From Escherichia coli (GTDB lineage: Bacteria; Pseudomonadota; Gammaproteobacteria; Enterobacterales; Enterobacteriaceae), in assembly GCF_001677475.2 (NCBI RefSeq), contig NZ_CP015229.1: 64,000 nucleotides of DNA. The stretch is one strand, 5' to 3'. The notes beneath the pieces are model-generated. The model did no database searches. It was given only the letters and a program-made list of their open reading frames with translations, and was not told the DNA's origin. Positions within the stretch are counted from its first letter, which is position 1, and the number at the start of each line of letters is the position of its first letter. A program made the position numbers and the translations under genes. Below are positions 1-64,000 of this stretch, one piece after another.

Positions 1-1256
1 GGACGTCCGGCTGAATTAGGCGAGATGATCGGCGATTTTCTTCATTTGCTGGCGGATGGCGCGTTCTTTTCCGGGACTATTCCCCCGTGGCTGGCAGAAG
101 AAAATACGATCGCCAATATTCAGGGATTGATTGAGGAGCAGCGCAACGCGACGGGCATCGTGCCGGGGAGTCGCCATCTGGTCCTCGAGCGGTGCCGTGA
201 TGAAATTGGCGACTGGCGTATTATTTTGCACTCTCCCTATGGAAGACGGGTGCATGAACCCTGGGCGCTGGCGATTGCCGGGCGAATACATGCCCTATGG
301 GGCGCTGACGCGTCTGTGGTCGCCAGTGATGACGGCATTGTTGCGCGCATTCCTGACACTGATGGTAAATTGCCCGACGCCGCGATTTTTTTGTTTGAAC
401 CAGAAAAGTTGCTGCAAATTGTCCGCGAGGCGGTAGGCAGTTCGGCACTTTTCGCCGCCCGTTTTCGCGAATGCGCCGCGCGGGCATTATTAATGCCGGG
501 GCGCACGCCGGGCCATCGCACCCCGCTTTGGCAACAACGGCTGCGCGCCAGTCAGTTGCTGGAAATCGCTCAGGGATATCCGGATTTTCCGGTCATTCTC
601 GAAACCCTACGCGAATGTCTGCAAGATGTTTATGATCTTCCCGCACTGGAACGTTTGATGCGTCGCCTGAACGGTGGCGAAATTCAAATATCCGATGTAA
701 CGACTACTACGCCCTCGCCTTTCGCCACAAGTTTATTGTTCGGCTATGTCGCGGAATTTATGTACCAGAGCGACGCCCCGCTGGCAGAGCGCCGGGCATC
801 CGTACTGTCGCTGGACAGCGAGTTACTGCGCAATCTACTCGGACAGGTCGATCCGGGGGAATTACTCGACCCGCAGGTCATTCGCCAGGTGGAAGAAGAG
901 TTGCAACGACTGGCTCCTGGCAGAAGAGCGAAAGGTGAAGAAGGATTGTTCGACCTGCTGCGCGAACTGGGGCCAATGACCGTTGAAGACCTGGCGCAAC
1001 GGCATACAGGCAGCAGTGAAGAGATTACGTCGTATCTGGAAAATCTTCTTGCAGTAAAACGAATCTTCCCGACGATGATTAGCGGGCAGGAGCGTCTTGC
1101 CTGTATGGATGATGCCGCCAGGCTGCGCGATGCCCTCGGCGTACGACTACCAGAGTCACTGCCAGAGATTTATTTGCACCGAGTCAGTTACCCGCTTCGC
1201 GACCTCTTTCTGCGCTATCTCCGGGCTCATGCTCTGGTCACGTCTGAACAACTGGC
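1..1256 (+). pseudogene. lhr: lhr (ATP-dependent helicase Lhr), internal segment; 5' end lies upstream of the window, 3' side interrupted by an IS insertion
   Basis: Frame-1 ORF is continuous from position 1; the translation continues seamlessly into the 3667..5159 segment once the IS and one repeat copy are removed. After 1256 the frame runs into IS sequence and stops at 1431. Confidence 0.8.
1250..1256. repeat. Target-site duplication, left copy (AACTGGC; possibly 8 bp AACTGGCT)
   Basis: Identical AACTGGC(T) is found directly outside both ends of the element (1250-1256/7 and 3667-3673/4). Confidence 0.7.
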
Positions 1257-1304
1257 TATTAGACGTCAACTAGTTTTGCCGACTCGCGCCAACTATACTG
1301 GCCG
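1257..1304. repeat. Terminal inverted repeat of the IS (istB-proximal end)
   Basis: TATTAGACGTCAAC...CGCGCCAACTATACTGGCCG matches the reverse complement of 3618..3666 (TATGAGACGACAA...GGCGCCGATTATTCTGGCCGG), with shared motifs TAT.AGACG.CAA and GCGCC.A.TAT.CTGGCCG. Confidence 0.6.
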
Positions 1305-1321
1305 CACCCTTCAGGGCGACA

Positions 1322-2077
1322 TCAAGTCGCGCTTGTTACTGCCTTCGCTGTCTTTTTCCTGTAGCTTTCCCCTTTCAGTTCGAACATATATCCGTGATGG
1401 ATCAGCCTGTCTGCCGCAGCCACCGCCATAGTCTCATCCACGAAGATGCTGCCCCACATGCTGAACGGATGGTTACTGGTTATCACCAGGCTCCCACGTT
1501 CATAGCGATGCGCTATTAACTCGAACAGCACACCCGTTTCGGCACTATCGCGTTTGACATAGCCAAGATCATCCACCACTATCACCCGGTAGCGATCCAG
1601 TTTCAGTAGCAGCTCATTCAGTTTCAACTGAGCTCTGGCTTTACGTAGTTCCTGCAACAGCTCTCCTGCGCTGTAGAACCGGGCCCGGTAGCCCTGACCT
1701 ACTACGCCATCCACGATCGCTGCCGCCAGATGGCTTTTCCCCAACCCGCTGGCTCCGAACAGCAGAACGTTTTCTCCTGCATCAACCCAGTCTGTCGTTT
1801 CACAGAGTTGCCGGAACTGAGCTCCATTCAGTTCCGGCACCTGACTGAAGTCGTATTCGCTCAGCGTTTTGGCAACTGGCAACCGGGCCTCCTTTTTATA
1901 ACGACGCAGTTTTTCACTCTCGCGCCACAGGAGTTCTTCATTGCATAGCGTCAGAAGATAGCGCGATGGTGTCCAGCCTTCTGCCAGCGCTCGTTTTTCC
2001 AGAGCGTGCCATTCAGCTCCAACTCGTGTCAGGCGTAGTTTACGCAGGCTATGTTCAAGGTGATGGATATTGCTCAC
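1322..2077 (-). CDS. istB: IstB-like ATP-binding transposition helper protein (IS21 family)
   Basis: 251 aa ORF with Walker A motif GASGLGKSH and Walker B VIVVDDLGY; start overlaps the istA stop. Confidence 0.9.
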   Translation of the reverse strand: MSNIHHLEHSLRKLRLTRVGAEWHALEKRALAEGWTPSRYLLTLCNEELLWRESEKLRRYKKEARLPVAKTLSEYDFSQVPELNGAQFRQLCETTDWVDAGENVLLFGASGLGKSHLAAAIVDGVVGQGYRARFYSAGELLQELRKARAQLKLNELLLKLDRYRVIVVDDLGYVKRDSAETGVLFELIAHRYERGSLVITSNHPFSMWGSIFVDETMAVAAADRLIHHGYMFELKGESYRKKTAKAVTSAT

Positions 2078-3573
2078 TGCGAACCTCCCTTGCCACGCAG
2101 TAGTTGCTCATAACTGCTCAGGTTATGCTGTATCACATTGACTACCGGCAACGCCTTTTCTTTTATACCCAGGAAGCGCATCAGCCGGTGCAGATCCACG
2201 TTTCCCGGGGTATTCAGCATCTGCTCCATACCTTTTGCCACGACTGAGATATCGTCGTATCCTGCAGCCAGTTTCAGGGCATGTACCATCAGCCTTCCTG
2301 CCATATCGGGCTCCAGATGATTACATAAGCGACGCCACAGCCTCCGCCATTCATCGTCCGGCAGGATGTCATTTCTCAGCGTTGCATGGCAGAACGCACC
2401 GGGCTTTTTTGCCAGACTGTCGATCACATGTCGGAAGTCGATACGACGGGCCCGCGTCTTCCCTTTTTCTGGTCTGACGCGAGGGCAGCTCATGACCTCG
2501 CTGCTGCCAACGTAACAGCTCAGACGATCGTCCCATAACCTGACCCGTAACAGTTGACCTACAAGCCGGGAAGGTACGCTGTAGACGACGTGCTTCACAT
2601 TGATGGTACTGCTGCGACTAACCCTCACAGTCAGCTCATCATAGTCAGCACTGCGACGAAGCGGCAGCGGTTTCAGATGAAGACGTTCTTCCTTGACCAG
2701 ATCCTGATTGTTACGGTTGTGCCGCATAACCTGCTGAGTGATGAAGGCCTGATATTCTTCTATGGTGCTGAAGTCGTTACTGCCCCGCAGTATCAGCGCC
2801 TGACAGATACGCCTTTTCAGATGTCCGTGGGCACTTTCAACCGAGCCATTTTCGTGGCCCCGACCGGCATTATTGTGTACGCCCTGCATTCCGTAGTGCT
2901 GACAGAGAGTAGCATAACGCTCAGTCAGCTCGCGGCGTCCATCTTCGCCCTGTTGTTTCCATGCTGCCCTCAGGCTGTCCGTTTTATGTTCTACCGGCAC
3001 TCCGCCCAGTTGTCCGAGGGCTTCCTGCAGGCCTTCAGCCAGAGCAGAGAAGCTCTCACCACCCAGAACAACCCGCATCCAGCTCCAGTGGCTCCATTCC
3101 AGACGGAAGTGATACAACTTATGCGCCAACAACTTACCGGCGATGGTGACAACTACACCTTTCAGTTCAGTAAAGTCCGACAGGCCTCGCAGGCCGGGCT
3201 GATGTTGCTGGCGGAACATGACCTCCTGCTCTGTACCATACTGTAGTTTCCATTCGCGAACCCGCCGTTGCATTGTTCTTCGAAGGCTGTTGGGGTACTG
3301 GCCGGGATATTTATCCTGTAGCATCTCCAGTAGAGTTGTTGGTGTCAGAGCCGGCCTCTCTTTCAACAGAGGAACAAGCATGCTGTCCCACACAGCTTCC
3401 AGAGGATCTTTGCGTGTGCGCCAGTGCCGAACACTGTTTTTTGCCCACTCTCCTTTTTCGATCCGACGACCAGAACGGACTGAGATACCAGCCTTCATGG
3501 CCGAGATATGCTGAGTTATACCTTTCTTACGCTGAGTCATATAGTAACTGACCTGAGAAGTATTGAGCGTCAC
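2074..3573 (-). CDS. istA: IstA transposase (IS21 family), GTG start
   Basis: 499 aa ORF with N-terminal helix-turn-helix-like region and DDE-type integrase-like core; the istA-istB tandem is diagnostic for IS21-family elements. Confidence 0.9.
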   Translation of the reverse strand: MTLNTSQVSYYMTQRKKGITQHISAMKAGISVRSGRRIEKGEWAKNSVRHWRTRKDPLEAVWDSMLVPLLKERPALTPTTLLEMLQDKYPGQYPNSLRRTMQRRVREWKLQYGTEQEVMFRQQHQPGLRGLSDFTELKGVVVTIAGKLLAHKLYHFRLEWSHWSWMRVVLGGESFSALAEGLQEALGQLGGVPVEHKTDSLRAAWKQQGEDGRRELTERYATLCQHYGMQGVHNNAGRGHENGSVESAHGHLKRRICQALILRGSNDFSTIEEYQAFITQQVMRHNRNNQDLVKEERLHLKPLPLRRSADYDELTVRVSRSSTINVKHVVYSVPSRLVGQLLRVRLWDDRLSCYVGSSEVMSCPRVRPEKGKTRARRIDFRHVIDSLAKKPGAFCHATLRNDILPDDEWRRLWRRLCNHLEPDMAGRLMVHALKLAAGYDDISVVAKGMEQMLNTPGNVDLHRLMRFLGIKEKALPVVNVIQHNLSSYEQLLRGKGGSQ

Positions 3574-3617
3574 GCCATTTCCTGTTGGATCATGTAAATG
3601 ACACTCAGGTTACAAAA

Positions 3618-3666
3618 CCGGCCAGAATAATCGGCGCCAGGCGGACTGAGTTATTGTCGTCTCATA
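3618..3666. repeat. Terminal inverted repeat of the IS (istA-proximal end)
   Basis: Reverse complement aligns with 1257..1304. Confidence 0.6.
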
Positions 3667-3673
3667 AACTGGC
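3667..3673. repeat. Target-site duplication, right copy (AACTGGC)
   Basis: Direct repeat of 1250..1256 immediately after the IS end. Confidence 0.7.
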
Positions 3674-5159
3674 TCATGAGTTTAGTCTCGGTATTGCCAT
3701 TGTCGAAGAGCAACTTCAGCAACTGCGCGAACAAGGGCTGGTGATGAATCTGCAACAAGACATCTGGGTGAGCGATGAAGTATTTCGTCGTCTGCGTTTG
3801 CGCTCGCTGCATGCCGCCAGAGAAGCGACGCGTCCCGTTGCGGCCACGACCTATGCGCGATTGCTGCTGGAACGTCAGGGCGTATTACCCGCCACCGATG
3901 GTAGCCCGGCACTCTTTGCCTCAACATCGCCAGGCGTTTATGAGGGCGTGGATGGCGTGATGCGGGTGATCGAACAGCTTGCTGGCGTTGGTTTACCCGC
4001 CTCACTCTGGGAAAGCCAGATCCTGCCTGCCCGCGTACGCGACTATTCGCCAGAAATGCTCGATGAATTACTGGCAACCGGTGCGGTTATCTGGTCGGGG
4101 CAAAAAAAGCTGGGTGAAGATGACGGTCTGGTGGCACTGCATCTACAGGAATATGCCGCAGAATCGTTCACTCCCGCCGAAGCAGATCAGGCGAATCGTT
4201 CGGCGCTGCAGCAAGCGATAATCGCTGTTCTGGCTGACGGAGGAGCCTGGTTTGCACAACAAATCAGCCAACGGATACGCGATAAAATCGGCGAATCGGT
4301 TGATCCCTCGGCTCTGCAAGAGGCGTTATGGGCGCTGGTCTGGCAAGGCGTCATTACCAGCGACATTTGGGCACCGTTACGCGCCCTCACCCGTAGCAGT
4401 TTCAACGCACGCACCTCAACTCGCCGCAGTCACCGGACTCGTCGTGGGCGTCCTGTCTATGCACAACCCGTCTCGCCGCGGGTATTTTACAACACACCAA
4501 ATCTGGCTGGACGCTGGTCGTTATTGCAGGTGGAGCCACTAAACGATACCGAAAGGATGCTGGCGCTGGCGGAAAATATGCTCGACCGCTACGGCATCAT
4601 CAGTCGTCAGGCGGTGATAGCCGAAAATATCCCTGGTGGGTTTCCATCGATGCAAACGCTTTGTCGAAGTATGGAAGACTCCGGGCGAATTATGCGAGGT
4701 CGTTTTGTAGAAGGTCTGGGTGGCGCGCAATTCGCTGAACGTCTGACTATTGACCGATTGCGCGATCTGGCGACACAAGCCACGCAAACGCGCCACTATA
4801 CACCAGTGGCGCTCTCTGCCAACGATCCGGCTAATGCATGGGGAAATCTTCTGCCCTGGCCTGCACATCCGGCAACGCTGATACCAACGCGTCGGGCGGG
4901 TGCGCTGGTGGTCGTTTCTGGCGGCAAATTGTTACTCTATCTGGCGCAAGGTGGCAAAAAAATGCTGGTCTGGCAGGAAAAAGAGGAATTACTCGCTCCA
5001 GAGATTTTCCACGCGCTGACTACCGCACTGCGTCGCGAACCACGGCTGCGCTTTACGCTAACAGAAGTGAATGACCTACCGGTCCGGCAAACGCCGATGT
5101 TTACGCTGCTGCGTGAGGCGGGATTTTCAAGTTCGCCACAAGGGCTGGATTGGGGATAG
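3667..5159 (+). pseudogene. lhr: lhr, 3' segment (C-terminal roughly 497 codons) downstream of the IS insertion
   Basis: In-frame continuation of Lhr; the track ORF 3585..5159 begins at a TTG inside the IS end, so there is no native start codon. Confidence 0.8.
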
Positions 5160-5166
5160 AGAAAGG

Positions 5167-5196
5167 ACTGACGGATGCCCGTTCGCATCCGTCAGT
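5167..5196. terminator. Perfect 12-bp-stem hairpin between convergent lhr and grxD (putative bidirectional terminator)
   Basis: ACTGACGGATGC-ccgttc-GCATCCGTCAGT lies between the lhr stop (5159) and the grxD stop (5210); no strong U-tract on either side. Confidence 0.45.
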
Positions 5197-5209
5197 ATTG
5201 CAGGACGGA

Positions 5210-5557
5210 TTATTCAGCGTCCGGCTCTTCAGACTTGTATTTAGCGGCAGTTTCTTTGATCAGCTGCTGCAGTTCGCCACGCTGATACATTTCGATCACG
5301 ATATCACAACCGCCGACCAGCTCGCCGTCAACCCACAGTTGCGGGAAGGTCGGCCAGTTAGCATATTTCGGCAGTTCCGCACGAATGTCCGGATTCTGCA
5401 GGATATCAACATAGGCAAAACGTTCGCCACATGCGGCAAGCGCCTGGACTGCCTGGGCAGAGAAACCGCAGCTCGGCAGTTTCGGTGAACCTTTCATGTA
5501 CAGCAGGATCGGGTTTTCAGCAATCTGGCGTTGGATTTTTTCGATAGTGGTGCTCAT
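5210..5557 (-). CDS. grxD: Monothiol glutaredoxin Grx4
   Basis: 115 aa with CGFS active-site motif (PSCGFS); GAGGAA ribosome-binding site upstream. Confidence 0.95.
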   Translation of the reverse strand: MSTTIEKIQRQIAENPILLYMKGSPKLPSCGFSAQAVQALAACGERFAYVDILQNPDIRAELPKYANWPTFPQLWVDGELVGGCDIVIEMYQRGELQQLIKETAAKYKSEEPDAE

Positions 5558-5891
5558 TGTCTTGCTTCCTCAAACTTCTTTACGGCAGTAATCTGACATT
5601 GTAGCGGGTCAGTGCGGCATCGGGAAATAACATTTTCATCACGCTTTTGCTATTTTATCCCTTTGCTCTAATTGTTGCATTTCAAATATTCGTTTCTTCC
5701 CTGACGCAAGGCAAACTGGCGTATTTATGACCATTTTTAGCTTTCACTGCTGCATTTTTTTGCGCTCGCCGACGAAACGTATTTTTTAACAATAAAAGCT
5801 ATTAACTTTCTCTTCTTCTATGCATTAGAATTATCAAGTTTTGTAAATCAGACGCAGGCATGATAGACCTGCCTTAACAGAGGGACGCTCA

Positions 5892-6719
5892 GTGGCGCGG
5901 ATAAACCGTATTTCGATCACGCTCTGTGCTTTACTTTTTACCACCCTGCCTTTAACGCCTATGGCCCATGCTTCAAAGCAAGCCAGGGAGAGTTCTGCTA
6001 CTACTCATATCACCAAAAAAGCAGATAAAAAGAAAAGCACGGCAACCACCAAAAAGACCCAGAAAGCCAGCCAGAAAACAGCGAAAAAAGCCGCCAGTAA
6101 AAGTACGATCAAAAGCAAAACCGCTTCTTCCGTTAAAAAATCTTCCATTACCGCTTCTAAAAACGCCAAAACTCGCAGCAAACACGCCGTCAATAAAACG
6201 GCCTCAGCCAACTTTACCGAAAAGTGTACCAAACGTAAGGGCTATAAATCGCATTGTGTGAAAGTCAAAAATGCCGCGTCAGGAACCCTTGCCGACGCGC
6301 ACAAAGCGAAGGTGCAAAAAGCCACGAAAGTGGCAATGAATAAACTGATGCAGCAAATTGGTAAGCCATATCGTTGGGGCGGCAGCTCACCGCGTACCGG
6401 TTTTGATTGCAGCGGCCTGGTTTATTACGCTTATAAAGATTTGGTGAAAATTCGTATTCCGCGTACGGCGAATGAAATGTATCACCTGCGAGATGCAGCG
6501 CCAATCGAACGTAGTGAACTGAAAAACGGCGACCTGGTCTTTTTCCGTACTCAGGGACGCGGTACAGCCGATCATGTCGGCGTATATGTCGGCAACGGCA
6601 AATTTATTCAGTCACCGCGTACGGGTCAGGAAATTCAAATCACTTCTCTCAGTGAAGACTACTGGCAGCGCCACTATGTTGGCGCTCGCCGGGTAATGAC
6701 CCCAAAAACACTTCGCTAA
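5892..6719 (+). CDS. mepH: NlpC/P60-family peptidoglycan DD-endopeptidase MepH (YdhO); GTG start, start position uncertain
   Basis: Signal peptide, Lys/Ala/Ser/Thr-rich low-complexity linker, C-terminal NlpC/P60 domain (DCSGLV ... H). Confidence 0.9.
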   Translation: MARINRISITLCALLFTTLPLTPMAHASKQARESSATTHITKKADKKKSTATTKKTQKASQKTAKKAASKSTIKSKTASSVKKSSITASKNAKTRSKHAVNKTASANFTEKCTKRKGYKSHCVKVKNAASGTLADAHKAKVQKATKVAMNKLMQQIGKPYRWGGSSPRTGFDCSGLVYYAYKDLVKIRIPRTANEMYHLRDAAPIERSELKNGDLVFFRTQGRGTADHVGVYVGNGKFIQSPRTGQEIQITSLSEDYWQRHYVGARRVMTPKTLR

Positions 6720-6846
6720 AACTTTACCCTGTTGTTACGGCAACAGGGTAAGTTCATCTTTTGTCTCACCTTTTAATTTGCTACCCTATCCATACGCACA
6801 ATAAGGCTATTGTACGTATGCAAATTAATAATAAAGGAGAGTAGCA

Positions 6847-7428
6847 ATGTCATTCGAATTACCTGCACTACCATATGCTAAAGATGCTCTGGCACCGCAC
6901 ATTTCTGCAGAAACCATCGAGTATCACTACGGCAAGCATCATCAGACTTATGTCACTAACCTGAACAACCTGATCAAAGGTACCGCGTTTGAAGGTAAAT
7001 CACTGGAAGAGATTATTCGCAGCTCTGAAGGTGGCGTATTCAACAACGCAGCTCAGGTCTGGAACCATACTTTCTACTGGAACTGCCTGGCACCGAACGC
7101 CGGTGGCGAACCGACTGGAAAAGTCGCTGAAGCTATCGCCGCATCTTTTGGCAGCTTTGCCGATTTCAAAGCTCAGTTTACTGATGCAGCGATCAAAAAC
7201 TTTGGTTCTGGCTGGACCTGGCTGGTGAAAAACAGCGATGGCAAACTGGCTATCGTTTCAACCTCTAACGCGGGTACTCCACTGACCACCGATGCGACTC
7301 CGCTGCTGACCGTTGATGTCTGGGAACACGCTTATTACATCGACTATCGCAATGCACGTCCTGGCTATCTGGAGCACTTCTGGGCTCTGGTGAACTGGGA
7401 GTTCGTAGCGAAAAATCTCGCTGCATAA
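6847..7428 (+). CDS. sodB: Iron superoxide dismutase
   Basis: 193 aa Fe/Mn SOD family; strong ribosome-binding site AGGAGAG upstream. Confidence 0.97.
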
Positions 7429-7537
7429 TAACTGATGGCAAATGCAACATTGCCTGATGCGCTTTGCTCCATGCCAACACGGATGAGTCGTTAACACCGC
7501 ATCCGGCAAGATAAATCGCACGTTGTCAGCAACTGTA

Positions 7538-7569
7538 ACGCAGAAGGTTATCCTTCTGCGTTTTTGTTT
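7538..7569 (+). terminator. Rho-independent terminator after sodB
   Basis: ACGCAGAAGG-ttat-CCTTCTGCGT followed by TTTTTGTTT; lies between sodB and convergent ydhP. Confidence 0.8.
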
Positions 7570-7571
7570 AA

Positions 7572-8741
7572 TTAGCTGTTGGCAACGCAAACTGTTTCAG
7601 GTTGTTTTCTGGCTGACATAAACACCAGCAATAATGCCAGTCCCGCGACAATCGCCCCCATCACCGGCACAAAGCTGTATCCCAGCCCAGCGGAAATTAC
7701 CGCACCACCAGCAGCTGCTCCCAGCGCATTTCCAAGATTAAAGGCACCAATATTGACTGATGAAGACAGACCTGGCGCTTCACTGGCGACACGCATCACG
7801 CGCATCTGTAACGGCGGTACGACCGCAAAGGTTGCAGCGCCCCACACCACCATGCTAATAGCTGCGCCGAACTCATTGCGGGCCAGGAACGGGATTGCCA
7901 GCATAATCACCATCAGCAGCAACAAAAAGCCTTTCAACGTGCCGTTAACTGAACGATCTGCCAGTTTGCCGCCGAGATAGTTACCGATAGAGAATCCGAC
8001 ACCAATCAGCACCAGCATTGCCGTGACGAACACCGGCGTTGCGTGGGTAATGCTTTGCAGTACCGGAGAGATATAGGTGTAGAGGGTAAACATTGCACCA
8101 GCTCCCAGTACCGTCGTCAGCAATGCAGACAGCACCTGCGGACGCATTAATACCGCCAGCTCTTTTTTCACTTCAGGTCGCGCCCCTGCTCCACCTTTAG
8201 GTAATGAGAAGAACAGACTTACCATTGAAATCACGCCCAGCCCCGCCGTTGCCAGAAATGACATCCGCCAGCCGATGGTTTCGCCCAACCAGGTCGCTGC
8301 CGGAACGCCACCGATATTTGCCAGGGTTAACCCCATAAACATAGTGGCAACTGCGCTGGCCTGTTTATGTTTTGGCACCACGCTTGCGGCCACAACTGAA
8401 CCCAAACCAAAAAATGCTCCGTGATTCAGGCTGGTCAAAATGCGTGAAAGCATGAGAGTCATATAATCCGGCGCGATGGCGGAAAGTACGTTGCCGAGCG
8501 TGAAAATCGCCATCAGGAAAATCAACGCACTGCGGCGAGCACGATGAGAAAGTAGAAGCGTCATCAGCGGCGCGCCAACCATTACGCCAACTGCATAGGC
8601 ACTGATTAACATTCCGGCAGCGGGAATCGAGACATCCACACCGCGCGCAATGACGGGCAATAAGCCCATTGGCGAGAACTCCGTTGTCCCGATACCAAAC
8701 GCGCCAATCGCCAGCGCCAGCAACGGATAGTTAATTTTCAT
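7572..8741 (-). CDS. ydhP: MFS transporter YdhP
   Basis: 389 aa hydrophobic multi-span protein of the major facilitator superfamily. Confidence 0.93.
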   Translation of the reverse strand: MKINYPLLALAIGAFGIGTTEFSPMGLLPVIARGVDVSIPAAGMLISAYAVGVMVGAPLMTLLLSHRARRSALIFLMAIFTLGNVLSAIAPDYMTLMLSRILTSLNHGAFFGLGSVVAASVVPKHKQASAVATMFMGLTLANIGGVPAATWLGETIGWRMSFLATAGLGVISMVSLFFSLPKGGAGARPEVKKELAVLMRPQVLSALLTTVLGAGAMFTLYTYISPVLQSITHATPVFVTAMLVLIGVGFSIGNYLGGKLADRSVNGTLKGFLLLLMVIMLAIPFLARNEFGAAISMVVWGAATFAVVPPLQMRVMRVASEAPGLSSSVNIGAFNLGNALGAAAGGAVISAGLGYSFVPVMGAIVAGLALLLVFMSARKQPETVCVANS

Positions 8742-8906
8742 GCCTTATCTCCACCTCTTCGCGTCATTACGCGATATTCATTAAAGTGGCGAAAGCATGA
8801 CAGCAATCACAAAAAAATGAAAATAACAAAAAGAGAAAACACTTTTGCCATTTTGCTAACAAACAGGAAAGAGAGGCGAGGGAGAACGCGCTCCCTCGAG
8901 AGGAAA

Positions 8907-8996
8907 TCAGTGCAGCGCGGCAGTCAAACCCACGGCCACGATCAAACCGAGGACGATAATCGTTGTTACCAGTGAAAATTTAAGGTCGGTGCTCAT
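8907..8996 (-). CDS. ynhF: Small membrane protein YnhF (29 aa)
   Basis: ATG...TGA encoding MSTDLKFSLVTTIIVLGLIVAVGLTAALH, a single transmembrane helix; not present in the supplied ORF track because it is too short. Confidence 0.75.
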   Translation of the reverse strand: MSTDLKFSLVTTIIVLGLIVAVGLTAALH

Positions 8997-9234
8997 CAAG
9001 TTTTCTCCTTTTTTATTACCACACAAAAAGTGATATTACGCATTTTTACACACTGTGATGAAAAAATCTCCCGTCATTTATAATGATAAGTGTTTTTACC
9101 ACTTCCCCTTTTCGTCAAGATCGGCCAAAATTCCACGCTTACACTATTTGCGTACTGGCCATTGACCCCTTCCTGACGCTCCGTGTCGTTTTTCCGGCGT
9201 ACCGCAACACTTTTGTTGTGCGTAAGGTGTGTAA

Positions 9235-9250
9235 AGGCAAACGTTTACCT
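9235..9250. promoter_or_regulatory. PurR operator (PUR box) in the purR leader
   Basis: AGGCAAACGTTTACCT matches the 16-bp PUR box palindrome (ACGCAAACGTTTGCGT type). Confidence 0.7.
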
Positions 9251-9294
9251 TGCGATTTTGCAGGAGCTGAAGTTAGGGTCTGGAGTGAAATGGA

Positions 9295-21014: not shown

Positions 21015-21800
21015 TTAGTGCCGGTGATAGCCATCGACCATGCTTTTAAAGGTTTCGTGTGGCGTACGCCCCGTGGTGCAAAGATAAAGATGACCGAAGA
21101 TAAAAAAGAGGCTTATAAATGCCAGAGCAAAATGCGCCTGCAATAACCAGTATCTTACGCCAGGAAACACATCTCCCACGGCTTGCGGATAGAGACACAG
21201 CAGCCCCGTCAATAGTAACAACGGCAGCAATCCATACATGACACCAACATAGGCGACCTGCTGTAAGGGATTAAATTTAGACTGTGTTGTTGCCGGGAAA
21301 GGATGTTCTTCCCCCTGCATAATACCAAACAAATAAAATCGCGTTTGTTTTGCCGCTCGCTCCAGCCAACCCTGACGACGAATGCGATAGTGGTGACCAT
21401 TACCCCCAACGGCATTGATCAGAACAAAGCCGAGCCAGCATGCGAGTAACAAAAATCCGCAAACTTCATGCACCGCAACCAGACTTTTAACCGCAGTTGC
21501 GCCCACCAGCGCAAAGTGATTTATCAGCCCACTTGCCAGCAACAATACAAAGAGTAACGCATTCGACCAGTGCCATAATCTGACCGCTTTGCTGTAAAGA
21601 TAAATCTTCTCACCATAATCGGTGACTGATTTCTTCACGCCACGAGCACGAAGCAAGGCATGCAGCCCCAGCACCAACCACATCCCAACCAGCAATACTC
21701 CGGCAATGATCAACCACACCGACCAAAATTCCGGAGTGAACTGTGGCACATAGTTCGTCAACTGGCTCTGAAACTGTTCAGCATGTTGCGACGGGTTCAT
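21015..21800 (-). CDS. ydhU: Membrane cytochrome-b-like subunit YdhU (PhsC/NrfD-like)
   Basis: 261 aa multi-transmembrane protein with conserved His residues. Confidence 0.9.
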   Translation of the reverse strand: MNPSQHAEQFQSQLTNYVPQFTPEFWSVWLIIAGVLLVGMWLVLGLHALLRARGVKKSVTDYGEKIYLYSKAVRLWHWSNALLFVLLLASGLINHFALVGATAVKSLVAVHEVCGFLLLACWLGFVLINAVGGNGHHYRIRRQGWLERAAKQTRFYLFGIMQGEEHPFPATTQSKFNPLQQVAYVGVMYGLLPLLLLTGLLCLYPQAVGDVFPGVRYWLLQAHFALAFISLFFIFGHLYLCTTGRTPHETFKSMVDGYHRH

Positions 21801-22465
21801 ACATTTTCCTTTTTAATCAAATGTTGACCGAACCGGCGATACAGATGCGGTTTCCCGGCACCTGGTAGCTGATATTGATAGTATTTATTTTCCTGCAACC
21901 ACGCCTGAATTTCTGGACTATCTTCGCGACCAAAGATCAATGCGTGCTCCGGGCAGGCGCTGACGCAAATGGGCGGAAAGCCTTTTGCCAGTCGGGACTC
22001 AGCGCATAAATCACATTTATCTGCCACTTTAGTGACAGGGTTAAGGTAGCGAACCTGGTACGGACAAGCGCCAATGCAATAACTGCAGCCAATGCACTGC
22101 GATTTTTCTACCCGCACGATCCCCTGCTCATCACGCCACGATGCCCCCGTCGGGCAAACGTCGATGCACGGAGCATCTTCGCAGTGCTGACATGACTGGC
22201 GAAAAAAGTGATACTGCGTTTCGTTGTCGTTATCGGTGACTGGAATATGTGCTATCGATAAACGGCTTCCCTGAGCGGGGACGTGGTTAGTTTTACGGCA
22301 TGCGCGGGCGCAAATATTACAGCCATTGCACCGTGACTCGTCATGAATCATGGCATACCGAACTTCCTTTTCTTGCCTCGTGTTCGCTAACAGAGAAGAC
22401 GCAGAACCAGTAAAAAAGATTACTGTTCCCATCCCCAGAACAAATTTGCGTCGAGTAAAGGACAT
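21797..22465 (-). CDS. ydhX: 4Fe-4S ferredoxin-like protein YdhX with twin-arginine signal (start chosen at the internal Met before TRRKFV)
   Basis: Tat motif TRRKFVLG and multiple CxxCxxCxxxCP clusters; the track ORF extends to 22516. Confidence 0.85.
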   Translation of the reverse strand: MSFTRRKFVLGMGTVIFFTGSASSLLANTRQEKEVRYAMIHDESRCNGCNICARACRKTNHVPAQGSRLSIAHIPVTDNDNETQYHFFRQSCQHCEDAPCIDVCPTGASWRDEQGIVRVEKSQCIGCSYCIGACPYQVRYLNPVTKVADKCDLCAESRLAKGFPPICVSACPEHALIFGREDSPEIQAWLQENKYYQYQLPGAGKPHLYRRFGQHLIKKENV

Positions 22466-22528
22466 CTGATTATCCCCTAATGCAGTGGCTGCAACTGTCC
22501 ACCCTATCCATGACATCTCCCTGAAATT

Positions 22529-23188
22529 TCAGGGGTTCTGAAACTGCTCTACCTCGAACCATTCGCATAAGCCATACGCCTTGCCATAGGTCATAAATCG
22601 CTCGCTAAACAAGTACAACACCGCCGTCGATGACTCCACCTGCCGTATATCAGCATATTCAGGTGCAATATCCATCGCGGCGATCGCGGCTTCGATCTGC
22701 GCTTCCTGGAAGTAATATGGCGCTTGCAACAGCATGGCGACTTTGTAAGGACGAGGATACGTCTGGCACTCAAAACGAACGGCGTGTGCAATGGCGCGAC
22801 AAATGTCCTGCTCCACAACTTGCAAAGACATCGCCGCGTAGTTTTCACTCATGGCCTGCGTTGAGTAATAGTAATCATCCTGGCTTCCCGTCATACACGC
22901 GATATCCGCGTAGTCTCCGTTCTGCTTAATGTTTTCCAGCAAAACTGACAGTTCCTCTTCTGCAACCGAATAGGGCGGCGAGAGAAACACGGCGCGCGCC
23001 ACCAGCTGCCCAGCCGCAGAATGCTGGCGAATGAACTCTGCTAGGATTTCAGCAGGTTCTTGTTCTGTGATGTCTTCACTTACCGTATCAACGGGGTGAC
23101 GCATCCCCTGCAACCATTGCCGCTTCGCCTCGTCAATTTCGCTGACTTCCGCTAACGGCAAGACATCCTGATGGTTCATCTCACCCAT
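22529..23188 (-). CDS. ydhW: YdhW, uncharacterised protein
   Basis: About 215-219 aa ORF; start ambiguous between the first and fourth codon. Confidence 0.85.
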   Translation of the reverse strand: MGEMNHQDVLPLAEVSEIDEAKRQWLQGMRHPVDTVSEDITEQEPAEILAEFIRQHSAAGQLVARAVFLSPPYSVAEEELSVLLENIKQNGDYADIACMTGSQDDYYYSTQAMSENYAAMSLQVVEQDICRAIAHAVRFECQTYPRPYKVAMLLQAPYYFQEAQIEAAIAAMDIAPEYADIRQVESSTAVLYLFSERFMTYGKAYGLCEWFEVEQFQNP

Positions 23189-23191
23189 TCC

Positions 23192-25941
<2,750 letters not shown>

Positions 25942-26143
25942 TTATTTCGCATCCTCTTCGCAAACACAGTGCTGACAATTCAGCAGCCTGATATTAAGCA
26001 TTCAACTAATACGCTGCTGACTCTGTCCCCAACACCAGATATTTTCCCTAACCCGATAGTGTATGAGAAAAGATTTAACGCTGATAAACTAATCCTTTAT
26101 GGTTAGGAGAAAAAATAATGTGATTATTCTGAGCTCTTAACAT

Positions 26144-26157
26144 TGATCGTTATCAAT
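26144..26157. promoter_or_regulatory. FNR box upstream of ydhY
   Basis: Perfect TTGAT-N4-ATCAA (TTGATcgttATCAA) in the AT-rich region upstream of the operon. Confidence 0.7.
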
Positions 26158-26396
26158 TAAAATCACAAAGCAAGAAATTATAAGTGAACTGATATTTATT
26201 ATCATTTGAAATAAATTTAACTTAAGCAACAATTATTTGTGACGTTCATTGCAGAAAATAAAAATAACATTATCGCTATAAATTAAAATACATACCGAAA
26301 TTCGTATAATTTCAGCAGTTGTTATTTAGAATGATTAACTGGACTGCAACTGAACTAAGAATATCAGGATGAAGCTTACCGCCTCATCCTGAATGG

Positions 26397-26606
26397 TCAT
26401 TTTACCAGTGCGTTAATGACGGTTTCCATCGCCTGCTTTTCCAGCTCACTGCGCTGAATGCGTTTATTGGCTAATGCTGTACGTAACACGCCTGCGATAA
26501 CAATATGCTTTGGTTCCTGCCCCAGATCGCGCATTTCCAGCACAACTTTACCGACAACTCTGCACATTTCTCGGTACAGTTCATCCTCTTTTGTCCGGTT
26601 TCCCAT
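26397..26606 (-). CDS. fumD: Fumarase D (YdhZ)
   Basis: 69 aa ORF matching FumD. Confidence 0.9.
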   Translation of the reverse strand: MGNRTKEDELYREMCRVVGKVVLEMRDLGQEPKHIVIAGVLRTALANKRIQRSELEKQAMETVINALVK

Positions 26607-26944
26607 TCTTTATACCTATTTATCATGCCAACTATCAGCATATATCAATCTAACCAATTAAACAAAAACCAAACAAAATCAGACAAATAACGCGATAAAT
26701 TATTTTCACTGTAGCAATTGAGCGATGATGTATTTTATACGCCGGATGAACTCTCACTTATCCTCACACTGACAACCCCGGCACCAGACGTTGCGCAAAC
26801 AACGAAGTTTTTGCGTAACCTTTTCCCTGTAACGTTAAATCTTTGATAACAATTTATTGTCTTACAAGTTGTATATTTTTTGAAACGCTGTTTTTGTTTT
26901 CCTTTTAGATTAATTTCAGCGTATAATGCGCGCCAATTGACTCT

Positions 26945-26958
26945 TGAATGGTTTCAGC
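26945..26958. promoter_or_regulatory. Putative Cra (FruR) box in the pykF upstream region
   Basis: Bottom strand GCTGAAACCATTCA fits the Cra consensus RSTGAAWCSNTHHW. Confidence 0.45.
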
Positions 26959-27163
26959 ACTTTGGACTGTAGAACTCAACGACTCAAAAACAGGCACTCA
27001 CGTTGGGCTGAGACACAAGCACACATTCCTCTGCACGCTTTTTCGATGTCACCTATCCTTAGAGCGAGGCACCACCACTTTCGTAATACCGGATTCGCTT
27101 TCCGGCAGTGCGCCCAGAAAGCAAGTTTCTCCCATCCTTCTCAACTTAAAGACTAAGACTGTC

Positions 27164-28576
27164 ATGAAAAAGACCAAAATTGTTTGCACCATCGGACCGA
27201 AAACCGAATCTGAAGAGATGTTAGCTAAAATGCTGGACGCTGGCATGAACGTTATGCGTCTGAACTTCTCTCATGGTGACTATGCAGAACACGGTCAGCG
27301 CATTCAGAATCTGCGCAACGTGATGAGCAAAACTGGTAAAACCGCCGCGATCCTGCTTGATACCAAAGGTCCGGAAATCCGCACCATGAAACTGGAAGGC
27401 GGTAACGACGTTTCTCTGAAAGCGGGTCAGACCTTTACTTTCACCACTGATAAATCTGTTATCGGCAACAGCGAAATGGTTGCGGTAACGTATGAAGGTT
27501 TCACTGCTGACCTGTCTGTTGGCAACACCGTACTGGTTGACGATGGTCTGATCGGTATGGAAGTTACCGCCATTGAAGGTAACAAAGTTATCTGTAAAGT
27601 GCTGAACAACGGCGACCTGGGCGAAAACAAAGGTGTGAACCTGCCTGGCGTTTCCATTGCCCTGCCAGCACTGGCTGAAAAAGACAAACAGGACCTGATC
27701 TTTGGTTGCGAACAAGGCGTAGACTTTGTTGCTGCTTCCTTTATTCGTAAGCGTTCTGACGTTATCGAAATCCGTGAGCACCTGAAAGCGCACGGCGGCG
27801 AAAATATCCACATCATCTCCAAAATCGAAAACCAGGAAGGCCTCAACAACTTCGACGAAATCCTCGAAGCCTCTGACGGCATCATGGTTGCGCGTGGCGA
27901 CCTGGGTGTAGAAATCCCGGTAGAAGAAGTTATCTTCGCCCAGAAGATGATGATCGAAAAATGTATCCGTGCACGTAAAGTCGTTATCACTGCGACCCAG
28001 ATGCTGGATTCCATGATCAAAAACCCACGCCCGACTCGCGCAGAAGCCGGTGACGTTGCAAACGCCATCCTCGACGGTACTGACGCAGTGATGCTGTCTG
28101 GTGAGTCCGCAAAAGGTAAATACCCGCTGGAAGCGGTTTCTATCATGGCGACCATCTGCGAACGTACCGACCGCGTGATGAACAGCCGCCTCGAGTTCAA
28201 CAATGACAACCGTAAACTGCGCATTACCGAAGCGGTATGCCGTGGTGCCGTTGAAACTGCTGAAAAACTGGATGCTCCGCTGATCGTGGTTGCTACCCAG
28301 GGCGGTAAATCTGCTCGCGCAGTACGTAAATACTTCCCGGATGCCACCATCCTGGCACTGACCACCAACGAAAAAACGGCTCATCAGTTGGTACTGAGCA
28401 AAGGCGTTGTGCCGCAGCTGGTTAAAGAGATCACTTCTACTGATGATTTCTACCGTCTGGGTAAAGAACTGGCTCTGCAGAGCGGTCTGGCACACAAAGG
28501 TGACGTTGTAGTTATGGTTTCTGGTGCACTGGTACCGAGCGGCACTACTAACACCGCATCTGTTCACGTCCTGTAA
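27164..28576 (+). CDS. pykF: Pyruvate kinase I
   Basis: 470 aa from [15 protein letters not shown]; the track ORF carries an upstream in-frame extension that is not part of the protein. Confidence 0.97.
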
Positions 28577-28606
28577 TATTGCTTTTGTGAATTAATTTGT
28601 ATATCG

Positions 28607-28631
28607 AAGCGCCCTGATGGGCGCTTTTTTT
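28607..28631 (+). terminator. Rho-independent terminator after pykF
   Basis: AAGCGCCC-tgat-GGGCGCTT followed by TTTTTTT. Confidence 0.9.
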
Positions 28632-28812
28632 ATTTAATCGATAACCAGAAGCAATAAAAAATCAAATCGGATTTCACTATATAATCTCACTTTATCTAAG
28701 ATGAATCCGATGGAAGCATCCTGTTTTCTCTCAATTTTTTTATCTAAAACCCAGCGTTCGATGCTTCTTTGAGCGAACGATCAAAAATAAGTGCCTTCCC
28801 ATCAAAAAAATA

Positions 28813-28842
28813 TTCTCAACATAAAAAACTTTGTGTAATACT
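28813..28842 (+). promoter_or_regulatory. lpp promoter
   Basis: TTCTCA, 17 bp spacer, TAATACT, in an A-rich upstream region. Confidence 0.65.
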
Positions 28843-28874
28843 TGTAACGCTACATGGAGATTAACTCAATCTAG

Positions 28875-29123
<249 letters not shown>

Positions 29124-29140
29124 TAGTACCTGTGAAGTGA

Positions 29141-29171
29141 AAAATGGCGCACATTGTGCGCCATTTTTTTT
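29141..29171 (+). terminator. Rho-independent terminator after lpp
   Basis: AATGGCGCAC-att-GTGCGCCATT followed by TTTTTTT. Confidence 0.9.
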
Positions 29172-29186
29172 GCCTGCTATTTACCG

Positions 29187-30191
29187 CTACTGCGTCGCGC
29201 GTAACATATTCCCTTGCTCTGTTTCCCCATTCTGCGCTGACTCTACTGAAGGCGCATTGCTGGCTGCGGGAGTTGCTCCACTGCTCACCGCAACCGGATA
29301 CCCTGCCCGACGATACAACGCTTTATCGACTAATTTCTGATCTACACCCTTATTGTCTTTAAATTGCGTAAAGCCTGCTGGCAGTGTGTATGGCATTGTC
29401 TGAACGTTCTGCTGTTCTTCTGCCGATAGTGGTCGATGTACTTCAACATAACGCATCCCGTTAGGCTCCACGGAATATTTCACCGGTTCGTTGATCACTT
29501 TCACCGGCGTTCCCGTCCGCACGCTGGAGAATAAGGCTTTAATATCCGGTGCATTCATGCGAATACACCCTGAACTGACGCGCAAACCGACGCTGTCCGG
29601 CGCACTGGTGCCGTGAATGAGGTATTCGCCATTACCATGCGCGAGGCGCAGTGCGTAACGTCCTAGTGGGTTATTTGGCCCGGCAGGAACGACTGGCGGT
29701 AATTTAATGCCACGCTCAAGCGAACGCTGACGAATGCCTGCCGTAGGCGTCCAGGTTGGGTTAGGGATTTTCTGCCCCACACGCGTTTCCATCACTGGCG
29801 TTTCCAGCCCCTGCAAACCAATACCTATCGGATAGACCTGCACGATATTTTCTCCCGGCGGATAATAATAAAGGCGCAGCTCTGCCAGGTTAACGATAAT
29901 CCCCTGACGCGGCGCATCAGGTAATAACAGTTGCGAAGGAATAGTTATCGTCGTACCAGGTTTTGGCACCGGGGCGATAGTGTTATTGGCTTCAAGGATC
30001 AACATTGCCGCAGTATCAAAACGTCGGGCGATGGCCTGAAGGTTTTTATCCCCTTCCTGCACCATATACGTTTGATTTTGCCCAACCAGTCGGCTTCCGG
30101 TTGGTGGTAGCGGATAATCAACCGCCCAGGCAGCCTGGATGGCGCTAAAAGCGCCGATAAGCGTGAGTGTAAGCAAAGACGCGCGTTTCAT
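29187..30191 (-). CDS. ldtE: L,D-transpeptidase LdtE (YnhG)
   Basis: 334 aa with signal peptide, LysM-like region and YkuD catalytic motif (HGT ... SSGCIRM). Confidence 0.93.
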
Positions 30192-30339
30192 TGTAAACCT
30201 CCTGTATTTGCCGGAGACTCACGCTGAAACGTCGGATGGCGCTTATGTTCACCTGAAACCGAAACACTCCTGTGCAGGTCAGTGTAAACATTGACCATCC
30301 GGCAATGTGAGCCAACCGGATGAAAGCTGTCCCTTTAGT

Positions 30340-30756
30340 TTAGCTAAGTGCAGCGGCTTTGGCGCGAATTGCGCGAATCATCGCTTCCAGACCTTGTGAA
30401 CGAGATGGGGTGAGATGTTGGGTGAGCGCCATTTTTTCAAACCACGGACGCACATCGAAATTGACAATATCCTGCGGCGTCATCTGATCGTAGAGAATAA
30501 AGACGACCGCAATAAGCCCTTTCACAATCGCCGCATCGCTGTCGCCCTGCAATTCAATAATTCCCTGCGCATTCTGGCGCATGACAATCCACACCTGACT
30601 CTGGCAGCCCTGAATGCTATTTTGTGGGCTTCGGTCTTCGTCGCGTAATTCTGGCAGACGCTGGCCCAGCTCAATAATGTAGAGATATTTCTCTTCCCAG
30701 TTGGCACAGCGTAAAAAATTACGCAGCAATTTTTCTTTATCCGGCAATAAAGCCAT
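30340..30756 (-). CDS. sufE: Cysteine desulfuration protein SufE
   Basis: 138 aa ORF matching SufE. Confidence 0.95.
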
Positions 30757-30768
30757 AGTGCCTCCCTG

Positions 30769-31989
30769 TTATCCCAGCAGACGGTGAATACGTTGCAATC
30801 CGGTCACCAGACGATCCACTTCTTCATGGGTGTTATACATGGCCAGCGACGCCCGACACATCGCAGGGACGTTGTAATAGGCCATTAATGGCATAGCGCA
30901 GTGATGTCCGGTACGCACAGCAATGCCGTAATTATCGAGAAAACTGCCAACATCATAGGCGTGGTGTTTACCGAGATTAAAAGCAATAACGCCAAGCCTG
31001 TTTTGTGGGCCATAGAGAGTGAGATCCGGTACAGATTCCAGCTGTGATAGCGCGTAGTGCATCAGATTCTGTTCATACTCGGATATGTTATTAAGCCCCA
31101 GCGCCGAAACATACTCCAGCGCCGCGCCAAGACCAATGATGCCCCCGGTATTGGGTGTACCGGCTTCAAACCGCCATGGTGCTTTGGTCCAGGTAGTGCC
31201 TTCACTCAGGCTGACGGTGGCGATCATAGAACCGCCCCCTTCCCACGGCGGCATCTCCTGCAACAAGGCTTCTTTCACATAAAGAATGCCAATTCCGGTG
31301 GGGCCATACAGTTTATGCCCGGAAAACACGTAAAAATCGCAATCCAGCGCCTGAACATCCACCGGATGATGCATCACCGCCTGAGCGCCATCCACCATCA
31401 CTTTTGCGCCATGCTGGTGCGCAAGCGTGATCATTTCCGCCAGCGGATTTTCTGTTCCCAGCACGTTGGAGACATGAGTAATTGCCAGCAGGCGAGTTTT
31501 CTCATCAAACAGCGTAGGCAGCGTCTCCAGTTGCAGCGTACCGTCGGGGTTGAGAGGGATCACACGCAGCTCTGCGCCAACGCGTGCGCAAAGCATCTGC
31601 CAGGGAACAATGTTAGCGTGGTGCTCCATCTGACTTATGATGATGTTATCGCCCGCCCGCACGTTGCTGTTGCCCCAGCTATTGGCGACCAGATTGATCC
31701 CTTCCGTCGTGCCGCGGACGAACACCAGCTCTTCCGCCGAACGGGCATTAATAAACAGCGATGCCCGCTTGCGCACGTTCTCCATTTTCTCGGTCGCCTG
31801 GGCGCTTAAGGTATGAATACCGCGATGCACCGCCGCGTAGCCATGACGATAAAACTCGGCCTCGGCGTCAATCACCTGGCTCGGTTTCTGCGCACTGGCG
31901 GCGCTATCGAGATAAGCCAGCGGCAAACCGTTTACCTCACGCGAAAGCACCGGAAAGTCGGCCCGCACTTTGTCGACGGAAAAAGTCAT
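30769..31989 (-). CDS. sufS: Cysteine desulfurase SufS
   Basis: 406 aa PLP-dependent enzyme; active-site Cys in HHCAMP. Confidence 0.97.
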
Positions 31990-33257
31990 CTTGCACCTCC
32001 TGGCAGCCGTTGACCGATTCGGGCCAGCACCTGCTGTTTAAGCCCCTCATCACGCAGTGCTTCCGTCAGTTCGGCAGCAAAGGCGTAAATGATCATCTGC
32101 TGGGCATCCTGCTGATTGATCCCGCGCGAGCGCAGATAGAACATCTGTTCATCATCAATACGCCCCACCGTCGCGCCGTGGCTGCATTTCACATCATCTG
32201 CATAGATTTCCAGCTGCGGTTTCGTATCCACTTCCGCCAGTTTGCCCATCAGCAGATTATTGTTGGTCATCTGACCATCCGTTTTGATGGCGTGCTGCGC
32301 GACGTTGATCAAACCGTTAAATACCGCGCGGCCTTTGTCGCTGACGATAGTTTTGTGCAACTGTCGGCTGTTACAAAAACCTTTATTGTGTTCCAGCCAG
32401 GTACGGGTATCACACACCTCGTTTTTCACCGGCATCGCCAGGCTATTGATCCGCAACATGCTGTTTTCGCCATTGAGTTGCGTACTGGTGTTGTGTCGTA
32501 ACACTGCGCCACCCAGCAGGAAACTGTGGCTAAATGCGGTGGCATCGTCAGCCAGCAACAAATCGTTATGGGCAAAGTGGTGACTGAGCGGGTTTTCAAA
32601 CGCCAGCTTGATATGCTGCAAGTGGGCGTTCGCTGCGACGTTGATAGTGAACCGTGCCCCGGTAAAATGACGAGCATCATTAAGGCTGATAAAATGTTCA
32701 ATCACCGTTGCTTCGGCACCTTCCGCCAGATCCAGATGATGTCGGTAATGGGCAGTGTTCACCTCTTCACCTGCCACGCCCTGGGTGATATGCATTAACA
32801 GCAATGGCTTTGCCGGTCGTTGACCGCGCTTCACGGCGATATGCGTCACGCTTTGTGCCAGGCTTTCCGTCAAATGCAGAAACACTTCCGCCTGAATAGC
32901 GTCGGGTAACCCCTGACGGTCATCATTAATGCTCACTTCATATCCGCTGCCTTCAGTTGCATCGCTCAGCGCAGGCATGTAACGTCCATCGACAAACACC
33001 AGCCGTACGGCGTCTAACGTTAACGCTAAGGCATCACGCTGCTGTGGGGATATCTCCCCCGCAATGCTGACAAACTGGCTATTGGCCAGCCCTTCCAGCG
33101 GCGTATATTTCCAGTTTTCATGTTTACGTGTCGGCAGTCCGGTACGCAGCAATTGTTGTAAATGCTGTTGTGCTTGCGGTGAGCGTTTTGTCCCTTCAGC
33201 TTCAAACAAGTGATGCCACTGTTGCAGCGCGTTACTGCTGTTCGGTAAGCCAGCCAT
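31986..33257 (-). CDS. sufD: Fe-S cluster assembly protein SufD
   Basis: 423 aa; 4-bp overlap with sufS. Confidence 0.95.
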
Positions 33258-33978
33258 AACCCTGCTCCTCCAGTTGTTTGACCAACGTGAAATCGCCGGA
33301 TTTCACAATTCGTCCCTGATACAGCACGTGGACGTAATCAGGCTTGATGTAGTCGAGAATGCGTTGGTAGTGCGTAACAATGATGAATGAACGCTTGCCG
33401 TCACGCAGCGAGTTCACGCCATCGGCAACCACTTTTAATGCGTCAATATCCAGCCCGGAGTCCGACTCATCAAGAATGCATAACTCCGGTTCCAGCACCG
33501 CCATTTGCAAAATATCGTTGCGCTTTTTCTCGCCGCCAGAAAAACCAACGTTTACCGAACGGGTTAATAAATCCTCCGGCATCTTCAGGAGAGCGATTTT
33601 CTCTTCCATCAAATCCTGAAAATCAAAGCGGTCGAGCGTTTCCTGCCCGCGATAGCTGCGCACCGCATTAAGTGCCGTTTGCAGGAAAAACTGGTTACTG
33701 ACGCCGGGAATTTCCACCGGATACTGGAAGGCCATAAAGATACCTTCACCTGCACGATCTTCCGGCGACAGCGCAAGCAAATCTTTGCCTTTGAACTCAA
33801 CCGTGCCGCCCGTCACTTCATAATCTTCTCGCCCGGCAAGCGTTGCCGATAAGGTACTTTTGCCCGAACCGTTTGGCCCCATAATGGCGTGAACTTCGCC
33901 GGGACGAACGTCGAGGCTTAATCCACGCAGGATAGCTTTATCTTCCACGCTGACGTGTAAATCTTTAATACTTAACAT
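33232..33978 (-). CDS. sufC: Fe-S cluster assembly ATPase SufC
   Basis: 248 aa ABC-type ATPase (GPNGSGKST); 26-bp overlap with sufD. Confidence 0.97.
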   Translation of the reverse strand: MLSIKDLHVSVEDKAILRGLSLDVRPGEVHAIMGPNGSGKSTLSATLAGREDYEVTGGTVEFKGKDLLALSPEDRAGEGIFMAFQYPVEIPGVSNQFFLQTALNAVRSYRGQETLDRFDFQDLMEEKIALLKMPEDLLTRSVNVGFSGGEKKRNDILQMAVLEPELCILDESDSGLDIDALKVVADGVNSLRDGKRSFIIVTHYQRILDYIKPDYVHVLYQGRIVKSGDFTLVKQLEEQGYGWLTEQQ

Positions 33979-33987
33979 GTTTATTCC

Positions 33988-35475
33988 TTATCCGACGCTG
34001 TGTTCAAGACTGATGGCGAGGAGTTTTTGTGCTTCAACGGCAAATTCCAGCGGCAGTTCTGAGAACACGTCTTTGCAGAAACCGTTAACAATCATCGAGA
34101 TGGCATCTTCTTCGCTGATCCCGCGTTGCAGGCAGTAAAACAGTTGATCTTCACCAATACGTGATGTTGTTGCCTCGTGCTCCAGTTGTGCGCTGTTATT
34201 GCGACATTCGACATACGGGAAGGTATGCGCCCCACAATTAGCGCCAATCAGCATTGAGTCGCACTGAGTGAAATTGCGCGCATTGGTTGCCGTCGGCATG
34301 ATTTTCACTAAGCCGCGATAACTGTTCTGACTATGTCCGGCAGAGATCCCTTTCGAGATAATGGTCGATTTGGTGTTTTTACCAATGTGGATCATCTTGG
34401 TGCCGGTATCCGCCTGCTGATGACCGCTGGTCAGTGCCACCGAGTAGAACTCACCGATAGAGTTATCGCCGCGCAGAATGCAGCTTGGGTATTTCCAGGT
34501 AATCGCTGAACCGGTTTCTGATTGCGTCCATGACATCTTGCTGTTTTCGCCTTCGCACAACGCACGCTTGGTGACGAAGTTGAGAATACCACCGGTGTTG
34601 TTATCGCCAGGGAACCAGTTTTGTACCGTGGAATATTTCACCTCGGCGTTTTTATGGATGATGACTTCCACCACCGCCGCGTGTAACTGATAGCTGTCAC
34701 GCACCGGAGCGGAACAGCCTTCGATGTAGCTGACGTAGCTGTCTTCGTCGGCCACCAGAATGGTGCGCTCAAACTGCCCGGTTTTTTCTGCGTTAATGCG
34801 AAAATAGGTGGAAAGTTCCATCGGGCAGCGCACGCCTTTAGGCACATAAATAAACGTACCGTCAGAGGCTACCGCCGCATTAAGCGCGGCAAAGAAGTTG
34901 TCATTCCCCGGCACCACGGTGCCGAGATATTTACGCACCAGTTCCGGGTGATCGTGGATCGCCTCACCAAAGGAACAGAAAATAATTCCCTGCTCCGCCA
35001 GTTTTTCGCGATAAGTAGTGGCAACCGAAACAGAGTCGAAAATGGCATCCACCGCCACCTCTTTGCCTTCCCGCACGGGAACGCCCAACTGCTCAAACGC
35101 CGCCTCCACCTCTTTACTTAAAAAGGCGTTCGCGCCAGTTTGCTGCACCGCGCCAGGTTCAGACGCGCAAGTGTCGTCACAATTACCGCACGATGGTGCC
35201 GAATAGTAGCTGTAATCCTGATAATTCAGCTTGTCGTAGTGCGCTTTCAGCCAGTGCGGCTCTTCCATCTCCAGCCATGCGCGATAGGCATTGAGACGAA
35301 ACTCCAGCATCCACTCCGGCTCATTACGCTTCGCCGAAATTGCGCGCACCACCTCTTCGTTTATCCCCTTTGCCAGCTCATCGGTGGCTAACTGGGTGAA
35401 GAATCCTTCTTTATAATTCAGCGGGCCGCCGGTCCAGGTTTTGACATCGTCAGTTGCTTCAGTATTACGAGACAT
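33988..35475 (-). CDS. sufB: Fe-S cluster scaffold SufB (start chosen at [11 protein letters not shown])
   Basis: 495 aa; the track ORF has a 13-codon upstream extension to 35514. Confidence 0.95.
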
Positions 35476-35483
35476 AGTACCGC

Positions 35484-35852
35484 CTATACCCCAAAGCTTT
35501 CGCCACAGCCACATTCATTCTGGGCTTTAGGGTTGTGAAATTTGAATATCTGATTAAGTCCTTCACGAACGAAATCGACTTCCGTGCCATCAATAAACGG
35601 CATCGCTTGCAGCGGGACAAACAGCTTCGCGCCGTCGTGTTCAAACAGCAGATCGTCTTTGTCCGGCTCGCTAACACTGTCGAGCACATAGCCAAAGCCC
35701 GCGCAGCCTGTTTGCTTCACGCCTAAGCGCACGCCGACCATACCTGGCTGCTTTGCCACCAGCTCGCGGATGTGTATCGCCGCTGCGGGTGTCAGCGTTA
35801 AGCCTTGCCAGGCGAAATCCTGTGGATTAAAGGTTCCTGAATGCATGTCCAT
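35484..35852 (-). CDS. sufA: Fe-S cluster A-type carrier SufA
   Basis: 122 aa with C-terminal Cys motif CGCGESF. Confidence 0.95.
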
Positions 35853-35895
35853 CGATTTACCTCACTTCATCGCTTTCAGCGTATAACAGCATGTT

Positions 35896-35914
35896 AGTGA
35901 TAATGATTATCAGT
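35896..35914. promoter_or_regulatory. Fur box in the suf operon promoter
   Basis: GTGATAATGATTATCAGTT closely matches the Fur consensus GATAATGATAATCATTATC, about 45 bp upstream of the sufA ATG. Confidence 0.65.
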
Positions 35915-36117
35915 TCAACCCAGCAAACGCAGGGGCTTTACCGTAAAACATGCTTTTTTCCTGCTTTTAATAAGCATAGACCCTGATGTGTGGGTTAACA
36001 GGCACGCTAAGAATTAGGTATCTCATTGTTAGATAATGATTATTATCTAAGGAGCATTAAGGCTGTGATGAAAAAGAAAAAGTTGTATTGAAAATGACTA
36101 TTTAAGAGATAGGTAAA

Positions 36118-36190
36118 AAAGTGCAGCGTTCAGAAATAAGAAAACCCTTAAGTCTGTGCGACACAGGCTTAAGGGTTTCTACCCCATCCG
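36118..36190 (-). ncRNA. rydB: Candidate RydB small RNA (position inferred from the terminator hairpin and the known sufA-rydB-ydiH order)
   Basis: On the minus strand, AAACCCTTAAGCCTGTGTCGCACAGACTTAAGGGTTT is followed by TCTTATTTCT (hairpin plus U-rich tail). The sRNA sequence itself was not recalled, so the boundaries are approximate. Confidence 0.35.
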
Positions 36191-36400
36191 GCGCTTATCT
36201 CCGGCACTCTCAGTGGCTTAGCTCTTGAAGGGGCGATAAGAATAATCTCATAAAGCTAACCCGCCGTTTTAACACAAACTGCGATTAGTATTATTTTTGA
36301 ACAATATCAGGCGGGTAGATAAGCAGTATTAAGAAGGCCATCGAACCTGGACGGAGATTAATCCAGGTCGATATGGCGAACTTGCGGCATTAAGTCAGGA

Positions 36401-36589
36401 TCAATGCACGCCCAGACGCCAGGCAAAGTAGATTTCTTCTTTTAATTCAGCAGAAGAGAGAGTAAGCAGGTCAGCAAATTCAAGTTCTAGTTGTTTCAGA
36501 CGTTTGAGATATTGGGCAGGTGAAAGATTGCTCTGGTCACGGCGTAAAAATTCAATGGCCAGCTGGGTGGGATCAAGTTGAGTAGACAT
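36401..36589 (-). CDS. ydiH: YdiH, small uncharacterised protein (62 aa)
   Basis: Start chosen at MSTQLDPTQ; the track ORF extends 27 codons upstream. Confidence 0.8.
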   Translation of the reverse strand: MSTQLDPTQLAIEFLRRDQSNLSPAQYLKRLKQLELEFADLLTLSSAELKEEIYFAWRLGVH

Positions 36590-36688
36590 AGCATCCTCGC
36601 TTTTAGACAAGACCTGCACAGTATACCACCGTTTACTGTGCAGATAATGACCAAAAGCAATATGCGTCACACTTTTCTGGTGACAACG

Positions 36689-37099
36689 TCACAAAATGGC
36701 GGTCGTTAATCGTGACGAACAGCACAAACGCCCTTTCTCATCGAAGATTTCAATCTGCCAGACCTGGTGACGCGAACCGAGATGCAACGGTTTGCATACG
36801 CCGCGCACCCGCCCTTCTCGTGCCGAGCGGACGTGGTTAGCATTGATTTCCAGACCAACTACCTTTTGCTCACCTTCGGTACATAAATAACCGGCAACGG
36901 AACCGATACTTTCGGCCAGTACCACGGATGCCCCTCCATGCAGCAACCCGAAAGGCTGCTTTGTCCGCGAGTCTACTGGCATTGTCGCTTCAAGGGTGTC
37001 ATCACCAATATGTTCAAAGCGAATATCCAGTAACCCCACCATGTTTCCTTCACCCATGGCATTCAGTGCTTCCAGGGTGATTTTTCGTTTCCATATCAT
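36689..37099 (-). CDS. menI: 1,4-dihydroxy-2-naphthoyl-CoA hydrolase (hotdog-fold thioesterase)
   Basis: 136 aa PaaI/YdiI-type thioesterase. Confidence 0.93.
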   Translation of the reverse strand: MIWKRKITLEALNAMGEGNMVGLLDIRFEHIGDDTLEATMPVDSRTKQPFGLLHGGASVVLAESIGSVAGYLCTEGEQKVVGLEINANHVRSAREGRVRGVCKPLHLGSRHQVWQIEIFDEKGRLCCSSRLTTAIL

Positions 37100-40000
37100 T
37101 TAATAATCTCAAGTAAAGCCTGCACAGGATGGCGTACCCCCGTGCCTTCAACCCGTTTGACCTGACTACGGCAGGAATATCCGGTCGCCAGACAGCGGTT
37201 ACGCGGCAGTCGCTGCATCGCCTGATGCCAGGATAACTCATAGATCCCGAGCGAATTTTTATGGTTTTTCGCTTCATGTCCGTAAGTCCCTGCCATGCCG
37301 CAGCAACCCACGCTGACATTTTCCAGTTTCGCGCCAAAACGGGCAAATATCGCGGCCCATTGTGCTGGCGCGCCCGGCAAAGCGGTAACTTCGGTACAGT
37401 GACCAAAGAAATACCATGATTCACCGCTGACTGTAGCCACTGGCTGTGAGTCAAGTGCGCTTGCCAGCCATTCATTCGCCAGTAAGACGTTAAACTCGCC
37501 ACGTTCCTCGCCCAGCGCCAGTTTATATTCATCGCGATAACAAAGTACCAGCGCCGGATCGACGCCCACCATTGGCATCCCCAGCTTCGCCACACGGTTG
37601 AGGAAATCCGCCGTCTTTTTCGCCGTCTTCGCAAAACGATTAAGAAAGCCTTTAATATGCTGGGCTTTGCCATTTGGCGAAAATGGCAGTAACACAGGCT
37701 GGAAACCTAATTTTTCGACCAGACGGACAAAATCCGCCACCACTTGCGCATCGTAATAGCTGGTAAAGGGGTCCTGCACCACCAACACCGTGCGCGCTTT
37801 CTGCTCTGCATTGAGAGCTTCAAGCTGTTCCAGCGTCATGTTTGCCGAGCGATGCCCCACCATTTGTTGTTGTAGCGAGGGGACCGACAGCAGCGGCAAA
37901 TCAACCATGCCGATATGTTTTTCCGAGAGTTTGCGCACCAGCGGCTGGTTAATGAAGAAGTTAAAGGTTTTCGGCGCGCGTGCCATCAGCGGTGCGTAGC
38001 TCTCGACCGTAGCGACGAGGTGGTCGCGCAGCGGGCGTAAATAACGGGTGTGATAGAGCTGCAGGAAACGAGAGCGAAACTCCGGCACATCAATTTTGAT
38101 GGGGCACTGGGTCGAACAAGCTTTACAGGCCAGACAGCCCGACATCGCCTCTTTGACTTCGTGTGAGAAATCATATTCGCCTTTATTCGCATGCCAGCTA
38201 TTGCGCGTGCGGGCAATTAACGTCCGCAAGCTGACGCCGGATTCAGGCAGTTCTTGTTCCAGTTTGAGTGGGTCAACGCCGCGATCCGCCAACAAACGCA
38301 GCCATTCACGCACCAGCGTTGCGCGCCCTTTAGGTGAATGAATCCGGTTCTGGGTGATCTTCATCGACGGACACATCGGACTACGGGCATCAAAGTTGAA
38401 GCATAAACCGTTGCCGTTACACTCCATCGCACCACGCCACTGCTGGCGTACCGCAATGGGGATCTGCCGGTCGAATGTACCGCGCTTCACCGCGTCCACT
38501 TTCATCATCGTTGCATCGAGACCTTCTGGCGGGCAAATCTTCCCTGGGTTGAGTCGGTTATGCGGGTCAAATGCCGCTTTCACTTTACGCAGTTCTGCAA
38601 AAAGTTCCTCACCGAAAAACGCCGGGCTGTATTCGGCGCGAAAACCTTTGCCGTGTTCGCCCCACAACAAACCACCGTATTTCGCAGTCAGCGCCACCAC
38701 GTCATCAGAGATTTGCTTCATCAAAATCTCTTGTTGCGGATCGCACATATCCAGCGCTGGACGTACGTGCAAGACACCTGCATCGACGTGACCGAACATA
38801 CCGTAGCTTAAGCCGTGGCTGTCGAGCAGCGCGCGAAATTCAGCAATATAATCCGCCAGGTGTTCCGGCGGTACGCAGGTATCCTCAGCAAACGGAATTG
38901 GCTTAGCGGCACCTTTGGCATTGCCAAGCAGACCAACGGCTTTTTTGCGCATCGCATAGATACGTTCAACACCCGCCAGCTCGCGGCACACCTGCCAGCC
39001 GATCACTCCTGCCTGTTGGCTGGCAATCAGCTCATCCAACCGCACACAGAGTGCATTAACTCGCTCGTCAATCAGTGCCTCATCATCACCAGCAAATTCC
39101 ACAATGTTCAGCCCGAGCATCTCTTTGTCAGGCACATCGGTAATCAACTCGCTGACGGAATGCCAGACAATATCTTCCCGCGCCAGATTCAGCACTTTTG
39201 AGTCCACCGTCTCTACCGAAAGCGCCCGCGCCTCAACCATAAACGGCGCGTTACGCAGCGCGGAGTCAAATGAGTCATATTTAACGTTCACCAGACGGCG
39301 CACTTTAGGCAAGCGCGTAATATCCAGCCGCGCTTCGGTAATAAAGGCCAGCGTTCCTTCTGAACCCGTCAGAATGCGCGTCAGGTCGAACTCGGTCATC
39401 TCATCGTTAAAGACATGACGCAGATCGTAACCGGTAAGAAAGCGGTTAAGTTTGGGAAATTTGTCGATGATTAACTGCCGTTGCTGACGGCAGCGTTGAT
39501 AAACCGTTTTATAGATACGCCCGATAGCTGTATTGGTTTTGCCCAGCGTTTCCGCCAGCTCGACGGGTAAAGGTTGCGTATCGAGAATATCCCCCCCCAA
39601 CAACACCGCCCGCACGCCGAGCACGTGATCTGACGTTTTACCATAGACCAGCGATCCCTGACCGGAAGCATCGGTATTGATCATCCCGCCGAGCGTTGCC
39701 CGGTTGCTGGTCGAAAGTTCTGGTGCAAAAAAGTAGCCGAACGGTTTCAGGTACTGGTTAAGCTGATCTTTAATAACCCCCGCTTCAACGCGCACCCAGC
39801 CCTCTTCAGGGTTAATTTCGATGATGCGGTTCATATGACGGGACATATCAACAATAATCCCCTGGTTGAGCGCCTGACCGTTAGTGCCGGTGCCGCCACC
39901 GCGCGGGGTGAAGATCAACGATGAATAGCGTTCCTGCGCAGCCAGACGGGCGATTAATGCCACATCTGCGGTCGAACGCGGAAATACCACTGCGTCGGGG

Positions 40001-40152
40001 AGAAGTTGGTAAATACTGTTGTCGGTCGACATTGTCAGACGATCGGCATAACTTGTCGCCGTATCGCCGGTAAAACCCTGTTGCTCCAGCTCTTGCAAAT
40101 AATTAAGCACCAGTTGAACGACGCCGGGTGCCTGGGAAATCTGTGGAATCAT
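37096..40152 (-). CDS. ydiJ: FAD-linked oxidoreductase YdiJ with C-terminal Fe-S/CCG domains
   Basis: 1018 aa; N-terminal FAD-binding PCMH domain and C-terminal Cys-rich region; 4-bp overlap with menI. Confidence 0.93.
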   Translation of the reverse strand: MIPQISQAPGVVQLVLNYLQELEQQGFTGDTATSYADRLTMSTDNSIYQLLPDAVVFPRSTADVALIARLAAQERYSSLIFTPRGGGTGTNGQALNQGIIVDMSRHMNRIIEINPEEGWVRVEAGVIKDQLNQYLKPFGYFFAPELSTSNRATLGGMINTDASGQGSLVYGKTSDHVLGVRAVLLGGDILDTQPLPVELAETLGKTNTAIGRIYKTVYQRCRQQRQLIIDKFPKLNRFLTGYDLRHVFNDEMTEFDLTRILTGSEGTLAFITEARLDITRLPKVRRLVNVKYDSFDSALRNAPFMVEARALSVETVDSKVLNLAREDIVWHSVSELITDVPDKEMLGLNIVEFAGDDEALIDERVNALCVRLDELIASQQAGVIGWQVCRELAGVERIYAMRKKAVGLLGNAKGAAKPIPFAEDTCVPPEHLADYIAEFRALLDSHGLSYGMFGHVDAGVLHVRPALDMCDPQQEILMKQISDDVVALTAKYGGLLWGEHGKGFRAEYSPAFFGEELFAELRKVKAAFDPHNRLNPGKICPPEGLDATMMKVDAVKRGTFDRQIPIAVRQQWRGAMECNGNGLCFNFDARSPMCPSMKITQNRIHSPKGRATLVREWLRLLADRGVDPLKLEQELPESGVSLRTLIARTRNSWHANKGEYDFSHEVKEAMSGCLACKACSTQCPIKIDVPEFRSRFLQLYHTRYLRPLRDHLVATVESYAPLMARAPKTFNFFINQPLVRKLSEKHIGMVDLPLLSVPSLQQQMVGHRSANMTLEQLEALNAEQKARTVLVVQDPFTSYYDAQVVADFVRLVEKLGFQPVLLPFSPNGKAQHIKGFLNRFAKTAKKTADFLNRVAKLGMPMVGVDPALVLCYRDEYKLALGEERGEFNVLLANEWLASALDSQPVATVSGESWYFFGHCTEVTALPGAPAQWAAIFARFGAKLENVSVGCCGMAGTYGHEAKNHKNSLGIYELSWHQAMQRLPRNRCLATGYSCRSQVKRVEGTGVRHPVQALLEIIK

Positions 40153-40540
40153 TATATTGACCCTTTCCTGCGGTCTGTGATGTAGGTCGATACACTATTC
40201 TTTCAGGCTGCTGCAATAGCGCACTGAAAGGTGATGTTTGTTTACTCTATGGATTTCGTGTTGCAGGAAGGCGGCAAGCGAGTGAACTCCAGGAGCTTAC
40301 AATAGTAAGTGACTGGGGTGAACGAACGTAGCCGCAGCACATGCAACTTGAAATACGACGAGTAAATCGTTTGCGTGTTGCCTGAGTTGTTGTACCACAT
40401 TTTTTTCTAACACGCCCATCAGAATTAAGGGCAGAATCGGCCTGTTAAAAACCGCTGAAATTGCTCATCATTATGCAGGTGAGTTTCGCGTGTTCACGTC
40501 GCGTCGACGATTTGACGTACAAAAAAGGTGAAAAGTAGTT

Positions 40541-41653
40541 ATGGTAAATGTTCGTCAGCCCAGGGATGTCGCACAAATTCTGCTTTCGGTGCTGTTTTTA
40601 GCCATCATGATTGTGGCATGTCTGTGGATTGTTCAACCCTTTATTCTCGGCTTTGCATGGGCCGGTACGGTGGTTATCGCCACCTGGCCGGTATTGTTAC
40701 GTTTGCAAAAGATCATGTTTGGCCGCCGCTCTCTCGCCGTTCTGGTGATGACGCTGTTATTAGTGATGGTGTTTATCATCCCTATTGCTTTGCTGGTTAA
40801 CAGTATCGTCGACGGCAGCGGCCCGCTAATTAAAGCCATTTCCAGCGGCGACATGACGTTACCCGATCTGTCGTGGCTTAATACCATTCCGGTGATTGGC
40901 GCGAAGCTGTATGCAGGCTGGCACAACTTGCTGGATATGGGGGGTACGGCGATCATGGCGAAAGTCCGCCCTTATATTGGCACCACCACCACCTGGTTCG
41001 TTGGGCAGGCGGCGCATATCGGGCGCTTTATGGTGCATTGTGCGCTGATGCTTCTCTTCAGTGCCCTGCTGTACTGGCGCGGTGAACAGGTGGCACAAGG
41101 CATTCGCCATTTTGCAACCCGTCTGGCAGGCGTTCGCGGAGATGCCGCCGTGCTGCTGGCGGCACAGGCTATCCGCGCGGTGGCGCTGGGTGTGGTGGTG
41201 ACGGCGTTAGTACAGGCAGTGCTTGGCGGTATCGGCCTCGCCGTATCCGGCGTACCTTATGCAACTTTGCTAACGGTGTTAATGATCCTCTCCTGCCTTG
41301 TCCAGCTTGGCCCGTTGCCGGTACTGATTCCGGCGATTATCTGGCTCTACTGGACCGGCGATACCACCTGGGGAACGGTATTGTTAGTGTGGAGCGGTGT
41401 GGTTGGCACGCTGGATAACGTCATCCGCCCAATGTTAATTCGCATGGGTGCCGATTTACCGCTGATCCTGATCCTCTCTGGCGTTATTGGTGGTTTGATT
41501 GCTTTCGGGATGATCGGTCTGTTTATTGGTCCGGTTCTGTTAGCCGTTTCCTGGCGTCTGTTTGCCGCGTGGGTGGAAGAAGTCCCGCCGCCGACGGACC
41601 AACCGGAAGAAATTCTCGAAGAACTTGGCGAAATCGAGAAACCGAATAAGTAA
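40541..41653 (+). CDS. ydiK: AI-2E-family transporter YdiK
   Basis: 370 aa multi-transmembrane protein. Confidence 0.93.
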   Translation: MVNVRQPRDVAQILLSVLFLAIMIVACLWIVQPFILGFAWAGTVVIATWPVLLRLQKIMFGRRSLAVLVMTLLLVMVFIIPIALLVNSIVDGSGPLIKAISSGDMTLPDLSWLNTIPVIGAKLYAGWHNLLDMGGTAIMAKVRPYIGTTTTWFVGQAAHIGRFMVHCALMLLFSALLYWRGEQVAQGIRHFATRLAGVRGDAAVLLAAQAIRAVALGVVVTALVQAVLGGIGLAVSGVPYATLLTVLMILSCLVQLGPLPVLIPAIIWLYWTGDTTWGTVLLVWSGVVGTLDNVIRPMLIRMGADLPLILILSGVIGGLIAFGMIGLFIGPVLLAVSWRLFAAWVEEVPPPTDQPEEILEELGEIEKPNK

Positions 41654-41838
41654 TTTCTCATCAGGCGGCTCTGCCGCCTGATTGTTAACCACCGCTAATT
41701 GATATTTGCTTGCTCTTCCCCATATTTTCCTGCTTACCGCCATTCAGCTGGTAGTACCTGTCGCAAATTCTTTACAGTTTTTAAACTAATGAGACGAATC
41801 TGATCGACGCAAAAAGTCCGTATGCCTACTATTAGCTC

Positions 41839-41944
41839 ACGGTTATAAATCAACATATTGATTTATAAGCATGGAAATCCCCTGAGTGAAACAACGAATT
41901 GCTGTGTGTAGTCTTTGCCCATCTCCCACGATGGGCTTTTTTTT
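41839..41944 (+). ncRNA. rprA: RprA small RNA (activator of rpoS translation)
   Basis: Matches the remembered RprA sequence ACGGTTATAAATCAACATATTGATTTATAAGCATGGAAATCCCCTGAGTG... ending in the terminator CCCATCTCCCACGATGGGCTTTTTTT. Confidence 0.9.
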
Positions 41945-42081
41945 AACATTTTTCCGCTTCGCTACCTCGCCCCTCACTCTTTCCAATAATGTTGCACAAG
42001 ATACTGTGACTCTCTTCAAGCCGTCAGCAGGCTGATAATGTTATTTATATTTTATTGTTTATTTCATGCAGCCATTACACG

Positions 42082-42438
42082 ATGAACGCTTATGAACTCC
42101 AGGCACTTCGCCATATTTTTGCCATGACTATTGATGAATGCGCGACCTGGATTGCCCAGACCGGTGACAGTGAAAGCTGGCGTCAATGGGAAAATGGCAA
42201 GTGCGCCATTCCTGATCGTGTAGCCGAGCAACTGTTGGCTATGCGTCAGCAAAGAAAAAAACATCTTCATGCCATCATAGAGAAAATAAATAACCGCATC
42301 GGCAACAACACCATGCGTTTTTTCCCCAACTTAACCGCGTTTCAACGTGTCTACCCGGATGGCAATTTTATTGACTGGAAAATCTATCAATCGGTAGCCG
42401 CTGAATTATATGCACACGATATGGAGCGGCTTTGTTAA
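42082..42438 (+). CDS. ydiL: YdiL, uncharacterised protein (start chosen at MNAYELQ)
   Basis: 118 aa; the track ORF has a 9-codon upstream extension. Confidence 0.85.
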   Translation: MNAYELQALRHIFAMTIDECATWIAQTGDSESWRQWENGKCAIPDRVAEQLLAMRQQRKKHLHAIIEKINNRIGNNTMRFFPNLTAFQRVYPDGNFIDWKIYQSVAAELYAHDMERLC

Positions 42439-42537
42439 TTTTTCCACAGAAAGGAATTGTCGTTGTTACAACAATAATGAATGGATACTGACACAACATC
42501 GCTACACTTTTTAAAGCACCTTTGCTAAGTAGAACCT

Positions 42538-43752
42538 ATGGAAAATCCCTATTACCCTACCGCACTTGGGTTGTATTTTAATTACCTGGTGCATGGTATG
42601 GGCGTCATTTTGATGAGCCTGAATATGGCCTCGCTGGAGACACTTTGGCAGACTAATGCCGCGGGTGTCTCGATAGTTATCTCATCGCTGGGCATTGGTC
42701 GATTAAGTGTCTTGCTTTTTGCAGGATTATTATCCGATCGCTTTGGTCGCCGCCCTTTTATCATGCTCGGGATGTGCTGCTATATGGCCTTCTTTTTTGG
42801 CATCCTGCAGACCAACAACATCATTATCGCTTATGTTTTTGGCTTTCTGGCGGGAATGGCAAACAGTTTTCTCGATGCAGGCACTTATCCCAGTTTGATG
42901 GAAGCTTTTCCACGCTCACCTGGGACAGCCAATATTTTAATTAAAGCATTTGTTTCCAGCGGACAATTTTTATTACCGCTAATCATTAGCCTGTTAGTGT
43001 GGGCTGAACTGTGGTTCGGTTGGTCCTTTATGATTGCTGCAGGCATTATGTTTATTAACGCTCTGTTTTTATACCGTTGTACGTTCCCACCCCATCCGGG
43101 TCGTCGCTTACCTGTCATAAAGAAAACCATCAGCTCTACGGAACATCGCTGTTCAATTATCGATTTAGCCAGTTATACCTTATATGGCTATATCTCAATG
43201 GCAACGTTTTATCTGGTTAGCCAGTGGCTGGCACAGTACGGACAATTTGTTGCAGGCATGTCATACACTATGTCGATCAAACTACTCAGTATCTACACCG
43301 TGGGTTCGCTGCTTTGTGTATTTATTACCGCTCCACTCATTCGTAATACCGTTCGCCCAACAACATTACTGATGCTGTACACCTTTATCTCATTTATTGC
43401 TCTGTTTACCGTCTGCCTGCATCCCACATTTTATGTGGTGATAATATTTGCTTTTGTCATTGGTTTTACCTCTGCTGGAGGTGTTGTGCAAATTGGCCTG
43501 ACGTTAATGGCTGAACGTTTCCCTTACGCTAAAGGTAAAGCTACAGGGATCTATTACAGTGCGGGCAGTATTGCGACCTTTACTATTCCGTTGATTACGG
43601 CTCATCTGTCCCAAAGAAGTATTGCCGATATTATGTGGTTCGATACCGCCATCGCTGCCATCGGCTTTTTACTGGCACTGTTTATCGGCTTACGCAGCCG
43701 CAAAGAAACGCAGCGTAACTCGCTAAAGGAAAATGTCGCTCCGGGTGGGTAA
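42538..43752 (+). CDS. ydiM: MFS transporter YdiM
   Basis: 404 aa 12-transmembrane protein. Confidence 0.9.
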   Translation: MENPYYPTALGLYFNYLVHGMGVILMSLNMASLETLWQTNAAGVSIVISSLGIGRLSVLLFAGLLSDRFGRRPFIMLGMCCYMAFFFGILQTNNIIIAYVFGFLAGMANSFLDAGTYPSLMEAFPRSPGTANILIKAFVSSGQFLLPLIISLLVWAELWFGWSFMIAAGIMFINALFLYRCTFPPHPGRRLPVIKKTISSTEHRCSIIDLASYTLYGYISMATFYLVSQWLAQYGQFVAGMSYTMSIKLLSIYTVGSLLCVFITAPLIRNTVRPTTLLMLYTFISFIALFTVCLHPTFYVVIIFAFVIGFTSAGGVVQIGLTLMAERFPYAKGKATGIYYSAGSIATFTIPLITAHLSQRSIADIMWFDTAIAAIGFLLALFIGLRSRKETQRNSLKENVAPGG

Positions 43753-43978
43753 TGCAATATTCTTTTCAGGTCATGCAAAATCTTACGGATAAATAACTCT
43801 TTCTGCGCTAACTAAGGAAAATCGCGATCAAAAACAAACTATGACATGCAATATTCCTGGAAACATAAACTTTATGCCATGTACCCAGGGAAAATCATCT
43901 TCAGTATAGTAATTATGTAAACCGTCGGAGAACAATACGTACGGTAACGAAATTATCTTTCAGCAAGGAGCTGTGAAA

Positions 43979-45244
43979 ATGTCTCAACATAAGGCTTTCA
44001 GCACGCCATTTATCCTGGCTGTTCTTTGTATTTACTTCAGCTACTTCCTGCACGGCATTAGTGTTATTACGCTTGCCCAAAATATGTCATCTCTGGCGGA
44101 AAAGTTTTCCACTGACAACGCGGGCATTGCCTACTTAATTTCCGGTATCGGTTTGGGGCGATTGATCAGTATTTTATTCTTCGGTGTGATCTCCGATAAG
44201 TTTGGTCGTCGGGCGGTGATATTAATGGCAGTAATAATGTATCTGCTATTCTTCTTTGGTATTCCCGCTTGCCCGAATTTAACTCTCGCCTACGGTCTGG
44301 CAGTGTGCGTAGGTATCGCTAACTCAGCGCTGGATACGGGTGGCTACCCCGCGCTCATGGAATGCTTTCCGAAAGCCTCTGGTTCGGCGGTCATACTGGT
44401 TAAAGCGATGGTGTCATTCGGGCAAATGTTCTACCCAATGCTGGTGAGCTATATGTTGCTCAATAACATCTGGTACGGCTATGGGCTGATTATTCCGGGT
44501 ATTCTGTTTGTACTGATCACGCTGATGCTGTTGAAAAGCAAATTCCCCAGCCAGTTGGTGGACGCCAGCGTAGCTAATGAATTACCGCAAATGAACAGCA
44601 AACCATTAGTCTGGCTGGAAGGTGTTTCATCGGTACTGTTCGGTGTAGCCGCATTCTCGACCTTTTATGTGATTGTGGTGTGGATGCCCAAATATGCGAT
44701 GGCTTTTGCTGGTATGTCAGAAGCTGAAGCATTAAAAACCATCTCTTATTACAGTATGGGCTCGTTGGTCTGTGTCTTTATTTTTGCCGCACTACTGAAA
44801 AAAATGGTCCGGCCCATCTGGGCTAATGTATTTAACTCTGCACTGGCAACAATAACAGCAGCCATTATCTACCTGTACCCTTCTCCACTGGTGTGTAATG
44901 CCGGAGCCTTTGTTATCGGTTTCTCAGCAGCTGGCGGCATTTTACAGCTCGGCGTTTCGGTCATGTCAGAGTTTTTCCCCAAAAGCAAAGCCAAAGTCAC
45001 CAGTATTTATATGATGATGGGTGGACTGGCTAACTTTGTTATTCCGCTGATTACCGGTTATCTGTCGAACATCGGTCTGCAATATATCATTGCTCTCGAT
45101 TTTACTTTCGCGCTGCTGGCCCTGATTACCGCAATTATTGTCTTTATCCGCTATTACCGCGTTTTCATTATTCCTGAAAATGATGTGCGGTTTGGCGAGC
45201 GTAAATTTAGCACCCGGTTAAACACAATTAAGCATAGAGGTTAA
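43979..45244 (+). CDS. ydiN: MFS transporter YdiN
   Basis: 421 aa from MSQHKAF; paralogous to YdiM. Confidence 0.9.
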
Positions 45245-45255
45245 AGGAGTTAATT

Positions 45256-46122
45256 ATGGATGTTACCGCAAAATACGAATTGATTGGGCTGATGGCCTAT
45301 CCTATCCGCCACAGTTTATCGCCTGAAATGCAGAATAAAGCCTTAGAAAAAGCGGGATTGCCATTTACCTATATGGCCTTCGAAGTGGATAACGATAGCT
45401 TTCCCGGAGCAATTGAAGGATTAAAAGCCTTAAAAATGCGCGGAACTGGTGTATCAATGCCAAACAAACAACTGGCGTGTGAATATGTTGATGAATTAAC
45501 GCCAGCTGCCAAACTGGTGGGTGCCATCAACACCATCGTTAATGATGATGGCTACCTGCGTGGTTATAACACCGACGGCACAGGCCATATTCGCGCCATT
45601 AAAGAGAGCGGTTTTGATATCAGAGGCAAAACGATGGTGCTGCTAGGTGCCGGTGGCGCCTCAACGGCGATTGGCGCGCAGGGGGCAATTGAAGGTTTAA
45701 AAGAAATTAAACTCTTTAACCGTCGGGATGAGTTCTTCGATAAAGCCCTCGCCTTCGCGCAGCGGGTTAACGAAAACACCGATTGCGTCGTCACGGTTAC
45801 CGATCTCGCCGATCAGCAAGCCTTTGCTGAAGCCCTGGCTTCCGCCGACATTTTAACCAATGGCACAAAAGTGGGTATGAAACCCCTTGAGAATGAATCA
45901 TTGGTTTATGATATCAGTCTGTTACATCCGGGACTGCTGGTCACTGAATGCGTGTATAACCCGCATATGACGAAGTTATTGCAGCAGGCGCAACAAGCTG
46001 GTTGCAAAACGATTGATGGATACGGCATGTTGTTGTGGCAAGGGGCTGAACAGTTCACGTTATGGACTGGCAAAGATTTCCCTCTGGAATATGTTAAACA
46101 GGTCATGGGGTTCGGTGCCTGA
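45256..46122 (+). CDS. ydiB: Quinate/shikimate dehydrogenase
   Basis: 288 aa AroE-like enzyme with NAD(P) Rossmann motif (GAGGAS). Confidence 0.95.
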
Positions 46123-46152
46123 CAGGCTGACCGCGTGCAGAAAGGGTAAAAA

Positions 46153-46911
46153 ATGAAAACCGTAACTGTAAAAGATCTCGTCATTGGTGCGGGCGCACCT
46201 AAAATCATCGTCTCGCTGATGGCGAAAGATATCGCCCGCGTGAAATCCGAAGCTCTCGCCTATCGTGAAGTGGACTTTGATATTCTGGAATGGCGTGTGG
46301 ACCACTTTGCCGACCTCTCCAATGTGGAGTCTGTCATGGCGGCGGCAAAAATTCTACGTGAAACCATGCCAGAAAAACCGCTGCTGTTTACCTTCCGCAG
46401 TGCCAAAGAAGGCGGCGAGCAGGCGATTTCCACCGAGGCTTATATTGCTCTCAATCGTGCAGCCATCGACAGCGGCCTGGTTGATATGATCGATCTGGAG
46501 TTATTTACCGGCGATGATCAGGTTAAAGAAACCGTCGCCTACGCCCACGCGCATGATGTGAAAGTTGTCATGTCCAACCATGACTTCCATAAAACGCCGG
46601 AAGCCGAAGAAATCATTGCCCGTCTGCGCAAAATGCAGTCCTTCGACGCCGATATTCCTAAGATTGCGCTGATGCCGCAAAGTACCAGCGATGTGCTGAC
46701 GTTGCTTGCCGCGACCCTGGAGATGCAGGAGCAGTATGCCGATCGTCCAATCATCACGATGTCAATGGCAAAAACTGGCGTAATTTCTCGTCTGGCTGGT
46801 GAAGTATTTGGCTCGGCGGCAACTTTTGGTGCGGTAAAAAAAGCCTCTGCGCCAGGGCAAATCTCGGTAAATGATTTGCGCACAGTATTAACTATTTTAC
46901 ATCAGGCATAA
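46153..46911 (+). CDS. aroD: 3-dehydroquinate dehydratase type I
   Basis: 252 aa ORF matching AroD. Confidence 0.97.
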
Positions 46912-47056
46912 GCAATAATATTTCGGCGGGAATATCCTCCCCCGCCGAACTAAAAAAAATATATTCAACCGTATTTAATAAAAATATTTCGTGAGTCTCT
47001 GTGCGCTAATTATCCATCTGGCGTAGGGAAAATCACACCTGAATCAGGAATTAACA

Positions 47057-48652
47057 ATGAAACCTGTAAAACCACCTCGTATTAATGGACGAGTGCCGGT
47101 CCTGTCGGCACAGGAAGCGGTGAATTATATTCCCGACGAAGCAACACTTTGTGTGTTAGGCGCTGGCGGCGGTATTCTGGAAGCCACCACGTTAATTACT
47201 GCTCTTGCTGATAAATATAAACAGACTCAAACGCCACGTAATTTATCGATTATTAGTCCAACAGGGCTTGGCGATCGCGCCGACCGTGGTATTAGTCCTC
47301 TGGCGCAAGAAGGTCTGGTGAAATGGGCATTATGTGGTCACTGGGGACAATCGCCGCGTATTTCTGAACTCGCAGAACAAAATAAAATTATTGCTTATAA
47401 CTACCCACAAGGTGTACTTACACAAACCTTACGCGCCGCCGCAGCCCACCAGCCTGGTATTATTAGTGATATTGGCATCGGGACATTTGTCGATCCACGC
47501 CAGCAAGGCGGCAAACTGAATGAAGTCACTAAAGAAGAGCTGATTAAACTGGTCGAGTTTGATAACAAAGAATATCTCTATTACAAAGCGATTGCGCCAG
47601 ATATCGCCTTCATTCGCGCTACCACCTGCGACAGTGAAGGCTACGCCACTTTTGAAGATGAGGTGATGTATCTCGACGCATTGGTTATTGCCCAGGCGGT
47701 GCACAATAACGGCGGTATTGTGATGATGCAGGTGCAGAAAATGGTTAAGAAAGCCACGCTGCATCCTAAATCTGTCCGTATTCCGGGTTATCTGGTGGAT
47801 ATTGTGGTGGTCGATCCGGATCAAAGCCAACTGTATGGCGGTGCGCCGGTTAACCGCTTTATTTCTGGTGACTTCACCCTTGATGACAGCACCAAACTTA
47901 GCCTGCCCCTAAACCAACGTAAATTAGTTGCGCGGCGTGCATTATTCGAAATGCGTAAAGGCGCGGTGGGGAATGTCGGCGTCGGTATTGCTGACGGCAT
48001 TGGCCTGGTCGCCCGGGAAGAAGGTTGTGCTGATGACTTTATTCTGACGGTAGAAACAGGTCCGATTGGCGGAATTACTTCACAGGGTATCGCCTTTGGC
48101 GCGAACGTGAATACCCGCGCCATTCTGGATATGACGTCCCAGTTTGATTTTTATCACGGTGGTGGTCTGGATGTTTGTTATTTGAGTTTTGCTGAAGTCG
48201 ACCAACACGGTAACGTCGGCGTGCATAAATTCAATGGAAAAATCATGGGTACCGGTGGATTTATTGATATCAGTGCCACCTCGAAGAAAATTATTTTCTG
48301 CGGCACGTTAACTGCGGGCAGTTTAAAAACAGAAATTGCCGATGGCAAATTGCATATCGTCCAGGAAGGACGGGTAAATAAATTTATTCGGGAACTACCG
48401 GAAATTACTTTTAGCGGAAAAATCGCTCTCGAGCGAGGGCTAGATGTTCGTTATATCACTGAGCGCGCAGTATTCACGCTGAAAGAAGACGGACTGCATT
48501 TAATCGAAATCGCTCCAGGCGTCGATTTACAAAAAGATATTCTCGACAAAATGGATTTCACCCCAGTGATTTCGCCAGAACTCAAACTGATGGACGAAAG
48601 ATTATTTATCGATGCGGCGATGGGTTTTGTCCTGCCTGAAGCGGCTCATTAA
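47057..48652 (+). CDS. ydiF: Acyl-CoA:acetate CoA-transferase (fused alpha/beta subunits) YdiF
   Basis: 531 aa family-I CoA-transferase. Confidence 0.93.
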   Translation: MKPVKPPRINGRVPVLSAQEAVNYIPDEATLCVLGAGGGILEATTLITALADKYKQTQTPRNLSIISPTGLGDRADRGISPLAQEGLVKWALCGHWGQSPRISELAEQNKIIAYNYPQGVLTQTLRAAAAHQPGIISDIGIGTFVDPRQQGGKLNEVTKEELIKLVEFDNKEYLYYKAIAPDIAFIRATTCDSEGYATFEDEVMYLDALVIAQAVHNNGGIVMMQVQKMVKKATLHPKSVRIPGYLVDIVVVDPDQSQLYGGAPVNRFISGDFTLDDSTKLSLPLNQRKLVARRALFEMRKGAVGNVGVGIADGIGLVAREEGCADDFILTVETGPIGGITSQGIAFGANVNTRAILDMTSQFDFYHGGGLDVCYLSFAEVDQHGNVGVHKFNGKIMGTGGFIDISATSKKIIFCGTLTAGSLKTEIADGKLHIVQEGRVNKFIRELPEITFSGKIALERGLDVRYITERAVFTLKEDGLHLIEIAPGVDLQKDILDKMDFTPVISPELKLMDERLFIDAAMGFVLPEAAH

Positions 48653-48665
48653 CAGGAGTATAATG

Positions 48666-49817
48666 ATGGATTTTTCTTTAACTGAAGAACAAGAACTGCT
48701 GCTGGCCAGTATTCGCGAACTGATTACGACTAACTTTCCGGAAGAGTATTTCCGCACCTGCGATCAAAACGGGACATATCCGCGTGAGTTTATGCGGGCA
48801 CTGGCGGATAACGGTATTTCCATGCTTGGCGTGCCGGAAGAGTTCGGCGGCATCCCTGCGGATTACGTCACCCAGATGCTGGCGCTGATGGAAGTGTCAA
48901 AATGCGGTGCTCCGGCATTTTTGATTACCAATGGTCAATGTATTCACAGTATGCGCCGTTTCGGTTCTGCAGAGCAGCTACGTAAAACGGCAGAAAGCAC
49001 CCTGGAAACCGGCGACCCCGCCTATGCCCTGGCGTTGACGGAACCAGGTGCTGGCTCAGATAACAACAGCGCCACCACCACTTACACGCGTAAAAACGGC
49101 AAGGTTTACATCAACGGACAGAAAACCTTTATTACCGGTGCGAAAGAGTACCCGTATATGCTGGTGCTGGCGCGCGATCCTGAACCGAAAGATCCGAAAA
49201 AGGCCTTCACCCTGTGGTGGGTCGACTCCAGTAAGCCCGGCATTAAGATTAACCCGCTGCATAAAATCGGCTGGCATATGCTCAGCACCTGCGAAGTCTA
49301 TCTCGACAACGTAGAGGTTGAAGAGAGCGACATGGTGGGCGAAGAAGGAATGGGTTTCCTCAATGTGATGTACAACTTTGAGATGGAGCGCCTGATCAAC
49401 GCCGCGCGCAGCACCGGCTTTGCCGAATGCGCATTCGAAGATGCCGCCCGCTATGCCAACCAGCGTATCGCTTTTGGTAAACCTATTGGGCATAACCAGA
49501 TGATCCAGGAAAAACTGGCGCTGATGGCGATTAAGATCGACAACATGCGCAACATGGTGCTGAAAGTGGCATGGCAAGCCGATCAGCATCAGTCACTGCG
49601 CACCAGCGCGGCGCTGGCAAAACTGTACTGCGCACGTACCGCAATGGAAGTTATTGATGATGCGATTCAAATCATGGGCGGTCTGGGCTATACCGATGAG
49701 GCGCGCGTCTCTCGCTTCTGGCGTGATGTCCGTTGTGAACGTATCGGCGGCGGTACAGACGAAATCATGATTTACGTAGCGGGTCGGCAGATCCTGAAAG
49801 ATTATCAGAACAAATAA
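48666..49817 (+). CDS. ydiO: Acyl-CoA dehydrogenase-family protein YdiO
   Basis: 383 aa from MDFSLTEEQ; the track ORF has an 18-codon upstream extension overlapping ydiF. Confidence 0.93.
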   Translation: MDFSLTEEQELLLASIRELITTNFPEEYFRTCDQNGTYPREFMRALADNGISMLGVPEEFGGIPADYVTQMLALMEVSKCGAPAFLITNGQCIHSMRRFGSAEQLRKTAESTLETGDPAYALALTEPGAGSDNNSATTTYTRKNGKVYINGQKTFITGAKEYPYMLVLARDPEPKDPKKAFTLWWVDSSKPGIKINPLHKIGWHMLSTCEVYLDNVEVEESDMVGEEGMGFLNVMYNFEMERLINAARSTGFAECAFEDAARYANQRIAFGKPIGHNQMIQEKLALMAIKIDNMRNMVLKVAWQADQHQSLRTSAALAKLYCARTAMEVIDDAIQIMGGLGYTDEARVSRFWRDVRCERIGGGTDEIMIYVAGRQILKDYQNK

Positions 49818-49859
49818 TCTGCAGGCGGCGCAGCTTCTTAACAAACTGCGCCGCCAGAT

Positions 49860-50771
49860 TTATCCGGCAAGACTTACCGGTTGAGGAAATTCAGATAAGA
49901 TTTCTTGTTCCGCAAAACAGTTTTTAAATTGCCTGCGGTAATCGCTGGGCGAACAGCCGACATGGCGCAAAAACAGTTTGGCAAAGTGATCAACATTTTC
50001 ATAACCCACACGCCAGGAGATCTCTGCCTGTGATAATTCAGTATTAGTGAGTGACCATTTCGCTTCCGTCATACGCCGTTGAATAACATAGTTAATAGGG
50101 GAAATACGATACTCTTTGGTAAATTCATGGCAAATATAACTGACGCTGGCACGAAACTTTTTCGATAACTGCTCTAAAGTGATTTTTTCGCGATAGTTAT
50201 TATTCAGATAGAAAAGAATATCTTTTATCAGAACATCTTTTTTAATATATCCCTGCTCCGAACGATAAGCATTTTTAAAGTTTTCGTAGTAAAGAATTGC
50301 TAACGTATAGGCAAAGGCGTCCCATAACGAAGATGTTTGGCTATTTTTACTTTGCGGCAAAATCACACTTAGCTCATTAAATAAGGTTTTAATGACTTCT
50401 TTTCCCTGCCCTGCGGCAATTACCGGGCAAGAATGCGGTTGCAGTAGCTGATTTTCCTCAGCCCCCTGAAACTGAAAGCCGTACAGCGCACAGGTACACG
50501 TCGTTGCTGGATCGTTAACGTCAGAGGCCACCGCATGCAGCCTGCCACGTTCTATCACCACAATGTCATCGGCGTGCGCGACATATAACGAAGAATCGAT
50601 GGTAAACCTTGCTACCCCTTTCTTGACGTAAATCAACTCGGTTTCATTGTCATGAACGTGATGTCCGGACTCCCATTTTGGATCATCGCTAAATGCAAAA
50701 CGTGAAAGCCGTGGCGTTTTACCGGCGACAAACAGCGTTTCGCTGGCGTTATCAAAACAGCGTTGATACAT
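49860..50771 (-). CDS. ydiP: AraC-family transcriptional regulator YdiP
   Basis: 303 aa with C-terminal AraC helix-turn-helix; divergent from ydiQ. Confidence 0.9.
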   Translation of the reverse strand: MYQRCFDNASETLFVAGKTPRLSRFAFSDDPKWESGHHVHDNETELIYVKKGVARFTIDSSLYVAHADDIVVIERGRLHAVASDVNDPATTCTCALYGFQFQGAEENQLLQPHSCPVIAAGQGKEVIKTLFNELSVILPQSKNSQTSSLWDAFAYTLAILYYENFKNAYRSEQGYIKKDVLIKDILFYLNNNYREKITLEQLSKKFRASVSYICHEFTKEYRISPINYVIQRRMTEAKWSLTNTELSQAEISWRVGYENVDHFAKLFLRHVGCSPSDYRRQFKNCFAEQEILSEFPQPVSLAG

Positions 50772-51086
50772 GACAACCTCCCTATTCCATGAGCAAGCAA
50801 AAACAATATATGCCGGATAAAATACGGCGTGTATTGCGGTTATACAACCGCGTTTAGCGAGAGCTAAACAAGATTATTTACACTGAATGCAAGATTGTAC
50901 GGTCATGGAATAACAACATTGCCGCAAATTGCACTTTTGTTTTAGCGATCGCATTTTTTTTGCAAGATTGTTGGCAAGGAAAACAGCTTGCTCCGTCGAA
51001 AACCCCGCACCGCTATCGCACACTATTTTCAGGCCATATTTACCTTCCATCGGAGATGGTTCCGTATGCGACTCACAGGAGAAATC

Positions 51087-51851
51087 ATGAAAATAATAAC
51101 CTGCTTTAAGCTGGTGCCTGAAGAACAGGACATTGTTGTCACTCCAGAATATACCCTGAATTTCGACAATGCCGACGCCAAAATCAGCCAGTTCGATCTC
51201 AATGCCATTGAAGCTGCAAGCCAGCTTGCATCAGATGACGATGAGATAGCCGCGCTGACCATTGGTGGCTCATTGTTGCAGAACTCGAAAGTGCGAAAAG
51301 ACGTGCTATCCCGCGGGCCGCACAGCCTGTATTTGGTGCAGGATGCGCAACTTGAACATGCACTGCCTCTCGATACCGCAAAGGCGCTGGCGGCAGCAGT
51401 TGAAAAGATCGGCTTCGATTTACTGATCTTTGGTGAAGGTTCCGGCGACCTTTATGCCCAGCAGGTTGGCTTGCTGGTCGGAGAAATTCTGCAACTTCCG
51501 GTGATTAATGCAGTGAGTGCTATTCAGCGTCAGGGCAATACACTGGTGATTGAACGCACGCTTGAAGATGATGTTGAAGTTATTGAACTCTCTGTTCCAG
51601 CCGTGCTCTGCGTCACCTCCGATATTAACGTGCCACGCATTCCTTCGATGAAAGCCATTCTTGGCGCGGGTAAAAAACCGGTAAATCAGTGGCAGGCAAG
51701 TGATATTGGCTGGAGCCAGAGCGCACCACTTGCTGAACTGACCGGCATTCGCGTACCGCCGCAAACAGAACGTAAGCACATCATTCTCGATAACAATTCG
51801 CCGGAGGCCATTGCCGAGCTGGCGGAACATCTGAAGAAAGCCCTGAACTGA
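51087..51851 (+). CDS. ydiQ: Electron transfer flavoprotein beta-subunit-like YdiQ
   Basis: 254 aa from MKIITCFKLVPEEQ, FixA-like. Confidence 0.93.
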   Translation: MKIITCFKLVPEEQDIVVTPEYTLNFDNADAKISQFDLNAIEAASQLASDDDEIAALTIGGSLLQNSKVRKDVLSRGPHSLYLVQDAQLEHALPLDTAKALAAAVEKIGFDLLIFGEGSGDLYAQQVGLLVGEILQLPVINAVSAIQRQGNTLVIERTLEDDVEVIELSVPAVLCVTSDINVPRIPSMKAILGAGKKPVNQWQASDIGWSQSAPLAELTGIRVPPQTERKHIILDNNSPEAIAELAEHLKKALN

Positions 51852-51870
51852 AGCCTACGGAGAAGAAACG

Positions 51871-52809
51871 ATGAGTCAATTAAACAGCGTCTGGGTCTTT
51901 AGCGATAATCCTGAACGTTATGCTGAACTATTTGGCGGCGCGCAGCAATGGGGCCAACAGGTGTATGCCATTGTACAAAATACCGACCAGGCGCAGGCAG
52001 TTATGCCTTATGGGCCAAAATGTATTTATGTTCTTGCGCAAAACGACGCACTGCAACGTACTGAAAATTACGCCGAAAGCATTGCTGCCCTGCTGAAAGA
52101 TAAACCCCCCGCTATGTTGCTGCTGGCCGCGACGAAACGTGGTAAAGCGCTGGCAGCACGGTTAAGTGTGCAACTGAATGCGGCGCTGGTGAACGATGCC
52201 ACGGCAGTGGATATTGTCGATGGTCACATTTGCGCCGAACACCGGATGTATGGCGGGTTAGCGTTCGCTCAGGAAAAGATCAACAGCCCGCTGGCGATCA
52301 TTACCCTTGCACCCGGTGTTCAGGAACCGTGCACCAGTGATACCTCTCATCAGTGCCCGACAGAAACGGTACCTTATGTTGCTCCGCGTCATGAAATTCT
52401 CTGTCGCGAACGCCGTGCGAAAGCCGCAAGCAGCGTGGACCTGAGCAAAGCAAAACGTGTGGTTGGCGTCGGTCGTGGTCTGGCGGCGCAGGATGACCTG
52501 AAAATGGTCCACGAACTGGCGGCGGTGCTGAATGCTGAAGTCGGCTGTTCACGTCCAATTGCCGAAGGCGAGAACTGGATGGAGCGTGAACGTTATATCG
52601 GTGTCTCCGGCGTGTTGCTGAAATCCGATCTCTACCTGACGCTGGGGATCTCCGGGCAGATCCAGCATATGGTTGGCGGCAACGGCGCAAAAGTGATTGT
52701 CGCCATCAATAAAGATAAAAATGCGCCAATCTTCAATTATGCCGACTACGGTCTGGTGGGCGATATCTACAAAGTCGTCCCTGCCCTGATTAGCCAGTTG
52801 AGCCGCTAA
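51871..52809 (+). CDS. ydiR: Electron transfer flavoprotein alpha-subunit-like YdiR
   Basis: 312 aa, FixB-like. Confidence 0.93.
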   Translation: MSQLNSVWVFSDNPERYAELFGGAQQWGQQVYAIVQNTDQAQAVMPYGPKCIYVLAQNDALQRTENYAESIAALLKDKPPAMLLLAATKRGKALAARLSVQLNAALVNDATAVDIVDGHICAEHRMYGGLAFAQEKINSPLAIITLAPGVQEPCTSDTSHQCPTETVPYVAPRHEILCRERRAKAASSVDLSKAKRVVGVGRGLAAQDDLKMVHELAAVLNAEVGCSRPIAEGENWMERERYIGVSGVLLKSDLYLTLGISGQIQHMVGGNGAKVIVAINKDKNAPIFNYADYGLVGDIYKVVPALISQLSR

Positions 52810-52864
52810 TTCCCCTTTCAACCACATCTCCCGCTGTAAACGCAGCGGGAAGGGAGCATAACGG

Positions 52865-54154
52865 ATGTCGGATGACAAATTTGATGCCATTGTGGTCGGT
52901 GCGGGCGTTGCTGGTAGCGTTGCCGCACTGGTCATGGCGCGAGCCGGGCTGGATGTCCTGGTGATAGAACGCGGCGACAGTGCCGGATGTAAAAACATGA
53001 CCGGCGGGCGTCTTTATGCCCACACACTTGAAGCAATCATTCCAGGCTTTGCAGTATCAGCGCCGGTAGAACGCAAGGTCACACGCGAGAAAATCTCCTT
53101 CTTAACCGAAGAAAGCGCCGTTACCCTCGATTTTCACCGCGAGCAACCAGATGTTCCGCAACACGCGTCTTATACCGTATTGCGTAATCGTCTGGACCCG
53201 TGGTTGATGGAACAAGCCGAGCAGGCGGGCGCGCAGTTTATCCCGGGCGTACGCGTCGATGCGCTGGTTCGTGAAGGAAACAAGGTCACTGGCGTCCAGG
53301 CTGGGGATGATATTCTCGAAGCGAATGTGGTGATTCTGGCTGATGGCGTTAACTCGATGCTTGGCCGCTCGCTGGGAATGGTTCCCGCTTCCGATCCGCA
53401 TCATTACGCTGTTGGTGTTAAAGAGGTTATTGGCCTGACACCAGAACAGATCAACGATCGCTTTAATATTACGGGCGAGGAAGGTGCCGCCTGGCTGTTT
53501 GCCGGTTCCCCTTCTGACGGCCTGATGGGTGGCGGATTCCTCTATACCAACAACGATTCCGTATCGTTGGGGCTGGTTTGTGGATTGGGTGATATCGCCC
53601 ATGCGCAAAAAAGCGTGCCGCAAATGCTGGAAGATTTTAAACAACACCCCGCCATTCGCCCGCTGATTAGCGGCGGCAAGTTGCTTGAATATTCCGCGCA
53701 TATGGTGCCAGAAGGCGGTCTGGCAATGGTGCCGCAGCTGGTTAACGATGGCGTGATGATCGTCGGTGACGCCGCAGGCTTCTGCCTGAATTTGGGTTTT
53801 ACGGTCCGCGGCATGGATTTAGCCATTGCATCGGCTCAGGCTGCCGCCACAACGGTGATCGCCGCCAAAGAACGCGCGGATTTCTCCGCCAGCAGTCTTG
53901 CGCAATACAAACGTGAGCTGAAACAAAGCTGCGTCATGCGTGATATGCAGCATTTTCGCAAGATCCCGGCGCTGATGGAAAACCCGCGCCTGTTTAGCCA
54001 ATACCCACGAATGGTAGCCGACATCATGAACGAGATGTTCACCATTGACGGCAAACCAAACCAGCCGGTACGCAAAATGATCATGGGACATGCGAAGAAA
54101 ATTGGGCTGATCAACTTGCTGAAAGATGGCATTAAGGGAGCAACCGCGCTATGA
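52865..54154 (+). CDS. ydiS: ETF-quinone-oxidoreductase-like flavoprotein YdiS
   Basis: 429 aa, FixC-like, with N-terminal FAD motif (VVGAGVAGS). Confidence 0.93.
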   Translation: MSDDKFDAIVVGAGVAGSVAALVMARAGLDVLVIERGDSAGCKNMTGGRLYAHTLEAIIPGFAVSAPVERKVTREKISFLTEESAVTLDFHREQPDVPQHASYTVLRNRLDPWLMEQAEQAGAQFIPGVRVDALVREGNKVTGVQAGDDILEANVVILADGVNSMLGRSLGMVPASDPHHYAVGVKEVIGLTPEQINDRFNITGEEGAAWLFAGSPSDGLMGGGFLYTNNDSVSLGLVCGLGDIAHAQKSVPQMLEDFKQHPAIRPLISGGKLLEYSAHMVPEGGLAMVPQLVNDGVMIVGDAAGFCLNLGFTVRGMDLAIASAQAAATTVIAAKERADFSASSLAQYKRELKQSCVMRDMQHFRKIPALMENPRLFSQYPRMVADIMNEMFTIDGKPNQPVRKMIMGHAKKIGLINLLKDGIKGATAL

Positions 54155-54444
54155 GCCAGAACGCTACGGTTAACGTCGACATCAAATTAGGCGTCAATAA
54201 ATTCCATGTTGATGAGGGCCACCCGCATATCATTTTGGCGGCAAATCCCGATATCAATGAATTCCGTAAATTAATGAAAGCCTGCCCGGCCGGACTTTAT
54301 AAGCAGGATGATGCCGGCAACATTCATTTTGATTCTGCCGGTTGTCTGGAGTGCGGCACCTGTCGGGTGCTGTGCGGTAACACTATTCTCGAACAGTGGC
54401 AATATCCCGCAGGCACCTTCGGTATTGATTTTCGCTACGGCTAA
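54151..54444 (+). CDS. ydiT: Ferredoxin-like protein YdiT
   Basis: 97 aa, FixX-like, with C-x-x-C-x-x-C cluster; 4-bp overlap with ydiS. Confidence 0.93.
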   Translation: MSQNATVNVDIKLGVNKFHVDEGHPHIILAANPDINEFRKLMKACPAGLYKQDDAGNIHFDSAGCLECGTCRVLCGNTILEQWQYPAGTFGIDFRYG

Positions 54445-54446
54445 TC

Positions 54447-56123
54447 ATGCATCCCACAGGCCCGCATCTCGGGCCTGATGTTCTGTTTCAAGAGTCCAAA
54501 ATGAAAGTGACATTAACGTTTAACGAACAACGTCGTGCGGCGTATCGTCAGCAAGGGCTATGGGGCGATGCTTCGCTGGCCGATTACTGGCAGCAGACCG
54601 CTCGTGCGATGCCTGACAAAATTGCCGTGGTCGATAATCATGGAGCATCGTACACCTATAGCGCGCTCGATCACGCCGCGAGCTGTCTGGCAAACTGGAT
54701 GTTAGCGAAGGGGATTGAATCAGGCGATCGCATCGCATTTCAACTGCCAGGCTGGTGTGAATTTACCGTTATCTATCTTGCCTGCCTGAAAACCGGTGCG
54801 GTTTCCGTACCGCTGTTGCCTTCCTGGCGGGAAGCAGAACTGGTATGGGTACTCAATAAGTGTCAGGCAAAAATGTTCTTTGCACCGACGTTGTTTAAAC
54901 AAACGCGTCCGGTAGATTTAATCCTGCCGCTGCAAAATCAGCTTCCACAACTACAACAAATTGTCGGCGTGGACAAACTGGCTCCCGCCACCTCTGCTCT
55001 CTCATTAAGTCAGATTATCGCCGACAATACTCCTCTGACCACGGCGATAACGGTCCACGGCGATGAATTAGCCGCGGTGCTGTTTACCTCCGGAACCGAG
55101 GGTCTGCCAAAGGGCGTGATGCTAACGCATAACAATATTCTCGCCAGTGAGCGGGCTTATTGCGCGCGGCTGAATCTGACCTGGCAGGATGTCTTTATGA
55201 TGCCTGCGCCACTTGGTCACGCAACGGGCTTTCTGCATGGCGTAACAGCACCATTTTTAATTGGTGCTCGCAGCGTGTTGTTAGATATTTTCACTCCTGA
55301 TGCGTGTCTCGCGCTGCTTGAGCAGCAGCGTTGCACCTGTATGCTCGGCGCAACGCCGTTTGTCTATGATCTTTTGAATTTACTGGAGAAACAACCCGCA
55401 GACCTTTCAGCGCTGCGCTTCTTTCTTTGCGGCGGGACCACAATCCCCAAAAAAGTGGCGCGTGAATGCCAGCAGCGCGGCATTAAATTATTAAGTGTTT
55501 ATGGTTCCACAGAAAGTTCGCCGCATGCGGTGGTGAATCTCGATGATCCTTTGTCGCGCTTTATGCACACCGATGGTTACGCTGCCGCAGGTGTAGAGAT
55601 TAAAGTGGTCGATGACGCACGCAAGACCTTACCGCCAGGTTGCGAAGGTGAAGAAGCCTCGCGTGGCCCCAATGTGTTTATGGGGTATTTTGATGAACCT
55701 GAATTAACTGCCCGTGCGCTGGATGAAGAAGGCTGGTATTACAGCGGCGATCTCTGCCGTATGGATGAGGCTGGCTATATAAAAATTACCGGACGCAAAA
55801 AAGATATTATTGTCCGCGGCGGCGAAAATATTAGCAGCCGTGAAGTGGAAGATATTTTATTGCAGCATCCTAAAATTCACGATGCCTGTGTGGTTGCAAT
55901 GCCCGATGAACGTTTAGGTGAACGATCATGCGCTTATGTCGTGCTGAAAGCACCGCATCATTCATTATCGCTGGAAGAGGTGGTGGCTTTTTTTAGCCGT
56001 AAACGGGTCGCAAAATATAAATATCCTGAACTTATCGTGGTAATCGAAAAACTACCGCGCACTGCCTCAGGTAAAATACAAAAGTTTTTGTTAAGAAAAG
56101 ATATTATGCGGCGGTTAACTTAG
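54447..56123 (+). CDS. fadK: Short/medium-chain acyl-CoA synthetase FadK (YdiD); start uncertain (54447 or 54501)
   Basis: AMP-binding signature (LFTSGTEGLPKGV) and C-terminal lysine motif. Confidence 0.9.
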   Translation: MHPTGPHLGPDVLFQESKMKVTLTFNEQRRAAYRQQGLWGDASLADYWQQTARAMPDKIAVVDNHGASYTYSALDHAASCLANWMLAKGIESGDRIAFQLPGWCEFTVIYLACLKTGAVSVPLLPSWREAELVWVLNKCQAKMFFAPTLFKQTRPVDLILPLQNQLPQLQQIVGVDKLAPATSALSLSQIIADNTPLTTAITVHGDELAAVLFTSGTEGLPKGVMLTHNNILASERAYCARLNLTWQDVFMMPAPLGHATGFLHGVTAPFLIGARSVLLDIFTPDACLALLEQQRCTCMLGATPFVYDLLNLLEKQPADLSALRFFLCGGTTIPKKVARECQQRGIKLLSVYGSTESSPHAVVNLDDPLSRFMHTDGYAAAGVEIKVVDDARKTLPPGCEGEEASRGPNVFMGYFDEPELTARALDEEGWYYSGDLCRMDEAGYIKITGRKKDIIVRGGENISSREVEDILLQHPKIHDACVVAMPDERLGERSCAYVVLKAPHHSLSLEEVVAFFSRKRVAKYKYPELIVVIEKLPRTASGKIQKFLLRKDIMRRLT

Positions 56124-56171
56124 GATGTCTGTGAAGAGATTGAATAAGTTTCATCTTCGGGGATCACATAA

Positions 56172-56210
56172 ACCCGGCGACAAAACGCCGCCGGGTATTT
56201 ATTTTATTTC
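56172..56210 (+). terminator. Terminator hairpin after fadK, overlapping the ppsA 3' end
   Basis: ACCCGGCG-acaaaacgc-CGCCGGGT followed by ATTTATTTTATTT. Confidence 0.65.
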
Positions 56211-58582
56211 TTCAGTTCAGCCAGGCTTAACCAGGTTTGCACCACGGTGTCCGGATTCAGAGACAGGCTATCGATCCCCTCTTCCATCAACCATGCGGCA
56301 AAGTCTTCGTGGTCGGACGGGCCCTGACCGCAAATCCCGACATATTTGCCCTGTTTCTTCGCGGCACGGATAGCCATCGACAGCAATGCTTTCACCGCAT
56401 CGTTGCGCTCATCGAACAGTTCAGACACCACGCCGGAGTCACGGTCCAGGCCGAGCGCCAGCTGCGTCATATCGTTTGAGCCAATTGAGAAGCCGTCGAA
56501 ATATTCGAGGAACTGCTCTGCCAGCAAGGCGTTGGACGGGATTTCACACATCATGATGATTTTCAGCCCGTTCTCACCACGTTTCAGCCCCTGACGCGCC
56601 AGTTCCTCAACCACCGCTTTCGCCTGATCTACGGTACGCACGAACGGGATCATGATCTCAACGTTGGTCAGCCCCATGTCGTTGCGCACACGTTTCACTG
56701 CTTCACACTCCAGCGCGAAACAGTCGCGGAAGCTGTCGGAAACATAGCGGCCCGCGCCACGGAAGCCGAGCATCGGGTTCTCTTCATCTGGCTCGTAACG
56801 CTCACCACCGACCAGGTTGGCATATTCGTTCGATTTAAAATCAGAGAGACGGACAATGACGCGCTTCGGATAAAACGCGGCACCCAGCGTCGCGATCCCT
56901 TCAGTCAGACGACCAACGTAAAATTCACGCGGAGAATCAAAACCTTTCATCATCTCGCGGATTTCGTTTTGCAACTGCGGTTCCTGATCGTCAAACTCAA
57001 GCAGTGCGCGTGGGTGGACGCCAATCATACGGTTGATGATAAATTCCAGACGCGCAAGGCCCACGCCTTCGTTCGGCAGGCAGGCGAAGTCGAAAGCACG
57101 GTCCGGGTTACCGACGTTCATCATCACTTTCAACGGCAGATCCGGCATCGTTTCTACGCTGGAGCTTTTCACGCTAAATTCCAGCAACTCCGCATAGACG
57201 TAACCAGTATCACCTTCGGCACAAGAAACAGTGACGTTCTCACCGTCTTTCATCCGTTCTGTTGCATCACCACAGCCCACTACCGCCGGAATGCCCAGTT
57301 CACGAGCGATGATCGCCGCGTGACAGGTACGACCGCCACGGTTGGTGACGATGGCAGATGCTTTCTTCATGATCGGTTCCCAGTCCGGGTCGGTCATGTC
57401 AGTGACCAGCACGTCACCAGGTTCGATGCGGTTCATTTCGCTGATGTCATGGATGACTTTCACCGGACCCGCACCGATGCGATGACCGATAGCACGGCCT
57501 TCGGCGATAATCTTACCCTGTGAATGCAGCGTATAACGCTCCATGACCTGACCGCGTGAGCGCACGGTTTCCGGACGCGCCTGCACAATGAACAGTTTAC
57601 CGGTGTGGCCATCTTTCGCCCACTCAATATCCATCGGGCGACCGTAGTGTTTCTCAATTTGTACGGCCTGTTTTGCCAGTTCCTGCACTTCTTCGTTGGT
57701 CAGCGAGAAGATGTCACGCTGTTCCTGCGGTACGTCTTCGATTTTAACCTGCTTGCCGTGCTCCTGGGTCGGCGCGTAGACCATGCGTATTTTTTTCGAC
57801 CCCATGGTGCGGCGCACGATAGCCGGGCGATTCGCCGCCAGTGTCGGTTTATGCACGTAAAACTCATCCGGGTTAACCGCACCCTGCACGACCATTTCCC
57901 CAAGGCCCCATGCGGAAGTGATAAATACCACCTGGTCAAAGCCGGATTCGGTATCAATGGAGAACATCACGCCAGAAGATGCGAGGTCGGAGCGCACCAT
58001 CCGCTGAACACCGGCAGAGAGAGCCACGCCACGGTGATCGTAACCCTGGTGCACACGATAAGAGATGGCGCGATCGTTAAACAGAGAAGCAAATACATGC
58101 TTCACTGCCACGAGAACGGCGTCAAAACCCTGAACGTTGAGGAAGGTTTCCTGCTGACCGGCAAAGGAAGCGTCCGGCATGTCTTCTGCGGTGGCGGAGG
58201 AGCGTACCGCAAAAGAGGCGTTTTCGTCATCGGCGGAAAGCTGTGCATAGGCTTCGCGGATGGCGTTTTCCAGCTCAGGCTGGAAGGGAGTGTCGATAAT
58301 CCACTGGCGGATTTGCGCGCCCGCTTTCGCAAGCTGAGTAACATCGTCAATATCCGTTTTATCCAGCAGTTCATAAATGCGCTGGTTTACGCCGCTTTGG
58401 TCCAGAAACTGGTTAAACGCGTCGGCGGTTGTGGCGAAACCATTCGGAACGGAAACACCCATCCCAGAAAGGTTAGTAATCATTTCACCCAGGGAGGCAT
58501 TTTTGCCCCCAACCCTGTCTACATCATTCATGCCGAGTTGGTTATACCAAAGCACCAGCGGTGACGAGCCATTGTTGGACAT
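56204..58582 (-). CDS. ppsA: Phosphoenolpyruvate synthase
   Basis: 792 aa with pyruvate,phosphate dikinase-type domains. Confidence 0.97.
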
Positions 58583-58668
58583 CGAACAATCCTTTTGTGA
58601 TAAATGAACGGTTTGAGAAACACATTTCTGCGCATTTATCTTTGCATATTTAACCGGATGAAAAAAAC

Positions 58669-58684
58669 GGTGAATCGTTCAAGC
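58669..58684. promoter_or_regulatory. Putative Cra (FruR) activator site in the ppsA promoter
   Basis: GGTGAATCGTTCAAGC fits the Cra consensus RSTGAAWCSNTHHW. Confidence 0.45.
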
Positions 58685-58913
58685 AAATATATTTTTTACT
58701 TTTTAAGACTGATCCCAGCGTTGCGCAAATCTGCTCTCTTCGACAATTTCCACATAAACCATCGGTATAAACGAAACCATAAAAATGAAATGCTGTTTTC
58801 ATAAAAAATAAAATTGAAGGTTCATTTTATAATCCAGACATAACGTCCTACGCTTCTGTGCGTTTTTAATTTATGCTTTCATAGAATTATGTCTGCATCA
58901 CGGGAAGAACAAA

Positions 58914-59747
58914 ATGGATAATGCTGTTGATCGCCACGTTTTTTATATTTCTGATGGTACGGCAATAACTGCGGAGGTATTAGGACACGCAGTAATGTCA
59001 CAATTTCCCGTCACTATCAGCAGCATTACGCTGCCGTTTGTCGAAAATGAGAGCCGTGCACGGGCAGTGAAGGAGCAGATTGACGCAATTTATCACCAGA
59101 CAGGTGTGCGCCCGCTGGTCTTCTACTCCATCGTGTTGCCTGAGATTCGCGCCATCATCTTGCAAAGTGAAGGCTTTTGCCAGGATATTGTTCAGGCGCT
59201 GGTTGCCCCGCTACAACAAGAGATGAAACTGGATCCAACGCCGATTGCTCATCGTACCCATGGCCTTAACCCTAATAATCTCAATAAATATGATGCGCGC
59301 ATTGCGGCGATTGATTACACCCTCGCCCACGATGACGGCATTTCGTTGCGCAATCTGGACCAGGCTCAGGTGATCCTGCTCGGTGTTTCTCGCTGTGGTA
59401 AAACCCCCACCAGTCTGTATCTGGCAATGCAGTTTGGTATCCGCGCGGCAAACTACCCCTTTATTGCCGACGATATGGACAACCTGGTGCTACCCACGTC
59501 GCTCAAACCGCTTCAGCATAAATTGTTCGGCCTGACTATCGACCCAGAGCGGCTGGCGGCAATTCGTGAAGAGCGTCGGGAGAACAGTCGCTACGCCTCG
59601 CTTCGTCAGTGCAGGATGGAAGTCGCGGAAGTGGAAGCGTTGTACCGTAAAAATCAGATCCCGTGGATTAACAGTACCAATTATTCGGTAGAAGAGATTG
59701 CCACCAAGATCCTCGATATCATGGGTCTTAGCCGCCGAATGTACTAG
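58914..59747 (+). CDS. ppsR: PEP synthase regulatory protein (bifunctional kinase/pyrophosphorylase)
   Basis: 277 aa with P-loop GVSRCGKT; divergent from ppsA. Confidence 0.95.
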
Positions 59748-59758
59748 AGAACTAGTGC
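59741..59758. promoter_or_regulatory. TrpR operator of aroH
   Basis: GTACTAGAGAACTAGTGC matches the trp operator palindrome GTACTAGTT-AACTAGTAC; it overlaps the ppsR stop codon. Confidence 0.75.
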
Positions 59759-59903
59759 ATTAGCTTGTTTTTTTGTTATCATGCTAACCACCCGGCGAGG
59801 TGTGACACACCTCGCACTTGAAATCAGCAGCGATTGGTTTATCGTGATGCGCATCACTTCCCGGCAGTCCTGCCGTAGAAGCAACAAATTTCTGAGACTT
59901 GTA

Positions 59904-60950
59904 ATGAACAGAACTGACGAACTCCGTACTGCGCGTATTGAGAGCCTGGTAACGCCCGCCGAACTCGCGCTACGGTATCCCGTAACGCCTGGCGTCGCCA
60001 CCCATGTCACCGACTCCCGCCGCAGAATTGAAAAAATACTGAATGGTGAAGATAAGCGACTGTTGGTCATTATTGGCCCCTGCTCGATCCACGATCTCAC
60101 CGCTGCAATGGAGTACGCCACCCGTCTGCAGTCGCTGCGCAACCAGTACCAGTCACGGCTGGAAATCGTAATGCGCACCTATTTTGAAAAACCACGAACT
60201 GTTGTCGGCTGGAAAGGACTAATCTCCGATCCGGATTTAAACGGTAGCTATCGGGTAAATCACGGTCTGGAGCTGGCGCGCAAATTACTTTTACAGGTAA
60301 ATGAGCTGGGCGTCCCTACCGCGACTGAGTTCCTCGATATGGTGACCGGTCAGTTTATTGCTGATTTAATCAGTTGGGGCGCGATTGGCGCACGTACTAC
60401 CGAAAGTCAGATCCACCGTGAAATGGCTTCGGCACTCTCCTGTCCGGTAGGTTTTAAAAATGGTACCGATGGCAACACGCGGATTGCCGTAGATGCTATC
60501 CGCGCAGCCCGCGCCAGCCATATGTTCCTCTCGCCAGACAAAAACGGTCAGATGACCATCTATCAGACCAGTGGCAACCCGTATGGCCATATTATTATGC
60601 GTGGCGGCAAAAAACCGAATTACCATGCCGATGATATCGCCGCAGCCTGCAATACGCTGCACGAGTTTGATTTACCTGAACATCTGGTGGTGGATTTCAG
60701 CCACGGTAACTGCCAGAAGCAGCACCGTCGCCAGTTAGAAGTTTGTGAGGATATTTGTCAGCAAATCCGCAATGGCTCTACGGCGATTGCTGGAATTATG
60801 GCGGAAAGTTTCCTGCGCGAAGGAACGCAAAAAATCGTCGGCGGTCAGCCGCTCACTTACGGTCAATCGATTACCGACCCGTGTCTGGGCTGGGAAGATA
60901 CCGAACGCCTGGTCGAAAAACTCGCCTCTGCGGTAGATACCCGCTTCTGA
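59904..60950 (+). CDS. aroH: DAHP synthase, Trp-sensitive
   Basis: 348 aa from MNRTDELRTARIESLVTPAEL; the track ORF has an upstream extension. Confidence 0.97.
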   Translation: MNRTDELRTARIESLVTPAELALRYPVTPGVATHVTDSRRRIEKILNGEDKRLLVIIGPCSIHDLTAAMEYATRLQSLRNQYQSRLEIVMRTYFEKPRTVVGWKGLISDPDLNGSYRVNHGLELARKLLLQVNELGVPTATEFLDMVTGQFIADLISWGAIGARTTESQIHREMASALSCPVGFKNGTDGNTRIAVDAIRAARASHMFLSPDKNGQMTIYQTSGNPYGHIIMRGGKKPNYHADDIAAACNTLHEFDLPEHLVVDFSHGNCQKQHRRQLEVCEDICQQIRNGSTAIAGIMAESFLREGTQKIVGGQPLTYGQSITDPCLGWEDTERLVEKLASAVDTRF

Positions 60951-61081
60951 ATGCGTGCCCATTCCTGACGGAATGGGCACTTCTGCGCAACTTGTTGTCT
61001 TCTCAACACATTACTGCTTGCTCTGGCCCGCTATAATATTGATAATAAGAATCATTGTTATATCAATTATTATTAATTTTT

Positions 61082-61273
61082 ATGCGTTATACGGATAGCA
61101 GAAAACTCACGCCTGAAACGGATGCCAATCACAAGACCGCTTCCCCGCAGCCCATCCGGCGAATAACCAGCCAGACACTGTTAGGGCCGGATGGCAAACT
61201 GATTATCGATCATGACGGGCAAGAATATCTGCTCCGTAAAACTCAGGCTGGCAAGCTGCTGTTGACCAAGTAG
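61082..61273 (+). CDS. ydiE: YdiE (HemP-like small protein)
   Basis: 63 aa from MRYTDSRKL. Confidence 0.8.
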
Positions 61274-61276
61274 CCT

Positions 61277-62752
<1,476 letters not shown>

Positions 62753-62775
62753 TTAAACACCAGCAAACAGGAGGG

Positions 62776-63489
62776 TTATCGCTGAACCAACGTCGTTATC
62801 TGATTTACAGGAACGGCAGGCCACAGGCATCCCTGGAGAGCATGGAAATCGAAGGGGGTAATCTGTGCCATTATTTCTGGCGTATCAATGCCCCCCGCGA
62901 TGATGCAATTGCAACATGGGGAAATTTGCGCCTGGATCGCACGAATAAACGGTTCGAAGGAGCGATGCGTGATTTGTTGCTGAATAAAACTTTTATCCAG
63001 CATGACGCGGGTGAAAAGACCATCAAAAACCGCTTTCATTGTGCTATTGCCTGCGCCCAAATTACCTAACACAAGGGGATACATTTGCGATAAGGACAAA
63101 AGATCGCGATTATCTTTTCCTTCATCGAGATGCGGGTAATTCTCATTAATCAACAGTTCAATAAACGGATATTTTAATAGTTCGCCCGCGTAATTATCCC
63201 TGTCTAATAATAATGTAGCCACTTGTGGCGTTAAATTAAGCCAGGCAAAGAGTTTATGTTGAATAAAAAAGTGTTGGCATGATTTTAGTAATTCCAACTG
63301 CTCTGAAAATAATTGCCAATGTTGCTCCTCGGTAAGTTGCGCTATAACCCGACTCGTCGGGATACGAACCGTACCATCTTCACTGGAGAAATGGGTAATT
63401 AACTCAACGCCGACAAGGTCTTGCTGGTTATCTCTTATCGGCAGGAAATAGCAATCAGAATGATAAAGATTCTCCAAAAAAATCTTCAT
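62776..63489 (-). CDS. ydiV: Anti-FlhD4C2 factor YdiV (degenerate EAL domain)
   Basis: 237 aa ORF matching YdiV. Confidence 0.93.
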   Translation of the reverse strand: MKIFLENLYHSDCYFLPIRDNQQDLVGVELITHFSSEDGTVRIPTSRVIAQLTEEQHWQLFSEQLELLKSCQHFFIQHKLFAWLNLTPQVATLLLDRDNYAGELLKYPFIELLINENYPHLDEGKDNRDLLSLSQMYPLVLGNLGAGNSTMKAVFDGLFTRVMLDKSFIQQQITHRSFEPFIRAIQAQISPCCNCIIAGGIDTPEIMAQITPFDFHALQGCLWPAVPVNQITTLVQR

Positions 63490-63735
63490 GGTAACCGTCC
63501 CTCTCGAAGGATGTTTTTCAGTATCCGGCTAAAAGGGATGAGGCCATAAGACATAACAATTACAGAAGGAGTAACTTTCATTTGTTCCATGTTAACCACT
63601 TTTTCAGGGGTCCTTTTTTTAGATTATCCTGATTATAAACGAATAATCCATTTACGGAATTTTTGTCTGCAAAATACTACTGTATTCTGGAGTAAATTGA
63701 CGGCGATGTATCATCGCCGTCAATTTTTCGACATA

Positions 63736-64000
63736 CTAGATTCGTCTCGCCTGCCAGAAATTTTTCTGCCAATAGACATTATCAAGTGAGGAACGCATCA
63801 CTCCCTTGCTGGTAGAGGCGTGGATAAATTGGTTGTTGGTATCATAAATACCTACATGCAAACCATTTTGTCCGGAGCCCGTTTTGAAAAAGACCAGGTC
63901 ACCTGGCAGCAACTCGTCTTTATCAATTTGCGTGCCGATAGAGGCTTGTTGTTTGGTTTCACGGGGCAGCTGCAAATCGAAACGATCGCGCATCGTCACA
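63736..64000 (-). CDS. nlpC: NlpC lipoprotein (NlpC/P60 hydrolase), C-terminal part only; 5' end lies beyond the window edge
   Basis: C-terminal 87 aa with the NlpC/P60 His region (LVFFKTGSGQNGLHVGIY). Confidence 0.85.
   Translation of the reverse strand, partial: VTMRDRFDLQLPRETKQQASIGTQIDKDELLPGDLVFFKTGSGQNGLHVGIYDTNNQFIHASTSKGVMRSSLDNVYWQKNFWQARRI

Follow-up and report, generated by a model that had tools for sequence, protein, structure and literature searches.

A complete ISEc10 element of the IS21 family in the helicase gene lhr of an Escherichia coli strain

The gene lhr, which encodes a DNA-repair helicase, lies in two pieces in the E. coli strain studied here, which raises the questions of what separates them, whether the inserted DNA belongs to something larger, whether it can still move, and what it leaves of Lhr. 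In the window (the whole stretch of DNA that was analysed, 64,000 nucleotides), positions 1257-3666 are a complete ISEc10 element of the IS21 family, 2,410 bp in length, which lies on the minus strand within lhr. A preliminary description, made from the letters alone, had recognised a minus-strand istAB element of the IS21 family of about 2.41 kb at this place, and both the family models and the alignment to the K-12 genome agree with it.

The junction in lhr and the identity of the element

The 5' fragment of lhr (window 1-1256, plus strand) encodes K-12 Lhr residues 626-1044 (tblastn of K-12 Lhr, 98.8% over window 1-1257), and the 3' fragment (3667-5159, plus strand) runs from the rest of codon 1042 through codon 1538 and the stop, and includes winged-helix modules WH3 and WH4 and the residue Asp1536 (GLDWG and stop). 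In K-12, lhr joins exactly at the junction, window 1-1257 corresponding to K-12 1730962-1732218 and window 3667-64000 to K-12 1732211-1792531; the join at AACTGGC, which the preliminary description had named as the point to be checked against an intact lhr, is thus seen in the alignment. Deletion of 1257-3673 gives a single open lhr frame, ...TSEQLAHEFSLGIAIVEEQ..., as in K-12, and the proposal that removing the element with one repeat copy restores a continuous Lhr frame is borne out.

The name of the element, left blank in the preliminary description, can be given from its sequence as ISEc10, and rests on the CFT073 copy as annotated by RefSeq (NC_004431.1 1234406-1236815). This copy shares with the one in lhr its length of 2,410 bp, its termini, the lengths of its open reading frames and their overlap, and pairwise comparison gave 98.5% nucleotide identity with 36 substitutions and 0 indels. 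The proteins differ by only four residues in IstA (495 of 499 identical to WP_000174402.1, 99.2%) and one in IstB (250 of 251 identical to WP_000065240.1). The element itself is known and catalogued, and the one novelty is its position within lhr; a familiar mobile element has knocked out a gene in the usual way, and this is no new kind of feature.

The remaining 60 kb of the window are collinear with K-12 (98.1% identity, with 14 small indels, all of them 12 bp or less), which indicates that the element does not belong to a larger island and agrees with the earlier view that it is the only lineage-specific DNA here. The G+C content of the element is 53%, and that of its flanks 50%. One could still imagine that a composite transposon or genomic island reaches past 1257-3666 and that the istAB unit is only what can be seen of it, given that ISEc10 is often nested elsewhere among other insertion sequences (IS66, IS3 and ISEc12). 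However, the DNA on either side is lhr and joins up precisely with the K-12 sequence, and no second or partial ISEc10 copy was found elsewhere in the 64-kb window. The K-12 alignment already refutes this reading, which the preliminary description had named as one that would overturn its own, and we assign it practically no probability.

Ends, target duplication and genes

The two terminal inverted repeats of the element lie at 1257-1304 (IRR, distal to istB) and 3619-3666 (IRL, proximal to istA). They are imperfect and some tens of base pairs long, as is found in the IS21 family; their arms match at 34 of 48 positions (binomial P of at least 34 matches, 3e-11), with two conserved blocks at positions 1-14 and 23-49. 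The preliminary description was right about the presence and imperfection of both arms, but it let the second one begin one base too early, at 3618 instead of 3619. The outermost sequences, TATTAGACG...CGTCTCATA, are invariant in all of about 25 independent copies, and every copy terminates in TAT...ATA. Ends of the IS21 prototype carry several repeated IstA-binding motifs and TG...CA termini; here the termini are different, and a search with 14-mers (up to 3 mismatches) found no extra repeats in the terminal 130 bp. Since neither repeated end motifs nor TG...CA termini are universal in the IS21 family, their absence does not outweigh the evidence from the proteins.

The insertion is flanked by a perfect 7-bp target-site duplication, AACTGGC, with its left copy at 1250-1256 (K-12 1732211-1732217) and its right copy at 3667-3673, as defined by the K-12 alignment. 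This repeat had been noted before with a possible additional T; the T at 1257 does match, but it is the first base of the element, because every other copy also starts with TAT, and the duplication is hence 7 bp and not 8. IS21-family elements generate target-site duplications of 4-8 bp, and that at lhr is of this short kind. Among the approximately 25 independent ISEc10 copies, 21 have a duplication, of 5 bp in 4 cases, 6 bp in 14 and 7 bp in 3 (the lhr copy included), and 3 loci have none; ISEc10 thus mostly makes 6-bp duplications, and 7 bp is a minority length. The perfect duplication also speaks strongly against the insertion being an assembly artefact. No motif common to the target sites was detected among 20-odd of them. 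We also considered target mimicry, since CGTCTGAAC in the flanking lhr DNA (1241-1249) is similar to the element end CGTCT(C/A)ATA and some BLAST matches run beyond the end by up to 23 nt, and rejected it, these being weak chance extensions among some 1,100 places.

Two genes fill the element. The istA gene (3573-2074, minus strand) encodes a transposase of 499 aa and starts with GTG, just preceded by AGGAAA; the istB gene (2077-1322, minus strand) encodes an AAA+ helper ATPase of 251 aa, and its GTG overlaps the istA stop as GTGA. Both reading frames, with the GTG start of istA and the Walker A motif GASGLGKSH of IstB, are those originally proposed. IstA scores 226.4 bits against the NCBIfam model of IS21 transposases (NF033546, curated cut-off 160 bits), its residues 12-304 covering positions 2-293 of the 294 of the model, and residues 311-366 match Pfam Mu-transpos_C_2. 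IstB scores 266.7 bits against the model of IS21 helper ATPases (NF038214, curated cut-off 200 bits) and matches Pfam IstB_IS21 at 1e-61; its Walker A motif spans residues 108-116, and its Walker B motif (VVDDLG) residues 167-172. Since the Pfam search of IstA did not yield rve, and its sequence hit none of the PDB chains even at E = 10, its DDE triad is assigned by eye only, the candidates being D133 (SDFTEL), D199 (KTDSL) and E246 (VESAHG), with K253 seven residues after the last. A transposase recognised by the family model for an N-terminal helix-turn-helix plus a DDE core, an adjacent downstream istB with both Walker motifs, imperfect terminal repeats and a short target-site duplication together support placing the lhr element in the IS21 family.

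As for transcription, no promoter for istA stands out within the element, the region scanned having 2 promoter-like sites against 2.1 expected from shuffled sequences. In IRR, a TTGACG that faces outward lies 7 nt from the tip, and when the two ends of ISEc10 are abutted with a spacer of 1-3 bp, the arrangement TTGACG-16/18-GACAAT results, directed into istA. No naturally occurring circle junction or head-to-tail tandem of ISEc10 was present in the 5,426 complete E. coli genomes searched.

Distribution, mobility and the fate of Lhr

The junction between lhr and ISEc10 occurs in none of the 5,426 complete E. coli genomes (0/5,426) and in no metagenome contig searched, and in 4,380 of these genomes the empty site, as reconstructed, is uninterrupted. 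Hence, the insertion looks like a private and recent event. Exact protein matches are on record neither for the 3' lhr reading frame nor for the YdhW variant of the strain; the MepH variant is too common to be informative. Full-length megablast matches to the lhr copy were found in 525 genomes, and the 27-nt ISEc10 end at 14 loci in species-representative genomes, none of them the source of the window. Of 951 matching records, only 8 have an identity of at least 99% to the lhr copy, which by this comparison belongs to a rarer ISEc10 sub-variant; its nearest relatives, at 99.9% identity, are in OkiPb01695 (bovine), whose chromosome holds at least 12 ISEc10 copies, and RM9088 (crow).

Taken together, we hold it about 95% probable that a single, intact and probably transposition-competent ISEc10 copy entered lhr by ordinary IS21-family transposition. 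In the scheme established for the family, IstA, a DDE transposase, would bind and synapse both terminal repeats, while IstB, an AAA+ ATPase, would assemble on target DNA and hand the target to IstA, with ATP hydrolysis being stimulated; the target would then be cut in a staggered fashion, and repair would yield the flanking duplication, here of 7 bp. The 36 nucleotide differences from the CFT073 element might suggest instead that the lhr copy can no longer move and is a structurally whole relic, which its substitutions relative to CFT073 (T114, Q123, T222 and I481 in IstA, H9 in IstB) have inactivated and which has become fixed in the lineage. We regard this as very improbable, because copies with 0 differences over the 2,410 bp occur, each with its own duplication, at six further sites (prophages, plasmids and chromosomes of different public assemblies), because the exact IstA protein was found in 145 blocks of the searched collection, and because the perfect duplication, like the private distribution, speaks for a recent event. 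The identical copies argue that the exact variant is currently mobile, and its occurrence at many unrelated sites suggests that it is currently active in Enterobacteriaceae. Consistently, de novo ISEc10 insertions beside lpp have been selected in the laboratory in CFT073 (PMC7482066). The anatomy, identity, junction and uniqueness of the insertion are thus observed directly, and the evidence that the lhr copy itself is active is indirect.

The break falls at codon 1044 of 1538, within the C-terminal winged-helix/uracil-glycosylase domain (domain limits and glycosylase residue Asp1536 according to PMC10953399). The 5' frame reads on through 57 codons of the element up to a stop at 1429-1431 (open reading frame 25..1431). 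As regards phenotype, we infer that the strain can make at most Lhr 1-1044 followed by 57 element-encoded residues; such a protein would retain the helicase core (1-897) and the beginning of the C-terminal domain, and winged-helix modules 3 and 4 together with the uracil-DNA-glycosylase residue would be cut off from the core. The next gene after lhr, grxD, is convergent, so a polar effect on downstream genes is not expected.

Given that the helicase and glycosylase activities of Lhr are separable (PMC10953399) and that the core is spared, the disruption might be adaptive, i.e., a selected loss of the C-terminal glycosylase/oligomerisation domain and not a neutral hit, and in one other assembly (L045) lhr is split by a frameshift in this domain. 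However, none of the other genomes or metagenomes searched has this allele, and the continuity of the target site in the 4,380 genomes gives no signal of recurrence or of a hotspot; adaptive loss thus seems to us very improbable. The backbone of the window reaches a best identity of 98.7-99.0% among the 5,426 complete genomes. One may speculate, with a somewhat better though still small chance of being right, that the strain represents a lineage of E. coli to which no complete genome is closely related, in which a currently spreading ISEc10 sub-variant is expanding, and that the hit in lhr is an early step in the loss of genes through insertions, leaving a separation-of-function Lhr whose helicase core is kept and whose uracil-glycosylase/oligomerisation domain is gone.

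Under the reading that we favour, an ordinary transposition of ISEc10, the gain lies mainly in annotation, namely the name of the element, its exact ends and length, and its spectrum of 5-, 6- and 7-bp duplications. The lhr gene should be flagged as a pseudogene in the source strain, and for those working on Lhr the strain offers a natural truncation after residue 1044, with the glycosylase part gone and the helicase core kept.

Comparison with IS21 and IS5376

The IS21 prototype (plasmid R68.45, Pseudomonas aeruginosa) is 2,131 bp long and encodes an IstA of 390 aa and an IstB of 265 aa. ISEc10 resembles it in the istA-istB tandem with its translational coupling and AAA+ helper ATPase, in terminal repeats that are long and imperfect, and in duplications that are short and vary in length. 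Unlike the prototype, ISEc10 has an IstA that is longer by about 110 aa, an excess already pointed out in the preliminary description, and so diverged that Pfam rve does not hit it, and its ends are TAT...ATA, not TG...CA, with no extra repeats seen in the terminal 130 bp. A junction promoter has been described for IS21 tandems, and the abutted ISEc10 ends, as predicted from sequence, resemble it.

Structures of IstB and of the IstA-IstB complex have been solved for IS5376 of Geobacillus stearothermophilus (PDB 5bq5, 8q3w, 8q4d). ISEc10 IstA differs from this system in having no sequence counterpart among the PDB chains, whereas residues 11-243 of ISEc10 IstB align to IS5376 IstB (PDB 8q3w) with E = 4e-45, and hence the target-capture ATPase mechanism would be transferable to ISEc10.

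ISEc10 and its boundaries within lhr

Two overlapping ORFs lie on the minus strand of window positions 1257-3666, namely istA (3573-2074, minus; 499 aa) and istB (2077-1322, minus; 251 aa), each with a GTG start. AGGAAA is found upstream of the istA start with six bases between, GGAGG precedes the istB start, and the istB GTG and the istA stop overlap as GTGA. IstB carries the Walker A motif GASGLGKSH (residues 108-116) and the Walker B motif VVDDLG (residue 167). The longest inverted repeat of the region pairs 1257-1304 with 3619-3666, and its arms match at 34 of 48 positions (P ~3e-11, anchored ungapped match); the 3618 of the preliminary description was off by one. The heptamer AACTGGC stands on both sides of the element, at 1250-1256 and 3667-3673.

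In approximately 25 independent copies, ISEc10 always starts with TATTAGACG and ends with CGTCTCATA, and the flanks diverge directly outside these ends. Since all copies share the same ends, the T at 1257 is the element's own and the duplication at lhr is 7 bp; the 8-bp overlap with K-12 at the insertion arises only by coincidence. The target duplication measured 5 bp in 4 copies, 6 bp in 14 and 7 bp in 3 (lhr copy included), and was absent from 3 loci. The mobile unit comprised 2,410 bp in every context measured, whereas one paper puts an ISEc10 insertion at 2,530 bp (PMC8764528). Among loci in other assemblies, full-length ISEc10 lacked a flanking duplication at L007/L008, L029 and L033, which would fit a later recombination event between copies or an adjacent deletion; at L007 and L008, istB is frameshifted and a different IS21-like element adjoins. 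We considered a composite element, but it is excluded because no other ISEc10 sequence is present within the window.

Relatives of the element and distribution of the insertion

The element, recognized earlier as an IS21-family istAB unit splitting lhr but left unnamed, is ISEc10, which was already known and whose mechanism is unremarkable; the original observation was confirmed and its interpretation supported. A megablast search with the 2,410-bp sequence found it at full length in 525 of 5,426 complete E. coli genomes, and the RefSeq names of the two gene products in these copies are "IS21-like element ISEc10 family" transposase and helper ATPase IstB. The nearest copies were those of OkiPb01695 and RM9088 (99.9% identity), and only 8 of 951 matching records reached at least 99% identity. 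The CFT073 copy differs from the lhr copy at 36 nucleotides with no indels, and the proteins differ at 4 of 499 (IstA) and 1 of 251 (IstB) residues. In CFT073, laboratory selection has yielded de novo ISEc10 insertions (PMC7482066). An exact-protein look-up in a larger assembly collection placed the identical IstA in 145 blocks; 6 of the 9 places listed showed zero nucleotide differences, and their sites in prophages, plasmids and chromosomes were unrelated. Genomes of Lelliottia, Kosakonia, Klebsiella, Raoultella and Tenebrionibacter also contain the 27-nt end without any change. Exact ends were additionally present in assemblies labelled as Martelella alba, an alphaproteobacterium (L019 and L020), and as a Collinsella, actinobacterial, MAG (L028), and one of these copies is complete, at 2,410 bp with a duplication of 6 bp; contaminating or wrongly binned sequence is a likelier source than the named organisms themselves.

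The lhr/ISEc10 junction was found in none of the 5,426 complete E. coli genomes and in no metagenome contig searched, while the reconstructed empty site (window 1057-1256 plus 3674-3873, a 400-bp lhr segment) was continuous in 4,380 of these genomes. The insertion site is new and apparently private. Approximately 1,040 of the genomes gave no megablast match to the 400-bp segment, yet the downstream 8 kb matched, and one weak match covered its first 112 nt only; this suggests a divergent allele class of the lhr C-terminal domain.

Disruption of lhr and the surrounding chromosome

Window 1-1257 corresponds to K-12 1730962-1732218 and 3667-64000 to K-12 1732211-1792531, at 98.0-98.2% identity. 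As initially proposed, removal of 1257-3673 restores one continuous lhr frame. The element separates K-12 Lhr residues 626-1044 from 1045-1538, between the Pfam domains WH2_Lhr and WH3_Lhr. The break falls in codon 1044, an Ala codon completed by the element's first T, and is followed by 57 foreign codons and a stop at 1429-1431. Lhr consists of a core (residues 1-897) and a C-terminal domain (898-1538), and its uracil-DNA glycosylase activity is independent of the helicase and requires Asp1536 (PMC10953399). Downstream polarity is not expected, because grxD converges on lhr. In another E. coli assembly (L045 651-5268, GCA_048157185.1), lhr is likewise broken within the C-terminal domain, by an independent event that leaves ORFs of 1,191 and 365 aa.

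The remaining 60 kb proved collinear with K-12, as described before, with 14 indels, none longer than 12 bp and each either intergenic or in-frame. All other K-12 genes wholly within the window are full-length without internal stops, except fadK, in which CAG is replaced by TAG at codon 559 of 566 (56121-56123), which would shorten FadK by its final 8 residues. Compared with K-12, mepH (6066-6077) and ydhW (23069-23080) each carry an in-frame insertion of 12 bp. The 275-aa form of MepH occurs very frequently in public assemblies (12,151 index blocks); YdhW shares only 93% identity with the K-12 protein, and its exact variant was absent from a large gene-position index. Small deletions against K-12, totalling 18 bp, cluster downstream of sodB, in the sodB-ydhP intergenic region (7470-7495). 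Differences from K-12 reach 81 per 2 kb at 38000-40000 (ydiJ) and 61 at 48000-50000 (ydiF/ydiO), about twice the window average (~35), and these stretches may be recombination patches. An Rfam HPnc0260 antisense-RNA match (18006-18168, minus) overlaps the tRNA-Val pair and the ydhR start; further Rfam matches (STnc550, RprA, rydB and two tRNAs) lie at the positions of the corresponding K-12 genes. Since the best backbone identities among the 5,426 complete RefSeq genomes were only 99.0% (3667-11666, E. coli 042) and 98.7% (27000-35000), the source lineage seems to be without a close complete-genome relative.

Family membership and transposition

IstA scored 226 bits against the NCBIfam IS21 transposase model (cut-off 160) and IstB 267 bits against the helper ATPase model (cut-off 200). 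Mu-transpos_C_2 was the sole Pfam match of IstA, which had no match among PDB sequences; IstA is a diverged IS21-family member. Its candidate DDE triad, D133, D199 and E246 with K253 at +7, was assigned by inspection only. IstB matches Pfam IstB_IS21 (1e-61) and, at 4e-45, the solved IstB structures of the Geobacillus stearothermophilus element IS5376.

In the IS21-family model, IstA pairs the two ends in a synapse and cuts them, target DNA is captured and bent by oligomers of IstB in its ATP-bound form, and contact between the two proteins then sets off both integration and the hydrolysis of ATP. At lhr, IstA would likewise have acted on the ISEc10 ends and IstB on the target. A promoter scan revealed no convincing istA promoter inside the element, and no natural ISEc10 tandem junction was present in the 5,426 genomes. 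If the two ends are joined through a spacer of 1-3 bp, the sequence TTGACG-16/18-GACAAT arises, directed into istA; from this we infer a putative junction promoter, paralleling the junction promoter of IS21.

Follow-up and report, generated by a model that had tools for sequence, protein, structure and literature searches.

The lhr gene of Escherichia coli encodes a helicase joined to a uracil-DNA glycosylase, and in the 64,000-nucleotide stretch of E. coli DNA analysed here (the window) it is interrupted by an insertion sequence. The question raised by this locus is which parts of Lhr could still be made from it and whether the interruption is anything other than a broken gene. The preferred reading, to which a probability of roughly 0.88 is assigned, is that of an ordinary insertion pseudogene produced by a known mobile element, and nothing about it points to a new mechanism. 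Its import would extend little beyond annotation, with lhr in this strain a pseudogene disrupted by ISEc10 and broken after codon 1044.

Anatomy of the disrupted lhr gene

Window positions 1-5159 consist of lhr codons 626-1538 split by one intact 2410-bp ISEc10, as follows.

1..1256, + strand: lhr 5' fragment, codons 626-1044, ungapped 98.0% match to E. coli 042 lhr
1257..3666, - strand: ISEc10 (IS21 family), complete, 2410 bp, 99.9% identical (3 mismatches, 0 gaps) to the annotated copy of E. coli OkiPb01695
3667..5159, + strand: lhr 3' fragment, codons 1043-1538 with a TAG stop at 5157-5159, ungapped match to 042 lhr

The frame running from window base 1 is that of lhr from codon 626 and aligns without gaps to the lhr gene of strain 042 until 1257 and again from 3667. 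The 5' fragment contains no frameshifts and no internal stops, and both pieces align collinearly, free of indels and stops, with lhr from 18 other E. coli in which the gene is intact. The third base of codon 1044 is supplied by the first base of the element (T 1257) and is identical to the native base. A preliminary description of this DNA had reported an insertion after which the N-terminal part of Lhr runs on into a tail encoded by the element and the C-terminal part lacks a native start, and this outline was borne out. Its position for the break, about codon 1040, was roughly right, the exact place being after codon 1044, and its figure of about 497 downstream codons was close in size to the exact count of 496 complete native codons (1043-1538).

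The two fragments jointly span family positions 626-1538 of the 1538-residue E. coli Lhr (b1653). The NCBIfam model PRK09751 (1538 positions) was matched at 626-1048 by the upstream piece with 915 bits and at 1043-1538 by the downstream piece with 1028 bits, both below the whole-protein cut-off of 1496, and on these scores the locus is classed as a disrupted lhr copy and not as a functional PRK09751 member. The genes follow one another (lhr-grxD-mepH-sodB) as they do at the b1653 locus, where the lhr frame is continuous whereas that of the window is interrupted. The 3' fragment ends in ...PQGLDWG, the D being position 1536, and the glycosylase catalytic residue Asp-1536 is therefore kept.

The ISEc10 element and its target duplication

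Two genes lie within the element and a short direct repeat flanks it.

1250..1256, no strand: left copy of the 7-bp target-site duplication AACTGGC (positions 5250-5256 of the E. coli 042 locus, present on both sides of the element)
1322..2077, - strand: istB, IS21 helper AAA+ ATPase, 251 aa, full length (NCBIfam NF038214, 266.7 bits, cut-off 200)
2074..3573, - strand: istA, IS21-family transposase, 499 aa, GTG start, full length (NCBIfam NF033546, 226.4 bits, cut-off 160)
3667..3673, no strand: right copy of AACTGGC, from the same comparison with 042

The termini of ISEc10 were defined by comparing four copies whose flanks differ and read, on the window strand, TATTAGACG... at one end and ...CGTCTCATA at the other. 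The terminal inverted repeats are imperfect, with 71% complementarity over 48 nt (1257-1304 and 3619-3666) and ends TATTAGACG and TATGAGACG. The istA gene is followed by istB on the same strand with a 4-bp overlap (3573..2074 and 2077..1322), and their products differ from the annotated ISEc10 proteins by 1-4 amino acids in IstA and 0-1 in IstB. The DNA of the element is 99.8% identical to the RM9088 copy and differs from four annotated copies by 3 to 24 mismatches over 2410 bp. The copies at NZ_AP042570.1 (4485091-4487502) and NZ_CP042298.1 (1526574-1528984) share its 2410-bp length, its termini, the 499-aa istA and the 251-aa istB, leaving the insertion site as the sole difference; annotated copies are located in pyruvate formate-lyase family, lytic transglycosylase and prophage lysozyme genes. 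The exact IstA protein is recorded in 145 blocks of public assemblies, all of them with a prophage or plasmid context. With its open reading frames and ends intact, the copy in lhr is apparently active.

Elements of the IS21 family generate target-site duplications of 4-8 bp. Those at other ISEc10 copies measured 5, 6 and 7 bp, and the one at lhr is 7 bp and perfect. Given this perfect repeat together with full-length istA and istB, the insertion in lhr is not a chance feature. The likely course of events is that IstA (transposase) and IstB (helper ATPase) moved a complete ISEc10 into lhr and that 7 bp of the target, AACTGGC, were duplicated in the process, so placing the element antisense to lhr and splitting the gene after codon 1044 within its C-terminal domain. 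We infer that the insertion is of recent date.

Position of the break relative to Lhr domains

Published boundaries for Lhr give a core of residues 1-877 or 1-897 and a C-terminal domain (CTD) extending to 1538 (PMC8053096, PMC10953399). The SF2 helicase modules (DEAD, Helicase_C and WH1) correspond to Lhr residues 1-625 and would, like the lhr promoter, lie 5' of the window start. Pfam matches upstream of the break were DEAD_assoc (Lhr 679-867) and WH2_Lhr (912-1016), and those downstream were WH3_Lhr (about 1113-1206) and WH4_Lhr (1334-1416). The break is located between WH2_Lhr and WH3_Lhr, where it cuts the WH2-WH3 subdomain, and its earlier placement past the helicase core and within the C-terminal domain agrees with these matches and with the published boundaries. 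The 3' fragment aligns to residues 1024-1442 of the Mycobacterium smegmatis Lhr-CTD structure 7LHL (E=6e-74) and contains WH3_Lhr, WH4_Lhr, the AlkZ-like module and Asp-1536. The subdomain of WH4-WH6 and a beta-barrel, which is homologous to the whole AlkZ protein (PMC8053096), lies wholly downstream of the break, as do the main tetramer-interface residues and Asp-1536, the residue needed for glycosylase activity (PMC10953399).

A gene split in this way can no longer give the full-length, tetrameric helicase-glycosylase. The E. coli core (1-877) alone is a monomeric ATPase/translocase, with the CTD making the oligomer and aiding duplex unwinding (PMC8053096), and this locus, of which the window covers Lhr from codon 626, might in principle still yield such a monomeric ATPase/translocase. 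The preliminary suggestion that a truncated helicase could be produced is therefore biochemically possible; in vivo it is weakened by M. smegmatis, where Lhr-Core fails to complement the deletion and CTD tetramerisation is required (PMC9841417). This requirement was demonstrated in M. smegmatis with crosslinkers and not in E. coli, where deletion of lhr confers no mitomycin sensitivity. It does make E. coli sensitive to H2O2 and AZT (PMC10953399).

We infer a loss of Lhr function in vivo, and the strain is predicted to be lhr-mutant-like for functions needing the full-length tetramer or the glycosylase module. The mild AZT sensitivity and marked H2O2 sensitivity of the E. coli K-12 lhr mutant would be expected in the source strain. 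Some partial function of the separated parts may persist, given that an E. coli CTD fragment (876-1538) is a stand-alone glycosylase in vitro (PMC10953399).

Predicted products of the two fragments

1258..1431, + strand: IS-encoded 57-codon tail and TAG stop (1429-1431) of ORF 25..1431, partly antisense to the istB 3' end
3585..3587, + strand: TTG, first in-frame start of the downstream frame, within the element (Shine-Dalgarno pairing -2.5 kcal/mol, background mean -1.6)
3654..3656, + strand: TTG, second in-frame start, within the element (pairing -5.8 kcal/mol)
3744..3746, + strand: ATG, first native internal ATG (Lhr Met-1068), giving a 471-aa product (pairing -4.2 kcal/mol)

The upstream frame continues into the element for 57 codons (1258-1428), reading IRRQLVLPTRANYTGRTLQGD...PQPPP, and stops at the TAG, an exact match to the run-on of about 57 codons and the stop described previously. 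Run-ons of at least 57 codons followed from 24% of entry points on the same strand of the element; the length of the tail is therefore within chance and carries no signal. The lhr promoter could yield at most 1101 residues, comprising Lhr 1-1044 and 57 unrelated residues, and this product would hold the helicase core and WH2, with most of the tetramer interface missing and no AlkZ-like uracil-DNA glycosylase module.

The downstream frame is open from 3567, after an in-frame TGA at 3564-3566. The TTG at 3585 is in frame, inside the element and weak in its Shine-Dalgarno pairing, all as initially described, but it is not the only in-frame start as had been claimed, since TTG 3654 and the native GTG 3741, ATG 3744, GTG 3957 and ATG 3960 (pairing -6.1 kcal/mol for the last) share its frame, and TTG 3654 and GTG 3741/ATG 3744 pair better than it does. 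A standard scan for sigma-70-like promoters returned 2 sites against 2.1 expected, and none of them points outward on the + strand at the end of the element, toward the 3' fragment. The candidates from a relaxed scan matched at no more than 8-9 of 12 positions and had either poor -35 boxes or spacers of 19 nt, and they were rejected as evidence. Also rejected was a hybrid antisense promoter formed from TTGACG near the istB-side terminus, as the lhr flank has no -10 box at a distance of 16-18 nt. The 3' fragment, cut off from its native promoter, ribosome-binding site and start codon, is most likely silent, although its several internal starts with moderate Shine-Dalgarno pairing may count against this.

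Alternative readings of the split gene

One alternative is that both activities were kept and uncoupled, with Lhr 1-1044 plus its tail acting as a monomeric core helicase and a C-terminal piece from TTG 3654, ATG 3744 or ATG 3960 acting as a stand-alone AlkZ-like uracil-DNA glycosylase. Natural counterparts of the two pieces exist, since stand-alone Lhr-Core helicases (800-900 aa, many bacteria and archaea) resemble the core-containing N-terminal piece, and stand-alone AlkZ/YcaQ glycosylases resemble the C-terminal piece with its AlkZ-like WH4-WH6 and beta-barrel (PMC8053096). The autonomy of the core as an ATPase/translocase (PMC8053096), the proficiency of the isolated CTD as a glycosylase in vitro (PMC10953399), the location of the AlkZ-homologous subdomain entirely past the break (PMC8053096), the absence of secondary lesions from both fragments and internal starts pairing at -4 to -6 kcal/mol would all fit such a split. 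Compared with the naturally separate proteins, however, the split in the window is accidental, cuts WH2-WH3 and adds 57 foreign residues, and the glycosylase piece, unlike AlkZ/YcaQ, has neither promoter nor start. No promoter-like site points toward the 3' fragment, and the approximately 2.2 kb of untranslated antisense IS RNA between it and the lhr promoter would favour Rho-dependent termination. The isolated CTD is also a poor DNA binder with reduced activity (PMC10953399), and in M. smegmatis the isolated core has no activity in vivo (PMC9841417). Undecayed fragments are equally expected of a recent insertion, the element being 99.9% identical to other copies. Retention of both activities is thus improbable, and slightly more so is the claim that the insertion made two separately expressed proteins and with them a natural separation-of-function allele. 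Should the source strain be available, its allele might be used as a natural truncation to learn whether the core of E. coli Lhr is enough in vivo, for which a designed truncation would be cleaner.

It is similarly improbable that this lineage benefited from the inactivation of lhr, or of only the part responsible for glycosylase activity and the tetramer, and that the change was not neutral. The gene is broken elsewhere too, as in GCA_048157185.1, where a frameshift and not an insertion sequence divides it into products of 1191 and 365 aa; that allele is likewise broken in the C-terminal domain, about 150 codons further downstream, and the part with the core is the longer of its two products. 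Fragmentary Lhr proteins are also annotated in E. coli and Shigella. Against selection, lhr was intact in 18 of the 19 fetched loci, the insertion site showed no recurrence, and the insertion was unique to the window among the collections searched. It is missing from the 5,426 complete E. coli genomes, since no record covered at least 80% of window positions 1-5400, and the junction 30-mer had no match in GTDB representative genomes or JGI metagenomes. The changes private to the window are so few that altered selection could not be shown from them, and they gave no support for relaxed selection of the 3' fragment, with 4 nonsynonymous to 3 synonymous changes downstream of the break and 1 to 4 upstream (Fisher p=0.29).

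Exact-protein look-ups of candidate 3'-fragment products (524, 501, 472, 471, 400 and 399 aa) gave no match. A protein search with the chimeric fragment returned, among the matches listed, only proteins of 832 aa or less, with no full-length or chimeric Lhr among them. MepH and YdhP are common alleles, and exact look-ups of them gave only unrelated strains with lhr intact. A rare YdhW allele led to the near-identical relatives GCA_016125675.1, GCA_016118575.1 and SRR15047518, whose retrieved loci end 7-15 kb short of lhr.

A misjoining of the element into an lhr gene that is really intact is very improbable, for although some E. coli carry ISEc10 in multiple copies, at as many as 14 places per genome, and relatives 99.99-100% identical over 13-20 kb include one contig that, extrapolated from coordinates, seems to cross the lhr region unbroken, the flanks abut exactly in the reference and a perfect 7-bp target duplication lies exactly at the defined termini, which a misjoin would not make.

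Genomic context

In E. coli 042, lhr is preceded at 92 bp by rnt, which shares its strand, and is followed by a convergent grxD. The lhr gene is the last of the rnt-lhr unit, and since the downstream grxD is convergent no other gene would be affected by polarity. The rest of the 64-kb window is collinear with E. coli 042. ISEc10 is the sole insertion sequence in the window and lhr its sole disrupted gene, fadK losing just its last 8 codons, and Shigella-like genome decay was accordingly rejected as a context for this window.

Insertion of ISEc10 into lhr

The lhr reading frame is open from the first base of the window, which corresponds to codon 626 of the 1538-codon gene in the intact-lhr reference strain E. 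coli 042, so that codons 1-625 and the lhr promoter fall beyond the window edge. Window 1-1257 aligned to the 042 gene without gaps at 98.0% identity. The alignment resumed at 3667 and continued gapless through the lhr stop codon (5157-5159) into grxD. Against PRK09751, the curated NCBIfam Lhr model of 1538 positions, the upstream piece covered positions 626-1048 and the downstream piece 1043-1538, and neither fragment carried a secondary lesion. The intervening sequence matched copies annotated by NCBI as 'IS21-like element ISEc10', with the following features.

Features of the insertion in lhr
1257-3666 (-), ISEc10 insertion, 2410 bp
3573..2074 (-), istA, GTG start, 499 aa, full length
2077..1322 (-), istB, 251 aa, full length
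1250-1256 and 3667-3673, 7-bp target duplication AACTGGC on both sides of the element

Relative to the OkiPb01695 copy the element was 99.9% identical with three mismatches and no gaps. The istA product differed by 1-4 residues and the istB product by 0-1 residues from those of annotated ISEc10 copies, and each scored above the curated threshold of its family model, IS21 transposase or IS21 helper ATPase. Four copies with differing flanks were compared to define the termini exactly (TATTAGACG... and ...CGTCTCATA), and the ends include imperfect terminal inverted repeats of 48 nt. Target duplications at the compared copies were 5, 6 and 7 bp.

The event is ordinary and well understood, a known insertion sequence inside a known gene with textbook anatomy, and the preliminary description was accurate apart from its statement on start codons and small refinements of coordinates. 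The break, previously placed near codon 1040, was positioned by the 042 alignment after codon 1044 (GCT), which is retained because the first base of the element, T 1257, equals the native base. Downstream, 496 complete native codons remain (1043-1538) rather than roughly 497.

Translation and transcription across the junctions

The upstream frame was confirmed to run 57 codons into the element (1258-1428) before a TAG at 1429-1431, exactly as first described. This length is unremarkable, as at least 57 sense codons were open from 24% of entry points on the same strand of the element. The tail terminates in ...PQPPP followed by TAG (1414-1431); polyproline directly before a stop may slow translation or termination and is an EF-P-dependent context.

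Traced back, the downstream frame first meets a stop at TGA 3564-3566, and TTG 3585 is its earliest start codon. Its Shine-Dalgarno sequence had been called weak, which held (-2.5 kcal/mol of anti-Shine-Dalgarno pairing versus a mean background of -1.6, with most genuine starts of the window at -6 to -9 kcal/mol), but it had also been taken as the only in-frame start, which was incorrect.

Other in-frame start codons of the downstream fragment
TTG 3654, before the junction within the element, -5.8 kcal/mol
GTG 3741, native, past the junction
ATG 3744, native, past the junction, -4.2 kcal/mol
GTG 3957, native, past the junction
ATG 3960, native, past the junction, -6.1 kcal/mol

No promoter belonging to the 3' fragment was found by a consensus scan of 1100-3900, which returned two sites versus 2.1 expected, neither facing the fragment, or by a relaxed scan, which gave only poor matches. 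Transcripts reading through from the lhr promoter would need to traverse about 2.2 kb of untranslated antisense element RNA. An outward -35-like hexamer, TTGACG, lies at 1264-1269 (-), 7 nt from the istB-side terminus, and is reminiscent of the junction promoter in tandem IS21. The lhr flank lacks a -10 box at 16-18 nt and a hybrid antisense promoter is therefore not predicted. A promoter-like arrangement in the lhr flank at 3679-3706 (-) (TCGACA, 16 nt, TAAACT; 9/12) reads into the element toward istA; such sites were no more numerous in the region than chance would give.

Domain content and possible function of the fragments

Pfam domains of Lhr on either side of the break
Lhr 679-867, DEAD_assoc (core C-domain), upstream piece
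Lhr 912-1016, WH2_Lhr, upstream piece
Lhr about 1113-1206, WH3_Lhr, downstream piece
Lhr 1334-1416, WH4_Lhr, downstream piece

The E. coli Lhr core has been delimited as residues 1-877 (PMC8053096) or 1-897 (PMC10953399), with the C-terminal domain extending thence to 1538. Pfam and these boundaries agree with the earlier placement of the break after the helicase core, and therefore put it roughly 150-170 residues past the start of the C-terminal domain. We infer that it interrupts the WH2-WH3 subdomain and leaves the AlkZ-like WH4-WH6 and beta-barrel subdomain on its downstream side. The downstream piece keeps Asp-1536 (...GLDWG*), the catalytic residue of the uracil-DNA glycosylase (PMC10953399).

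The E. coli core by itself is a monomeric ATPase/translocase, and the C-terminal domain forms a homo-oligomer and helps duplex unwinding (PMC8053096), while residues 876-1538 alone act as a stand-alone glycosylase that is weaker and binds DNA poorly (PMC10953399). Given this behavior, the predicted product of 1101 residues, made up of Lhr 1-1044 and 57 foreign residues, could act as a motor in vitro. In Mycobacterium smegmatis the core alone failed to complement a deletion, and repair in vivo was lost when interface mutations disrupted the tetramer (PMC9841417). The principal interface residues identified in that study (His1199, Tyr1203, Arg1206, Asp1237, Arg1286, Ser1288, Thr1100 and Asp1366; PMC9841417) are all downstream of M. 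smegmatis position about 1022. The 1101-residue product would be monomeric, lack the glycosylase and probably be nonfunctional in repair, although the phenotypes differ (crosslinkers in mycobacteria, H2O2 and AZT in E. coli). The suggestion that a truncated helicase could be made thus stands biochemically, while published work disfavors its function in vivo. The chimera did not appear in a homology search with a 476-aa Lhr fragment, but the listed proteins were all at most 832 aa, yet the collection searched abounds in full-length Lhr of 1538 aa, and the result is therefore no evidence of absence from public data.

Distribution and age of the insertion

The insertion was present in none of 5,426 complete E. 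coli genomes, as no record covered at least 80% of the window 1-5400 query, and the junction sequence was found in neither GTDB representative genomes nor JGI metagenomes. Top identity of the window to the complete genomes was only 98.5-98.8% with gene order fully conserved, and the source seems to be an E. coli lineage without a complete genome among the 5,426. A rare ydhW allele at 22532-23179 (-), encoding 216 aa with four extra residues and 94% identical to 042, occurred in just 51 blocks of a public assembly index. Draft relatives reached through ydhW were 99.99% (GCA_016125675.1 and SRR15047518) or 100% (GCA_016118575.1) identical over 13-20 kb. The lesion-free fragments and the near identity of the element to other copies fit a recent insertion; window-private substitutions in lhr were too few to reveal relaxed selection. 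An independent lhr disruption occurs in another E. coli (GCA_048157185.1, locus L008, 4651-9268), where gene calling splits lhr into 1191 aa and 365 aa, thus a frameshift inside the C-terminal domain.

Genomic context

In 042, the co-oriented rnt gene precedes lhr by 92 bp and a convergent grxD follows it, so other genes should escape a polar effect. The remainder of the 64-kb window was collinear with 042, with no further insertions and all genes intact except fadK, and the region is not heavily IS-decayed. In fadK, TAG replaces the CAG of 042 at 56121-56123 (codon 541 of 548) and the protein would lose its last eight residues. Rfam matches above the gathering score all sat where the E. coli gene order predicts them.

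Rfam matches in the window
8904-9294 (-), STnc550
17887-18041 (+), two tRNA genes (tRNA-Val in 042)
18006-18168 (-), HPnc0260 antisense RNA
36174-36234 (-), rydB
41839-41946 (+), RprA

Follow-up and report, generated by a model that had tools for sequence, protein, structure and literature searches.

A predicted disordered, polycationic N-terminal tail in Escherichia coli MepH with compositional open reading frames and a 12-nt in-frame length dimorphism

The peptidoglycan endopeptidase gene mepH (ydhO) lies in a 64,000-nt stretch of Escherichia coli DNA (contig NZ_CP015229.1), here called the window, and raises two questions: why its 5' part is overlapped by three long open reading frames (ORFs) in other frames, and why its product is longer than that of K-12. 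An earlier note on this DNA had described a Lys/Ala/Ser/Thr-rich low-complexity linker in the N-terminal third of MepH, encoded by A-rich repetitive codons, which gives rise to the ORFs and is prone to in-frame length variation, and had set the 275 codons of the gene against 271 for K-12. The nature of this segment, the status of the ORFs, and the direction, frequency and number of origins of the length change are considered below.

5892..6719, plus strand: mepH (ydhO) coding sequence, long allele, 275 codons plus stop, GTG start

In the window, mepH is flanked by grxD (5210..5557, minus strand) and sodB (6847..7428, plus strand), and the order grxD-mepH-sodB is the same in K-12 and in all E. 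coli loci fetched. The gene is 100% identical to the mepH annotated by RefSeq in FDAARGOS_497 and TUM12368, and its protein allele is identical to WP_000101179.1 and hence already in RefSeq. Of 5,426 complete E. coli genomes, 5,425 gave a match to mepH and one gave none at all; in another record (H60; NZ_CP128950.1, strain TUM2805), mepH is reduced to its last 116 nt beside grxD.

The mepH gene of K-12 MG1655 is 816 nt long, i.e. 271 codons, in agreement with the earlier note. The MepH protein of the window shares ~99% identity with that of K-12 and is its orthologue. K-12 MepH (WP_000101193.1, 271 aa) has the same signal peptide and hairpin (see below) and an identical catalytic domain; compared with it, the window allele has an additional QKAS after residue 56, I73 in place of T and N107 in place of S. 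All amino-acid differences among six E. coli MepH alleles fall within residues 54-129. K-12 MepH is a DD-endopeptidase that cleaves 4-3 peptidoglycan cross-links and is one of three redundantly essential endopeptidases, together with MepS and MepM (PMC11211486). It is degraded through Prc/NlpI (PMC8996183). As judged by orthology, the window MepH would likewise be a periplasmic peptidoglycan DD-endopeptidase, a function carried over from the K-12 protein.

Upstream of grxD, the lhr helicase gene, the 3' part of which ends at 5159, appears to be interrupted at 1322..3677 by an IS21-like element. Two minus-strand ORFs, 2074..3573 and 1322..2077, lie inside lhr, with the RefSeq match 'istA: IS21-like element ISEc10 family transposase', and the neighbouring ORF of 251 aa is probably istB. 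Positions 3300-3900 were not covered to at least 80% by any complete E. coli genome; hence, the insertion junction was not seen in that collection, even though mepH is identical to that of two genomes within it. In five loci (L090, L095, L096, L102 and L103), lhr is almost entirely deleted (~1040-1268 of each locus), which leaves the order gloA-rnt, two small pseudogene remnants and grxD; the mepH allele is long in some of these loci and short in others.

The MepH protein was divided into four parts.

5892..5972, plus strand: predicted Sec signal peptide, residues 1-27 (MARINRISITLCALLFTTLPLTPMAHA, cut before the S of SKQ), read from the sequence
5973..6212, plus strand: polycationic Lys/Ser/Thr/Ala-rich N-terminal tail, residues 28-107, disordered as predicted from AlphaFold2 pLDDT and composition
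6213..6269, plus strand: predicted two-cysteine beta-hairpin, residues 108-126, with C112 at 6225..6227 and C122 at 6255..6257
6288..6716, plus strand: long helix (residues 133-154) and NlpC/P60 catalytic domain, from Pfam, PDB relatives and the AlphaFold2 fold from about residue 157

To compare species, one genome of each was scanned, which gave 80 loci; one of these (L065) is frameshifted and was left out. The 79 other Enterobacteriaceae representatives retained were aligned with two E. coli alleles, giving an alignment of 81 sequences. The omitted locus, from Citrobacter amalonaticus AUH_CA_2023_1 (match 1501-2332), has 832 nt, a length not divisible by three, and gives a translation of only 57 aa; the frameshift may be genuine or may stem from a homopolymer error in the A-rich tail.

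The putative signal peptide, as read by eye, has a hydrophobic core followed by A-H-A and lacks a lipobox cysteine, and the corresponding segment is 26-27 aa long in all 81 sequences. MepH is thus probably a Sec-dependent periplasmic protein cleaved at AHA/S. Once the putative signal peptide is removed, the segment that follows is an N-terminal tail and not a linker between two domains, and in this respect the earlier description is to be corrected. Nor is the segment of low complexity throughout, its C-terminal end (residues 108-126) being a conserved two-cysteine hairpin. The peptide quoted from the linker, KKADKKKSTATTKKTQKASQKTAKKAASKSTIKSKTASS, was found at residues 42-80 of the 275-codon ORF.

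In an AlphaFold2 model built with 80 orthologue sequences, which is weak overall (mean pLDDT 57.9), residues 16-108 have pLDDT <50 and no secondary structure. The region of residues 28-135, which includes the hairpin, contains 25% K, 16% S, 15% T and 16% A and has a net charge of +26; K, R, S, T and A together make up 60-77% of the tail region across all species compared. No PDB relative covers the tail, the PDB matches starting at ~136. The low pLDDT, biased composition and indel-rich evolution (see below) agree in predicting that the MepH tail is intrinsically disordered.

The hairpin is marked by the motif KC..RKG.K..C (C-x9-C), both cysteines of which, C112 and C122, are invariant in the 80 orthologue sequences. 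The predicted strands span residues 108-113 and 121-126, with a block-mean pLDDT of about 58-68. This part of the protein contains two cysteines in 77 of the 81 sequences and four in the other four; in the two four-cysteine orthologues inspected, from Klebsiella grimontii and Enterobacter sp. JUb54 (L059 and L078), the hairpin motif is duplicated. No function for the KC..RKG.K..C hairpin was described in the literature searched on MepH.

The NlpC/P60 domain (Pfam PF00877, peptidase family C40) occupies residues 157-267 (6360..6692) and was matched over profile positions 1-105 of 105 with E = 8e-37 and a score of 125.9 bits (cut-off 23). Related structures in the PDB, MepS/Spr among them, match residues ~136-270 only. 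C173, in the motif D-C-S-G-L, and H228 are invariant in the 80 orthologue sequences and, as is general for the family, are taken to be the catalytic Cys and His.

Between species, the catalytic part is always 140 aa long in the 81 sequences, with 0 gapped columns and 88% mean identity to the window. The tail (residues 28-135), in contrast, varies from 85 to 126 aa with 26 different lengths; 88 of 150 alignment columns are gapped, and mean identity to the window is 40%. The net charge of the tail nevertheless stays between +21 and +27 in all 81 sequences. Constraint on the tail, as far as the alignment indicates, falls on charge and the hairpin and not on length or sequence.

Three ORFs in other frames lie across the tail, each at the coordinates given in the earlier note.

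5968..6261, plus strand: other-frame ORF, 97 codons, compositional by-product
5973..6185, minus strand: antisense ORF, 70 codons, compositional by-product
6005..6232, minus strand: antisense ORF, 75 codons, compositional by-product

The region 5990-6260 consists of 41% A, 27% C, 16% G and 16% T, as compared with about 25% of each base in the 64-kb window, and AAA accounts for 18 of the 80 tail codons. The codons are therefore A-rich as claimed. They were also said to be repetitive, which holds for the composition but not for repeats: Tandem Repeats Finder reported no array in 5850-6750 at a minimum score of 30, a repeat search of the region gave only one weak 15-nt pair, and the three short in-frame direct repeats observed in the tail do not differ significantly from the 1.5 expected from codon shuffles (p=0.2).

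Because Lys, Ser, Thr and Ala codons dominate the tail, A and C are abundant and T is scarce on its coding strand. Any stop codon, read directly or as its reverse complement, requires a T on the plus strand, and several other frames, sense and antisense, therefore stay open by chance. When the order of the linker codons was permuted 2,000 times with the gene context kept, the mean lengths of the open runs were 107, 78 and 107 codons, as compared with 101, 76 and 78 codons observed (p = 0.63, 0.50 and 0.80, respectively), and the explanation offered in the earlier note thus holds for all three ORFs. With an insert of average genomic composition, at least four long alternate frames were found in only about 5% of trials. 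A 112-codon antisense frame free of stops (6265..6603, minus strand) across the NlpC/P60 domain exceeds any of the flagged linker ORFs; hence, long antisense frames also occur in this gene outside the A-rich tail.

That one or more of the three ORFs is a real overlapping gene is suggested by their length of 70-97 codons and their location inside an expressed gene. However, shuffled codon orders yield open frames that are as long or longer, and a Pfam search of the three products at E up to 1 found no family. The tail beneath the ORFs is poorly conserved (40% mean identity) and rich in indels between species, and many of the interspecies tail lengths shift the register locally relative to the window, so that an overlapping frame could not be preserved across species. 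Within E. coli, a 12-nt indel (see below) changes all three products. An overlapping gene is accordingly very improbable; the three ORFs are by-products of composition and not genes, and should not be taken as genes by ORF callers.

The difference in length between the window and K-12 proteins was traced to a single block by DNA and protein alignments.

6059..6070, plus strand: 12-nt in-frame indel (CCAGAAAGCCAG = QKAS), present in the window and absent in K-12
6059..6065, plus strand: direct repeat copy 1, CCAGAAA, forming a perfect pair with copy 2
6071..6077, plus strand: direct repeat copy 2, CCAGAAA, 12 nt downstream of copy 1

Owing to the repeat, the placement of the indel is ambiguous by up to 7 nt. 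The two alleles were counted using junction-specific queries, built so that the opposite allele cannot seed a match (28-nt seed). Among the 5,426 complete E. coli genomes, the long junction was found in 1,846 and the short K-12 junction in 3,526; the 271-aa form thus occurs in about 65% and the 275-aa form in about 34%. Another 53 genomes matched neither query. In at least some of these, a SNP has probably disrupted the 28-nt seed, as in the TTNKTQKT allele P0009, and rare further mepH alleles are possible among them. One long-type junction was located on a plasmid record, and one genome carries two short-type copies.

Only the lengths 828 nt and 816 nt were present among 59 full-length E. coli matches in an evenly spaced sample, and the 15 members listed of a 2,994-member protein cluster are all 271 or 275 aa long. 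A 241-nt query over 5990-6230 matched 5,424 genomes, in every case with at least 90% identity, and hence large additional indels are absent from this region in them. The E. coli MepH tail is therefore a dimorphism with two lengths in the sampled alleles, and not a length series. With two 7-nt copies, two alleles seen and no array, the site does not belong to the tandem-repeat or microsatellite contingency loci. The proneness to in-frame length variation ascribed to the linker in the earlier note was thus borne out by the 12-nt indel in E. coli and by the 26 tail lengths across species; an invariant linker length, which the note held would count against it, was found neither across strains nor across species.

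The tail contains six A-runs of 5-6 nt, which are error-prone in long-read assemblies, and mepH is frameshifted in the Citrobacter record described above. A sequencing, assembly or start-codon annotation artefact was therefore considered as a source of the 275 versus 271 difference. The difference is, however, a clean 12-nt block and not a change in homopolymer length, both alleles use the same GTG start, and each is present in thousands of independent complete genomes. On the alignments and junction counts this reading was ruled out, and its probability is practically negligible.

The direction of the change is indicated by the related species. E. albertii, E. whittamii and a divergent Escherichia representative have xKASQK, i.e. 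the long form, and carry CAATAAA (Asn57) where E. coli has repeat copy 1. These species thus have the long form but lack the repeat, and by this comparison the long form is ancestral and the short K-12 form a derived deletion. A change of Asn57 to Gln in E. coli created the perfect CCAGAAA pair, and slipped-strand mispairing of the heptamers in the course of replication most likely then removed the 12 nt. The loss of DNA between short direct repeats through replication slippage is a general mechanism. The end-points of the deletion lie in the perfect 7-nt repeat, the deleted length equals the repeat spacing of 12 nt, and the product retains one copy. The loss of one repeat unit plus spacer is what slippage would give, and we infer this mechanism from the sequence at the junction. 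The long allele of E. coli O111:H8 (L092) has CAA in place of CAG at codon 57 (equivalent to window position 6062), which breaks the perfect 7-nt repeat; deletion should thus be less likely in this allele.

Whether the deletion occurred once or several times was examined using 18 E. coli loci with 2-kb flanks, aligned with the window and other Escherichia species. In this sample of 19 genomes, picked from a similarity ranking, the short allele is found on three local haplotype families, those of K-12/O104:H4, O157:H7 and EC100/bat A3. The K-12/O104:H4 background has a long counterpart, O111:H8, that is identical at every informative site of mepH, and the O157:H7 background has one, 23CRST011, that is identical up to about 6491. 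For the EC100/bat A3 (B2-like) short haplotype, no exact long counterpart was found in 5,424 genomes, the best matches being 99.2% identical. In the four-gamete test, the indel was incompatible with 10 of the 12 informative SNPs within 300 nt (0.83). The median incompatibility of SNPs was 0.09-0.17, and the value of the indel was reached by none of 102 SNPs, or of the 29 at comparable frequency. In local neighbour-joining trees, the indel required 3-4 steps, as compared with a mean of 1.7-2.2 and a maximum of 4-5 for SNPs.

These data can be read in two ways. On balance, the 12-nt deletion has probably arisen more than once by recurrent slippage at the repeat. A single early deletion in E. coli, spread across haplotypes by homologous recombination with both alleles possibly under selection, is a possible though somewhat doubtful alternative, under which the site would not be mutationally unstable. 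E. coli recombines often, and the tracts needed are short but feasible (under ~480 bp for the O157 type and under ~185 bp for the EC100 type). A single origin also agrees with the EC100-type short haplotype having no exact long counterpart, and with the rarity of short derivatives on one common long background. Roughly 980 genomes are one mismatch from the long-junction query, mostly, by the sampled alleles, owing to C6051, which lies 8 nt from the indel, and almost no short derivatives of them were seen. With at most nine possible short derivatives of this common C6051 haplotype, the deletion rate cannot be high. On the other hand, neighbouring SNPs that share the recombination history of the indel are far less incompatible (median 0.09-0.17 vs 0.83), and the 7-nt direct repeat lies exactly at the deletion end-points, as slippage predicts. 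Recurrent slippage is somewhat the more probable of the two.

The explanation as a whole, comprising the anatomy of the tail, the compositional origin of the ORFs, a derived deletion most likely due to slippage and its probable recurrence, is considered highly probable. Both alleles are frequent, as would be expected if the precise length of the tail were of little importance while its charge and hairpin are kept, and the indel may be near-neutral. Apart from the minor corrections noted above, the earlier observation is confirmed and its interpretation supported; what it describes is an ordinary property of a known gene. The finding is of little consequence. Its modest additions are the direction of the indel, the allele frequencies, the E. 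coli-specific repeat, the likely recurrence and the conserved C-x9-C hairpin. On a small scale, the indel also illustrates clearly how a substitution confined to one lineage (Asn57 to Gln) created a direct repeat and so opened the way to a deletion. The reference K-12 MepH (271 aa) is a derived allele with a four-residue deletion, and for work on the recognition of MepH by NlpI/Prc, the conserved features to consider are the charge (+21 to +27) and the C-x9-C hairpin rather than length or sequence.

The literature searched on MepH deals with its degradation through Prc/NlpI and with the disordered N-terminus of MepS, and none of it addresses the MepH tail. The tail and the two-cysteine hairpin might together form a functional module, which would either be recognised by NlpI/Prc, by analogy with the N-terminus of MepS, or tether MepH electrostatically to peptidoglycan or to the outer membrane; this reading is unlikely. 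Were it true, selection would have acted on the recurrent QKAS deletion as a means of adjusting the stability or reach of MepH, and studies based on K-12 would describe only the derived short allele.

Compared with slippage deletions in general, the deletion in mepH is alike in having its end-points in a repeat, a length equal to the repeat spacing and one copy kept. It is unlike the phase-variable contingency loci, as the mepH site has no tandem array or microsatellite and was seen in two states. The closest protein for comparison is MepS (Spr), the E. coli paralogue, which has the NlpC/P60 domain in common with MepH; the structures PDB 2k1g, 8xud and 7v6s align to MepH residues ~149-270. The intrinsically disordered N-terminal segment of MepS becomes folded when it binds the adaptor NlpI (PMC11211486). 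Both proteins thus have a disordered segment at the N-terminus, that of MepH being predicted. However, the tail of MepS, which is a lipoprotein, is short, residues 2-36 being those taken off in the published truncation, whereas MepH has no lipobox, and its tail is about 80 residues long with a charge near +26 and is followed by the two-cysteine hairpin.

Follow-up and report, generated by a model that had tools for sequence, protein, structure and literature searches.

Location and start codon of cydH

The window analysed here, a 64-kb stretch of Escherichia coli DNA, contains a 29-codon open reading frame on the minus strand (8996-8907) that runs ATG AGC ACC ... CAC TGA and translates as MSTDLKFSLVTTIIVLGLIVAVGLTAALH, followed by the stop codon. 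The frame is flanked by ydhP (7572-8741, minus strand) and purR (9295-10320, plus strand). The first-pass annotation had described an unlisted ATG...TGA frame of exactly this position, strand and translation, and had assigned it to the K-12 small protein YnhF. The frame was found as claimed, but it is unlisted only in the sense that it is absent from the mechanical six-frame track, since RefSeq annotates it as cydH, 'cytochrome bd-I accessory subunit CydH' (WP_000102278.1), with the features of one record mapping exactly to 8907-8996 on the minus strand. The name YnhF is likewise right yet out of date, the protein having since been renamed CydH (also CydY) and characterised. The features of the locus are as follows.

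8877-8898, minus strand: G+C-rich stem-loop CGAGGGAG-loop-CTCCCTCG of 8 pairs, a terminator-like call, which starts 8 nt after the cydH stop codon
8904-9294, minus strand: match to Rfam RF02081 'STnc550 sRNA', 396.1 bits against a gathering score of 48, covering the full model (1-388)
8907-8996, minus strand: cydH (ynhF, b4602) coding sequence, 29 codons plus TGA, encoding the single-transmembrane-helix subunit of cytochrome bd-I
9005-9009, minus strand: Shine-Dalgarno motif AGGAG, read from the sequence, 8 nt before the ATG
9042-9050, minus strand: TGTAAAAAT, an extended -10-like element (TG-n-AAAAAT) of the predicted cydH promoter
9062-9069, minus strand: the AGATTTTT block, -35 region of the predicted promoter, with fully conserved positions in the consensus of motif-bearing sequences and in the alignment

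The length of such a frame is uninformative by itself because short frames are abundant: 89 ORFs of at least 20 aa were listed within 5 kb, and ORFs of 20-50 codons that begin with ATG number 549 in the 64-kb window. Three of these 549 reach a mean Kyte-Doolittle hydropathy of at least 2.5 over 19 residues, and cydH alone combines a hydrophobic core of this strength with AGGAG or GGAGG 5-16 nt upstream of its start. The best 19-residue window of the CydH peptide scores 2.53, and the mean over residues 7-28 is 2.45, which agrees with the earlier description of a single-transmembrane small protein. The case can thus serve as a positive control, a genuine 29-codon gene having been picked correctly from raw sequence; a strong Shine-Dalgarno motif together with a hydrophobic core isolates it among the 549 ORFs, and the synteny-anchored dN/dS analysis described below recovers it clearly.

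The mechanical ORF list gives a 39-aa, TTG-started version of the frame (8907-9026). The true start is the ATG at 8996, because ATG is present at this position in all 81 aligned sequences (see below), a Shine-Dalgarno core lies upstream and the intact 29-aa protein with formyl-methionine has been detected (PMC12529367). A core of the GGAG or AGGA type precedes the ATG in 81 of 81 aligned sequences, most commonly, by our script's count, at a distance of 9 nt (63/81). Immediately before the ATG there is an in-frame TTG (8997-8999, minus strand) in 77 of the 81 sequences, in the context AAAA-n-TTGATG, and this TTG may simply be part of an A/U-rich initiation region. The corresponding codon is ATG in Klebsiella pneumoniae and in Enterobacter sp. 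ENT03, giving a 30-aa form that begins MMD.

Conservation and identity of the CydH protein

For the evolutionary comparison, loci were picked by the neighbouring PurR protein alone, without conditioning on the small ORF, from 80 species-representative genomes covering about 25 genera of Enterobacteriaceae. The cydH frames were then pulled out with a loose motif that matched all 81 sequences (the 80 loci plus the window), so that none was dropped; the set comprises 78 distinct DNA sequences and 51 distinct peptides. A clearly similar ORF of 29-30 codons was present at 80 of the 80 purR-anchored loci, 286-299 nt from the purR start, and the frame is intact in 81 of 81 syntenic sequences. The stop codon is TGA in 63 sequences and TAA in 18.

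Substitutions within the frame follow the codon phase, with mean pairwise differences of 0.186, 0.121 and 0.499 at codon positions 1, 2 and 3, respectively. The dN/dS ratio is 0.11 in frame (dS 1.31, dN 0.145), compared with 1.35 and 1.88 in the two shifted frames, and internal stop codons occur in 0, 78 and 27 of the 78 distinct sequences in frames 0, +1 and +2. In the 90-nt flanks we observed no 3-nt phase, and pseudo pN/pS values were 0.74-0.93. Among the checks that the first-pass annotation had proposed, detection of the protein is already published (see below), and purifying selection on the reading frame is what the comparison reveals: the frame, the start codon, the ribosome-binding site and the purR-adjacent position of cydH are kept under strong purifying selection across the Enterobacteriaceae. 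Eight residues of the protein are invariant in the 81 sequences (M1, L5, T11, T12, L16, I19, V20 and A26) and four more are nearly so (K6, S8, L9 and L28). Periodicity of conservation along a single helical face was not significant (permutation p = 0.14 at 100 degrees and p = 0.21 over 95-105 degrees), and we therefore make no claim from conservation about which face of CydH binds CydA.

The peptide is identical at all 29 of its residues (100%) to chain H of PDB entry 6RKO, and the same sequence occurs in seven further entries (eight PDB entries in all). It matches the NCBIfam equivalog NF033411 'small_mem_YnhF' with 50.2 bits against a cutoff of 30 (E = 1.7e-13), residues 1-29 aligning with profile positions 1-29, and its 90% cluster of 163 members carries the names 'stress response protein YnhF', 'YNHF_ECOLI' and 'cytochrome bd-I accessory subunit CydH'; these matches bear out the identification with K-12 YnhF. 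Over the 801 bp around cydH, identity with the best-matching E. coli records in RefSeq is 99.8%, and the same 801-bp query matches 5425 of 5426 complete E. coli genomes, 5420 of the 5426 at a coverage of at least 80%. When set beside CydH/CydY/YnhF of E. coli K-12 (b4602, UniProt A5A618, 6RKO chain H), the 29 residues, the position between ydhP and purR and the strand arrangement are identical, and no difference was detected.

The peptide agrees with CydH/YnhF in its profile score, in its length and hydrophobicity and in its identity to chain H of 6RKO, as does the locus in its synteny and in the selection on its frame, and no observation speaks against this identity. We conclude, with a probability of about 0.95, that the locus is cydH (formerly ynhF; CydY in the usage of one group), a gene that stands alone and encodes an inner-membrane protein of 29 residues. 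It is an already known gene: RefSeq annotates it, NCBIfam has a curated model for it, its product occurs in at least eight PDB entries, and the role of that product in cytochrome bd-I has been published. Its orphan position is a shared property, the purR-side offset being the same at 80 of 80 other Enterobacteriaceae loci. The annotation of the matching E. coli record shows neither cyd nor app genes over the first 50 kb of the stretch, and cydABX lies outside the 64-kb window.

CydH in cytochrome bd-I

Two cryo-EM studies of 2019 established CydH as the fourth subunit of cytochrome bd-I, which led to its renaming (PDB 6RKO chain H; PMC6853902). In the E. coli bd oxidase that they had purified, Thesseling et al. 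(2019) saw a fourth subunit of about 3 kDa that had not been expected, and LC-ESI-MS/MS showed this subunit to be YnhF (PMC6853902). According to earlier work cited in that paper, YnhF is made at low oxygen, keeps its formyl-methionine and is encoded between ydhP and purR, outside the cyd operon (PMC6853902). CydH co-purifies with CydA, CydB and CydX though it is not encoded on the expression plasmid, and structures from 2025-26 again contain the CydA-CydB-CydX-CydH heterotetramer. The published association of CydH with CydAB comes from E. coli BL21-derived and other preparations, made from strains other than that of the window. In a review, CydH is said to co-occur with the long-Q-loop bd-I oxidase; the E. 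coli bd-II and mycobacterial enzymes are without a CydH-type subunit.

Top-down mass spectrometry has recovered intact CydH at 100% coverage with a formylated initiator methionine (PMC12529367). The same paper labels CydH as part of bd-II, in conflict with the paper on the structure of bd-II, where no fourth subunit was found; the label is probably a slip. Beside this label, the literature includes cydH mRNA among listed kanamycin B-binding RNAs and CydH in an RNase E two-hybrid screen (PMC13232886; PMC10018874; PMC12529367).

Reviews describe the single helix of CydH as lying opposite CydX in a CydA cleft that is bordered by TM1 and TM9; in the cryo-EM structures the helix covers heme b595 there. 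The structural proposal is that CydH thereby blocks a wide cavity by which dioxygen would approach heme b595 and which stands open in the Geobacillus thermodenitrificans enzyme, and that dioxygen reaches heme d by a narrower channel starting in CydB (PMC6853902). In the argument of the structure authors, closure of the wide cavity would force dioxygen to take the narrower, hydrophobic CydB channel, which may serve as a selectivity filter. A channel-blocking role for CydH is thus suggested by the comparison of structures, and our literature search found no cydH deletion phenotype. Cytochrome bd-I is an antibiotic target.

Other small oxidase subunits share some of these properties. CydX of E. 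coli, AppX of bd-II and CydS of Geobacillus resemble CydH in having fewer than 40 residues and a single transmembrane helix and in binding CydA or AppC. Reviews, however, place them near heme b558, on the side of CydA opposite to that occupied by CydH, and describe their role as mainly structural, whereas CydH is bound near heme b595 between TM1 and TM9. The genes for CydX and AppX form part of their own oxidase operons, whereas cydH adjoins no oxidase gene. Membership of CydH in the CydX/YbgT family was considered and rejected, as a Pfam search with the peptide returned no family at an E-value of 1 or better and no oxidase gene is adjacent. CcoQ of cbb3 oxidase and CioY of Campylobacter are, like CydH, single-helix accessory peptides on a terminal oxidase core, but their sequences are unrelated and the oxidases that they bind are of different families. 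A review likens CioY to CydX rather than to CydH and reports that C. jejuni yielded no homologue of CydH.

CydH might in addition have a job independent of bd-I, for example as a small membrane peptide of the general 'stress response' with other partners such as the membrane-targeting region of RNase E, and such a job would account for the location of cydH away from cydABX, the gene being an orphan with no annotated cyd or app gene over the first 50 kb of the matching stretch. Older sources do use the name 'stress response protein YnhF', a bacterial two-hybrid screen with RNase E yielded full-length CydH once, with a positive result on re-testing, and a dual membrane orientation of CydH has been reported, according to a paper citing that work. 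The two-hybrid authors themselves, however, attribute the interaction to a generic stickiness of transmembrane helices that is common to many single-helix preys, every structure places CydH stoichiometrically on CydA, and no bd-I-independent phenotype was found in the literature search. We therefore consider an additional function of this kind unlikely.

Predicted transcription signals and the STnc550 family

Upstream of the ribosome-binding site, the cydH leader region carries the conserved extended -10-like element TGTAAAAAT. The pattern TG-n-n-AAAAT was found in 78 of 81 sequences at a fixed distance of 44-45 nt from the ATG (42 nt in one sequence), compared with about 2.4% in shuffled flanks, and the element is invariant across 14 genera. 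From this conservation we infer that cydH is transcribed from a promoter of the extended -10 type some 45 nt ahead of its ATG, which would put the transcription start near 9035 and give a leader of about 38 nt. A scan of the minus strand for consensus sigma-70 promoters called none. An RNA-seq study mentions a site that depends on RNase G and lies at most 200 nt downstream of where ynhF transcription begins, which implies that RNase G processes a 5' extension of the transcript, and therefore the leader may exceed about 38 nt.

The AGATTTTT block and TAAAT(C/G) at 9080-9075 make up an imperfect inverted repeat whose consensus reads AAATC-N6-GATTT. With its centre near -36, the repeat may be bound by a regulator over the -35 region. 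Inspection of the repeat by eye gave no convincing match to the consensus sites for FNR (TTGAT-N4-ATCAA), CRP or ArcA, and a literature search for cydH with FNR or ArcA returned nothing on regulation.

On the other side of the gene, the stem-loop at 8877-8898 is kept in nearly all sequences: among 71 distinct sequences, the median z-score relative to shuffles is -3.1, and 83% lie below -2. The hairpin is likely to be a terminator or a 3'-end stabiliser. The T-run that follows it is poor in most species, and because this U-tract is weak, partial read-through or co-transcription of cydH with ydhP, which lies 165 nt away on the same strand, is possible. Further downstream of the hairpin a conserved ATTGTTATCA motif is present in most genera, E. 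coli not being one of them.

The match to Rfam RF02081 (8904-9294) spans the whole purR-cydH intergenic region together with the cydH Shine-Dalgarno motif and coding sequence. The same DNA on the same strand is therefore filed as an sRNA gene, which raises the question of whether the locus is a non-coding small RNA in which the 29-codon frame is incidental. The match is full-length, scores 396 bits and lies on the cydH strand, and nucleotide conservation of the leader exceeds that of the ORF: the entire intergenic region of about 300 nt is conserved, and a block of about 105 nt at 9100-9204 has a mean pairwise identity of 0.82-0.92 compared with 0.67-0.83 for the coding sequence (81 sequences). 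The Rfam consensus itself, however, holds the Shine-Dalgarno motif, the ATG, the entire frame and the stop codon (GGAGAAAAcUUGAUG...CUGCACUGA) and annotates them as unpaired; the frame shows codon-phase substitution with a dN/dS of 0.11; and the protein has been seen by mass spectrometry and cryo-EM. Nor does the best-conserved part of the leader behave as a structured RNA. RNAalifold analysis of 73 distinct sequences, confined to the block 9215-9090, gave -2.0 kcal/mol for the sense strand and -1.1 kcal/mol for the antisense strand, essentially no consensus fold, and the helices predicted there comprise one of 4 bp and one of 2 bp, both nearly invariant and with no double-sided compensatory change. 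We rejected this block as a structured RNA, since essentially nothing was found on either strand, and the literature search found no mention of STnc550. The protein evidence refutes an exclusively sRNA explanation, to which we assign next to no probability.

The STnc550 family thus consists of the leader plus the coding sequence of cydH, its 3' quarter being coding sequence under protein-level selection, and the label 'non-coding sRNA' is unsupported for its ORF-bearing part. The conserved block at 9100-9204 is probably divergent promoter-regulatory DNA of purR and cydH, and we infer that its conservation acts at the level of DNA, through for example divergent promoters and regulator sites, rather than through a structured RNA. 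Minus-strand motifs within the block include GTCAATGGCC, GGAATTTTG and AAAAGGGGAAG. It is rather improbable that the region forms a shared, so far undescribed control region coupling oxygen-responsive expression of the oxidase subunit to the divergent gene of the purine repressor, purR, or that the cydH transcript doubles as a regulatory RNA.

Closer to purR, AGGCAAACGTTTACC at 9235-9249 on the plus strand has an identity of 0.96, more than any other 15-mer in the region, and fits the published purR autoregulatory operator. A second site, GTGGAAACGTTTGCT, lies inside the purR coding sequence at approximately 9320-9340, having been placed by eye. Both have been reported as GalR ChIP-chip sites under the label 'ynhF/purR' (PMC5110547).

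That cydH is merely a chance, hydrophobic-looking ORF in an intergenic region, as the abundance of short frames (89 in 5 kb and 549 in the window) might suggest, is refuted by its combination of a hydrophobic core with a strong Shine-Dalgarno motif, which no other of the 549 shows, by the conservation and selection seen in 81 of 81 intact sequences with a dN/dS of 0.11, and by the direct detection of the protein by mass spectrometry and cryo-EM.

Elsewhere in the window, as judged from the matching E. coli record, a further RefSeq-annotated small protein, YnhH (64 aa), is encoded at about 26949-27143 on the plus strand and ends 8 nt before pykF. The same record places two tandem tRNA-Val genes at about 17887-18044 and the sRNA gene rprA at about 41826-41933.

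Follow-up and report, generated by a model that had tools for sequence, protein, structure and literature searches.

The intergenic region upstream of sufA in this Escherichia coli genome seems, with a probability that we put at about 0.8, to hold a Fur operator at its promoter (box 1), an upstream palindrome (box 2) that is the arm of an IHF site with an incidental resemblance to a Fur box, and a mini-ORF that is a product of chance. The window in which these elements were studied is the whole stretch of 64,000 nucleotides that was analysed, and all positions are counted along it. Every element agrees with what is established for this promoter, and in that sense the arrangement is already known. 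A preliminary description of the same DNA had called both boxes Fur-like and had suggested for the second an IHF site or an additional Fur or IscR site.

The sufA control region and its proximal Fur operator

The interval, taken on its minus strand, is the upstream control region that includes the promoter of sufABCDSE in E. coli, and the locus is that of sufA–rydB–ydiH–menI–ydiJ in E. coli, as identified by an Rfam match to rydB and by near-identity to MG1655. The sufA ORF lies at 35484-35852 on the minus strand. Over 35700-36700 the window is matched by 5421 of 5426 complete E. coli genomes at identities of 95-99%, and from 35840 to 36260 it is 99% identical to MG1655, with two substitutions at 35959 and 36039. 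The upstream boundary of the suf regulatory region is formed by the gene for the sRNA rydB together with a terminator hairpin (36131-36246, minus strand); the match to Rfam RF00118 covers 36174-36234 (minus strand) at 81.6 bits, and the MG1655 rydB annotation projects onto 36179-36246. The hairpin itself is an inverted repeat at 36142-36178 followed by a T-run, with 17-bp arms and then TTTTCTTATTT on the minus strand (36131-36178 in all), and it is not flagged by a simple terminator scan. Only about 6 bp separate its end from the OxyR block described below, and so rydB transcription runs directly into the suf upstream activating region.

A numbering frame for the promoter comes from published mutants, as the strain table in PMC12594620 lists a PsufA Fur-site mutation (-26ATA-24 to TAT) and two PsufA IscR-site mutations, namely a deletion of -56..-51 and -50C>G. 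Since the sole ATA in the Fur core and a correctly spaced C match these mutant positions, +1 is placed on the minus strand at 35884, 32 nt upstream of the ATG. The PsufA core promoter of that frame occupies 35884-35918 (minus strand), with a -10 TAACAT at 35891-35896 (-7..-12) and a -35 TTGAAC at 35913-35918 (-29..-34). Both elements are near-invariant between genera in an information profile calculated over 73 non-Escherichia species, within a cross-species set of 80 Enterobacteriaceae sufA loci.

Box 1 is the known Fur operator of the suf promoter and is already established as such. Its sequence, GTGATAATGATTATCAGTT, has a single exact occurrence on the minus strand at 35897-35915, so that the sequence first reported is indeed present and its position of 35896-35914 was one base off. 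The 7-1-7 core within it, TGATAATCATTATCA, lies at 35898-35912 (minus strand, -14..-28 from +1), agrees with the Fur consensus TGATAATnATTATCA at 14 of 14 positions, and contains the published -26ATA-24 mutation (PMC12594620). A scan with the classical Fur 19-mer allowing up to three mismatches found only box 1, itself with three mismatches, and for that reason a Fur matrix was constructed. The matrix is symmetrised, 19 bp wide and built from 19 sites at the coordinates that Chen et al. 2007 (PMC2189734) give for the strongest Fur site per cluster, with sufA left out; 17 of the sites were taken from K-12 after conversion to NC_000913.3 and two, ydhY and ydiE, from the window. All 17 converted K-12 sites fell exactly on a 7-1-7 match, and in leave-one-out scoring the training set averaged 21.1 bits with a minimum of 12.6. 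On this scale box 1 scores 21.8 bits, rank 2 among some 64,000 positions and the strength of footprinted sites; the sufA cluster of Chen et al. 2007 (PMC2189734), one cluster of 3 sites over 31 bp at 21.3 bits, is centred on it. Box 1 is present in 80 of 80 Enterobacteriaceae sufA loci, with 17.6-26.6 bits wherever the position relative to the ATG is kept, and the core sits at about -60 from the ATG in 79 of them.

The remaining locus, that of Intestinirhabdus alba (L057), has its box displaced by a GC-rich insertion of about 95 bp that separates the Fur box from the sufA -10 region; the insertion has terminal inverted repeats (GGCTGTGTCCC...GGGAACACAGCC) and resembles a small mobile or REP-like element splitting the operator from its promoter. 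Elsewhere in the window the matrix returned the ydhY promoter (22.1 bits at 26197) and ydiE (19.6 and 17.7 bits at 61047/61053), both known clusters in Chen 2007, as well as 15.9 bits at 63468 and 14.9 bits at 50270. Published ChIP-exo data place an intragenic ydiU/ydiV Fur peak about 100 bp from 63468.

Occupancy of box 1 in vivo can be read from the Fur ChIP-exo study of Gao et al. 2023 (PMC10164565), carried out on nine strains with 0.1 mM FeCl2 or dipyridyl. In its Dataset 2 the sufA promoter has one Fur peak each in MG1655, W3110, W, Crooks and Sakai, and two peaks 33-36 bp apart in KO11FL, 042 and CFT073. Both boxes were mapped onto the CFT073, 042, Sakai and MG1655 records. In CFT073 and 042 the peaks flank the centre of box 1 at distances of 16-18 bp, and the MG1655 peak stands at +16 from it. 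The paired peaks are the borders of one Fur complex of about 35 bp at box 1, and together with the matrix score and the cross-species presence of the box they bear out the Fur box named in the preliminary description. Fur-dependent sufA expression and a Fur-site mutant (PMC12594620) are both reported in the literature. Fe2+-Fur on box 1 would cover the -10 and the spacer, so blocking RNA polymerase, and would also compete with the adjacent activator apo-IscR at -30..-55; such occlusion and competition come from the literature (PMC12594620, PMC7229158, PMC8300815, PMC8593673), and the geometry seen here is consistent with them.

The upstream palindrome and the IHF site

The second element had been placed about 130 bp upstream of box 1 as a nearly palindromic sequence resembling the Fur consensus. 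The location is exact: TAGATAATGATTATTATCTA occurs once, at 36030-36049 (-146..-165), and the two boxes are 133 bp apart from centre to centre. The palindrome was understated, as box 2 in full (36029-36050) reads TTAGATAAT-GATT-ATTATCTAA, a perfect 9-bp inverted repeat with arms at 36029-36037 and 36042-36050 and a 4-bp spacer. The likeness to Fur exists and is weak. With its centre at 36038, box 2 reaches 10.3 bits on the matrix, rank 9 in the 64 kb, which is below the weakest training site at 12.6 bits, and a second, overlapping match 3 bp away at 36041 reaches 3.2 bits. A first-order Markov model of the local composition yields scores of at least 10.3 bits about 0.1 times per kb by chance, and the chance of one such match within the intergenic region is roughly 3-6%. 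The Fur resemblance of box 2 is therefore real and weak, a borderline case that stands above background and is weaker than every training site. The weakest footprinted Fur promoters on the scale of Chen 2007 (PMC2189734) have strongest sites of 11.5 bits (tonB) and 12.3 bits (fur), and 10.3 bits comes close to these.

The score depends on the allele carried at 36039, one of the two positions at which the window departs from MG1655. The A of the window gives 10.3 bits, the G of K-12 gives 7.8 and a C gives 5.6; the K-12 G stands at +1 on the 9-1-9 alignment and costs just 2.5 bits. Among 5414 complete E. coli genomes, 1977 (about 36%) match the 71-bp haplotype with A exactly and 3253 match that with G, and C occurs in one of the other Escherichia sequences compared (L002). 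The polymorphic base falls in the spacer of the palindrome, outside its arms.

This evidence allows the idea of a low-affinity auxiliary Fur operator at box 2 to be weighed. Fur bound at -154 would then compete with IHF when iron is plentiful, and the IHF bend needed for OxyR would be blocked, giving anti-activation in addition to direct repression at box 1. The score, its rank and its low chance rate argue for such an operator, as does the overlapping 3.2-bit match, since 3 bp is a typical spacing in Fur clusters, and two Fur-binding regions at one promoter are known from fhuF1 and fhuF2 (Chen 2007, PMC2189734). Against it, the majority E. coli allele drops the score to 7.8 bits and the third allele to 5.6, and Table 4 of Chen et al. 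2007 (PMC2189734), which covers strong clusters only, has a single sufA entry. The ChIP-exo tables are also against it. Peaks are found around box 1 only, and at box 2, which is 115-150 bp farther upstream, the published tables hold no Fur peak in eight iron-replete strains, three of which (CFT073, 042 and Sakai) have A at 36039 as the window does. The Sakai peak coordinates refer to an older genome version and are placed only approximately, and the maximum offset of 128 bp cannot bring a peak to box 2. The missing peak is the nearest available answer to the test of Fur binding posed with the preliminary description, and under the assayed conditions it speaks against appreciable binding there. 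Anaerobic Fur occupies weaker sites (PMC4676285), and weak or condition-specific binding at box 2, with low IHF or under anaerobiosis, is possible and compatible with the missing peak. A 2023 IJMS ChIP-seq supplement has sufA as expression rows and a resolution too coarse for sites 133 bp apart.

Conservation across genera bears on the same choice. Scans of the E. coli region with IHF and OxyR consensus sequences gave several equal matches, and so a cross-species alignment was needed. The predicted IHF core element lies at 36019-36031 on the minus strand (-135..-147) and reads TAACAATGAGATA, two mismatches from WATCAANNNNTTR, and several other 13-mers in the E. coli region match the IHF consensus as well as it does. 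In other genera a perfect IHF core of the form TATCAAnnnnTTR, for example TATCAATGCATTG or TATCAACATATTA, aligns with 36031-36019 (in the sufA sense); the best match to WATCAANNNNTTR has no mismatch in 44 of 81 sequences and at most one in 68 of 81, mostly at -179 to -182 from the ATG. Because the Escherichia core carries two mismatches and has equal rivals, the IHF assignment in the window rests on homology and on the literature.

Over the 73 non-Escherichia species the TCAA and TT of the IHF core hold the highest information in the stretch, cATTAT (36033-36038) and the AAA tract (36041-36043) are moderately conserved, and the promoter-distal arm of box 2 (36044-36049) has about zero information. 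Within Escherichia, too, the distal arm varies (in L003-L005) and the core-proximal arm does not change. A or T stands at 15 of the 18 positions 5' of the IHF core. Judged from the alignment, the conservation profile is that of an IHF-site layout, unlike the symmetric conservation expected for a Fur dimer site, and the non-conservation of the distal half-site weighs against the auxiliary Fur operator. Scored with the Fur matrix, the position aligned with box 2 has a median of 1.0 bit across genera, is above zero in 53% of species as against 6% of control windows, and reaches 10 bits in 1%. This enrichment in weak Fur-likeness speaks for an auxiliary operator, and a conserved low-affinity Fur site at the aligned position is possible; we put the enrichment down to shared ATTAT/TATCA composition, as a by-product of the composition of the IHF site. 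At one locus, that of Enterobacteriaceae bacterium UBA5654 (L050), a Fur match of 15.6 bits, about -183 from the sufA ATG, falls squarely on a perfect IHF core, the sole non-Escherichia locus whose upstream position attains the strength of a real Fur site, and a further point on the side of an auxiliary operator. With the weak score, one conserved half, the internal polymorphism and the missing peaks in eight strains set against these points, an additional Fur site at box 2 is unlikely.

Box 2 is most likely, on the pattern of conservation, part of the known IHF site, namely its AT-rich upstream arm, and not a second Fur site. The IHF alternative already raised for it fares well, in that box 2 comprises the AT-rich 5' arm and the first two core bases of an IHF site conserved across Enterobacteriaceae. 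Activation of suf by OxyR from a far-upstream site requires IHF, according to reviews that cite Lee 2004 and Outten 2004 (PMC8593673, PMC7229158, PMC8300815). IHF on the core at -135..-147 and on the AT-rich box 2 arm would bend the DNA, with occupancy and bending taken from the literature, and the bend would let OxyR at about -196..-241 contact polymerase. The Fur-likeness of box 2 arises because the IHF arm and core (A-tract, cATTAT, TATCAA) share an ATTATCA-type half-site, and in Escherichia this resemblance happens to extend into a palindrome. What sits less easily with an IHF arm is that 10.3 bits is well over background at rank 9 in 64 kb, and that a perfect 9-4-9 repeat is unusual, appearing in about 1.9% of simulated intergenic regions of the same size and composition, when a monomeric-style IHF arm needs no palindrome. 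The figure of about 2% is weakened because it is one test among many possible features.

The same repeat, and a polymorphism that falls in its spacer rather than in its arms, could be read as the operator of another, Escherichia-specific dimeric regulator. However outer arm positions vary among Escherichia (L003, L004 and L005), nothing similar is found in other genera, and the OxyR, IscR type 1 and type 2 and NsrR motifs that were tried give no match, and such an operator is very unlikely. A minus-strand promoter using the GATAAT of box 2 as its -10 was also considered and set aside; it scores 9/12, and the two matches of that kind in the region are in line with shuffled sequences (mean 1.1).

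Flanking regulator sites and the mini-ORF

The IscR type-2 site (ORE-III), AAAGCCCCTGCGTTTGCTGGGTTGAA, is conserved and lies at 35914-35939 on the minus strand (-30..-55), where the published IscR-site mutations fall (PMC12594620). Upstream, the OxyR site (ORE-I), CTATCTCnnAAATAGnCATTnnCnATACAnCTTT, occupies 36080-36125 on the minus strand (about -196..-241) and is the best-conserved upstream block, found in all genera, with ATAG-N7-CTAT units in other genera. IscR type-2 sites follow the pattern AxxxCCxxAxxxxxxxTAxGGxxxT, and AAAGCCCCTGCGTTTGCTGGGTTGAA matches the type-2 consensus. ORE-I (OxyR), ORE-II (IHF) and ORE-III (IscR) were reportedly mapped by Lee et al. in 2004 to -236..-197, about -156..-127 and -56..-35, and we take the block at 36080-36125 to coincide with the first of these, at -236..-197. 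ORE-I and ORE-III so placed coincide with the two strongest conserved blocks, which supports both these positions and the start site used here.

An extra IscR or OxyR site at box 2 is barely credible. A loose type-2 pattern with one mismatch at 36042-36066 touches the distal arm, and an OxyR-like match at 36007-36043 overlaps box 2 with 7/20 mismatches, no poorer a fit than that of the conserved OxyR block. The first of these is unconserved, however, and box 2 lacks every CC/GG position of a type-2 site; its best type-2 window overlapping by at least 10 nt has 5/9 mismatches, which speaks against the additional IscR site once suggested for it, and its best type-1 match has 12/25. The OxyR match, scored on four ATAG-type elements at 10-bp spacing, is likewise unconserved at its 7/20 mismatches, and the true IscR and OxyR blocks lie elsewhere and are strongly conserved.

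Other features of these blocks are worth recording. Within the OxyR site a Fur-like ATTGAAAATGACTATTTAA at 36096 scores 9.4 bits, and a few other genera have Fur scores of at most 8.5 bits near the same distance from the ATG. NsrR is a reported repressor of suf, and the best match in the window to the NsrR 11-1-11 consensus is at 36080-36102, with 16/22 positions and no other match of at least 16; this match shares bases with the OxyR block, in the half nearer the promoter, and with the last part of the mini-ORF, and the majority sequence of other genera gives about 17/22 by eye. Between the IscR and IHF sites, CAGGGTCTATGCTTAaTAAAAG at 35964-35985 (-80..-101) is near-invariant in the 73 non-Escherichia species, on a par with the Fur and OxyR sites, and we know of no regulator for it. 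In E. coli an 89% inverted repeat (ATGCTTTTT/AATAAGCAT, 35950-35977) overlaps this block.

The OxyR block is also overlapped by a seven-codon mini-ORF, MKKKKLY, at 36068-36091 on the plus strand, with AAGGAG at 36049-36054. It had been described as well-positioned, with AAGGAG 12 nt upstream of a start at about 36067; the ATG is at 36068, AGGAG ends at 36054, and the resulting spacing of 13 nt exceeds the optimum, taken as 5-10 nt, so that the description does not hold. An ATG, an upstream AAGGAG and an in-frame stop are all there, as a translated small ORF or leader divergent from sufA would need, but the spacing is long and no plus-strand promoter-like site was found for it. Further, among the loci compared the ATG is confined to Escherichia, four of the five further Escherichia sequences (L002-L005) lack the Shine-Dalgarno sequence, and in three of these (L002, L004 and L005) the stop is lost and the frame extended. 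Conservation across the frame tracks the OxyR motif and not codons, and the MG1655 annotation has no CDS from sufA to rydB, though recently validated small proteins are annotated elsewhere in that genome. Translation of the frame is highly improbable, and the mini-ORF looks like a chance reading frame across the OxyR site.

Implications and relation to known systems

The import of these assignments beyond annotation is small, the suf promoter being among the best-mapped multi-regulator promoters of E. coli. One lesson is that the AT-rich arm of an IHF site can mimic a weak Fur box, and so half-site conservation and occupancy should be checked before Fur sites are called near IHF cores. There is also a common natural polymorphism within box 2. 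At 36039 the A allele, which about 36% of E. coli have, O157 Sakai, CFT073 and 042 among them, raises box 2 to a 10-bit Fur match that overlaps the IHF arm. It is conceivable, and distinctly improbable, that Fur bound there would displace IHF and weaken the induction of suf by OxyR; this could occur under high active Fur, for example in anaerobiosis, or where IHF is low. Were it so, there would be a strain-dependent link from iron status to peroxide induction of Fe-S assembly, and strains would differ in the iron gating of peroxide-induced suf.

The phage lambda H' IHF site is laid out with an A-tract and an AT-rich arm 5' of its core. The suf site has a clear likeness to it, with an AT-rich stretch of about 18 bp 5' of its core that includes a conserved A-tract 10-12 nt upstream, and like canonical IHF sites such as lambda H' it would be placed between a distal activator and the promoter. 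It differs from canonical sites in that the Escherichia core TAACAATGAGATA has two mismatches and the arm happens to be a palindrome. At ftnA a distal Fur site acts by displacing another protein, with Fur set against H-NS, and the upstream Fur-like sequence of suf also overlaps the site of another protein. The likeness to fhuF is that suf too has a strong proximal Fur box and a weaker upstream Fur-like sequence; the difference is that both fhuF regions were footprinted (PMC2189734), whereas the upstream suf element is without reported Fur occupancy. With PsufA of K-12 MG1655 the comparison is direct, as it is the same locus, and the window has T for G at 35959 and A for G at 36039. The K-12 promoter as described (Lee et al. 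2004, 2008; Outten et al. 2004) comprises a Fur box, ORE-III for IscR, ORE-II for IHF and ORE-I for OxyR, and with +1 at 35884 all of these elements fit their published positions.

What the first reader, a model, noticed from the sequence alone, without database searches (positions are those of the whole stretch)
45256..56123. Flavin-based acyl-CoA redox module (ydiFO, ydiP, ydiQRST, fadK) next to shikimate/quinate genes
The block combines a CoA-transferase (YdiF), an acyl-CoA dehydrogenase (YdiO), a divergent AraC-type regulator (YdiP), a FixABCX-like electron-transfer set (YdiQRST: ETF beta, ETF alpha, ETF-QO-like, ferredoxin-like) and an acyl-CoA synthetase (FadK). It lies immediately downstream of ydiN-ydiB-aroD (MFS transporter, quinate/shikimate dehydrogenase, dehydroquinase). 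The arrangement parallels caiTABCDE/fixABCX and suggests an anaerobic enoyl-CoA reduction or beta-oxidation-like pathway; the native substrate of YdiO is still debated.
Basis: partly seen in the sequence, partly recalled or inferred. Interest (0 to 1): 0.4.

Follow-up and report, generated by a model that had tools for sequence, protein, structure and literature searches.

The report
E. coli ydi acyl-CoA reductase cluster
This is the well-known but functionally unsettled ydi gene cluster of E. coli, and comparison with other bacteria suggests it works together with its quinate/shikimate neighbours to reduce these plant acids without oxygen, rather than to burn fatty acids.

Summary
Window 45256-56123 runs from the ydiB start codon to the fadK stop codon. 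It holds ydiB, aroD, ydiF, ydiO, ydiP (- strand), ydiQRST and fadK. All are intact and 97-99.7% identical to the K-12 proteins. At least 80% of the block is present in 5348 of 5426 complete E. coli genomes. The Cai/Fix parallel is true paralogy for six proteins: YdiO/CaiA 48%, YdiQRST/FixABCX 45-63%, FadK/CaiC 29%. The locus itself is already known.

What the tools add is that ydiN-ydiB-aroD are probably part of the module, not just neighbours. In five of six gene orders seen where YdiO is at least 77% identical, a type I dehydroquinase stays with ydiF-ydiO. These include Sutterella and unidentified low-GC organisms where ydiB-aroD sit between ydiR and ydiS. More distant YdiO-like modules (63-68%) lack it. 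A 12-nt box repeated at 21-bp spacing marks both the ydiN upstream region and the ydiP-ydiQ region.

My best reading is a Cai/Fix-like, CoA-dependent reduction of quinate/shikimate. This is inferred and untested. Sutterella wadsworthensis, which carries the cluster, is reported to respire shikimate. The fatty-acid beta-oxidation reading remains a weaker rival.

The parts
43753..43785 (+). Weak pair of 12-nt boxes (TGCAATATTCTT, then TGCAAAATCTTA 21 bp later), about 200 bp upstream of ydiN. Candidate operator.
   Evidence: The window copy has 2+4 mismatches and falls below my threshold. Better copies at the same place pass the threshold in 18 Enterobacterales loci, both Sutterella loci and MAG L036.
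43979..45244 (+). ydiN, an MFS transporter. Proposed importer of the hydroaromatic acid.
   Evidence: 99% identical to K-12 YdiN. Collinear with ydiB-aroD-ydiF-ydiO in all loci with enough flank. The literature proposes shikimate-related cargo.
45256..46122 (+). ydiB, NAD(P)-dependent quinate/shikimate dehydrogenase.
   Evidence: NCBIfam NF009390 scores 667 bits against a cut-off of 349. 99.3% identical to K-12.
46153..46911 (+). aroD, type I 3-dehydroquinate dehydratase.
   Evidence: TIGR01093 scores 294 bits against a cut-off of 139. 98.4% identical to K-12.
46922..46949 (+). GC-rich hairpin (9-bp stem) in the 145-bp aroD-ydiF gap, followed by an A-run rather than a U-tract.
   Evidence: -17.3 kcal/mol, z = -2.65. 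It is not a canonical + strand intrinsic terminator, so read-through from aroD into ydiF is neither shown nor excluded.
47057..48652 (+). ydiF, a fused family I acyl-CoA:carboxylate CoA-transferase.
   Evidence: Identical in length and near-identical to PDB 2AHU/2AHV/2AHW, deposited as 'putative enzyme ydiF'. 99.1% identical to K-12.
48666..49817 (+). ydiO, an acyl-CoA dehydrogenase-family flavoprotein and CaiA paralogue. Proposed enoyl-CoA reductase.
   Evidence: NF008997 scores 787 bits against a cut-off of 537; the CaiA model scores 452 bits. 48% identical to CaiA. 91-97% identical across Enterobacterales and 80-84% in Sutterella.
49860..50771 (-). ydiP, an AraC-family regulator. Convergent with ydiO and divergent from ydiQ.
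   Evidence: A 45%-identical homologue sits next to the rearranged cluster in L058.
50867..50899 (+). Direct repeat of two 12-nt boxes at 21-bp spacing (AACAAGATTATT, TGCAAGATTGTA) beside ydiP. Candidate YdiP operator.
   Evidence: It is the only such pair in the 64-kb window, against 0.01 expected. The same architecture occurs in the ydiP-ydiQ region of 15 loci and beside the YdiP homologue of L058.
50961..50972 (+). Third box, TGCAAGATTGTT, 126 bp upstream of the ydiQ start codon.
   Evidence: Exact copy. Conserved 109-149 bp upstream of ydiQ in Escherichia, Kosakonia, Serratia, Symbiopectobacterium and Yersinia, and at the corresponding position in Citrobacter.
51087..51851 (+). ydiQ, ETF beta-type subunit (FixA paralogue).
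   Evidence: NF008998 scores 495 bits against a cut-off of 338. 55% identical to FixA. Best solved relative is CarD, 6FAH_B.
51871..52809 (+). ydiR, ETF alpha-type subunit (FixB paralogue).
   Evidence: NF008884 scores 687 bits against a cut-off of 528. 45% identical to FixB. Best solved relatives are ETFs that belong, from my knowledge, to bifurcating complexes.
52865..54154 (+). ydiS, a FixC-like ETF:quinone oxidoreductase-type flavoprotein.
   Evidence: NF007450 scores 973 bits. 61% identical to FixC. Scores 243 bits against 7KOE_C, deposited as FixC.
54151..54444 (+). ydiT, a FixX-like ferredoxin-like protein. Overlaps ydiS by 4 bp.
   Evidence: Scores 144 bits against the FixX model, below its 166-bit cut-off. 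63% identical to FixX.
54447..56123 (+). fadK (ydiD), an acyl-CoA synthetase. Here it is 8 residues shorter at the C-terminus because of a CAG->TAG change.
   Evidence: 29% identical to CaiC.
56172..56196 (+). Hairpin followed by a U-rich run. Intrinsic terminator of fadK, shared tail-to-tail with ppsA.
   Evidence: -28.6 kcal/mol for the 91-nt stretch, z = -3.5.

Best explanation
This is the chromosomal ydi locus of E. coli. I read ydiN-ydiB-aroD-ydiF-ydiO, ydiP and ydiQRST-fadK as one functional unit. The unit would be a Cai/Fix-type, CoA-dependent system that uses a hydroaromatic plant acid (quinate or shikimate) as an anaerobic electron sink.

Proposed steps:
1. YdiN imports the acid.
2. 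YdiB oxidises quinate to 3-dehydroquinate.
3. AroD dehydrates that to 3-dehydroshikimate, which creates a C=C bond conjugated to the carboxylate.
4. YdiB can reduce this product to shikimate.
5. FadK makes the first CoA thioester at the cost of ATP.
6. YdiF then recycles CoA from product to fresh substrate.
7. YdiO reduces the enoyl-CoA double bond, using electrons delivered by the ETF YdiQR. YdiQR is fed through the FixC-like YdiS and the ferredoxin-like YdiT.
8. YdiP, an AraC-type regulator, controls both transcription units through 21-bp-spaced box pairs.

Shown here: gene identities, paralogy to Cai/Fix, conserved and rearranged linkage to dehydroquinase and shikimate dehydrogenase, and the shared cis-element. 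Inferred: the substrate, the direction of electron flow, the roles of FadK and YdiF, and YdiP as the factor that binds the boxes.
For: Linkage: in about 40 Enterobacterales species, ydiN-ydiB-aroD-ydiF-ydiO are collinear.
- In Sutterella seckii and S. wadsworthensis (Betaproteobacteria) the same five genes stay collinear, while ydiQRST lies upstream and inverted and ydiP and fadK are absent.
- In L058/L059 the order is MFS-ydiF-ydiO-ydiQ-ydiR-ydiB-aroD-ydiS-ydiT. There YdiB is 77% and AroD 69% identical to the window proteins.
- In L061 it is MFS-MFS-ydiF-ydiO-ydiQ-ydiR-ydiB-aroD, without FixCX-type genes.
- In L054/L055 a type I dehydroquinase sits between ydiR and ydiS, overlapping ydiR by 4 bp in L055.
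- L063 has ydiB-aroD-ydiF-ydiO.
- YdiO-like proteins at 63-68% identity sit in similar modules (family III CoA-transferase, MFS and ETF subunits; FixCX-like genes and a ligase in two of the three). None has a dehydroquinase or shikimate dehydrogenase.

Cis-element: all 36 box pairs at 21-bp spacing in 839 kb of 43 loci lie on the coding strand, either upstream of ydiN (21 loci) or in the ydiP-ydiQ region (15 loci). Ten other spacings gave 0-1 pairs. The window has one such pair against 0.01 expected.

Literature:
- S. wadsworthensis grows by reducing the enoate of shikimate to hydroshikimate. A reductase was assigned only in E. lenta.
- ydiQ, ydiR, ydiS and ydiT are listed together among the differentially expressed genes of a shikimate-overproducing E. 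coli.
- ydiN is co-expressed with ydiB and aroD.
- Rat gut flora convert shikimate to cyclohexanecarboxylate.
- The fatty-acid role of YdiQR and FadK is called unproven.
- The ydi genes decay in extraintestinal Salmonella.
Against: - No experiment links YdiF, YdiO or FadK to quinate or shikimate.
- FadK has measured activity on C6-C8 fatty acids, and a fadD fadK double mutant cannot use fatty acids.
- A 2016 paper, cited but not readable here, claims by its title that ydiO and ydiQRST encode the anaerobic beta-oxidation acyl-CoA dehydrogenase complex.
- The nearest named family to YdiF is staphylococcal FadX, from a fatty-acid degradation context.
- AroD is also the biosynthetic dehydroquinase of E. 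coli, so part of its linkage could reflect other constraints.
- Within Enterobacterales the shared gene order may simply be inherited.
- One YdiO-bearing contig (L062, 82%) has MFS-ydiF-ydiO with no dehydroquinase nearby.
- S. wadsworthensis encodes many flavin reductases that could account for its shikimate reduction.
- The box motif was defined after I saw it in the window, and the loci are related to each other.
- The direction of the expression change is not fully clear, and growth phase is a confounder.
Confidence: 0.5

Rival explanations
1. Anaerobic fatty-acid beta-oxidation. FadK activates short and medium-chain fatty acids. YdiO, with YdiQRST as its electron acceptor chain to quinone, is the anaerobic acyl-CoA dehydrogenase. 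FadIJ supply the remaining steps. The adjacency to ydiB-aroD is historical accident.
For: This is the standing annotation and the usual reading in the literature (PMC3967523, citing Gulevich et al. 2016). FadK is active on C6-C8 acids in vitro, and a fadD fadK double mutant fails on fatty acids. The best named family match for YdiF is staphylococcal FadX.
Against: The 2022 review states that experimental evidence for YdiQR in fatty-acid use is lacking. It also states that fadK is not controlled by FadR or CRP, and that transcriptome studies do not confirm its anaerobic induction. No hydratase, hydroxyacyl-CoA dehydrogenase or thiolase is in the cluster. fadK is the dispensable member: it is missing from the Sutterella, L058 and L061 versions. 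The dehydroquinase is kept in all of these versions and in L054 and L063; of the YdiO-bearing contigs at 77% or above it is missing only from L062. This reading does not explain the shared box pairs upstream of ydiN and ydiQ.
Confidence: 0.2
2. Reduction of another unsaturated acid, for example a hydroxycinnamate (caffeate respiration of the CarABCDE type) or acrylate or crotonate. In this reading ydiB-aroD serve only quinate/shikimate interconversion.
For: The architecture of ligase, CoA-transferase, ACAD and ETF matches the Car system. YdiQ's best solved relative is CarD (6FAH_B), and CarC is among the YdiO matches (158 bits). Acryloyl-CoA reductase models are among the next-best NCBIfam hits for YdiO, YdiQ and YdiR. 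From my knowledge, chlorogenic acid releases both caffeate and quinate.
Against: No phenylpropanoid-related gene travels with the cluster. What travels with it is dehydroquinase, shikimate dehydrogenase and a YdiN-type MFS. YdiR lacks the N-terminal extension of CarE, since it aligns to CarE residues 69-392. The similarity to CarC and CarD is no higher than to generic ACADs and ETFs.
Confidence: 0.1
3. There is no common pathway. ydiN-ydiB-aroD, ydiFO and ydiQRST-fadK are separate units that happen to be syntenic in Enterobacterales, and some may be evolutionary relics with little function in E. coli.
For: The consensus promoter and terminator scan gives no more sites than chance. A hairpin and a 145-bp gap separate aroD from ydiF. 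ydiP interrupts the block on the other strand.
Against: pN/pS is 0.065 and all genes are intact. The block is present in 98.6% of complete E. coli genomes. YdiO is 91-97% identical across Enterobacterales. Linkage survives several independent rearrangements and a transfer to Sutterella. The same cis-element is present at both promoter regions.
Confidence: 0.1

Closest known systems
E. coli carnitine system caiTABCDE / fixABCX (crotonobetaine reduction)
   Same: The reductase is homologous (YdiO/CaiA 48%), as is the four-subunit electron-transfer set (45-63%) and the ligase (29%). The logic is the same: transporter, a step that makes the enoate, ATP-dependent priming, CoA recycling by a transferase, and ACAD-type reduction fed by an ETF. 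Both systems are split into two transcription units, and the ydi locus has its regulator gene within it.
   Different: The CoA-transferase is family I (YdiF), not family III (CaiB), and no similarity is detectable. The transporter is an MFS rather than CaiT. No crotonase-type CaiD or CaiE is present. The proposed enoate-forming step uses free-acid enzymes (YdiB, AroD). The regulator is AraC-type rather than CaiF.
Acetobacterium woodii caffeate respiration CarABCDE (structure 6FAH)
   Same: Both have a ligase for priming, a CoA-transferase loop, an ACAD-family enoyl-CoA reductase and an ETF. CarD is the best solved relative of YdiQ.
   Different: From my knowledge Car has no FixC/FixX-type partners. 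YdiR lacks the N-terminal extension of CarE. Overall similarity is generic for ACADs and ETFs.
FixABCX / EtfABCX electron-bifurcating complexes (the 7KOE cryo-EM structure, which from my knowledge is from Thermotoga maritima; diazotroph Fix)
   Same: The four-subunit composition is the same. YdiS scores 243 bits against FixC of 7KOE.
   Different: Here the complex is linked to an acyl-CoA reductase, not to nitrogenase or ferredoxin supply. Whether YdiQR bifurcates is not decided by sequence scores.
Anaerobic shikimate and quinate reduction by gut and food bacteria
   Same: The overall chemistry is the one proposed. S. wadsworthensis and E. lenta reduce the enoate of shikimate to hydroshikimate as a respiratory acceptor. 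Rat gut flora convert shikimate to cyclohexanecarboxylate. From my own knowledge, and not checked here, lactobacilli were reported in the 1950s-1970s to reduce quinate to dihydroshikimate.
   Different: The one reductase assigned so far (E. lenta) is a flavin reductase of the respiratory type that the authors compare with fumarate and urocanate reductases, and no CoA esters are mentioned. No CoA-dependent route has been described in the papers I could search.
Clostridium propionicum acrylate pathway (propionate CoA-transferase plus acryloyl-CoA reductase/ETF)
   Same: Acryloyl-CoA reductase subunit models are among the next-best NCBIfam matches for YdiO, YdiQ and YdiR. From my knowledge, YdiF belongs to the same family I transferase group as propionate CoA-transferase, and that pathway also turns a hydroxy acid into an enoyl-CoA and reduces it.
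   Different: All scores are far below the equivalog cut-offs. In that pathway, dehydration happens on the CoA ester. It has no FixC/FixX-type partners.

Membership tests
E. coli K-12 ydi locus (orthology) | Same genes in the same order and orientation between ydiM and ppsA | tested here: met
   Collinear over 20 kb with K-12 at 98.3% nucleotide identity and with strain PapM-32-1 at 98.2%.
E. coli K-12 ydi locus (orthology) | Near-identical, intact proteins | tested here: met
   97.2-99.7% amino-acid identity over full length. pN/pS is 0.065. Only FadK differs, losing 8 C-terminal residues.
Cai/Fix-type CoA-dependent enoate reduction | CaiA-like ACAD-family reductase | tested here: met
   YdiO is 48% identical to CaiA over full length. 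The CaiA model scores 452 bits, below its own cut-off of 540, so YdiO is a paralogue and not CaiA itself.
Cai/Fix-type CoA-dependent enoate reduction | FixABCX-like four-gene electron-transfer set | tested here: met
   YdiQ, YdiR, YdiS and YdiT are 55, 45, 61 and 63% identical to FixA, FixB, FixC and FixX.
Cai/Fix-type CoA-dependent enoate reduction | CaiB-type (family III) CoA-transferase | tested here: not met
   BLASTP finds no similarity between YdiF and CaiB at E <= 1e-5. YdiF is a family I enzyme (PF01144 in its homologues; PDB 2AHU). The function may be analogous.
Cai/Fix-type CoA-dependent enoate reduction | CaiC-like CoA ligase | tested here: met
   FadK is 29% identical to CaiC over 534 residues, E = 6e-52.
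Cai/Fix-type CoA-dependent enoate reduction | CaiD crotonase-type dehydratase and CaiT antiporter | tested here: not met
   No homologue appears in the block. AroD and YdiN are proposed non-homologous functional counterparts.
Cai/Fix-type CoA-dependent enoate reduction | Reductive direction, with the product excreted and the acid serving as an anaerobic electron sink | not testable with these tools
   Needs physiology and enzymology.
Anaerobic fatty-acid beta-oxidation set | Enoyl-CoA hydratase, 3-hydroxyacyl-CoA dehydrogenase and thiolase encoded with, or co-regulated with, the dehydrogenase | tested here: not met
   None is in the block or in any of about 50 related loci, apart from one MaoC-type gene in L061. 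FadIJ lie elsewhere in the genome.
Anaerobic fatty-acid beta-oxidation set | FadR or fatty-acid control | not tested
   I did not scan for FadR sites. The 2022 review reports no evidence of FadR or CRP control of fadK.
Anaerobic fatty-acid beta-oxidation set | Acyl-CoA synthetase active on fatty acids | not testable with these tools
   Reported for FadK in the literature (C6-C8). Other substrates were apparently not tried.
Car-type caffeate respiration | CarE-type ETF alpha subunit with an N-terminal extension (a ferredoxin-like domain, from my knowledge) | tested here: not met
   YdiR (312 aa) aligns to CarE residues 69-392 only.
Electron-bifurcating ETF (FixAB/EtfAB group) | Second, bifurcating FAD and an NADH site in the ETF | tested here: inconclusive
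   YdiR scores 118-133 bits against five ETF alpha subunits that belong, from my knowledge, to bifurcating complexes. A sixth such subunit, 4KPU_A, scores only 103 bits, below the 107-108 bits of canonical ETFs. The margin is too small to decide, and I did not check motifs.

The most novel reading that the evidence does not exclude
The ydi cluster (ydiN-ydiB-aroD-ydiFO, ydiP, ydiQRST-fadK) encodes a previously undescribed CoA-dependent route. By this route E. coli, many other Enterobacterales and gut Sutterella would use dietary quinate or shikimate as an anaerobic electron acceptor, giving dihydroshikimate-type products under YdiP control. This would assign functions to about ten poorly understood E. 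coli genes. It would also supply genes for the long-observed reduction of shikimate and quinate by gut bacteria.
Probability: 0.45. Interest if true: 0.65.

Novelty: already known. Interest (0 to 1): 0.4.

Why it matters
The locus itself is textbook E. coli and would be ordinary on its own. However, YdiO, YdiF, YdiQRST, YdiP, YdiN and the physiological role of YdiB are still unassigned, and the usual 'anaerobic beta-oxidation' label rests on thin evidence. If the hydroaromatic reading is right, it explains three things at once. It explains why E. coli keeps a second, NAD-linked quinate/shikimate dehydrogenase. It explains why these genes decay in Salmonella lineages that have left the gut. It also shows how gut Proteobacteria could process quinate and shikimate from plant food, which feeds into host hippurate formation. 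The hypothesis is cheap to test with existing knockout collections and LC-MS.

Tried and rejected
- The consensus sigma-70 promoter and intrinsic terminator scan of 43700-56400 gave no more sites than shuffles (15 against 17.1, and 18 against 14.8). It says nothing about operon structure. Only the fadK/ppsA terminator and the aroD hairpin were worth folding.
- Literature searches for a direct link between ydiF/ydiO and quinate or shikimate found nothing. Nor did searches for dihydroshikimate/hydroshikimate gene assignments or CoA-dependent quinate reduction. Most 'dihydroshikimate' hits are misnomers for dehydroshikimate.
- The one supplementary file of the Little et al. preprint that is held as text has no occurrences of 'shikimate', 'acyl-CoA dehydrogenase' or 'dehydroquinate'.
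- Brewster et al. 1978 could not be read.
- The YdiO relative at 74% identity (L049/L050) is an orphan ACAD beside an aldo-keto reductase and gives no information. L056 is too short to use.
- Scores against solved structures do not settle whether YdiQR is a bifurcating ETF.
- I considered that the window might come from a cryptic Escherichia clade. It is closest to ordinary E. coli (98.1-98.2%) and much further from Escherichia sp., E. whittamii and E. albertii loci (88.7-96%).
- I did not run the metagenome scan, structure prediction or the large representative search, because the contexts already obtained answered the question.

Full report
**Observation.** The span 45256-56123 runs exactly from the start codon of ydiB to the stop codon of fadK.
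- The ORFs, in order, are ydiB, aroD, ydiF, ydiO, ydiP (- strand), ydiQ, ydiR, ydiS, ydiT and fadK. ydiN lies directly upstream and ppsA, convergent, directly downstream.
- NCBIfam equivalog or subfamily models fit YdiB, AroD, YdiO, YdiQ, YdiR and YdiS above their cut-offs. YdiT matches the FixX model at 144 bits, below its 166-bit cut-off. YdiP has only sub-cut-off AraC-family matches. YdiF's best named match is staphylococcal FadX, at about half its cut-off.
- The proteins are 97.2-99.7% identical to K-12. Nucleotide identity is 98.3% over 20 kb.
- Differences from K-12 are overwhelmingly synonymous, with pN/pS 0.065.
- At least 80% of the block is present in 5348 of 5426 complete E. coli genomes.
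- The only lesion is a CAG->TAG change that trims 8 residues from FadK.
This is the known ydi locus.

**Anatomy.**
- Gaps are short within ydiN-ydiB-aroD (11 and 30 bp), ydiF-ydiO (13 bp) and ydiQ-R-S-T-fadK (19 bp, 55 bp, a 4-bp overlap, then 2 or 56 bp depending on the fadK start).
- aroD and ydiF are separated by 145 bp. This gap holds a GC-rich hairpin followed by an A-run, not a U-tract.
- fadK ends in a canonical hairpin plus U-run, shared tail-to-tail with ppsA.
- ydiP is convergent with ydiO and divergent from ydiQ across 315 bp.
- Generic promoter and terminator scans were uninformative.

**The Cai/Fix parallel.** Against K-12 proteins, YdiO is 48% identical to CaiA. YdiQ, YdiR, YdiS and YdiT are 55, 45, 61 and 63% identical to FixA, FixB, FixC and FixX. 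FadK is 29% identical to CaiC. YdiF has no detectable similarity to CaiB, and no CaiD, CaiT or CaiE homologue is present. The parallel is therefore real paralogy for the redox core and the ligase, and only analogy for the rest.

**Solved structures.**
- YdiF has been solved (2AHU/2AHV/2AHW).
- YdiO has no close solved relative.
- YdiS resembles FixC of the 7KOE entry, which from my knowledge is the Thermotoga maritima EtfABCX complex.
- YdiQ and YdiR score slightly better against most ETFs that I know to belong to bifurcating complexes than against canonical ETFs. The margin is small and one such ETF (4KPU) scores below the canonical ones, so this is too weak to decide.

**Comparative context.** This is the main new result. 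A scan of one genome per species with YdiO returned 45 loci. I mapped the window proteins onto them.

| Gene order | Where |
|---|---|
| ydiN-ydiB-aroD-ydiF-ydiO, ydiP (-), ydiQRST-fadK | All Enterobacterales loci with enough flank: Escherichia, Citrobacter, Kosakonia, Intestinirhabdus, Yersinia, Serratia, Dickeya, Brenneria, Prodigiosinella, Symbiopectobacterium |
| ydiTSRQ (inverted), about 1.4 kb non-coding, then ydiN-ydiB-aroD-ydiF-ydiO; no ydiP or fadK within 10 kb | Sutterella seckii, S. wadsworthensis |
| AraC (-), then MFS-ydiF-ydiO-ydiQ-ydiR-ydiB-aroD-ydiS-ydiT-HAD | L058/L059 (YdiO 83%, GC 42%, organism unknown) |
| AraC-MFS-MFS-ydiF-ydiO-ydiQ-ydiR-ydiB-aroD, then ApbA, MaoC and glyoxalase-type genes; no FixCX | L061 (83%) |
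| MFS-ydiF-ydiO-ydiQ-ydiR-[type I dehydroquinase]-ydiS-ydiT-fadK; no shikimate dehydrogenase, but aldo-keto reductases flank it | L054/L055 (77%) |
| ydiB-aroD-ydiF-ydiO | L063 (85%) |
| MFS-ydiF-ydiO, no dehydroquinase nearby (the one exception) | L062 (82%) |

- YdiO is unusually conserved. It is 91-97% identical across the order and 92-93% between E. coli and Yersinia. For the same pair, AroD, YdiR, YdiP and FadK are 65-72% identical.
- In Sutterella YdiO is 80-84% identical to the window protein.
- Below about 70% identity, YdiO-like proteins sit in similar modules with a family III CoA-transferase, an MFS transporter and ETF subunits. The examples are Desulfovibrio desulfuricans, a second module in E. 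albertii, and L057. The Desulfovibrio and L057 modules also carry FixCX-like genes and a ligase. None of the three has a dehydroquinase or shikimate dehydrogenase.
- The dehydroquinase, usually with a YdiB-type dehydrogenase and a YdiN-type transporter, thus follows the YdiF/YdiO clade specifically, through several rearrangements and at least one transfer out of the Enterobacterales. I take this as good evidence of functional coupling.

**A shared cis-element.**
- The ydiP-ydiQ spacer contains AACAAGATTATT (50867) and TGCAAGATTGTA (50888), 21 bp apart. It also contains TGCAAGATTGTT (50961), 126 bp upstream of ydiQ.
- This is the only such pair in the 64-kb window, against 0.01 expected.
- A weaker pair at the same 21-bp spacing lies upstream of ydiN (43753 and 43774).
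- In 839 kb of 43 related loci, all 36 pairs at 21-bp spacing lie on the coding strand. They fall either upstream of ydiN (21 loci, including both Sutterella loci and MAG L036) or in the ydiP-ydiQ region (15 loci). Ten other spacings gave 0-1 pairs.
- In L058 the pair sits beside a YdiP homologue that is 45% identical.
- No pair lies between aroD and ydiF.
- Direct repeats 21 bp apart are typical of AraC-family operators (my knowledge). I therefore infer that YdiP controls both the ydiN-led and the ydiQ-led units.
- Caveats: I defined the motif after seeing it in the window, the loci are related to each other, and Sutterella has the boxes without a nearby ydiP.

**Literature.**
- The usual label is 'anaerobic beta-oxidation' (a 2016 paper cited).
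- A 2022 review says YdiQR are of unknown function and that evidence for a fatty-acid role is lacking. It adds that fadK is not under FadR or CRP control and that its anaerobic induction was not reproduced. The y-ome paper lists ydiO as poorly evidenced.
- On the other side, ydiN is co-expressed with ydiB and aroD and has been proposed to carry shikimate or a by-product.
- ydiQ, ydiR, ydiS and ydiT appear together among the differentially expressed genes in a comparison of stationary phases of a shikimate-overproducing strain. ydiQ also appears in an exponential-versus-stationary comparison. This is correlative, and the direction of change is not fully clear from the tables.
- S. wadsworthensis and E. 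lenta grow by reducing the enoate of shikimate to hydroshikimate. A reductase, of the flavin type, was assigned only in E. lenta.
- Rat gut flora turn shikimate into cyclohexanecarboxylate.
- I found no paper linking ydiF or ydiO to hydroaromatic acids.

**Most likely mechanism.** By analogy with carnitine and crotonobetaine:
1. YdiN imports quinate or shikimate.
2. YdiB and AroD convert quinate through 3-dehydroquinate to 3-dehydroshikimate. YdiB can take this on to shikimate. Either compound carries the enoate.
3. FadK primes with ATP.
4. YdiF shuttles CoA from product to substrate.
5. YdiO reduces the ring C=C of the CoA ester, with electrons from YdiQR, which are fed through YdiS and YdiT.
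6. The dihydro acid is released.

Steps 1-6 are inferred. The gene identities, paralogy, linkage and the cis-element are shown. I put about 0.85 on 'a Cai/Fix-like acyl-CoA redox module acting as one unit'. I put about 0.5 on the full statement, including the hydroaromatic substrate.

**Rivals.** Fatty-acid beta-oxidation (0.2), another unsaturated acid such as a hydroxycinnamate (0.1), and no common pathway (0.1).

**Verdict.** The finding is a correct reading of a known locus, so its novelty is 'already known'. Its interest is moderate.

Noticed in passing
window 1258-3666: A 2409-bp IS21-family element (ISEc10, istA/istB on the - strand) interrupts the lhr helicase gene. It is flanked by an 8-bp overlap of the K-12 sequence, which looks like a target-site duplication. 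It is 99.9% identical to copies in other E. coli chromosomes and plasmids.
   Followed up: partly
window 56121-56123: fadK ends at TAG where K-12 and strain PapM-32-1 have CAG, so FadK lacks its last 8 residues. Nearby there is also a His->Leu change in 'YPEHIVVIE'. The effect on activity is unknown.
   Followed up: partly
whole window: No complete E. coli genome out of 5426 is more than about 98.2-98.7% identical in two separate 10-kb stretches. Even so, the window is closest to ordinary E. coli and clearly further from Escherichia sp., E. whittamii and E. albertii. The source may be a lineage outside that collection, for example Shigella.
   Followed up: partly
window 41985-41996 (- strand): A box-like sequence (TGCAACATTATT) lies between rprA and ydiL. 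Matches in the corresponding upstream-of-ydiM region, on the minus strand, occur 34 times across the related loci. It could be a further site of the same regulator or simply conserved flanking sequence.
   Followed up: no
window 8904-9294 (-), 17887-18041 (+), 18006-18168 (-), 36174-36234 (-), 41839-41946 (+): Rfam matches above gathering score: STnc550, two tRNA genes at the position of K-12 valV and valW, the antisense family HPnc0260 overlapping the second tRNA, rydB and RprA.
   Followed up: no
L039 3655-5018 and L035 about 3400-4960 (Sutterella): About 1.4 kb with no ORF longer than 78 codons lies between the inverted ydiQ and ydiN. It carries several box-like sequences, including a 21-bp-spaced pair, although no ydiP homologue lies within 10 kb.
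   Followed up: partly
L053 (Escherichia albertii, Logan SRR13061442): E. albertii carries a second YdiO-like module (68% identical). Its order is AraC, family III CoA-transferase, MFS and a second ACAD, divergent from ACAD, ETF beta, ETF alpha and MFS. It has no FixC gene and no dehydroquinase.
   Followed up: no
L051/L052 (Desulfovibrio desulfuricans) and L057: These YdiO-like modules carry a metallo-beta-lactamase-fold gene between the FixX-like gene and the next gene of the module (the ligase in L051/L052, an MFS transporter in L057). A Cache-domain chemoreceptor lies beside the ligase. This suggests yet another, unknown acid substrate.
   Followed up: no
YdiO residues 241-242 and 361-366 (window 48666-49817): YdiO, CaiA and five YdiO-like proteins share an invariant Glu-Arg pair in the motif 'F-E/D-x-E-R'. 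They have Gly, Ser or Ala followed by Gly-Gly where, from memory, medium-chain acyl-CoA dehydrogenase has its catalytic Glu. This would fit a catalytic base placed as in isovaleryl-CoA dehydrogenase. I did not verify this against reference sequences.
   Followed up: no

Follow-up and report, generated by a model that had tools for sequence, protein, structure and literature searches.

The region considered here lies in a 64,000-nucleotide stretch of Escherichia coli DNA (the window), in which ppsR (58914-59747, + strand) is followed by aroH (59904-60950, + strand), the gene for the Trp-sensitive DAHP synthase. Both coding sequences are taken from the list of open reading frames and from the RefSeq annotation of matching genomes; the segment 59600-60000 is matched at 95-100% identity in 5,422 of 5,426 complete E. 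coli genomes, where it is annotated as ppsR followed by aroH. Window positions are converted to K-12 coordinates (U00096.3) by adding 1,728,531, and aroH starts at 1788435 in a K-12-like record. The gene is a textbook example from the trp regulon, and the interval at issue (59741-59815) is part of its known two-promoter control region. Earlier publications cover the operator, the two promoters and the CRP motif calls discussed below, and the region is largely known. For comparison, we assembled 80 aroH loci and about 60 further upstream regions from a metagenome scan anchored on the promoter aroHp2. The control region is present in a single copy per genome, which rules out a repeated or mobile element, and a covariance-model scan of 59500-60100 matched no Rfam family up to E = 10. 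The supplements of Thomason 2015, Cappable-seq, Dar & Sorek and Franchini yielded nothing on the aroH control region.

TrpR operator, ppsR stop codon and the two aroH promoters

The TrpR operator of aroHp1, GTACTAGAGAACTAGTGC (59741-59758, no strand), is assigned from its sequence, its unique core and its fixed distance to the ppsR stop across about 24 loci, and we take it to be the aroH operator of the established literature. Its core, ACTAG-N4-CTAGT, is matched exactly at 59743-59756 and nowhere else in the 64-kb window, and the operator covers -46 to -29 relative to the aroHp1 +1, over the -35 region of that promoter. Grove and Gunsalus, in 1987, are said to have done the classic work on this operator and its binding by the Trp-TrpR holorepressor. 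The 3' end of ppsR reads ATG TAC TAG (59739-59747), with the stop codon at 59745-59747, and the first-pass annotation was correct in placing the start of the operator 4 bp ahead of this TAG. The left half-site is formed by the last two codons and the stop of ppsR (Met-Tyr-stop, ATG TAC TAR), the end of a conserved C-terminus (RRMY followed by the stop). The same offset of exactly 4 bp was found in about 24 Enterobacteriaceae loci, a count that includes two loci read separately (L007 and L008), in genera such as Escherichia, Citrobacter, Enterobacter, Lelliottia, Pluralibacter and Pseudocitrobacter as well as Cedecea, Shimwellia, Phytobacter, Siccibacter and Mangrovibacter. Most Enterobacteriaceae loci, as well as Hafnia and Edwardsiella, have a TrpR operator upstream of the aroH orthologue, whereas none was seen in the Yersinia, Serratia, Rahnella, Erwinia and Proteus loci, in which ppsR ends in Met-Phe-stop or the stop is TGA; these taxa nonetheless retain aroHp2. 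Judged from the loci compared, the overlap of operator and stop codon is old and conserved across the Enterobacteriaceae, and as far as we could find this conserved sharing of bases is new. With its last codons serving as half an operator, ppsR offers a tidy case of coding and regulatory sequence sharing bases.

Two promoters of aroH have been named, and the names aroHp1 and aroHp2 are used in a CRISPRa preprint. Hudson and colleagues, in 1991, reportedly wrote the primary paper on them. The extended -10 element of aroHp1, TGtTATCAT (59774-59782, + strand), was read from the sequence, and the transcription start was back-calculated from the guide-RNA positions of the preprint (-70 and -91) after calibration on aroHp2, for which the same procedure reproduced 59853. 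The aroHp1 +1 would thus lie at about 59787, consistent with the extended -10 at 59774-59782, and the leader would be 117 nt long. The aroHp2 core promoter (59818-59845, + strand), found by a promoter scan, consists of TTGAAA (59818-59823), a 16-nt spacer and TATCGT (59840-59845), and is conserved across Enterobacterales, taxa without the TrpR operator included. Transcription from aroHp2 starts at 59853 (+ strand), leaving a 5' UTR of 51 nt (Kim et al., 2012). This base corresponds to position 1786408 (U00096.2), the sole aroH start in the supplement of that study, with 414 reads in M9 glucose; the aroHp1 start is not in this genome-wide table for M9 glucose (Kim et al., 2012). A published aroH::gfp fusion was cloned from the same base, 59853, with a primer that begins ATCACTTCC. 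Attenuation through a leader peptide is ruled out, the aroHp1 leader being without a short open reading frame that contains Trp codons. A long in-frame open reading frame from 59781 begins upstream of the aroHp1 +1 and looks like an artefact.

A perfect palindrome between the promoters

Between the aroHp1 -10 and the aroHp2 -35, ending 2 nt short of the latter, lies a perfect palindrome with arms of 10 nt around one central base, GCGAGGTGTG A CACACCTCGC (59795-59815, + strand as a hairpin), defined by structure, folding energy and covariation. The first-pass annotation was right that a palindrome is present, but it had described a near-perfect one with 9-nt arms at about 59795-59813. It had also placed the element in the presumptive aroH leader, which holds for aroHp1, where it occupies +9 to +29 of the mRNA given a +1 at about 59787, and fails for aroHp2, where it covers -58 to -38 and the start at 59853 lies downstream. 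The window contains six distinct perfect palindromes whose arms measure 10 nt or more and whose loop is no longer than 4 nt, whereas Markov shuffles lead one to expect 0.4 (about 15-fold). The others of this size that were inspected are positioned after genes. Folded as RNA, the 21-mer has an energy of -14.2 kcal/mol (z = -5.1), a value matched by none of 200 shuffles; the hairpin in the first 36 nt of the aroHp1 RNA reaches -15.6 kcal/mol (z = -3.8), and it is present in both the minimum free energy and the centroid folds of the whole aroHp1 leader. The excess of palindromes together with the folding z-score of -5.1 therefore points to more than chance. Within the species, 5,368 of the 5,422 E. 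coli genomes share an identical 31-nt block at 59790-59820, and 54 differ within it; over only 31 nt such invariance is weak evidence. Binding of TrpR to the palindrome itself is ruled out, as it has no CTAG core.

Across related genera three types of stem occupy the same place, and each of them stops 2 nt short of the aroHp2 -35. The E. coli and Citrobacter-like type has the arms GCGAGGTGTG and CACACCTCGC given above; contigs whose AroH is nearest (about 89-92%) to that of Enterobacter/Lelliottia carry GCAGGGCG as 5' arm and CGCCCTGC as 3' arm; and Enterobacter/Lelliottia themselves carry (T)CGGGGC(G) and (C)GCCCCG(A) around loops of 4-6 variable nucleotides. In a MAFFT alignment of 24 distinct orthologous sequences, made with no structural guidance, the arms fell in the same columns. 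For the eight shared pairs, 93.8% of cells are paired, whereas sliding the partners leaves 31-47%, and compensatory double changes occur in five of the eight pairs (23 cells), a result reached by none of 500 shuffles; behind these changes stand only about six independent events, and phylogeny is not taken into account in the test. Because about 94% of cells are paired and five of eight pairs show compensatory changes across the three stem types, pairing appears to be under selection in several Enterobacteriaceae lineages, with support that is real but not overwhelming. The Enterobacter loops, varying in both sequence and length, fit a hairpin better than a protein site. An identical 21-mer is found with diverged flanks in a Citrobacter-like contig (L117) whose AroH is 96% identical to that of Citrobacter youngae; the element therefore predates E. 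coli. As far as we could find, a covariation-supported hairpin between the two aroH promoters is new.

The symmetry could also have no function of its own and be a by-product, for example of a decayed ancestral CRP site, that has been kept because E. coli is a young species. E. albertii differs at 8 of the 21 positions and, with one compensatory pair kept, forms neither a good hairpin (-7.5 kcal/mol) nor a CRP match; Citrobacter youngae is missing about 30 bp here and with them the whole palindrome segment; and invariance within E. coli says little over 31 nt. However, perfect palindromes with 10-bp arms are about 15 times rarer in shuffles of the window than observed, pairing covaries in three lineages, and the identical 21-mer persists in the Citrobacter-like contig despite its diverged flanks, and we consider this the least probable of the readings weighed here, and quite improbable in itself. 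In the first-pass annotation, a start downstream of the palindrome together with no protein binding would have reduced the element to chance symmetry. Such a start exists at 59853; as to protein binding, one of the sites listed under a published CRP ChIP-seq peak falls within the palindrome. Since this site is listed and covariation indicates selected pairing, the element is unlikely to be chance symmetry, and both roles that had been proposed for it, RNA hairpin and protein site, find support, the one in covariation and the other in the published CRP ChIP-seq listing.

Candidate roles of the element

We place a stem-loop at the 5' end of the aroHp1 mRNA ahead of a CRP operator, a 3' hairpin or insulator of ppsR and no function, in that order. 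The stem-loop is the leading reading because pairing appears selected and the hairpin would be present only in RNA from aroHp1 or from ppsR read-through. Tentatively, and with somewhat less than even confidence, we suggest that the palindrome acts as a 5'-proximal RNA stem-loop protecting the aroHp1 leader. The hairpin would be transcribed only from aroHp1, or via read-through from ppsR, and would form a stem-loop (about -14 to -16 kcal/mol) situated 8 nt from the aroHp1 5' end, where it may shield the 117-nt leader against 5'-end-dependent or scanning decay. Classic protective 5' hairpins leave fewer than eight unpaired 5' nucleotides. Few aroH transcripts may carry the hairpin, because only aroHp2 is listed as a start in M9 glucose. 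For the aroHp2 transcript, its own conserved stem-loop may play the same part (59857-59881, + strand; +5 to +29 of the mRNA; CUUC-C-CGGCA-GUCC-UGCCG-UA-GAAG, from folding). Its inner stem is 89.7% paired in 34 sequences, with compensatory changes in three pairs. Outlier rows kept RNAalifold from predicting a structure on the aroHp2 leader alignment, and pairs were therefore counted directly. No experiment on the palindrome hairpin turned up in the literature searched.

Some observations run against a role in RNA. Several genera with aroHp1 are without a strong hairpin, namely E. albertii, the genera with a CRP site in the same spacer (described below), and Cedecea and the contig L147, which have nothing comparable to it though aroHp1 is present. 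In a further contig (L152), one stem pair has turned into G.G through changes in both partners; this weakens the stem, while the CRP core stays intact.

A hairpin downstream of ppsR may instead mark where transcription of that gene ends and limit read-through from ppsR (and aroHp1) across aroHp2, whether as a pause site, as a leaky terminator poor in U or by blocking 3' exonucleases. In Serratia, Erwinia and some Yersinia, which are without the operator and aroHp1, a canonical hairpin and T-run terminator does lie between ppsR and aroHp2; after ppsR the Enterobacteriaceae have no strong structure other than the GC-rich hairpin, which always stops 2 nt upstream of the aroHp2 -35; and a similar perfect 10-bp hairpin without a T-run follows aroH itself (60956-60979). 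The sequence after the hairpin, however, is ACUUGAAAUC (tail ACTTGAAATC), which contains no U-tract, and a terminator scan makes no call. The Term-seq tables contain no + strand 3' end for ppsR or aroH, although low ppsR expression could hide one (Adams et al., 2021). Furthermore, a terminator 8 nt past the aroHp1 start would defeat aroHp1, and the aroHp1 genera without the hairpin have no alternative ppsR terminator. A function for ppsR is improbable on this evidence, and a classic intrinsic terminator is ruled out for the palindrome by the lack of a T-run.

The E. coli/Citrobacter version of the palindrome also contains TGTGAcacaccTCGCA (59801-59816), and the CRP-type 16-mer TGTGACACACCTCGCA at this position (59801-59816, no strand) was scored with a position weight matrix built from the published CRP sites other than those of aroH (training sites 5.3-21.5 bits, median 13.3; Haycocks et al., 2015). 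Its score of 12.9 bits is the third highest among the 63,985 window positions, and its centre lies at -44.5 from aroHp2 and at about +22 from aroHp1. A second CRP-type site, CGTGATGCGCATCACT (59843-59858, no strand; here H2), scored with the same matrix, is the best in the window at 14.5 bits; it spans the aroHp2 -10 and +1, with its centre at -2.5, and the two sites are 42 bp apart. In enterotoxigenic E. coli (ETEC) H10407, aroH is among 111 high-confidence CRP ChIP-seq targets, with two motif calls: AGTGATGCGCATCACG is the reverse complement of 59843-59858, that is H2, and TGCGAGGTGTGTCACA is the reverse complement of 59801-59816, within the palindrome (Haycocks et al., 2015). The published peak centres are offset systematically from the motifs by 195 +/- 17 bp (nine control peaks). 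After correction, the aroH peak gives z = -0.29 for the midpoint between the two sites, +0.96 for H2 and -1.55 for the palindrome site, and with this offset the resolution is too low for the peak to pick between them.

The two sites differ in their distribution. Among the Enterobacterales loci in which the conserved aroHp2 region is retained, those without TrpR control included, most have H2 at the same place with 13-17.7 bits; in a few Enterobacteriaceae, and in Photorhabdus, Xenorhabdus, Arsenophonus and Erwinia, it is degraded or missing. The palindrome motif was seen at the orthologous position in the contigs L117 (12.9 bits) and L152 (9.2 bits), whereas hairpins of the Enterobacter and GCAGGGCG types have no CRP motif in the same columns (-16 to -19 bits). 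In Pluralibacter, L011, L012 and Phytobacter, where no strong hairpin is present, the same spacer does contain a strong CRP site (15.6-17.7 bits); it lies 48 bp from H2 where H2 was scored, against 42 in E. coli. Being 6 bp further upstream, these sites are not positionally homologous to the one in the E. coli palindrome. From these alignments, genera seem to carry either the hairpin or a CRP site, an either/or pattern that is new as far as we could find. Overall, the evidence for the palindrome CRP site is weaker than that for H2.

Taken as a CRP operator, the palindrome would owe its retention to cAMP-CRP binding at TGTGAcacaccTCGCA and at H2, with dimers 42 bp apart that bracket the aroHp2 core promoter and lie at about +22 and +64 relative to aroHp1; aroH would then be transcribed less on poor carbon, and the hairpin potential would be secondary. 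This is possible, although we regard it as rather unlikely. The two sites, at ranks 3 and 1 of 63,985 positions, score close to the ChIP-derived median (12.9 and 14.5 against 13.3 bits), both are listed under the high-confidence aroH peak of ETEC H10407, whose corrected centre falls between them (z = -0.3), the same spacer holds a strong CRP site in the four other genera named above, and both substitutions in L152 spare the CRP core while breaking a stem pair. The peak, however, fits H2 alone just as well (z = +0.96), and the palindrome site alone less well (z = -1.55). Activating CRP sites are centred at -41.5, -61.5, -71.5 and so on. The palindrome site, at -44.5, is not at a canonical activating position, and it abuts the aroHp2 -35 without covering it. 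The site of the other genera lies elsewhere by 6 bp, and the sister hairpins are without the motif in the same columns (-16 and -19 bits). A CRP site also leaves the perfect symmetry about 59805 and the covariation unexplained. Lastly, TrpR is the sole regulator of aroH in a RegulonDB-based network paper, and on aroH and CRP function we found only the ChIP-seq table and no crp-mutant expression data.

The stem-loop of the aroHp1 mRNA and a CRP site are compatible, and cAMP-CRP may bind the same DNA alongside H2 as a second role. In its most extended form, which we hold to be improbable, the 21-bp element would be read twice: as one of two CRP operators placing the tryptophan-branch DAHP synthase under carbon-status control, and as a selected stem-loop of the TrpR-controlled RNA, with hairpin and CRP site acting as interchangeable separators of aroHp1 and aroHp2 across genera. 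If this were so, the deeply conserved CRP-type site over the aroHp2 start would represent an uncurated and ancient link between CRP and aroH across Enterobacterales. Should the hairpin and the two CRP-type sites prove functional, entry into the aromatic pathway would gain inputs from carbon status (cAMP-CRP) and from mRNA structure, and strains engineered to make aromatic amino acids would contain control elements that at present go unaccounted for. Nothing here overturns the current understanding of aroH control.

Likeness to known regulatory systems

With the TrpR operators of trpEDCBA, aroH and trpR, the sequence at 59741-59758 shares the ACTAG-N4-CTAGT core over a sigma-70 -35 region; it is the aroH operator itself and does not differ from them, the added point being that its left half-site is the conserved Met-Tyr-stop end of ppsR. 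CRP sites at cyaA P2 and crp repress by overlapping the core promoter. Like repressing or tandem CRP sites, the aroH region has two motifs of the TGTGA-N6-TCACA type under a ChIP-seq peak, one of them across the aroHp2 -10 and +1. The predicted site in the palindrome differs, however, in that its centre at -44.5 fits neither class I nor class II and it is not conserved in the sister lineages that bear hairpins. The palindrome resembles rho-independent terminators in that a GC-rich stem (8-10 bp) with a short loop follows a gene, here ppsR, but it has no U-tract and no mapped 3' end, and it would fall within the leader transcribed from the next promoter. For the reading we favour, the likeness is to the 5' stabilising stem-loops of the ompA type, which are obstacles to RNase E scanning: stable, covarying stem-loops lie near the 5' end of the aroHp2 RNA and, given a +1 at about 59787, of the aroHp1 RNA. 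The aroHp1 hairpin differs from this type in leaving eight unpaired 5' nucleotides and in being absent from some genera that have aroHp1, and its stabilising role is putative.

A CRP-type site over the aroHp2 start

The highest CRP score of the whole window, 14.5 bits, belongs to H2, a CRP-type palindrome (CGTGATGCGCATCACT, 59843-59858) that covers the -10 element and +1 of aroHp2, the downstream aroH promoter. Scores came from a position weight matrix (PWM) built on the sites of Haycocks et al. (2015) with the aroH sites left out. Among the Enterobacterales loci with a conserved aroHp2 region, most have H2 at scores of 13-17.7 bits, including those of taxa that lack the TrpR operator; in a few it is degraded or missing. 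This pattern suggests that CRP control of aroH is old, although a network paper based on RegulonDB does not show such an input.

In four aroH loci from other genera (L009, L011, L012, and L017), a near-consensus CRP site of 15.6-17.7 bits occupies the place of the E. coli hairpin (59795-59815). The aroHp2 -35 element follows ~7 nt downstream of this site, and in those loci where H2 scored as well, the two sites are 48 bp apart. Across genera, the strong CRP site and the hairpin are nearly mutually exclusive. As regards published binding data, the ChIP-seq "peak centre" values in Table 1 of Haycocks et al. (2015) are systematically lower than the RefSeq coordinates of the motifs in ETEC H10407 (NC_017633), by 195 +/- 17 bp, an offset seen in 9/9 control peaks.

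Variation of the aroH promoter region

A total of 3,217 genomes differ from the window within 59770-59840, and many of these are probably explained by an A/T difference at 59829 in the aroHp2 spacer, a common E. coli polymorphism present in three sampled genomes. A second polymorphic site, at ~59770, falls inside the same interval. In E. coli Ec-U10 (locus L083), the first mismatch occurs at the equivalent of window position ~59831 and divergence is complete from ~59839, within the aroHp2 spacer. Since no aroH is annotated at this locus either, its promoter probably carries an insertion or rearrangement. In Citrobacter youngae (L040) the distance from the operator to aroH is shorter by 30 bp, and the segment containing the palindrome and the aroHp2 -35 element is absent.

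RNA structures and other palindromes

When folded as RNA, the TrpR operator palindrome at the end of ppsR forms a 10-bp hairpin (-11.4 kcal/mol) with a U7 run 6 nt further on, and the terminator scan marks this unit (59738-59775) as terminator-like for ppsR. The T-run is confined to the Escherichia/Citrobacter group. On the minus strand, an abundant antisense RNA has its 3' end within ppsR at window position ~59117 (K-12 1787648; Adams et al., 2021), and this RNA could originate in the ppsR-aroH spacer.

The aroHp2 mRNA also contains a stem-loop at 59857-59881 (+5 to +29). Its inner stem, CGGCA/UGCCG, is 89.7% paired across 34 sequences, with compensatory changes in three pairs. A perfect palindrome with 10-bp arms, TGCCCATTCC TGAC GGAATGGGCA (60956-60979), begins 6 nt past the aroH stop codon; it has no T-run and receives no call from the terminator scan. 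Five more perfect palindromes (arms of at least 10 nt, loops of at most 4 nt) occur in the window, at 7538-7561, 29143-29165, 41660-41682, 41844-41867, and 63699-63721.

CRP and the neighboring ppsA gene

The PWM scan of the ppsA-ppsR spacer (58583-58913) returned no CRP site of at least 9.5 bits. The strong CRP sites closest to this spacer are the two at aroH, ~0.9 kb past it and ~1.2 kb from the start codon of ppsA, a gene that Shimada et al. (2011) list among the new CRP targets from their genomic SELEX.
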